Shown here piece after piece: positions 1-33,224 of a stretch of DNA of 33,224 bases. Position 1 is the stretch's first letter; the number at the start of each line of letters is the position of its first letter. The DNA comes from Rhizaria sp. SCN 62-66. Lineage: Eukaryota. The notes under the pieces were generated by a model. That model saw only the letters and a program-made list of their open reading frames with translations, was not told the DNA's origin and did not search any database. The stretch spans positions 186,001-219,224 of the forward strand of contig MEDY01000011.1 of assembly GCA_001724265.1 (NCBI GenBank), in the 5' to 3' direction. Both the position numbers and the translations under genes were made by a program.

Positions 1-16
1 TGTGTTATATTCACAG

Positions 17-2868
17 CGCCGACGGTGACGGCCATCTCTGAGCTCCGCCGCCTTCGCCTGGGCACCCTCTCCCCCACCGCCCTGCGCTCCCGCGCGCGCT
101 CCAACACTTACGGCTCCCGCCGCGGCCCCCGCGCGGGCGAGGACGAGGACGACGCCGAGTGCGCCGACGCTGCCGAGACCGCCCGCGCCGTCGCCGCGGC
201 CGCCGCGAACGAGCCTGCGTGGCGCTCGACCCCGATGTACACCACCGACTCACCTACCTACACGGCCGAGGCCGGCGCGGCCGCCGCGGCCGCGAGCGGC
301 AAGGACACGGGCAAGGGGTTTGCCAGCGCGCTGCAGTGGTCGACGGTTGACTCGCTGCACGTGACGCTGAAGTTTGCGCACGCCGACGTCCGCCTCGGTG
401 CCATCTCTAACGCTGTCACCAACAGTACTGGCTCTGGCTCTAGCTCGAGTGCGAGTGCTGTGATTCTGCCGCCGCCGTCGCTGGCGGGCGCGCTCACCCT
501 CCTGTGCCCGCGCGACGCTCTGCCTCCTCACTATGACAGCTACGGCAACAGCAGTGACGATAGCCGTGGTACCGATGACGATAATAAGGAGGACGGTGAG
601 GGTTTGGTGCGTGTGGCGAGCCTGCAGGACGGATTCGACTCGCGCTACAGCCCGTACCCGCACCTGCCGCGCCGCGGTGGCCGCCACGGTGGCCGCCACG
701 GCGGCCGCCACGGTGGCCGCAGCCATCGTCGTGACAATGGTCACAATCACGATAACGCCGTCCACGGTGGCCGTCACGGTTACGGCCAGTCTGACGCCAA
801 TGTTGACATCAAAGACAGCGGCAGCGACGACAAGTCCCCGCTGCGCGCGCGCATGTTTGTGGCGGGCGCGCGCGGCGACCGGCTACGCGGCGTCAGCGCG
901 GGCGCGTTCGCGCTGTTCCCGCGCAAAAATCAGGCCGCCACGGGTTCCAGCATCACTCACCGCGACGACGATGACGATGAGGACGACGAGGATGAGGACG
1001 AGGACGATAATGATGAGCAGCAGCAGCAGCAGCAGGTGGCTGATGACGACGGCGACAGCAGCACCATGTCTCTCACGATCACCGTGCCCGTCCGCATCAC
1101 TCGTCTGCGCCCGCGCGTCCCCTCTGCAAGTGACCGTGAGCGCGGCTCGCCGCCCGAGATGGAGACCGAGACGGTGGTGCTGCTGCGCGAGGAGTGGCTG
1201 CCCCACTGCCGCATCGCCTACGCCCCTCTCGCCACGCAGTCTAGCGGCGGCGCTAATGATGGCGATGCTGTTCACGAGGCTCCTGAGGTTGATGGCCATG
1301 TCAGCAGCCCCACCGGCGCGCCCCAGCTCCGCTCCGCTGCCCACGGTCACCCCGCTGCCCACGGTCACTCTGACCGCAGTGGCCCCTGGTTCGGCGTCGG
1401 TGGCCGTCTCGTGCTGCTCGACGCCCCCAGTGTCAGTGTCAGTGCGACTGCGCAGTCGGTGGCGCCTTTCTCGCTCCCCATCCAGCCCCGCGCCTCCACA
1501 CCCCTGCTCACAGTCACCTCGGCCTCTAACAGCACCGCCGCCAACTCTGCTGGCAGGAGTGGTTCCTCAGCGACCGTGGCCGCGCGCGACGATGCGGCCG
1601 TGACCGTAAGCGAGCTGCCCGTGGTGGAGCGCGCCGTAGTGCGCTTGCGCCCCCACCGCTGCGCCCGCGCCCGCGCCTTCGCGCGCACGCTCAACCTCCT
1701 CACCGGCAACGGCAACGGCAATGGCAACGGGGATAGTGAGGGCGAGTCCGGGCTGTTTGAGGGTAGCGCGAGTACGGGCGGTGTGGTGATCGGCGCGGGC
1801 GCCCCGCTCAAGGGCCAGGCGCACTCGCCGGACACGGTGGCGCTGCTCGAGGCCGAGGTCAAGGTCGGCGGGATCGTGGGCAAGATGATCGACCCCGTCA
1901 CGGGCGGTATCACCAAGCCCATCATGGACCTGGGCAACGCGCTCATGATGGACTCGTTCACAGACCACTTCAACAAGAAGATGCAGAACTCGATCGCGAG
2001 CGAGGTCGTGCCCGACGTGTCGCTCATGCTGGGCGCCACGCTGCGCGCCAACCTAACCAACATCCTCGTCGACGCCGTCACCTACGCTGTCTCGCGCTCG
2101 CTCATCGACGGCGTCAAGAACGCGTGGGTGCCACCCATCGTCGCGCGCCTGGCCGAGGTGCTGCCGCCCAAGGTGTCGAAGCCGCTGGAGCTGGTGTTGA
2201 AGCAAAAGATCCCCTACTTCGTCAACTCGCACATCCCCGAGATCATCGCGCGTAGCCTCGGGCTGACGCTGACGCAGGGCCTGACGCGCGTTATCACGCA
2301 CGCCGTGGTGCCCGCGCTCACGCACGCGCTGCCGCACCACCAGAACAGCGACGCATATTGCACCATGTGCGCCAACGGCGTCCACGAGGCGTGCCACTTA
2401 TGCCACTTCGCGCCGACCACGGTGTACTACCAGCTCTACTACGCGACCTACTACAGCGATTACTATGCGGGTTACTATGCCGACTACTACACGGCCGCGG
2501 TGCGCCGCGTGGACGAGGTGAAGCACGTGCAGAGCCAGATCCCGGGCACAGTGCTATTGCCGCAGGCCATCGAGTACATCGTCAAGATCAACTACGGTAA
2601 CGCTTTCGCGGCGGGTAAGCCTGACGAGACCGACGAAGAGGCCGCCGAGGACGACGACGACGATGCTTCGCTGCTCGAAAGCGCCGGCAGCAGCGCCAAG
2701 AAGGCCAAGAAGACCGCCGCCGGCAAGACCAAGACCGCGAGCGGCAGGGGCTCCCTAGGTTCCGGCGCCGCGACCGCGGGCCTGAGCGCGGCGGCCGAGA
2801 CCGAGGGGCTGGAGCGGCTCGGCGTCGGCGTGATTGAGACCAGCGAGATGAGCGAGAGCGCTGATTGA
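17..2868 (+). CDS. Hypothetical protein, 5'-partial (last exon). Low-complexity N-half; helical region plus CxxC/CxxC and Tyr-rich (YYxxYY) C-terminal domain
   Basis: Open frame of ~950 codons with strong GC3 bias, ending in TGA at 2866-2868. A 3' splice site (ttcacag, ending at 16) precedes it, so the start probably lies upstream of the window. Ordered-looking region at ~1840-2610. Confidence 0.8.
676..720 (+). repeat. 12-bp coding tandem repeat GGYGGCCGCCAC (GGRH x ~3.75)
   Basis: Directly visible repeat units at 676, 688, 700 and 712, with another GGRH copy near 766. Confidence 0.9.
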
Positions 2869-3947
2869 GCGCGCCTCGGTTGAGCGAGTGGTTGCGACAC
2901 AGGATGACTGGAAAGTGGAATGATGATGATTTGAGCAGCGTTGCTATGGGACTGCTCGAGTGCAAGAGGGCCAATAGATGCGGCTTTGCGCTGAAGCAAA
3001 TGCGTCAAAAAATATGACTGCAGTAATAAGATATCAAATAATACAATGCTCAATTATAAACGCTGTCTAACTTTCGTAGAACTCGACGTATCTTCGCATC
3101 GGTGCATTTTAGTTACGTTGATGAGAGGAGGGGTGAACAGCTGAAATGGACGTATAAAGCCAAGATAGATGGTATCAGCCATAAAATTGTGTGAGTGGTA
3201 TTTAAAGTTCCTGTTTTTGTATTATTCATTTATCAATATTTTATCTCACCAAGAATATATATGGATATGGACCGAGAAGAAGGTAGTGATGAGCTCACCA
3301 TAAGCACGCCTTTCTCACAACTTTCGACTGGAAAGTCGGGAAAACAATGAGCTGTGAAATAAAAACATGATGTTGCTTAATAAAACAACATGTCACTGCT
3401 AGACGCGCTGTTATTCGAATGCAGAATCTTGAAGAAGACGTGCTAGACGCAAGAAACTTGGTTCGGGCGAGGGAGGCAACAAGAAGGTTCTATCGAGAAC
3501 GGAGTTTCTCACGTCATACTTAGCGGCTTGAAACGTCAACATCAGTCCTCAAATGGCTGCGACTATAGAAATCGTCGTTCTGTTCTCTTAACTATTTACT
3601 ATAGAGGCCCAAAACACGATAATAATGCAGTATATCAATTGACCGAAAGTGCGCACCCCTCGAACTAGAATGCCCAGCAAGCCCCGCTTAGTCCCATTTG
3701 CCTACCTGTTCTTGAACGTAAAACTCGAAACTATGTTTTGTTCCATTTACGCTTCTACCGCTGACACCTTCTAAACTTGGTATTTTATGTATGGCTTTCT
3801 GTTTCCCTCACTTTTCCGCCCCTTAACACAGCGAGGTTTGCCCTCGTCAACGACGTCGTTCCCCTTCGCCTTCTTCCACCCTCTGCCGCCGTCGCACCCC
3901 GCCTCTGTTCGTGCCCGTGCCCTCACCAGCACGACTGTGCACTTTAC

Positions 3948-6506
3948 ATGCAGGTCACTCCCCATCAAGACGCCCCCCCGGGCGATAACCCTGGTGTACG
4001 TCTCCCCTCAGCGCCGCGCTCACTTTGTCTTCTCCAACCCTTTCCATCCAACAGAATGCATCGTTTTCCGCTCCAACATCGCACCTTTTGCTTCCGAAAC
4101 TCACTCATTGATCTCTTCTTGCTTGTCTCTTTTTATATGTTTGACTAATTTCTCCCACTTACGCCTTTCCCCGCGCGCCCCGCTCAGCTCCAGTACCACC
4201 CCACGAGCAAGCTGCTCAACTACGACGGCTATTACCACAAGCTCACCGAGGAGCAGCAGGGCAAGCTTGACCGCATGCGCGCCCTCGCGCTCGAGCACGA
4301 CCTTTTCCCACTGATGGACAAGCACCGCTGCGCGCCCTCGGAGACGCGCGACCACATGTTCCTGCGATTTCTCCGCGCGCGCAAGTTCAAGGTGACCAAG
4401 GCGTGGGAGCTGCTCGAGGCCGACCTCAAGTGGCGCGAGGACACCGACATCCAGGCTCTGGCGCGCAAGACGCCCGCCGAGATCCTGGGCGTGGAGGACC
4501 TTGGCCCCGTGGTGACGCGCATGCCTTGGTGGCACCAGGGTTTCGACAAAGAGGGCCGCCCTGTCGTGTGGAAGACCTTCGGCAACTGCGACGTGGCCAA
4601 GGTGCTTGAGCACACCACGCTCGACGGGCTGCTCAACCTGCATCTGTGGCAGCAGGAGTACAGTCTGCGCCAGTGCGCGCTGCAGGGCGCGCGGACGGGC
4701 CACGCCGTGGAGACGATTGTGGCCGTGTTCGATGCCACCGACTGGGCCATGAAGCTCGCCACGCGCACCGCCTACTCGTTCCTCAAGGGCATGGCCGACC
4801 TCGACAACGTCCATTACCCCGAGCGGCTGGGCGCCATCGTCGTCATCAACGCGCCCTACATGCTCGCCTTCGTGTGGAAGATCGTCTCGACCTGGCTCGA
4901 CGAGCGCACCAAGCAGAAGATCTTCATCAAGCGCGGCAAGGACGACTACCTGCCCGTGCTTAAGCAGCTCATGGACGATGACCAGATCCCGCAGGAGTTC
5001 GGCGGCACGGGACTCATCCGCGCGCCCGTGGACATGCTCCAGCTCCGCTTCCCCGAGTCCGAGGCGCTCAAAGACGAGAACCGGCCCAACCTCCGTGTCT
5101 ACGAGCCCTACGGCGACTCCAAGGCCGCCGCTGCCGACGCCAGCGCGGACGCCAGCGCGGACGCGGGCGCGGAGGGCGGTGTGCCGGCCACGATCCCCGA
5201 GGAGCCCGAGGGCGGCCCCGACGCGCACGACGCCGACCAGGACGGCCGCGTCGTCGTCTCCGGCCCTGTCGCCACCGGAACTGTGCTCACGGCCGCCGTG
5301 TCCCCCAGCAGCAGCGCCGGCGCCGCGCGCCGCACCCTGCGCGCCGGCACCGTCAGCGGCCCCGCCTCCTCGTCGTCCTCGCTCTCCGCGTCGTCCTCCT
5401 ACAGCAGCACGCAGCAGGGCCTCGTCGCGATCGCGTCCTCGCCCTCGAGCTCGAGCGTGGGCGGCGGCTACAGTGCGGGCAACGGGTCCCCGCGCATGCA
5501 GCAGGGCTTCCTGCCGCGCGCCGCCTCGCTCTCGGTCAGCACCGGCTCCGCACACGTCCAGCAGCAGCAGCAGCCGCTGTCATCGCTGCGGCTGCGGCAG
5601 CCGCACCCGGCGCCGCTGCTGACGCGCGCGCCCAGCGCCGAGGACTCGACCGAGCGGCCCGCGCTGGCGTCGCCGACGATGCGCGACGCGTCCTTCCTTC
5701 GCCTAAGCGAGGCCGACAAGGAGCTTCTCGCGCAGCGTGTGCGCGCCTCGGCGCAGGCCGCCGCGCGCGACGCCGCCGCGCTGCTGCGGCTGCGCGGCGA
5801 CGTCACGGTCGAGTACACCGACGGCGACGACGGCGACGACGTCGAGTCGGGCTCCGGCTCCGACTGGGGGCTCTCTGACGCCGACGACGACGACAATCAT
5901 CTCGGCAGCGGCAAGGCCGGCCAACGCCCCCGCGGCGACGCCGCCAAGAAGACCGCCGCCGCCGCCAACGCCGCCGCTGCACGTTGCGGCGCATCGGCAG
6001 GCTCGCGCTCTGCCGGCGCTGCGGCGGGCTCCGGCCGTGCGACGCTGCCCGCTCTGCTGCTGCTCTCTCTAGCGGCCACGGCGTGCCTCGCGCTCAGCGC
6101 CTTTGCGGCCTCGGCCCCGCTGGCGCCGCTCGTCCCCGTGGCCGGCGCCAGTATCAGCGCCGGTGTCACGGTGACGGTCCGCGAGGCGGCTCACGCACTG
6201 GCGGTTGCGCTCACCAGCACCCCCCTGTTCGCGGCCGCCCACGCGCTCGCGCTGCCCGCGCTGGCCGCCGCCAACGCCACGCTGCTTGCACTCTTCCTCT
6301 CGGGCCGCCTCGCGCTCAGCGACGGCAGCGGGACCAAGAGCAAGAGCAGCGGCAAGTCCCCCCGGTCCGCGCGCCCGCCGCAGCCGCCGCAGCCCTCCGC
6401 CGCAGGGACAGTGGGCGCCGAGTGGGACCGGCAGGTGGGCAGCTCTGGCACCGCCGTCGACGGCAAGGCGCTCAAGATGTACCTCCAGCGCCTTGACATG
6501 ATGTGA
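3948..6506 (+). CDS. Sec14/CRAL-TRIO lipid-binding protein with C-terminal hydrophobic segments; join(3948..3995,4188..6506), ~788 aa
   Basis: CRAL-TRIO N motif FLRFLRARKFKV and core motifs GFDKEGRPV, HYPERLGAIVVINAP, IPQEFGGT. A phase-0 intron joins MQVTPHQDAPPGDNPG to LQYHPTSKLLNYDGY in frame. The true first exon could lie further upstream. Confidence 0.9.
3996..4187 (+). other. Spliceosomal intron of the Sec14 gene
   Basis: GTACGT donor, GACTAAT branch-like site at ~4143, pyrimidine tract and CAG acceptor. An alternative in-frame CAG ends at 4193. Confidence 0.75.
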
Positions 6507-7597
6507 GCTGATTGAGACTCATGTGGTAGTGGTGTTGCGAGGTTACCGAATGTGATGAGAGCGGTGCGGGTGTTGAGTTGAGAAGGATATTAATAGCAGT
6601 GTGTTTTAACAGTGCTATTTGCGCTCACCATGAACTCTGCTTGCGGCGTCTTGTTGCCTTTTGCATCTGTTTATTTGTGTTTTCTTTTAAAAACATTTGT
6701 CTCCATGATGAGATTGCTTGTGTCGGGTGTGTTGCGTGTCAACTTCGCTTCGCTTACATCACATCTCATCTGCTTTTCTTTGCTCTGTCTATTGCTTTGT
6801 TCTGTGTCACTCGTTGATATGTTCCCTATGTATATTGTTCCACAGTCAGCTGCTTGGTGATTCGGTCTGTCTGTGCCTCTGTATGTGTATCTGTCTCGGG
6901 CTTTGTGTGTGTGCGCGTGTGCTGAGTTGGTCGCATCATCAAACCGTGTCGTGCTTCGCCGCGCGCGACGGCCGCTTGCGCCACGCACCTGTTTCGAATG
7001 TATATCAGCCAGTTATGTGTTGGTGTTGTCAATGTGCTCGTATCGTGTAAATACATAACTCGCTTATTCCTTTGCATTGTGTGCATGTTTGCTGCAATTC
7101 TAATCACACGGTTACTCACAGCCACGAACGCATCTTGAACTCCTGACTGACGTATCCAACATCGAAAACGACGATGCTTGTAACACAATGACCGTCAAAT
7201 ACGTTCCTGGTGGTCTTTCTTGAATTGAATTTTTGTTTTGTACATTATATTTCTTTTGTGCTAAAGGTTAGCACACCCTCGTGCTAACATGGACGGACCT
7301 TTCTTGCTCAATGGTAGAGCATGTGTCGGGTCTTCAGCTCGAACACAAAAGCAAGGCGCAAAGTCTCATATCGCGTCCATTGTTGGTTTTACTGTAGTAC
7401 TATGTATTTTACACTCTAAATCAATGGATAACTCACCTATATCCTCCTTTGTTATCATTTCTCTCTGACACTCCTCGCGCGAGCAGCTCGAGTCAAGACG
7501 CCCGCTTGTTTGCCATCTTGTTCTCGCACCGTTTCGTCCGCCCACGCGCTCTCTCGTTGACTCGCTCTTGTGAGCTGACCGCGCTCCTGCAGCACAC

Positions 7598-10500
7598 ATG
7601 AGCTCACGTGGCGAAATCCGATGGAGTTGGTACGTTCTGCTTATTTCGCCTCTCTTTTATCTCTCCTTGTGTCGTCTTGAATTTTCCTCTTACACAAGCT
7701 TTCTTACTATGTCTCGTTCGCTTACAGGATTGCCGGCCCCGCGACGCGCGCTTTTCCCACGGCCTCCGCCGCCGCCCTCACCGCGGCCGCGCTGCGCCGC
7801 GCACACGCCGCGCCCTTCTGCTCCGACGTGCACAACAACAACAACAATAACAATAACATCAATAACAGCAGCGGCGACAGCAGTGCTACCGCCGCGCGCG
7901 TGCTGGTGCCCCCCGCCGCGGCACTCTCGGCGGCCGAGCTGTCCCGCCTGGCGCCGCCGCCGCCGCCCCCGCGCGCCGTCATCGTGCGCGCAGTGGTCCA
8001 GGAGCTGCTTTCGCAGGCCGCGGCCGATCGCCTCGGCTCACTGCCCACCGTCGCGGCTGCGCTCGATAACGACAAAAAGAGCACAGCCGCGTCTGTCATC
8101 GCCGCGGTTCACTCCAAAAGCGCCAGTGTAAACGCGAGCGCGAGTGCGAGTGTACACGGCGGCGGCAGCGCCGTCGTCGCGGTATCACCCGCGACGCACG
8201 GCGCGACATCAGCGCACGGTGTGGTGCGGAACCCGCTTGTGGTGGCGCTGGTGCTCTCGTTCCTGCCGCTGCGCGCGCTGTGCGGCGCCGCGCGCGTGTC
8301 CCGCGCCTTCGCGCTGGGCTCCGCGCTTGCGCGCGCGCACAACGCGGTGCTGCTACCGCTTGCGCTCGCTGGCTTCGGCCGCCGCGACCCGGGCAGCGGC
8401 GCGCGCGGCCGCAGGAACAAGTGCAGGTGTGCGAGCCGCGTGTGGGCTCACGACGAGGACAACAGCGACAGCGATCACTGCGATGATGACGACGATGACG
8501 ATGACGGGGTTAGACACTTAGACGGGTCTAGGGGGGGGTACTGGGCCGAGTCCATCGACGGGCCCGGGCCGGCTGGCAGCGGCAGCGGCGGCAGTGGGAG
8601 CAAGGCCAGTCGCAACAGTCTCGGCGCAAGTAAAGTTGAGGTTGCGCGCGATATCAACGGCAACGTCATCCACAGTGAGAGTGAAAATGATCACGACGGC
8701 AATGACAACGAGAATGACGATGTTGCCAAGGACAGTGACAATGCCGCTGATCCTGAGGCTGCTCATTCTCTTGCAGTCATTGATGCTGCGCCTGCGGCCG
8801 TAGCAGTTGTCTGTCACTGCAGTTGCCGCGGGTGCAAGCTCGGCGGTTGTGCCGGTCCCAGCAACAGCAGCATGAGCCATAGCGCGAGTGCTCCTGCGAG
8901 TTGCAGCGACTGCAGCGACGACGGCCACGGCCACGGCGACTTCTACACCGACAGCGATGGTGATGGCGATGGCGACAACAACGACGACGACGCCGCTGCT
9001 AATAACAGCAACAACAACAACAACAACGCTGGCTCAAACAGTAACGCTGCCGCTGTCAGCCGCGGCGGTATCGGCAGCCGCAAGGCCCGTCGCCTCGCCC
9101 GCGCCGCGCGCCGAGCCGCCGCTGCCGCCGCGGCCCAGGCCCGCGCCGCGGCGGCCGCGCGCGCGGAGGCGCTGGAGGAGGACCGCGCGTACGGCAGCGG
9201 GCCGTTGGGCGACGAGGGCTCGGTCGACCCGCACACGCTCAGGCCCACGGTCCCTGGCGCGAACTGCGCGGCAGGCAGACAGGCGGCCCGGTCCGCAACT
9301 GCTGCTGCTGCTGTTTCGAGTGCGCAGCGGCGGCAGCAGCGGCGGCAGAGGCAGCGGAAGCGCGTTGTGCCGACGGTGCGCGGCCGCGCGTGGGCGCTGG
9401 CTTTGGGCGTTGATGGCTCTGTGACGGGCATTCTCGCCGCGCTCGGGCTTGACGCCGACTACGCGATCAGTGGTGAAACCGGCAGGACTGACAGCGATGG
9501 GGCGAGCTGTCGGTCCCCCGTGCTGCCGCCGCTGCCCTCACAGCAGCCACAGCCGACTCCGCACGAGCGCGTGCTGTCGGCGTGCTACGTGGCGCTATGC
9601 CGCGCGCCTCTGCCGGCGTCTACCGCGCTGCTGATCGCCAAGGACGTCCCCCGCACTCTGCTGCACCTGTCCGCCTTCCCGCCGCCGCCGCTGCCGCCGG
9701 CCGCGGCGTTTCCATCGCCCTCGGCACACGCGCGCGCCGTGGCGGCGGCGGCGCAGGCGGCCGAGGCGGCGGCCAACGCAGCGCTGGCGCGCGTGCTGCA
9801 CTGCGCGGCGCTGCTGGATCCCGCCGTGACGTACTGCCAGGGCATGAACTTCCTCGCGGGCCAACTCCTCACGCAGCTGCCAGAGCCCGCCGCGCTGTGG
9901 GCCATGTACGCGCTGCTCTCGGGCACGCGCGCCGCCGACGCCGCCGCCGACGCGGATGCGCGTGTGGTGTGCCCCTTGGGCGCGGCGGCCGAGGCGGAGA
10001 ACGAGGCCGAGGCCGACGCCGCGGTGGTGCGCGCGCCCGGCACGGGGCTGCGGCTGAAAGACACGCTGTGCTTCGCCCTATTCACCGGGTCAAACTCGCT
10101 TTACGCCAACGCCAACCGCCGCATGAGCAGCGGCGGCGGTGGGAAGACGACGGCTGCAACTGTGCCCGACTTTGCAGGACGCGTGTTCCCGCGCGCCGGC
10201 CTTTCTGCGGCGCGCGCGGCGGCTGCGGCGGCGGGCAGCGCGCCGGATCTCAGCTTCCGCGCGCTGTTCCTTCCCTCGCTGGCGGGCATGCGCGTGTGGC
10301 GGTTCGTGTTCAACGAGCTGCTGCGCGAGCAGAGGCCCGCGCTCTTTGCGCACCTGGTCGCCGTGTCGCTGCCCATTGATGTGCTCACCGAGGTACGTGA
10401 CGCGCCACTCAAACTCACTTTGTTGATGCTCTCTTACGTATTCTTCTCAATCTCCCACTGTCTCACTCGTTTCCTCTTCTGAACTTGCTTCCCTAATTAT

Positions 10501-10978
10501 TGCGCACGTAAACTCAGTGGTTCATGACCCTGTTCGCGTTCCCCGCCTTCCCGAGCGCGGCGACGCGGCGCCTGTGGGACTGGTTCACGGCCGCGGGGCC
10601 CGGCGCCGTGCTGCAGACGGCGCTGGCCGTGCTCGCGCTGTGCGAGCCCGCGCTGCTGGGCCGGCCCTTTGAGCAGATCTACGCTTTTATCAAGAAGCGC
10701 ATGCGCAGGGTACGGCTCGAATCGATCGTGTTTACTTCCTGCAGCTTGAAACGACTTGTTTATTCTGTTTACCTGTGTTGCTCAATCACTCACTCTCTCA
10801 CGCACTCAAACCTTGTCCTTTGCTCTTGATCTTGTTTCAGTCGCTGGTGCGCCCGCAGCGGCTGCTATGCGTCGCGCGCACGTTCGCGCTGTCCGCCGGC
10901 GACCTGGCTGCACTTCAATCCGCCGCCGTCGCACACATCGCTGTTCACGGCAGCGCGCTTCCGGGCTGGCCCATGTAA
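7598..10978 (+). CDS. TBC-domain Rab GTPase-activating protein with N-terminal F-box-like motif; join(7598..7629,7728..10392,10518..10709,10841..10978), ~1008 aa
   Basis: Catalytic TBC motifs IAKDVPRT (9634-9657) and YCQGMNF (9832-9852), then WFMTLF and RLWD in exon 3. Three GT-AG introns (GTACGT, GTACGT, GTACGG donors) are all phase-compatible. Stop is TAA at 10976-10978. Confidence 0.88.
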
Positions 10979-11217
10979 ACCAGCACGCAACTGGGGCGTG
11001 AACGTGAATGGCAACAGCGATTTTGGCCTCTCTCGTTGCGCGTTCTAATATTACTTCGCTGAATACATAGTCTTGTTTTGTAACACTACATTGAGGAAGA
11101 ATGCGTGCATATGGTTTTACATGCTGCAAAAGAAAAATGCGTCCGTACATGCGGAAGACGTTGCGGAGAACCAAAAAAATATGGTTAGCTTGCGCGTGCG
11201 GCATGGGTGGGAAAAGC

Positions 11218-11227
11218 AAAAAAAGAA
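11218..11227 (-). terminator. RNA polymerase III oligo-T terminator of tRNA-Lys
   Basis: TTCTTTTTTT immediately follows the tRNA 3' end on the minus strand. Confidence 0.75.
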
Positions 11228-11300
11228 AGCCACCGGCGGGGCTCGAACCCGCGGCTAATCGGTTAAGAGCCGAACACTCTACCGACTGAGTTACGACGGC
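11228..11300 (-). tRNA. tRNA-Lys, anticodon CTT
   Basis: Minus strand reads GCCGTCG TA ACTC AGTCGGTA GAGT G TTCGG CTCTTAA CCGAT TAGCC GCGGG TTCGAGC CCCGC CGGTGGC T. This gives a full cloverleaf with A and B boxes and no encoded CCA. Confidence 0.93.
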
Positions 11301-12156
11301 AATCGTAAGTTTTAATCGAGTAACGAATTACTTGATGGGGAAAGAGCTGAATTTGCTAATATCTATAGTTATAGTAATTCATATAGAATGTCACACGTCT
11401 GCATAAATAATTTCATGTGTGTATAATATATCAAGTATTTCTGACTCATCATAATCCTAGATAATCAATATCAGCGTTATTAATAAAAATATAAAACGAA
11501 ATGCAAATGTCGCTCGAAAAAAGCGGAGCTCAAAGCTTAAAGCGGCGGAAAACAAAGCTGACGGGGCGGACGAGACCTACGGAAAAGCTCATATGCGCTT
11601 GGAAATCGCAATATTAATGGTTTTTTAAAAGAGTATAGTTTATTAGAGCAACAATTTTATATGTTTTAAAACATTAATTGATCTTTCAAGGGCACTGTCT
11701 CGTTCAATTAGAAGTTGAGTTGCGTTTCTTCGGCCGAAGAATGCAGCCGAAGGAGACATACGAAGGCCAAATTACGTTACGAGCTGGTTGGAGGATAAAG
11801 CGTTACAAATCAAAGTGGGATGGAAGTTTAAAGAATAATGAAAGGGTTGGGATAAAATATTCATTTGTATTAGGTTGTGATTCTCATGTTTATACCCTTT
11901 GGAGAGACCAAAGTGCGCACTTTGTGCACACTTGAGATGCAGCAAAACACTGATGTGATTTACTTGTTTCGCAAACAAAACGAAAAAAGAAAAGGGCAAG
12001 AGAGGAAAACATTGGACACAAGATACTGACCTAGAGGACAGTCAGTGGCTTTTTAGAAAAAAAAGAAGAAGGAACTCGTTAAGAAAGAAAGAAAGAGAGA
12101 AAGTCGGTCATAAACAACATGCTGCGCAGTTTACGCACAACAGGAGCGTCAACAGC

Positions 12157-15100
12157 TTACAGGCCCTGGAACTTCTTGGGCACTCCGCGCGCGCGCCCGG
12201 CCCTGCTGGAGCCGGCGCCCGTGGTAGGCGGCGAGCCCGAGACGGAGGACGAGGTCGACGACGGCGGCGGCGGGCTCGCTGCAACACCGTTGCCGTTGCC
12301 GTTGTGCGGGGCGCGTTGCGAGCGGCTGTAGCTCTGCGGCGTGCCGTGCGCGCGCGCGGCGGACGACGCGGACGCGGCGCCGTTCTTCGGCAGCTCCAGC
12401 CCGTCGCCGTCCTCGTCGTCGTCGTCGTTGTTGTCGCCGTCGCCGTTCCCGTTGGGGCTGTCGGCGTCGTCGACGGCGTCGCCCGCGCTCACCCCCATAC
12501 CGTGGCTGCGCTGGCTGCGGGCCTGGCTGTGCGCACTGCTGCGCGTGTGCGCGTTCGTGTGCGCGCTGGACCCGGAGCCAGAGCGCGAGCGCGAGTGCGC
12601 AATCGCCTGCGGCGCGCGCTGCTGCGCGAGGTCGGCCTCGGCCTCGGCGGCGGCGACCGCCCCCGCGCCGCCCGTGCGCGCGCTGCCGGAGCTGTCGCTG
12701 CGGCCGCGCGCGGCGGGCGGCAGCACGAAGACGCCGTTGCGCGCGTCGCCGTCGCGCTCTGCGTCGGCGGCCAGCAGCATCGGTAGTACGCCCGCCGCAA
12801 CGCTGGCGTCGCTGTAGTTGCCAACGTTCACGTTGGCGGCGTTGGGGTTTGCGGCGAGCAGGGGCGAGCCTTCGTCGCGGCCGCGCTTGAGAGAGGCGCG
12901 GCGCTGACCCAGCCGAGCGCTCCCGGCGGAAGCAGCAGCAGCAGCGGCGTTGCTGTCGGTCGTGACAGCTGTGCCATTGTTGTTGCCGTTGTCGGCGTTG
13001 CTGACGGGGTCGGCGTCGGTCATCGGCATCAACCCCGCGGCGGCAGCGGGGCCCGCGGCGGGCGGCAGCGGCGTGTTCATGTCAGTCATCAGACTGCTGT
13101 TCAAACCCAAGCCGGAACCGCCGCCGGTGGACACGTTCATGTTCATGCTCATGTTGTTGTTGTTGCCGCCGCCACCGTTGCTGCCCGCGTTCGCGCGCGC
13201 GTCGCCGCGGGCGTCGCCGTCGGCGGGCGTCGTTAACGTGGGGGTAATCGCAGCGTTGGCGCCAGAGCTGGCGAAGCCGGCGTGCGCGGACACTGCCGAG
13301 GGCGGCGCGAGCGAGAACGCGGGCAGACCGAGAGACACGGCCGCGGGCGCAGACGCGGGCGCAGCGACGGCCGCGGCCGCCGCGAGAGACGGCGAGCCGA
13401 GCGCGTGCGATTGACCGCGACCGCTGCCGTAGCCGTGGCCGTGGCCGTGGCTGGGACCGTAGCCGTGGGCGAGCGCGTGCGCGCTGTTGCTCGTGGAGCC
13501 GCAGCCCAGCGCGTGGCCCAGCCCGGCCGACACCGCCGCCGTCGCTGCGACCGTCACCAGTGCCGCCGCGGCCGCAGCCGCCGCAGCGCCCGGCGCCGCG
13601 CCGCCGGTCAAATTGGCGCCCACGCTGACCGCGTTGGCGTTGGAGTTGGCGCTGGCGCTCGAGGCGGCCATGGCGGCGTGGATGGCGTCCCGCGCGGTCG
13701 CGCTGAGCGCGCCCATCGCCGCCGTCGCCGCGGCGGCCGCGCGCGCGGTCTCGCTGGCCCACGACTCGCGCACGCTGCTGTTGTTGTCGGGCTTCAGGAG
13801 GGCGCGCGCGAGCGACGCCAACGCGGGCTCGGACTGCGTGACCGAAGGCAGCGCGCGGCGGGCGCCCACGGCGGCCAGCTGCGCCCCCGTCAGCGCGAGC
13901 CACCGCGCCGCGTCGTCACTGGTGCTCGCACTTGCGTTGGTCGGGGAGGCGGTGCCGGGCAGCAGGAGGCGCGGGCGCGTGCAGGCGCCCACGATGTTCA
14001 CTGTCTTGCCCTGGCACACACCGAGACTGTCACCGGCGCCGGGGCCTACACTCGCACTCGCACCGTCGGCAGCACTCGCGCCAGCCTCGCCACCGATGCT
14101 GTTGCTCTGGTGGAGGACGGCGTCGACGTGCGCGTTGCCGAGCGCCGTGGTGATGTCGGCCTCGCCCGCGTGGTAGCACCCGTCGGCGTCGAACCACGGC
14201 AGCAGCGGGCCCGCGGCCAGCGGCGCGTAGGGGTGCGCCAGCCGCTGCGCGAGCAGCCGCGCCAGCCGCACCGACTGCGCGCCCTCGCCACCTCCGCCAC
14301 AAGCAGCAGCAGAAGCAGAAGCAGAGGCAGCATTGCCGTCAGCGGTCATCGCCTGCGCCTGCGCCTGCGCCTGCGCTTGCACTTGTGCTTGTGCACCGCT
14401 CCCGCAGGCGCCGTCGTGGCGGCAGGCGGCACCGTCGGCGTGCAGACGCACCGCGGGTGGCAGCGCGTGCGCGACGGCGGCCGCGGCCTCGGCGGGCGTG
14501 AAGGCAAACGTCAGCGCGCGCGACCGCGCGGCCGACAGCACCAAACCGTCGTGGGCGCGCAGCACCGGGAAGCGGCACGCGGCGCGCGCGCGCACAAAGC
14601 CCGCGGACGCGAGCGCGCGCCGGACGCACGCGCCGCACTTGCCCTCGGCGGCCGCGGCGTTGGCGGTGACGGTGGCCATCGCGGTCGCGGTTGCGGGGCC
14701 GATGCAGCGGGTAAGCGAGAGCACGACGGAGCCTGTGGCGCTGGCCGTGAGCGCCGCGCCGCTGCCGTCGGCGTCCGCGCGCTGCTCGCACGACAACAAC
14801 TGAGACCCAGACTCAGACTTTGACTGTGAGCATGTGCATTGAGCATCAGCATCCTCGTCGTTGTCGTCGTCTTCGGCGTCGTCCTCGCCCATGCGCTTGC
14901 CACCGCTCTTGCTCTTGCCGCCGCCGCTCCCGTTGCTGTTGTTCGCAGCGGGGGCGTTGGTGACAGTGAGCAGCGCGGCGGGCGGCACGATCAGCCGGCC
15001 CAGCGCGCGCAAGCACTCGCCCGCGCCCGCCGCATCCGCGCCCCCGCTGTCACTGTCAGCAGCAACACCGATGTCGCCAGTACCGCAACTCGCGCTGCCG

Positions 15101-18100
15101 CTGTTGCTGTTGCCGTTGTTGCCGCAGCAGAGCGCGGCGGCGAGCGGCGGCCCCGCGAGGTCGAGGTCCGGCACGCGGCAGCACCGCGGCGCCGCGCCCT
15201 CGGCGACGGCGCGCGCGACCTCCTCGTCAGAGCCCAGGCGCTGGCGCAGCGCGCGGTAGAAGGCCGCAAAATGCCGCGCCGGTTCGGCAAGCCCGCAGTC
15301 GACGAGCACGGAGCGCTCGACAAGCCGCATGCGCGTGCCGCGCGGCCACACAGCGGGGTCTTCCTCCCAGTGCGGGTGCGCCTCCGCGCAGCCGTCGATG
15401 CGGCCGCATGGGCACTGCACGTAGCGCCGGTACACGAGGAGCGGCAGCGCGGCGTAAGCGTCGACGAGCCGCTGCAGGTCGCGCGGCCGCACCGCGCCGC
15501 GGGGACGCGATTGGCCCGGCGGCGGCGCCAACAGGGACACGGCCGCCGTCGCAGGGGCGGCGCTCGAGAAGCTGCAGCTCGTTGGGTCGGCAGCGTTTCT
15601 ATCCTTGCTGGCGCTGGCGCTGGCGCTGGCGCTGGAGAGAGCGAGAGCGGCCTTGGAGCTGGAGAGAGAGAGCTCGGTGCCGCTGCTGCCGGGGACCGCG
15701 GCGGCCGCGGCGGCGGCGGCGAGCGCGGCGGCCGACGCCGACGCCGACAGCGGCACGGTCGCGCCGCCGCCGCCGTCGCACTCGCCAAGCGCCTCGCCCG
15801 CGTCGGCGTCGCCGGCCGCGGCGGCGGCGTCGGCGGCCGAGGGCGGCGCGATGCCCAGGCGCACGGCCAGCGCGCGCGGCGACAGCGGCGGCTCGCCGCG
15901 CTGCCCCGCCTGGCGCGCGTTGGCCGCGATCACCGACGCCTTGGCCGCGCCGAAGAGCCGGCGCCGCTTGTGGTGGCGGCCCGCCAGCCCCGGCAGCAGC
16001 GCCGCGGGCGGGCCCATGCTCCCAGCGCCCGAGCTCGCGATCGCGCTCGCAGTGGTGGTCGCGGCTGGGGGACTGAAGGGCGGCGCGGGCGCGGACGCGG
16101 GCGCCAGCGCCAGGGCCGGCGGCAGCGATCCCGCTCCCGCACTGTTGTTGTTGTTGCTGTTGCTGTTTTGCGCCGCGAGCATCGGACTCGCTGCCGGCGT
16201 GCCCGCGACCGACGACCCGCCGGACACGTTAGCGGTGCCGGCATTTGCGCTGTTCGAGGCGTTCGCGGCGTTGGCCAGCGCGCGGGCGACGGCGGGCGCG
16301 CGGCGCGGGTCGTAGGCCGATGCGGGCAGCGCGGCCGCCGTCGAGGCGCGGCTTAACTTGTGTGATCCACGCGGCACGAGCAGCGGCGTGAGCAGGCGTA
16401 GCGGCAGCAGGTCCCAGAGAGCGAACACCGGCGCGGCGGGGCGCGCGCAGGCCGCCAGCGCGGCGAAGCCCAGGCCCGCAACGCTCTGCTGCTGCGCGGC
16501 ACTGCCACTGCCGCTGCCGCTGCTGCTGCTGCTGCTGCTGCTGCCAGCGGCGACTGGCGCGCTCTCGGCATTGACGCTGACGAGGCCGCTGCTGGCGTCG
16601 CCGCTGGCAGCGGAGAGCGCGGCGGCGGCGGCGGCAAGCGTCTTGCGCTGCGCGTGGGCGACGTCTAGCGCGCCCGCGGCGGCGGCGAGCGAGTCGGCGG
16701 CCAGCGCGGCGAGCTTAGCGCGGCCGGCGGCAGACAGCCCCGCGCCGTAGGCCGTCTGCACCGTGGCGGACAGCGCGCCGGCGCGGGCGGGCCAGGTGGA
16801 GGGGCGGAACTCGGCCAGCGAGGCCGCCACCTGCGACGACACGACCGGCGCGGCCTGGGGGGCAAAGGACTGGGACGAGAAGGGCTGGGATGCAAAGGAC
16901 GAGGAGAGCTGGGCGGCGGCGGCGCGGGGCGCGAAGGCGGGGATGCCTCCCGGCAGCGGCAGCGGCAGTGGCAGCGGGAGCGGCACCGAGGTCGACTCGG
17001 GCCCCACGGCCATCGCGGCGGCGCTGCTAGGGTCGCTGTTGTTCAGGTTGGCGTTGCTGGGGAGAGAGCTGGTGCTTATCGAGGTGAGCACGCTCGGCTG
17101 CAGCATCTGCCCCTGCTGTTGCTGCTGCTGCTGCTGCTGAATCTGCTGCTGTTGCTGGGCATCGCCCGCGCCCGTGCCCGCGGCCGCAGGAGCGGAGGCG
17201 GAAGACGAGGCTGAGGGCGAGAGCAGAGAGTGGCTGGCCGGCGGCGGCGACTGCGGTTGTGGCTGCGGTCCCAGCGCCCCCGAAGCGGGCTCAGGGGTCG
17301 GGGCCGCCGCGGTGGGCTTGCAAGTCGGAGCATTCGCACCCGCGGCGCTGCCCGCAGCGGCTTCGGCGTGCGGCAGAGAGAGGGCTGGCACCGCAGCCGA
17401 GGACAGCGACGACGACGACGACTGCTGCTGCTGCTGTTGCTGTTGCTGTTGTTGCGGGGTAATGTTGCTAGCGAGACTGAAGACGGAGGCCAGCCGCGGC
17501 GAGCCCTGCAGCCGCCTCTGCTGCTGCTGGGTCACCCCCGCGGAGCCCATGCCCGCACTCGCGCTGGCGCTGGTACTGGCGCTGGCGCTGGCGGCGGTGA
17601 GCCGCGGCGACCCGTGCCCATGCGCAAGCCCCAAGCCGTGGCCTTGGCCGAGGGCGAGGCTGTGCGACAGCGGCGCGGGGAGCTGCTGCTGCGGCGGCGG
17701 CGGCAGCGTGGGGACGAAGAGCGAGAGCGCGGGGAACGAGGCGTCGACCTGCTGGGGCGCCCACCGCCATAACAGCGCCAAAGCGGCGCGCGAGAAGAGC
17801 GCGCTGCCGGCGCAGTCCTCGCACACCAGCAGCGGGGACACAATGCCGCCGCCGCCGCCGAGGGAGGAGCCGTCGGCTGCGGCCCCGTCCGCGCCCGCAG
17901 CGCCGCCGCCGCCGCCGGCCGGCTGCGACAGCGTGGCCGCGGTCGAGCCGGCACCAACAGTGCCTGGGAACGGGTTGCTGCTGTTGCTGTTGCTGTTGCC
18001 GCCGCCGCTGCTGCCGGAAGGGTCGTCGGAGCACGCGTCCGCAAAGGCGTCGACGCGGTGCCGCGCCGCGATGTCAGTGGCCTGTAGGCACACTGCGCAG

Positions 18101-19086
18101 CGCACCAACACCGTCACGGCGGCGGCGGCGGGAATGAGAGCGCCGGCGCTGGCGCCGTCCGCGGTCGTCAGCGCCGTCCCAGTCGCGGACGACGGCGGGA
18201 GCGGCGGGATCGCAAAGCCGGGGCCGGGCGCGGGTGTGGGGGCGAAGCCGGGGGACGCGCGGCGAGATTGCGACTGAGACTGAGACTGAGACTGGGGACC
18301 GGTCCCGCCAGCGGTGGCGGCAGAGGACGACGACGAGGAAGACGAGGGGGAGAGGAATGCGGAGCCGGTGCCGCTGGGCGTGGTGTAGCGCAGACTGATC
18401 GCGGTGGCGGATCCCGGGAATGCTGCCGCCGCTGACGACGACGACGACGACGACGAGGACAAGGCTGACGACGAGGACGAGGACGTTGGAGAGAGTGCAG
18501 ACAGCACAGAAGCGCCAGCATTCGCGGCGGGGCCAAACTGCGGCGTAGTGCGCGCGCTGGGCGTGCCGCTGGCGGCCGGAGCCACGTTTATGATGCCGGT
18601 GGCACCGGCGGGCGAGGCGAGCGGGGCGCGAACGAGGCGTGGACGGGCAGTGAGCTCCAAAGCAACCCACCAGCGCTTGGCGCGGCGGAGCTCGAAGGGC
18701 GTGAGCGTGCGCGCGGGACCGTAGGCCGCGCGCAGAGACTGCGGGAGGTCGTCGAAGTAGGAGCGAAGGACGTCGGAACGCATCGCGGAGCACGTGCGTT
18801 CGAGGCGGGCGCGGGCGTTAGCTTCGAGAAAAGACGCGATCAACACACGAACATGCTCGGGAAGCGCCATGAATGGGCGTGCACCGGGGCAGGGCGCGGC
18901 AGGGACGAGGGCCTGCATGTCGGAGGACTCGGAGACGGAGGCGCAGGCTGAGACAGAAGCGGGGAGCGGCAGGGCGGGCGTCGGCGCGGCGGCGCGTGTG
19001 TGTGGGTCCCGGCCAGGAGAGGCAGAGGGGGCGGGCGCCGATAGACCCGTTCCCGCGAGCTGTTGCGGGAGAGACTGGCGATTCAT
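12157..19086 (-). CDS. 2309-aa low-complexity protein with N-terminal F-box-like motif and scattered Cys clusters
   Basis: Uninterrupted ATG-to-TAA ORF with coding-like GC bias. LPEHVRVLIASFLEANARARLERTCSAMR (~18778-18864) fits the F-box consensus. Also contains CAVC...CEDC, CPCGRIDGC, the basic RHHKRRR segment and poly-Q/S/A tracts. Confidence 0.82.
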   Translation of the reverse strand: MNRQSLPQQLAGTGLSAPAPSASPGRDPHTRAAAPTPALPLPASVSACASVSESSDMQALVPAAPCPGARPFMALPEHVRVLIASFLEANARARLERTCSAMRSDVLRSYFDDLPQSLRAAYGPARTLTPFELRRAKRWWVALELTARPRLVRAPLASPAGATGIINVAPAASGTPSARTTPQFGPAANAGASVLSALSPTSSSSSSALSSSSSSSSSAAAAFPGSATAISLRYTTPSGTGSAFLSPSSSSSSSSAATAGGTGPQSQSQSQSQSRRASPGFAPTPAPGPGFAIPPLPPSSATGTALTTADGASAGALIPAAAAVTVLVRCAVCLQATDIAARHRVDAFADACSDDPSGSSGGGNSNSNSSNPFPGTVGAGSTAATLSQPAGGGGGAAGADGAAADGSSLGGGGGIVSPLLVCEDCAGSALFSRAALALLWRWAPQQVDASFPALSLFVPTLPPPPQQQLPAPLSHSLALGQGHGLGLAHGHGSPRLTAASASASTSASASAGMGSAGVTQQQQRRLQGSPRLASVFSLASNITPQQQQQQQQQQQSSSSSLSSAAVPALSLPHAEAAAGSAAGANAPTCKPTAAAPTPEPASGALGPQPQPQSPPPASHSLLSPSASSSASAPAAAGTGAGDAQQQQQIQQQQQQQQQGQMLQPSVLTSISTSSLPSNANLNNSDPSSAAAMAVGPESTSVPLPLPLPLPLPGGIPAFAPRAAAAQLSSSFASQPFSSQSFAPQAAPVVSSQVAASLAEFRPSTWPARAGALSATVQTAYGAGLSAAGRAKLAALAADSLAAAAGALDVAHAQRKTLAAAAAALSAASGDASSGLVSVNAESAPVAAGSSSSSSSSGSGSGSAAQQQSVAGLGFAALAACARPAAPVFALWDLLPLRLLTPLLVPRGSHKLSRASTAAALPASAYDPRRAPAVARALANAANASNSANAGTANVSGGSSVAGTPAASPMLAAQNSNSNNNNSAGAGSLPPALALAPASAPAPPFSPPAATTTASAIASSGAGSMGPPAALLPGLAGRHHKRRRLFGAAKASVIAANARQAGQRGEPPLSPRALAVRLGIAPPSAADAAAAAGDADAGEALGECDGGGGATVPLSASASAAALAAAAAAAAVPGSSGTELSLSSSKAALALSSASASASASKDRNAADPTSCSFSSAAPATAAVSLLAPPPGQSRPRGAVRPRDLQRLVDAYAALPLLVYRRYVQCPCGRIDGCAEAHPHWEEDPAVWPRGTRMRLVERSVLVDCGLAEPARHFAAFYRALRQRLGSDEEVARAVAEGAAPRCCRVPDLDLAGPPLAAALCCGNNGNSNSGSASCGTGDIGVAADSDSGGADAAGAGECLRALGRLIVPPAALLTVTNAPAANNSNGSGGGKSKSGGKRMGEDDAEDDDNDEDADAQCTCSQSKSESGSQLLSCEQRADADGSGAALTASATGSVVLSLTRCIGPATATAMATVTANAAAAEGKCGACVRRALASAGFVRARAACRFPVLRAHDGLVLSAARSRALTFAFTPAEAAAAVAHALPPAVRLHADGAACRHDGACGSGAQAQVQAQAQAQAQAMTADGNAASASASAAACGGGGEGAQSVRLARLLAQRLAHPYAPLAAGPLLPWFDADGCYHAGEADITTALGNAHVDAVLHQSNSIGGEAGASAADGASASVGPGAGDSLGVCQGKTVNIVGACTRPRLLLPGTASPTNASASTSDDAARWLALTGAQLAAVGARRALPSVTQSEPALASLARALLKPDNNSSVRESWASETARAAAAATAAMGALSATARDAIHAAMAASSASANSNANAVSVGANLTGGAAPGAAAAAAAAALVTVAATAAVSAGLGHALGCGSTSNSAHALAHGYGPSHGHGHGYGSGRGQSHALGSPSLAAAAAVAAPASAPAAVSLGLPAFSLAPPSAVSAHAGFASSGANAAITPTLTTPADGDARGDARANAGSNGGGGNNNNMSMNMNVSTGGGSGLGLNSSLMTDMNTPLPPAAGPAAAAGLMPMTDADPVSNADNGNNNGTAVTTDSNAAAAAASAGSARLGQRRASLKRGRDEGSPLLAANPNAANVNVGNYSDASVAAGVLPMLLAADAERDGDARNGVFVLPPAARGRSDSSGSARTGGAGAVAAAEAEADLAQQRAPQAIAHSRSRSGSGSSAHTNAHTRSSAHSQARSQRSHGMGVSAGDAVDDADSPNGNGDGDNNDDDDEDGDGLELPKNGAASASSAARAHGTPQSYSRSQRAPHNGNGNGVAASPPPPSSTSSSVSGSPPTTGAGSSRAGRARGVPKKFQGL

Positions 19087-19116
19087 AACAGAAAAGCAGG
19101 GGGCAGCCGTAAAAAT

Positions 19117-19195
19117 CTGTTGGAAAAGGCGAGAGAGAGCTAGAAACGCTGTTTTAAGTGGTCGATTTGCAGGGGAGCAATAGAGGTGAGCTTAC
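19117..19195 (-). other. Probable 5'-UTR intron of the large F-box-like gene
   Basis: GTAAGC donor at 19195, then a pyrimidine tract and ccaacag acceptor ending at 19117, 30 nt before the ATG. The upstream exon has an in-frame TAA and no intervening in-frame ATG. Confidence 0.6.
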
Positions 19196-20858
19196 GTCAG
19201 TGGTGAGGAGCAAGATGGAGACTTTGAGGATATAGATGAAGATGATTTGACAAGACAATAAGATGAGCCATTACAAAAACACAAGACACAGTCGGAAAAA
19301 TAGCCGAATGCACTTGATGTGTCCGATTTACACTCGATAAGAACGATGCTTTTGAACGTCTTCTGAGCCTCTGATCCAACCACAAATCGTTTTCGTGCAT
19401 GCTTGGTCACCCGGATCAGAAATCACACATTTCAAAGTGCTTTATCGGTTCATCTGGGCTCATTTGGAATAAAATTGCGGGTTTTGCATAAGACGCTATA
19501 TGATACTGTATGAACTTTGAGGGCATGCAAATTGGCTACGATCATTCGTGTGTATTTCTGGTCTGCTGTGCTGAAGGAGCGAATCTGCGATCGGATCTCA
19601 ACACCGATATGCAAGTGATCGTCGTGTTCCTGCAACAGGATCTCGGTGTGAATAGGTTTTTATTGAGAGTTAGAAGTCATACATTGATTAATGCGTCTTG
19701 TTAAAATGTTCTATGTGGTTGTTTCTCGTACTTCAATTTGACCATGAACGGTTTGGGCACAGAATAATTGGGTTTTGGGTTTTATTATGATTCTAACATC
19801 GTCATACAGTCTCGATTATATAAGTATTATAAATGTTCTGACAATCTTCATTCATATGTTTCTTGGGTTATTGTTGTTTCTTGACTATTGGTTGCTATTT
19901 TGCGCCAGCACTAACCTTACCTCATCATCAACACACACAAACAAGGTTTGCGGGCTCATGGGGCTTCAGCTTGACTTGACTCCACTCTTCGTAGCTGGGC
20001 TAAAAATGTAACGCAGGACAGTTCTGTGCAGCCATCCATACGCAATGCGCATTGCCGTGTGTCAGATTGGGCTCAGGGTTCACCTCGAGAGCCACACATC
20101 TAACACAGTCGCAATCAAACGCAAATACACACACAACCACACAGACTATCGCGTGTTACAAGCTAGCGCTCGCGCAAATCGCTTGCGCTCACACTTACAC
20201 GGTCACACACTCTACACTAGCTAATCTCACTCTTACTCACTAACAAACAAAAGAAAACACTGCACATTTGTACACACACAAGACACAAAGTACACAACTG
20301 TAAAAAACGCGACTTCAATAACAAAAAACAAAAATAAAGAGCAAGCAGAGCAAGTACAATACGATCTCGCGATTGCTCAAGTAGAAGATAGGTAAGGTAA
20401 GATTACCATATCTGCATCTGAGCCAGCGCAGCTATTACAGCGCGCAAAGCCAGAGTTGCTAAAGTTGTCGTTGTGTTGCTGGTGTGTGACGTGTGTGCCG
20501 TCACTGTGTGTGTGTTTGTTGTGTTAATGTTAGTTTGTTGGTTGTTTTCCACCTCATTCTCCTCTCCATCATCAATATACCTTTCTCCGCACGCGTTTGA
20601 CACTAGCACTCGCACTCACGTTCTGAGATGAGTGGATGAGCGATCGGGGCGCGCACGTGCAGATGATACATAGCGTTGACTGTTTGACCGACTCACATGC
20701 CTGACTTCACCGGCTACGATATTGTCTTTGCCGACAAAGAGATGAGACGAGATGATAATGTTGTCTCGGACAGATCGATGTCCGATGACACACCTTTGCA
20801 CCGCCGCTGTCGCGCTTACTTGGCTTATTTGGATAGTTCGCGCTGCTTGCGTGCGTGC

Positions 20859-21839
20859 TTACTTCTTGGCGGGGGCGATCTTCTTCTCCTGCGGCTTGAG
20901 GACCTGGAACGAGCACATGAGCGACTCGTCGATGCTCATCATGGCGCCTGCGTTGTCGTACTCGTCGCAGTAGTTGGGCGCCGAGAAGATCGTCACCAGG
21001 CGGCGCTTGGCGAAGAAGTCGTAGCCGTCCTGCACGACCTGGTGTGCGCGACAGACCAGGTCCAGGTCGTGCTTCTTGAGAAAGCGAGCCACGACGTCGC
21101 CGCCGAAGGTGTAAGACACGCCGCGGTCGTTCTCACCCCAGGACAAGATGTCGCGGTCGGGATCGGACCAGAGCAGGTCGCACATGATGCCCGTGTCGGG
21201 CACATCGGCGGGACGCATGATGCGGCGGATCTGCTCCATCGAGTGGTGTTCGGGGGAGAGACCGCCGTGGACGCAAAAGATCTTCTCGTCAACGACGGCG
21301 GCGACGGGGAGGCAGTTAAAGCAGTCGGTGAACATCTTCCACACCTTGACGTTGTAGCGGCGACGGCACTCGTCGTGGAATCCGTAGATGCGGTTGATGT
21401 TCGCGCACTCGTGGTTGCCACGCAGGAGGAAAAAGTTCTCGGGGTACTTGATCTTGTAAGCGAGCAGGAGGCAGATGGTCTCAAGCGACTGCTTTCCACG
21501 GTCAACGTAGTCGCCCAGGAAGAGGTAGTTGGCGTCGGGCGGGAAGCCGCCGTACTCAAACAGACGCAGGAGGTCGTAGTACTGGCCGTGGATGTCGCCG
21601 ACGATCTTGATCGGGGCCTCGAGCTCGAGCAGCATGGGCTGGGAGAGGAAGATCTCGCGCGAGCGCAAGCAGAGGTTGCGCAGCTCCGTCTCTGTCAGGG
21701 CTACCTGCTTGCCGGGACGCTTGCCGCGGACCGACAAAAGGTTCTCGATGATAGTATCGACGTTGAAGTTGTCGGCGCGCGCGCCGGTGCCGGTGGCGCT
21801 GAAGTTCGGACCAGTCTGGCCAGCGGGAAACTGAGCCAT
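20859..21839 (-). CDS. PP1: Serine/threonine protein phosphatase 1 catalytic subunit, ~326 aa, intronless CDS
   Basis: PPP motifs GDIHG, GDYVDRG, LRGNHE, RAHQ and SAPNY. PP1-specific sequences [22 protein letters not shown] and [16 protein letters not shown] at 21839-21837; TAA stop. Confidence 0.97.
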
Positions 21840-21854
21840 CACAGTCGCGATGTT

Positions 21855-21995
21855 CTAGGGAGTGTACAAGTCGGGGGCAGAGGAACGAAAGTGGGCGTGG
21901 AAGGAGGCAAAGCAAACATCCGAAGAAAATGATTGTTGTGAGAAATAAAAAAAGACGAGACGCGAATAAATACAAGGGAGATATTGGAAGCATAC
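21855..21995 (-). other. Probable intron just upstream of the PP1 ATG (donor uncertain: 21995 GTATGC or 22035 GTACCT)
   Basis: Long pyrimidine-rich tract ending in ccctag 15 nt before the ATG, with two candidate GT donors. Confidence 0.55.
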
Positions 21996-23056
21996 AGTGG
22001 AGACGTCCTAAAAAACACGACTGATTCCAAGGTACTTCGTCATTCGAGAACAGAGGACGTGATTCAATTAAGCCAACGTTTGCGTCGCGAGAAGAGTAGA
22101 GTAGCAAAAAAGCGGCAGAATAAGAGCAATTGGCTCGCGATCTACAAGAAAGCGGTCGGTATGGCTTGTGTAGGCCGGTGGGCGCGGCGCACGGGCGCGA
22201 CGAGCGTTGTGGAGTGATGCCGTCAGTTAGAGGAGAGAGCCGCGCTCCCCGCGTCAGGCGCTCTGAGCGCCCGCACGGGCCACAGTACACCGGCCACGGG
22301 GGCGCGCTCCACCACCGAGTGGACGCGCCACCGCAGGCAAGCGCCCCGGGGCCTGAGACAGTCGTGAGCGCGCGCGCGGGGGCTCGCAAAGCGCTCTGAC
22401 GGGGTCTGCGAGGGGGAAGTGAGAGAGCGAAAGACTCGGCACATACGACAGCATCTTGCGGCCCACAGCCGCGTCCTCAGCCGCAAGGCCAAAAAGAAAA
22501 ACATCACCAAAAGGCCTCTCCTACAACATATTACCACCCTGGCACTTATTCACCCAATACAACTCTCGAAAAGTCACTTTTTGTGTTCGCATTGGACCTG
22601 CTTCATTTTCAAATCACTCTCGGCTGTGTCCGTTCTGACCAAAGTGGTGGACCGAAAAAGGGGTCTGCCATTTCGGCACAACAAGAGACTGTGGGCCAAG
22701 TTGGGGGTCGCAGACGGGACGATAGCATTTTGAAATGGGACGTCTGGATCTGTGAGGAGCGGATAATGTCAATTGTTACATTTAGAATGCATGTTTATCT
22801 ATCATGTCTAGCTTTTACAGTCTCTCGTTGTCTCGTCTTGCCCCGCGTCAGGTGTCCCGACTGCAACGCCACTAACACCCTGCTTTAGCATCTTGGCTGC
22901 TCGTTGCTTTGCCATCCATTGCCAGCATGAGACTTTATTTGCACCCAATCGTTCATGATTTGCTATGTTTTTTGATGCTTTGGCTTTATATTAACATCCC
23001 TCACACTTCTTTTTCTCAAATACCTGCTGTACACGGCACTTGCGCCTGATTTAGAG

Positions 23057-23071
23057 CTTCTCGAACTTTCT
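23057..23071. promoter_or_regulatory. Candidate heat shock element (3 inverted nGAAn units)
   Basis: cTTCtcGAActTTCt matches nTTCnnGAAnnTTCn exactly and lies ~115 nt upstream of the HSF ATG. Confidence 0.45.
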
Positions 23072-23185
23072 CTCTCGTGCCAAACCCCTTCCTGCCTCTT
23101 CGCAGCCCTGCAGCTTCGCGCTCAGCACTCGCCCGCGCCCCCGCGTCACTTCCCCGCGCTTGTCGCGAGTTTTCCCCGCTGCCCG

Positions 23186-26100
23186 ATGCAGGCGAACGCG
23201 TACGTGGCCGAGGCCGGCGACGATGATGACGATGATAAGAAGACATCCTCGTTCCTTACTAAGACCTTCGCGATGGTCTCCGACCCCGCGAACGCAGCCA
23301 TCGTGGCATGGAGCGACGCCGGAGACGAGTTCATCGTCAAGAACGAGCACGCCTTTGCCGCTTCGCTGCTGCCCGCGCACTTCCGTTCACAAAACTTCTC
23401 ATCGTTCGTGCGGCAGCTCAACTTCTACGGCTTCCGCAAGCGCACGTGCGCGAGCCAGGCGTCGGTGTTCAAGCACCCGTACTTCCGCCGCAACCGGCGC
23501 GACCTGCTGGCGAACATCAAGCGCAAGGTGAGCGAGCCTGCATCGCAGACGTCGCAGTCTGTGCGCGACTCGCTGACTTCGCTGCAGTCGCAGGTGACGG
23601 CGCTGCAGCACCAGTACGCCGACATCTGGGCGCTGCAGAACAACATCCTGTACCTGCTCACCCGCGCCATGTCCCGCGACGCCTCGGACGCGCGGCTGCC
23701 GGCGCAGATGATTAACGTGGTCGCGCCCTCGGCGGCCCCCGCGCTGCCACAGCTGGGCCACTACGACGCCTCGGGCGCGCCTATTGTGCCCCCGCCGTCA
23801 TCCTCGTCGTCGGCGCACGCGGGCGGCGCGGGCGGCGTGGCACTGGGCCAGATCTCGATGCCCGGCCAGGGCCACGGGTACCCGCAGCACCTCCAGGGTT
23901 CGGGCCCGCAGTTCAGCGTTGGCGGCGTTGGCGGCGGTGCTGGCGGCCACGGCGCGGGCCCGCCGCCCGTGGGCTCGGCGGCGACGCTCGTCTCCAACGG
24001 CGGCATCGTGACATCGTACGAGGACGCCGTGGCCTCGGTCTCGGCCGCTGTCTCGGCCACGGACGCCGCGGGCAACTTTGCACAGTTCCGCCACCAGGGC
24101 GCCTACCCGCAGCAATACGGCTACGGCCACAGCCACGGCCACGGCCACGGCCACAGCCACGGCCACGGCCACGGCCACGGCCACGGCCACGGCCACCATG
24201 GCCACGGGCTGCAAGGGCTGGGCAACGCGCTCAACGCGCAGAACATGGCCACCAGCGGCAGCAGCAGCAGCGGTAGCGGCGGCAGCGGCGTCGCGCTCTC
24301 GGCCGGCGGTGGCGCTGGCGGCGGTGGCGGCCTGACCAGCGGCGGCGCAGTGGTGCCGTCGTCGGGCGCATTCTTGCACCACTCGGCCTACGGGATGGGT
24401 GGCGCGGCGCGGTCGGGCAACCCCGCCGAGCTGGGCCAGTACACCGGCGTCGGCATGGGCCCGCACACCAGCGTTGGCGGCAGCGTTGGCGGCGGCAGCG
24501 GCGGCGCAGTCGGCGCGCTCGTGCCCGCCGGCGGCGGCGCGGGCGCCGGCGTGGGCGGGTTGATGGGCGGCTTCGGTTACCACCACGGCGCCCACGGGCA
24601 CCACGGGCACCACAGCCACGGCCACGGCCACGGGCACCACGGCCACGGCCTTCAGCCGCTGGCGCTGACGCTGGCGCCGCCCGTGCCGGTCGGCCCCGCG
24701 GGCGCCGGCGGCGAGGGCAGCGCGGTGCGCATCCGCGCGCTGCCCGACGACGAGTACCTCGACGACGAGGACGACGATGACGACGACGACGACGGCGACG
24801 AGGGCGGCGACAAAGACGACAAGAGCAAGGGCAAGAAGGGGAGCGGCAACAAGGCCTCCTCTGCTGCCGCCGCGGCCGCCGCTGCCGCCGCCGCCGCCCC
24901 GGCGTCTTCCCGCGCCCGCCGCGCTAGTACCCGCAACAGCGCCGCCTCTGCCGCCGCCTCCACGCCCGCGGTCACGGCCGCTAAGGACAGCGCCGCGGGC
25001 GCGGGCGCGACCGAGGAGATGCGCGACGGCCGCTCGCGCCGCGCCCGTCTCTCGTCCTCGTCGTCCTCCGCTGCGGCCGCCACTCCGAACGCGGGGGTGA
25101 TCTCGCTCCCCATGCTGCCCCCCGCGCCCCAGGGCAACTCCAACAGCGCGGGCTCCAGCAGCAGCAGCAGCTCGAGCAACAGCGGCGGCATCAACAGCAT
25201 GAGCGGCTCGATGGCCGAGGTTGCGCGCCTGACATAGTTGGTCGCCGCGCTGCCGAGGCCGCCCCGCACGGCGTCCTCCGGCGGCGGCGTCAACCTCTCG
25301 GCGCTGCCCGGCCTCTCCGCGGCGCTCTCGGCTGCCACGGCCGCTGTCGGCGTCGCGTCGCCCTACAACAGCAACGGCTACGCACAGCAGCAGTACTATG
25401 GCGGGCCCATCGCGGACGGCAGCTCGCCCTACACGGCGGCGCAGCGCGGGCCGGCGTTTGCGTACCCTCTCACCGTCGCCGGCAACTACAACAACAGCAA
25501 CAACAGCAACAACAGCGGCGAGAACGGCGAGAGCGGCGTGTCCATCTCTGCCGTGTCGACCCGCAGCCCCAGCCCCGCGTCGGGCTCCGCGTCTCCGCAA
25601 CAGCTGCAGCAGCACTTGAACCGGCTCACGCAGCTCTCGCAGGCCAACGCCGCGCGCTCGGCCCGCTTCCCCGCGCCGGCCCCGATCTCCGCGGTCACCG
25701 GCAACAGTCCTTTGTCCGCCGCGACCGGCGCCGCCGGCCCGGGGGGCCTGCTGGGCGCCGCGCTCGCGGGCGGGTCCGCGCTGTCGCTGCCGATCGCGGC
25801 CGGCGCCAACGCCGCCGCGGCCGCGCAGGGCGCTGGCGTTAGCCTCCCCACGGGCGGCGCGCTCGTCCCGCATAGCAGCAGCAGTAGCAGCAGCAACGCG
25901 GCTGGCCCGCTCGGCGGCTTCAGCTTCAGCGGCGCCTACGGAGGTGGCGACGGCGGCTACGGCGGCTACGGCCTCGGCGGCGGCTTCGGCGGCTCGGGGC
26001 TGACCCCTGTCGCGCCCAACGCCGGCCTGCGGTCTCCGCTGCAGATCGAGGAGGTGACCCCGACCAGCTCCACCGTCTCGGACAACACGCCCGGCGGGCC

Positions 26101-26893
26101 CAACAACGCCGCCGCCGGCGCGTTGGCGACGCCCATGTTCCGCGGCGTGGCGGCGGGCGTGCGCTCGCCGTCGCCCGCGCTGCTGCGGTCCGCGCTGCTT
26201 GCGCCCGCGCCTCTCATGCCCGCGCTCTCGGGCCCCGTCGCGCTGCCCGCCTCGGCCATCCCGGCCGCGGCCGCGGTCGGCGCGCACCCGCACGGGGGGC
26301 TCGTGGCCGGCGCGCTGGGCACGGACGCGTCGCTGGCCTTTACGCCCAGCGGCGGCGTCATCTCGGCGCACGCCGCGCGCGCCGCCGCCGCTGCCGCTGA
26401 GGCTGGTGTTGGCGCGGGCGCGGGCGGGCTGCCCGGCCTGCCTGGCGCTGGCGCTGGGGCTGGGACTGGGGCTGGGACTGGTGCGTCGACGGCGCAGGTG
26501 CGCGTGCCGGCGACGGTGCCGCTCGGCGCGACCGTGCCGCCCTCGTCCGCGCTCCCGGCCTCGGCCGCGGCCGCCGCTGCTGCTGCCGCCGCCGCCGCCG
26601 CCGCCGCCGCGGACGCCGCGATGGCGTCCCCGTTCCTGCCGTCAACCACCCTCCTGGGTTCGAGCAACGCGCACGGCGTGACCGCCGCGCTCGGCGGCGC
26701 TCCCACCGTCGCGCCTGCGTCTGCGCCTGCAGCTGTGTCTGCTGCGACGAGCAGCAGCAATGCGGGCGAGCCGTCGGTCAAGATCGAGCAGGTCGAGGGC
26801 GACGACCATGACGAGCCCGCTATGAAGACGGAGACTGAGGCTAAGGGCAAGGGTGCGCAGCGCGGCGGGCGTCGAAGCTCGAAGCGCTCTTAA
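23186..26893 (+). CDS. HSF: Heat shock factor (HSF)-type transcription factor; 683 aa if TAG 25235-25237 terminates, 1235 aa if it is decoded
   Basis: HSF DNA-binding domain FLTKTFAMV...IVAWS...HFRSQNFSSFVRQLNFYGFRK...FKHPYFRR...LLANIKRK, followed by an HR-A/B-like heptad region. The same frame continues for 551 codons past the TAG to TAA at 26891-26893, where the sequence turns AT-rich. Confidence 0.88.
24125..24196 (+). repeat. (GGCCAC/AGCCAC)n hexamer repeat encoding a Gly-His tract in HSF
   Basis: Twelve consecutive hexamers are visible, with a second degenerate His/Gly tract at ~24580-24650. Confidence 0.9.
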
Positions 26894-27155
26894 ATAATAT
26901 TTGCATTATTCTTAGCACGACCATTTCAACACAAAACATCACACAGTAACACAAACAACAGAAGTGAACACAGACTAGTCAGTAACGTAATAGTCGGGTC
27001 GCATCAAAAGATAGCATATTGTTTCAGCATAATTTATGAATATGAGGTTACGTAGTATTGTACAATAATATGTACATGGAATATACAAACATTAATTGTA
27101 TTTAATTTCGTCAATACGTCGCCGATTTTTTTTTGTATTCTATATGAAAACCAGT

Positions 27156-27187
27156 TACATGTACAATGTACATGTACACGTACATGT
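27156..27187. repeat. Degenerate TACATG tandem repeat in the HSF/NDUFS1 convergent intergenic region
   Basis: tacatgtacaatgtacatgtacacgtacatgt, with related TGTACA words at ~27059-27077. Confidence 0.7.
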
Positions 27188-27994
27188 TAAGCCTTGCATT
27201 GCAATATCACAACGAAAGAATTGGACCGAATTGATCGGTTCGTAACAGAGTATTAATATTGGTTGTGTATTATTATAGATACGAATATAAAAAAGTGATT
27301 ACCTTCGCGTTTGTGTACTTGGGAGTTTATGTTTAGGGTTTTTGTTAGTATTGTTTCACAATTGAAAAGCAGGGTCTCACTCTCCCTTGCAAGCATGCTA
27401 CGAGTTCCCCAGTTTGTGCATTCTACAAGCCACACATAGCCAGCGCGCGTCACATCACGAAGCAGGTCAAACAGAGAGACCTGCACACGTGAATGCGATA
27501 TTTAGAGCTGAATTGGGCGTCGTAGGACAAAAAAGGAGAACTCGACAAGAAAAAGCAAAGCAATGCGGCGCAAGGAGAGTAAGAGAGTGGCAGCGACGGG
27601 ACGCACGCCCGCAAACGGCGGTGCGCAGCGCCTCGGGGGCGAGGAGAACGATGTTGAGGGATACAGAGGATGAGAGAGAAGAGGAGATAAGGCACGGGCG
27701 CACCAGAGCACCCGCGTCTTTAAATATCAGTCCCCTGCTGAGTCACACACACTGGCAGTTCGATACTGTGAACTGCAGTAGCGCGAGGCGGGGGACAGGG
27801 CGCGGCAGCAACAAACTAAGGCTGCGCGCCGCAAGGAGAAAAGAGTCACACACACAGAGAAACAAACAGAGAGCGAGAGCGAGCAGATAGACATAGCACT
27901 GGTCTTCAAGAGGAGGTAAAAAACTGGAGTTGATTGATTTTTGTTTTAATCAAGTCACTCACAACTCTCGCTACGAGCTGGATTGTTTGCCTGC

Positions 27995-30806
27995 TTACTC
28001 GGCCTTGGCAGCCTTGGGGGCGGTGGTGCGGGGCTTCTCAGCAGCAGGCGTCGCAGCAGCAGCAGCAGCGGCAGCGGGCTTAGCAGCAGCAGCGGCGGGA
28101 GCGGCGGCGGCGGGCTTGACAGGGCCGTCGAGGGGCGCGAGGAAGGTGTTGTTGACGGCGGGCGCCACGGTGGTGGTCTTGAGCACGTACGCGGACTTGA
28201 CCTTGCCGTACGAGTTGCGCGACACGGGGAACGCCGTGGAGCAGTTGGCCATGTTGGTCGACGCGCGCGCAATGACGTTGTTGAGGTAGTGGTTCTCAAG
28301 CGCCTTGGGGATGGCGCCGCGCAGCGCGGGGGCCGCGGCCTCGGTGGCGATGGGCGCGATGGAGCCCGCCTCGACGGCGTCGAGCGCCAGCGCGCCGGGA
28401 GCCACCATGGCCATGCGCTCCTTGAGCTCGGGGAGCGTGTTGTACGGCAGCGTCACGCCCAGCACCTCGGAGAGCGCGCGGACGACCTTCCAGTTGTCGC
28501 GGGCCTCGCCCTTGGCGCTGGTGGCCGCGACGGTGATCTGTGCGCGGCCCTCGGTGTTGACGAACGTGGACATCTTCTCCGTGTGCGCGGTCGATGGCAG
28601 GATGACGTCCGCGGCGGCGGCGCCGACGTCACCGTTGTGGCCCTGGTACACAACGAAGGCGTTGGTGGGGAGCGTCTTCTGCACGGCCTCGTTGTCGGCG
28701 TTCATGAGGTACACGAACTTGGGCGCGGGCGCCGACGCGGCCTCGGGGCCGGGCACGAAGCCAAGGTCCTGGGCGGCCACGCGCGCGGCCTCGGTGTGCA
28801 GCACAGAGAGGCCCTTATAGCCGTTGAGCGCGGGGAAGTTGGCGGCGAAGGCGGCCATCACGGCGGGCGCGCTGGCGCCGGCGCCCTGCATGAAGCCCTG
28901 GCCGAAGATGACAAGGGGCTTCTTGGCGGCGGCGAGGCGCGCGGAGAACTTGTGCTTGTTGTTGGCGATGTCGGCCACGATGGACATGTCGTCGCCGATG
29001 AAGTTGCAGCGCATCGCGAGGTCGGCCTCGGGGCCCACGGCGTAGACGGGCAGGTCGCGGGTGAAGTCGTTCTTGCGCATGCGGGACGCGACGATGGGCG
29101 CCTCCATGCGCGGGTTGGAGCCGACGAGGAGGACGCAGTCGGCGTCGTCGATGGCCGCGATCGTCGAGTTGAACGTGTACTGCGCGCGGAAGTCGGCGGG
29201 CAGCTGCGTCTCGGACGCGTAGTAGGTGTTGTCGGAGCCGAGCGCGGACATGAGGTCCTTGAGCGCGAGGATGCCCTCGGCGTCGGCGAGGTCGCCGGCG
29301 TAGGCGCGCACCTCGTTGGGCTGCAGCGGCGCCAGCGCGGCGCGAATGGCGATGAGGGCGTCGGACCAGGAGCAGCGCTCGAGCAGACCCGTGGTGGCGT
29401 TGCGCTTCATGGGCGTGTCGAGACGCTGGCGGTTGAGGCCGTCGAAGGCGAGGCGAGAGCGGTCGGACAACCACTCCTCGTTGACGCCTTCATGGAGACG
29501 CGGGAGCACGCGGAGCACGTCGGCGCCGCGGGTGTTGACCTTGACGTTGGAGCCGACGGCGTCCATGACGTCGACGGAGTCCACGCCGGCGAGCTCCCAG
29601 GGGCGCGCCTTGAACATGTAGGGCTTCGAGGTGAGGGCGCCGACGGGGCAGAGGTCGACGACGTTGCCGGACATCTCGGAGTCCCAGTTCTGCGGGGTGT
29701 AGGTGCCAATCTCGGACTGGTTGCCGCGGCCAGTGACGCCGAGCGTGGGGACGCCGGCGACTTCCTCAGCGAAGCGCACGCAACGGGTGCAGTGGATGCA
29801 GCGGGTCATGATCATCTTGACCACGGGGCCGATCTCCTTGTCCTCGACGGCGCGCTTCATCTCGCGGAAGCGCGACAGGTTGGAGCCGTACAGCACGGAC
29901 TGGTCCTGGAGGTCACACTCACCACCCTGGTCGCAAATGGGGCAGTCGAGCGGGTGGTTAGCGAGGATGAACTCGAGCACGCCTTCACGGGCCTTCTTGA
30001 CCATGGGCGTCTCGGTGTGGATGCGCATGTTGGGCATCAGCGGGTACGCGCACGACGCCACGGGCTTGGGCACCTTCTCGACCTCGACGAGGCACATGCG
30101 GCAGTTACCGGCGACGGAGAGACGCTCATGGTAGCAGAAGCGGGGCACGGTGAAGCCAGCCATCTCGCACGCCTGGAGCACAGTCGTCGTCGTCGGGACC
30201 TGGATTTCGACGTCGTTGACGTACACGGTCGTCATGGCTGTGTGAGAATTAAGGCAGTGTCAGTGTGGTTGAAGCAAGTAAGCAAGAGGCGTGCGCGAAA
30301 GAAAGCGGAGTAGGAACGTTGGGGAGGTGAGCAGGCAGGGTTTCGAAAAACATGCACAGACAGGGTTAGGAGAGTTCCAGTACGAGTGAGAGGGCGTGGA
30401 ATAGCAACGCCACCTCATAGGGATCACCAGGGCAAAGGCTGTGACGCATAGTGATAAGCGGAGCGCCGTGCGCGCCCGCCGTGAGTGCTCGTTTGCGAGA
30501 GGAGCGGTGGGGGGTTATGACAGCAAGAGCCTATCAAAAGGGGTGCGGAGCAACGCCCGCTAAGACTGTCTGGCTCTGCGAGCAATGCGAGAGGGTATGA
30601 CAAATGCGGCTACATCAAGAATGAATGCAAAAAAAGATACGTGCCCCTGTTACGGGGCACGGGAGAGATGCGCGAGACGTACCGACAGTGCTGAGCCGAT
30701 TGAGGCTCGCAGCAGTGGTGGCATTCGAAGTCGACTGCACCGCGCGAACGGTGGAGCCAACCAGCGAGGAACCAACCTTGGAAATTCCGCGACCAAGGCC
30801 AAGCAT
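27995..30806 (-). CDS. NDUFS1: NADH:ubiquinone oxidoreductase 75-kDa Fe-S subunit (Nad11/NuoG homolog), nucleus-encoded; join(complement 30806..30683, 30237..27995), ~788 aa
   Basis: Fe-S motifs CYHERLSVAGNCRMC, HPLDCPICDQGGECDLQ, CIHCTRC and DLCPVGAL. Exon 1 (MLGLGRGISKVGSSLVGSTVRAVQST...) resembles a mitochondrial presequence. The GTACGT donor at 30682 and cacag acceptor at 30238 are both phase 1. Confidence 0.95.
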
Positions 30807-31847
30807 TTTTATAAAATTACTTGTGCTAGGAGTGAACACAAGTCTCCACAGAGCCACTTTTATGGTCATCTTTGGGCCCAGCCTTCGCCCGCCGGCGCGA
30901 AGTTAAGCCGCTAGAGTGCCTGTGGACTGTGGGACTAGCTACCAGTCCAACGGACCCAAACGACAGCTAAATCGCGTCATATCTAGTGCAGCACACAGGT
31001 CTAGGATGATGTGTGTTGGATATTTTGTTTTCTTCTTAAACGTAGCGGCACTTGGTAGTTCGTGTTTTATCTAATGGCGCGTATATTGCGTTCTATCGGC
31101 AATGACGTTGATGGCGGGCCGCACTTGCGTTGATGGTGCAAATCTTCACTGTTGAGTCTACAGCTATGTCATGCGAGTGGAATGCGTTGCTTTTTGAATG
31201 TTGCCGCTTTTTAAGTGATGTATAATGGGAGATTGCGGCTATTTCTTTCAGCAGAAGTCGTTTTGCCAGTAATCTGCCTCTCTGAACCAAGCTGGGAGGC
31301 CCAATGCCTCGGAGCGAAGTTTCGTACTTTGTTGTGTCTGGTACTCGATCAAGAATCCGTCACAAAAGTGGTTATAGGCGTTGGACGCAATATTATATCT
31401 TGGGAGTATCTGATTTTCAATTATTCTGCTTGAAAATGAAATCTTGACGTGAATCTTCACTTTTTACTGCGCCAACTTGCCAATGGCTCTTCAGCACATT
31501 GCTCTGGTGCGCCTCCTGAGCTCGCAAATGTGACCGGCAGTCTCCTTTTCGCATCTACTTCTGATTATGAGTAGTTCTTGCCGTTTTAAACGCTAGGATT
31601 ATGATTTTATGCTACAAATGTTTGTTATGTACTCGCTGGACCAACTGATATCTCATCTAGCTTCGCCCCGTAACAGGCTAGATGAGAATGTACGTCACAT
31701 AATCACAAGTCGCTTGGGGTCTGCCCATAATTCTATCATAAATAACTATGTGTATTTCAAAAATATATTAGAACTATGAAGTAACATTGAAAGAAGGTGC
31801 TCCAGATGCATTGAAAATGCAATCTGCTGCATGCTTTGCTGCGTCGC

Positions 31848-33224
31848 TCAGTGCATTCCCGCCGGCCTGGCATCGATCCCAACGGCCCGCGCAGCGCCGG
31901 CCAGCGCGCGCTTGCGCAGCCCGCCGCTCGCCCCGCCGGTGCGCCCTGCCGCGGCCGCAGCCGCCGAGGCAACCCCGTCCACCATTGCGTTGCCGATCCC
32001 GCCCAGTCCGCCAAGCCCGCTGTTCCCAGTGCTCTCAGCGACGGCTGCGGGCCTGTCTGGGCGCAGCGCGGCGAGGGCGTCTGCGCCGGCCGCAGCGGCG
32101 AGTGCGGCGGCGGCGCGGACCTGCTGCCAATTGAATGCAGCCCACAGCGCGATGACGACGGCGGCGAGCAGCGCGGCCAGAGGGAAGACGAGCCGCGCGC
32201 CGCGGCGCCGCAGCAGCCGGGCGGCCGCGGCGGGCGCGCCGGCGCAGGCGGCCCCACCCAGCGCTGCGGGCGCAAGCAGGGACAGCAGGTCCGCAAGCTC
32301 GGAGCCGGCGCCCGCGCCCGAGGGCGGGGCCGCGAAGACGAGCGCTTCGGGCAGCGCGTACGCGGCGGCGGGCTCCAGCGTGCGCAGGCCGTGGCTGGCG
32401 CTATGCTGGGCGTTCGCATTTGCACTGCTCGCGCTCGTATTGTTAGCGTTGTTGGCATTATTGGCGTTTGCGGTTACGTTCGCGCTAGCGGCGTCCTTAG
32501 GGGCAGAGGCGAGGTAGTGGCGCGAGGAGCGGAAGAGCGTTGCCAGCGCGTTGGGCGGCAGCGACGCCACCACCAGCCCATCGCCCTTCGCTCCAGTCGC
32601 CGCGCTGGCGGTCCCGATAGGCCCACTGGCACTGTTGCCGTCACCGCGCTTGCTGCCCACCGTCGGCGGCCTGAGGTCCGGGGGCGCGCCGGCGATCGCC
32701 GCGGCCTCTGCTGCAGCCGCAGCGACCGCCGCGGCGCGGTCGCCGACCTCCCAGCCCATCAGCAGCCAGTCGGCGTCCGCGCCCGCGCCGCCGTCGCTAT
32801 CAGTTTGCGTCGTCTTCGGGTTCGTGTTGCCGTTGTGGGCGCGCGCGGCGCGCAGCATGTCTGCGACCGAGGGAGGGCCGGCGGCGGCGGGTGCGCGGGC
32901 GGGCCGGTAAGTGAGCGGGTAGCACGCGCGCAGCAGCGGGCCCGTCGCGGGGTCCGCGCCGTGCGCGATCACCGTGCGCAGCACCGCGTCCAGCAGCGCG
33001 GGCAGCGCGCTCAGCGAGGACCCGGCCCAGGACGCCGCGGCGGCCACGGCGGCGGCGTCGGGCGCGGGCGCGGCCGGGTCTGCGGGCGCGAACAGGGACA
33101 GCGCCTGCGAGGCGGCAGCGGGCGGCGGTGGCGGCAGCGCGGGCACCGGGTGCGCTGCCGTCGCCGCCGCCACGGCCTCGGCTTCGGCCGCCGCGTCGCC
33201 GCGGCGCGCGCGCACGGCCGCCCG
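31848..33224 (-). CDS. Hypothetical Ala-rich protein, 5'-partial, with one C-terminal transmembrane segment
   Basis: Frame is open from the window edge to TGA at 31850-31848 with coding-like GC bias. The hydrophobic stretch LVFPLAALLAAVVIALWAAFNW is preceded by a basic RLLRRR segment. Confidence 0.72.
   Translation of the reverse strand, partial: RAAVRARRGDAAAEAEAVAAATAAHPVPALPPPPPAAASQALSLFAPADPAAPAPDAAAVAAAASWAGSSLSALPALLDAVLRTVIAHGADPATGPLLRACYPLTYRPARAPAAAGPPSVADMLRAARAHNGNTNPKTTQTDSDGGAGADADWLLMGWEVGDRAAAVAAAAAEAAAIAGAPPDLRPPTVGSKRGDGNSASGPIGTASAATGAKGDGLVVASLPPNALATLFRSSRHYLASAPKDAASANVTANANNANNANNTSASSANANAQHSASHGLRTLEPAAAYALPEALVFAAPPSGAGAGSELADLLSLLAPAALGGAACAGAPAAAARLLRRRGARLVFPLAALLAAVVIALWAAFNWQQVRAAAALAAAAGADALAALRPDRPAAVAESTGNSGLGGLGGIGNAMVDGVASAAAAAAGRTGGASGGLRKRALAGAARAVGIDARPAGMH

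What the first reader, a model, noticed from the sequence alone, without database searches (positions are those of the whole stretch)
25220..26893. Single in-frame TAG in the middle of the HSF gene: candidate UAG reassignment or programmed readthrough
Seen in sequence: ...GCG CGC CTG ACA TAG TTG GTC GCC... The same frame stays open for 551 more codons with unchanged GC3 bias and amino-acid style, and no in-frame ATG occurs for ~300 codons after the TAG. The AT-rich UTR-like sequence begins only after TAA 26893. The extension carries psi-K-x-E SUMO-type motifs (VKIE at 26777-26788, MKTE) and a basic NLS-like C-terminus. None of the eight gene ends in the window uses TAG (5 TAA, 3 TGA). The context RLT*L recurs as RLTQL at 25622-25636, which weakly hints at Gln. 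Established knowledge: nuclear codes with UAG alone reassigned while UAA remains stop are rare but known (Leu in an uncultured rhizarian, Gln in Iotanema spirale). Inference: this is either a variant genetic code with a rarely used UAG sense codon or regulated readthrough giving short and long HSF isoforms.
Basis: partly seen in the sequence, partly recalled or inferred. Interest (0 to 1): 0.88.

Follow-up and report, generated by a model that had tools for sequence, protein, structure and literature searches.

The report
Real in-frame UAG splitting an HSF gene
A heat-shock transcription factor gene of an uncultured, GC-rich wastewater protist carries one genuine UAG stop codon in the middle of an otherwise intact 1,235-codon reading frame; it is most likely a young nonsense mutation in a weak termination context, and a changed genetic code is possible but unproven.

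Summary
TAG at 25235-25237 lies in the frame of an HSF gene (ATG 23186; Pfam HSF DNA-binding domain). The same frame runs 551 more codons to TAA 26891-26893, with the same codon bias throughout. The base call is sound: DNA contigs of other runs cover the site with 0 differences. A 356-nt contig from a polyA metatranscriptome of a separate study also crosses it with 0 differences and no gap. That rules out an assembly error and shows no splice and no edit in the one RNA contig that crosses the site. It does not show that the UAG is translated.

The extension has no homolog in 1.84 billion representative proteins, so no ortholog comparison was possible. No genome is held, so tRNA-CUA and eRF1 could not be tested. 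Within the window TAG ends 0 of 8 genes, a weak hint. It also occurs only once in about 7,400-7,900 coding codons and never in conserved genes. Known UAG-only codes use it several times per gene. About 72-80% of one-step nonsense routes here lead to TAG anyway. Both codons flanking the TAG are rare, which is unexplained.

Best reading: a recent nonsense allele, perhaps leaky. Readthrough or reassignment remain live rivals.

The parts
23186..25234 (+). HSF coding sequence upstream of the TAG (683 codons from the first ATG)
   Evidence: ORF, first ATG. Pfam HSF_DNA-bind E=6e-28. GC3 is about 0.9.
23252..23527 (+). HSF-type DNA-binding domain (residues 23-114)
   Evidence: Pfam PF00447, 97.8 bits, profile positions 1-100 of 100. 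Relatives with 50-58% identity over the first 210 residues.
25235..25237 (+). In-frame TAG (codon 684)
   Evidence: Read. Covered with 0 differences by DNA contigs X2 record 5 and X3 record 12 (24911-25373) and by RNA contig X5 record 30 (24977-25332).
25219..25254 (+). Candidate local hairpin that places A-UAG-UUG in a 7-nt loop; not statistically supported
   Evidence: It is in the MFE of the 41-nt and 76-nt folds but absent from the 121-nt fold. Z-scores are -0.82, 0.06 and -0.67.
25238..26890 (+). 551-codon continuation of the same frame with full coding signature and no known homolog
   Evidence: GC3 0.80-0.94. Codon score +0.40 bits per codon in this frame only. 105 of 5000 shuffles are stop-free. 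0 hits in 1,835,955,588 proteins. No Pfam family.
26777..26833 (+). C-terminal tail with two hydrophobic-K-x-E motifs (VKIE, MKTE), followed by a basic end
   Evidence: Read. Calling them SUMO-type sites is an inference from the motif alone.
26891..26893 (+). TAA where the coding-type composition ends
   Evidence: GC of the next 60 nt is 0.32.

Best explanation
This is one HSF gene of 1,235 codons that was translated through to TAA 26891-26893 until very recently in evolutionary terms. It now carries a single, real UAG at codon 684. I think this UAG is most likely a young nonsense substitution in the strain that dominates these samples, and not a sign of a different genetic code. The original codon was probably CAG (Gln).

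On this reading most ribosomes stop at the UAG. They make a 683-residue HSF that keeps the DNA-binding domain and the adjacent conserved region. The UAG is followed by U, whereas all eight real terminators in the window are followed by a purine. A minority of ribosomes may therefore read through with a near-cognate tRNA and still make the full-length protein, which would soften the defect.

Shown here:
- The base is real in DNA and in RNA contigs.
- It is neither spliced out nor edited in the one RNA contig that crosses it.
- The downstream frame carries the organism's coding signature.
- The context differs from that of the real terminators.

Inferred:
- That the mutation is recent.
- That the original codon was CAG.
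- That termination predominates.
- That any readthrough occurs.
For: 1. The coding signature runs unbroken across the TAG and ends only at the TAA. The extension was therefore translated over evolutionary time and is not an old UTR.

2. TAG behaves like a stop in the rest of the window. It appears once in about 7,400-7,900 in-frame codons. Position-specific composition of the extension (T1 0.116 x A2 0.142 x G3 0.377) would give roughly 6 TAG per 1,000 codons if the codon were free to occur. There is no TAG in NuoG (754 aa) or PP1 (331 aa).

3. In this GC3-rich coding sequence, 996 of 1,383 one-step routes to a stop give TAG. In the HSF gene it is 171 of 215. A random nonsense mutation would therefore be TAG about three times in four, so the identity of the stop says nothing about the code.

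4. All contigs that match the gene in X2/X3 and the contigs listed for X5 show 0 differences. The samples appear to carry one strain, so seeing TAG in each of them does not show that it is old or fixed in the species.

5. All 8 terminators are followed by a purine, and 6 of the 8 by GC. The TAG is followed by TTG. It therefore does not look like an evolved terminator.
Against: 1. TAG ends 0 of 8 genes. If TAG made up 20-30% of terminators, a share I recall from standard-code eukaryotes and did not compute, the chance of this is 0.17-0.06.

2. Both neighbouring codons are rare: ACA is 4.5% of Thr codons and TTG is 5.5% of Leu codons. Only 24 of 7,260 codon positions in the window's genes have neighbours this rare on both sides. 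A single random point mutation does not predict that. A selected context, or a clustered GC-to-AT event from ACG CAG CTG, would. I noticed this pattern after looking, so it deserves a discount.

3. The 1,653-nt extension shows no decay at all: no second stop, no frameshift, and third-position A at 1%. This requires the mutation to be very young.

4. RNA contigs also lie 570-730 nt downstream of the TAG (X5 record 31, 25805-25966). The transcript is therefore present despite a premature stop.
Confidence: 0.48

Rival explanations
1. Programmed (evolved) readthrough. The UAG is kept by selection and is decoded at a regulated rate, giving a short 683-residue HSF and a long 1,235-residue HSF with the K-x-E tail.
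For: The downstream frame is intact and fully codon-biased. The context is unlike any of the 8 terminators, with +4 U instead of G or A. Both flanking codons are rare, true of only 24 of 7,260 positions, as if the context were selected. The transcript is present across and beyond the UAG.
Against: UAG-UUG-GUC matches none of the readthrough contexts I know of: UAG-CARYYA, UGA-CUAG, or +4 C. These are recalled, not from a call. The 100 nt downstream fold no better than shuffles (z -1.52; 16 of 200 shuffles fold at least as well). A 551-codon extension is far longer than typical readthrough extensions (recalled). Conservation cannot be shown because no ortholog of the extension exists in the databases.
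Confidence: 0.2
2. Genome-wide reassignment of UAG to a sense codon, used very rarely, with UAA and UGA as the only terminators. The residue would probably be Gln. This would be the exLh or Iotanema type of code.
For: TAG ends 0 of 8 genes, against 5 TAA and 3 TGA. TAA predominates even though A-ending sense codons are rare. One in-frame TAG is not far below the rarest sense codons here: AGA, CGA and TTA are about 0.5-0.7% of their families, or 2-4 occurrences. The NuoG tree places the organism in an unnamed clade outside animals, fungi and green plants, so nothing is known of its code.
Against: There is one TAG in about 7,400-7,900 codons and none in conserved genes. Known UAG-only codes have 384 in 71 genes and 204 in 126 genes (PMC5304391). 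The only tRNA in the window is Lys-CTT. The TAG identity of the stop is expected from mutation alone. Eight terminators are too few to carry weight.
Confidence: 0.12
3. Conditional RNA editing of the stop. An A-to-I change would make UAG read as UGG (Trp), as in the premature-stop correction of filamentous ascomycetes. The full frame would be restored only in some conditions.
For: The middle A has U at -1. Short folds put A-UAG-UUG in a 7-nt hairpin loop closed by GC-rich stems. The abstract of PMC11156358 (search listing) describes this preference: hairpin loops and U at -1, with frequent editing of UAG. The rare AU-rich flanking codons would help keep the loop open.
Against: The RNA contig across the site has 0 differences. 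The hairpin is not better than shuffles and disappears in the 121-nt fold. The organism falls outside fungi in the NuoG tree, and this editing is known only from ascomycetes.
Confidence: 0.04
4. An intron removes the TAG. Either it is the 18-nt GT..AG stretch 25220-25237, whose length keeps the frame, or a larger intron.
For: GTTGCGCGCCTGACATAG starts with GT, ends with AG, contains CTGAC, and is a multiple of three in length.
Against: RNA contig X5 record 30 is continuous over 24977-25332. All 3 introns seen in the window are 98-131 nt, have GC 0.40-0.46, start GTACG and end CAG. No GTACG lies within 1.2 kb of the TAG, and local GC stays at 0.63-0.82. Codon periodicity is unbroken.
Confidence: 0.01
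5. The TAG is the long-standing natural end of the gene, and 25238-26893 is merely a GC-rich 3' UTR that is open by chance.
For: GC-rich DNA keeps long frames open. The opposite strand has a 947-codon open frame over the same region.
Against: GC3 of 0.80-0.94 against 0.62-0.85 at positions 1 and 2, in this frame only. The codon score is positive only in this frame. 105 of 5000 shuffles are stop-free. The 60 nt after seven of the eight terminators have GC 0.32-0.60, whereas the 60 nt after the TAG have 0.80 (the row labelled TBC? there is not the true end of that gene). The terminator context is missing.
Confidence: 0.02

Closest known systems
Premature termination codon (nonsense allele) in a natural isolate, with basal near-cognate readthrough
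   Same: There is a single in-frame stop inside an otherwise intact, codon-biased ORF. The stop is the one that mutation produces most often here. It sits in a poor termination context.
   Different: Both flanking codons are unusually rare. No intact allele was seen in any contig. The window also happens to hold no TAG terminator.
UAG-only nuclear code variants: rhizarian exLh (UAG=Leu) and Iotanema spirale (UAG=Gln) (PMC5304391, passages read). Also UAG reassignments in phyllopharyngean ciliates (PMC11687900) and a ciliate in which UAA and UAG differ (PMC10553269); for these two only the search listing was seen.
   Same: UAG lies inside a coding frame, while UAA and UGA are the only terminators seen (5 and 3 of 8).
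   Different: Those organisms carry 1.6-5.4 in-frame UAGs per gene, many at conserved positions. Here there is one in eight genes and none in conserved genes. A tRNA-CUA and eRF1 changes could not be examined.
Programmed stop-codon readthrough in eukaryotic genes and viruses (reviews PMC4615788 and PMC13517186, search listing only)
   Same: There is an in-frame stop followed by a long ORF with a coding signature, and short and long isoforms are possible.
   Different: None of the known contexts is present and no supported downstream structure was found. The extension is 551 codons long. Conservation is untestable.
A-to-I correction of premature UAG codons in filamentous ascomycetes (PMC11156358 and PMC11169179, abstracts in the search listing)
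   Same: A UAG interrupts a full-length ORF. There is U at -1 of the A, and a hairpin loop is possible.
   Different: The RNA contig is unedited. The organism is not a fungus by the NuoG tree. The hairpin is not supported against shuffles.

Membership tests
Heat shock factor (HSF) transcription factors | HSF-type winged-helix DNA-binding domain | tested here: met
   Pfam PF00447, E=6e-28, 97.8 bits against a cut-off of 22, covering the full profile 1-100.
Heat shock factor (HSF) transcription factors | Conserved region (oligomerisation heptads) directly after the DNA-binding domain | tested here: inconclusive
   The best relatives align over 76-88% of the first 210 residues at 50-58% identity. 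No coiled-coil prediction was run.
UAG-only reassigned nuclear genetic code | Many in-frame UAGs across genes, at conserved alignment positions | tested here: not met
   There is 1 TAG in about 7,400-7,900 codons of 8 genes and none in NuoG or PP1. Only a 33-kb window could be examined.
UAG-only reassigned nuclear genetic code | UAG never used as a terminator | tested here: met
   0 of 8 gene ends are TAG, against 5 TAA and 3 TGA. The sample is too small to be decisive.
UAG-only reassigned nuclear genetic code | A tRNA with anticodon CUA | not testable with these tools
   The window holds one tRNA, Lys-CTT. No genome is held.
UAG-only reassigned nuclear genetic code | Altered eRF1 stop-recognition motifs | not testable with these tools
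   eRF1 is not in the window and no genome is held.
Programmed stop-codon readthrough | In-frame extension with a coding signature | tested here: met
Programmed stop-codon readthrough | Known readthrough-promoting 3' context or downstream structure | tested here: not met
   The context is UAG-UUG-GUC. The downstream fold has z -1.52 and the local folds have z -0.82 to 0.06. The list of known motifs is recalled.
Programmed stop-codon readthrough | Stop and extension conserved in relatives | not testable with these tools
   No homolog of the extension was found. The contigs of the 81-83% relatives could not be fetched.
Fungal-type A-to-I premature-stop correction | G read in RNA at the middle A of the UAG | tested here: not met
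   X5 record 30 shows 0 differences. This is one low-depth contig from one condition.
Spliceosomal intron of this organism | GTACG 5' end, CAG 3' end, about 100-130 nt, lower GC | tested here: not met
   All 3 real introns fit this pattern. Nothing like it lies near the TAG, and the RNA contig is unspliced.

The most novel reading that the evidence does not exclude
This uncultured wastewater protist sits in an unnamed clade outside animals, fungi and green plants. It may read UAG as a rare sense codon, probably Gln, and terminate only at UAA and UGA. That would be an early-stage UAG-only code change caught while the codon is still almost unused.
Probability: 0.12. Interest if true: 0.85.

Novelty: new member of a known kind. 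Interest (0 to 1): 0.38.

Why it matters
If the UAG is decoded, there are two possibilities. It could be a new, independent UAG-only code change in a eukaryotic lineage with no sequenced relative, at a stage where the codon is barely used. That stage is the one theories of codon reassignment most need to see. Or it could be a stress transcription factor whose long form is made by recoding.

If it is a nonsense allele, the case is ordinary but instructive. In GC3-rich genomes about three in four nonsense mutations are TAG, and downstream frames stay open for hundreds of codons. A lone in-frame TAG together with few TAG terminators will therefore keep mimicking a code change. The organism recurs in engineered water systems (17 runs from 11 studies listed, most holding only small shares), so the data needed to settle the question probably already exist.

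Tried and rejected
1. **Homologs of the extension.** A word-indexed search of residues 620-1235 among proteins of 679-2162 aa found none. A full HMMER scan of the 551 aa found 0 of 1,835,955,588 proteins at E<=0.001. BLASTP of residues 201-683 and of the extension against the 120 listed HSF relatives gave no hit at E<=10 with SEG filtering.

2. **Orthologous loci.** The HSF N-terminus against metagenome contigs matched 580 pattern stretches, none of them a relative. The 83%-identical NuoG relative P0002 against metagenome contigs gave a best identity of 53%, so its 21.5-kb contig is not in that collection. P0003 against genome contigs returned only bacteria. A DNA pattern around the TAG against genome contigs gave 0 matches.

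3. **Own genome.** None is held.

4. **Earlier notes of this scan.** Nothing relevant was found.

5. **An internal paralogous copy of the TAG region that might show the original codon.** Only low-complexity matches turned up. RLTQL at 25622-25636 is a 5-residue coincidence without flanking similarity.

6. **Depth along the gene** (table 2). It cannot be used: figures are per contig and are inflated by GC-rich repeats from other organisms. Parts without RNA cover say nothing.

7. **X4.** This run does not cover the TAG (depth 0.18), so the diverged strain seen there gives no information on the site.

8. **The many 'joints'.** They have sides of 20-28 letters in repeats, and I disregard them.

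9. **Supplements of PMC5304391** could not be consulted.
Full report
**What is there**

The window is eukaryotic DNA from a metagenome. Coding regions have 65-80% GC and intergenic regions 35-50%. No whole genome is held for it. The finding sits in a gene whose first 683 codons (ATG 23186 to 25234) carry a full HSF-type DNA-binding domain (Pfam PF00447, E=6e-28, residues 23-114).

Codon 684 is TAG (25235-25237). The same frame then stays open for 551 codons to TAA 26891-26893.

**Is the downstream frame coding?**

Yes, by every measure available in the window.
- GC at codon positions 1/2/3 is 0.72/0.66/0.93 in the 830 nt before the TAG and 0.62/0.62/0.94 in the 460 nt after it. GC3 remains 0.80-0.93 to the TAA.
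- All 300-nt windows from 23101 to 26850 peak in the same frame.
- GC falls from 0.785 to 0.39 only after the TAA.
- A codon score trained on the other genes of the window gives +0.40 bits per codon for the extension in this frame. It gives +0.47 for the part before the TAG, and negative or near-zero values in the other five frames. The other genes score 0.33-0.59.
- Keeping position-specific composition, 105 of 5000 shuffles of the 551 codons are free of stops (mean 3.7). The other five frames of the stretch contain 1-13 stops.

So the TAG is not the old end of the gene followed by a UTR. The 60 nt after seven of the eight real terminators have 0.32-0.60 GC, while the 60 nt after the TAG have 0.80 (the row labelled TBC? 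in that call is not the true end of that gene).

**Is the base real, and is it in the RNA?**

The stretch 23100-27000 is held by 17 listed public runs from 11 studies, 3 of them with half or more of its words. I laid four runs.
- DNA contigs X2 record 5 and X3 record 12 cover 24911-25373 with 0 differences. X1, which I did not lay, may be the source of the window.
- In a polyA metatranscriptome of another study (X5), a 356-nt contig (record 30) covers 24977-25332 with 0 differences and 0 gaps. That leaves 258 nt on one side of the TAG and 95 nt on the other.
- Another X5 contig (record 31) covers 25805-25966.
- X4 does not cover the site (depth 0.18).

Caveats apply. These are contigs, which drop minority variants. 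DNA can be present in an RNA library. All matching contigs of X2, X3 and X5 are identical to the window, so these samples seem to carry one strain and are not independent evolutionary witnesses. One X4 contig differs at 8 places in 23100-23557, so a second strain exists, but it says nothing about the TAG.

**Intron?**

No. The window has three recognisable introns, all in the RabGAP-TBC gene: 7630-7727, 10393-10517 and 10710-10840. They are 98-131 nt long with GC 0.40-0.46. All start GTACG and end CAG.

The nearest GTACG to the TAG is more than 1.2 kb upstream. Local GC stays at 0.63-0.82, periodicity is unbroken, and the RNA contig is continuous. The 18-nt stretch 25220-25237 begins GT, ends AG and would keep the frame. 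But it starts GTTGCG and is far below the intron size seen here.

**Comparison with relatives failed**

The extension has no detectable homolog:
- none among 8000 scored candidates of 679-2162 aa;
- 0 of 1,835,955,588 representative proteins;
- no BLASTP hit against the 120 listed HSF relatives.

The N-terminal 210 residues do have relatives: 211 proteins at E<=1e-10 among 3480 candidates, the best at 58% and 50% identity. Their C-terminal parts are not alignable.

The neighbouring NuoG gene has relatives at 83% and 81% identity on contigs of 21.5 and 5 kb. Those contigs might carry the orthologous HSF, but they could not be fetched. Named NuoG sequences are at most about 56% identical.

A quick NuoG tree of 45 rows was built with LG+G4, SH-aLRT support only, and a hand-picked 41 of the 120 listed hits plus three bacterial outgroups. 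It puts the window in a clade of unnamed environmental and transcriptome sequences, outside the animal, fungal and green-plant groups. A single-gene tree is weak evidence for deep placement.

**What the window says about TAG**

Gene ends: TGA at 2866, 6504 and 31848-31850 (minus strand); TAA at 10976, 12157-12159 (minus), 20859-20861 (minus), 26891 and 27995-27997 (minus). That is 5 TAA, 3 TGA and 0 TAG of 8. If TAG usually makes up 20-30% of terminators (a recalled figure), this outcome has probability 0.17-0.06, which is only a hint.

Against reassignment, TAG occurs in frame once in about 7,400-7,900 codons, depending on where gene starts are placed. It never occurs in the conserved NuoG and PP1 genes. 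In the two described UAG-only nuclear codes there are 384 in-frame UAGs in 71 genes and 204 in 126 genes (PMC5304391, passages read). One occurrence is, however, not far below the rarest sense codons here (AGA, CGA and TTA at 2-4 occurrences). A barely used sense codon is therefore not excluded.

That the lone stop is TAG carries no weight. 996 of 1,383 one-step mutational routes to a stop in the window's coding sequence lead to TAG, and 171 of 215 in the HSF gene.

**Context**

All 8 terminators are followed by a purine, and 6 of the 8 by GC (TGA GCG, TGA GCT, TAA GCT, TAA GCA, TAA GCA, TGA GCG). The internal TAG is followed by TTG. It therefore lacks the organism's own termination context.

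Both neighbouring codons are rare: ACA is 4.5% of Thr codons and TTG is 5.5% of Leu codons. Only 24 of 7,260 positions have neighbours this rare on both sides. All three codons can be derived from the commonest codons ACG, CAG and CTG by G:C-to-A:T transitions.

Three explanations are open: chance, a clustered mutation, or a selected context. I noticed the pattern after the fact and cannot decide among them.

Short folds place A-UAG-UUG in a 7-nt loop, but no fold beats its shuffles (z -0.82, 0.06 and -0.67). The 100 nt downstream give z -1.52. The only tRNA in the window is Lys-CTT.

**Weighing**

An old natural stop, an assembly error and an intron are effectively excluded. What remains is a real UAG inside a frame that was translated until recently.

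I put a young nonsense allele first, at about 0.48. It may be softened by basal readthrough in a poor termination context. The reasons are these:
- Such alleles are common in natural isolates (established knowledge, not computed here).
- TAG otherwise behaves as a forbidden codon in the window.
- The samples look clonal.
- Nothing positive shows decoding.

The other readings are ranked as follows:
- Evolved readthrough, about 0.20. It gains from the odd flanking codons and the intact extension.
- Genome-wide reassignment, about 0.12. It gains only from the 0 of 8 terminators.
- Conditional A-to-I editing, about 0.04, following the ascomycete precedent (PMC11156358, abstract in the search listing). 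It is contradicted by the unedited contig and by the organism's placement.

That near-cognate readthrough of UAG inserts mainly Gln, Tyr or Lys is recalled; PMC4150775 was seen only in the search listing.

**Verdict**

On present evidence the interpretation as a code change or programmed readthrough cannot be told apart from a recent nonsense mutation, which I consider somewhat more likely.

Noticed in passing
window 2866-2871, 6504-6509, 12154-12159(-), 20856-20861(-), 27992-27997(-), 31845-31850(-): Six of the eight gene terminators are followed directly by GC, and all eight by a purine. This looks like a strong extended termination signal (stop-GC) in this organism.
   Followed up: partly
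window 7630-7727, 10393-10517, 10710-10840: The RabGAP-TBC gene (ATG 7599, TAA 10976-10978) has three introns of 98-131 nt. All start GTACG and end CAG, with GC 0.40-0.46. The other seven genes show no intron over the parts examined.
   Followed up: partly
window 12157-19191 (-): A 2,344-codon ORF with full codon bias (GC3 0.86) matches no Pfam family.
   Followed up: no
window 27995-30259 (-): The complex I 75-kDa subunit (NuoG/NDUFS1) is nuclear-encoded. Its closest database relatives are at 83% and 81% identity and then at most 64%. In a quick tree the clade lies outside animals, fungi and green plants, so the organism has no sequenced close relative.
   Followed up: partly
window 24080-24200 and 24590-24650: Long His-Gly dipeptide repeats lie inside the HSF protein. 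At 24634 a 3-nt deletion is reported in contigs of all four runs at very high depth (541 of 990 in X2). This probably reflects cross-matching of GC-rich repeats from other organisms and not a variant of this gene.
   Followed up: no
window 23100-23557: One contig of run X4 differs at 8 places from the window here (including G>C at 23510), while other X4 contigs are identical. A second, roughly 2% diverged strain or allele therefore exists, but it does not cover the TAG.
   Followed up: no
window 11228-11300 (-): The only tRNA gene in the window, tRNA-Lys (CTT), lies in the AT-rich spacer after the TBC gene.
   Followed up: no
P0123 (protein), residues about 25-47: The 50%-identical HSF relative from a JGI contig carries an odd hydrophobic insert inside the DNA-binding domain. 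It looks like an unspliced intron translated by a prokaryotic gene caller. The window's gene has no intron at that place.
   Followed up: no
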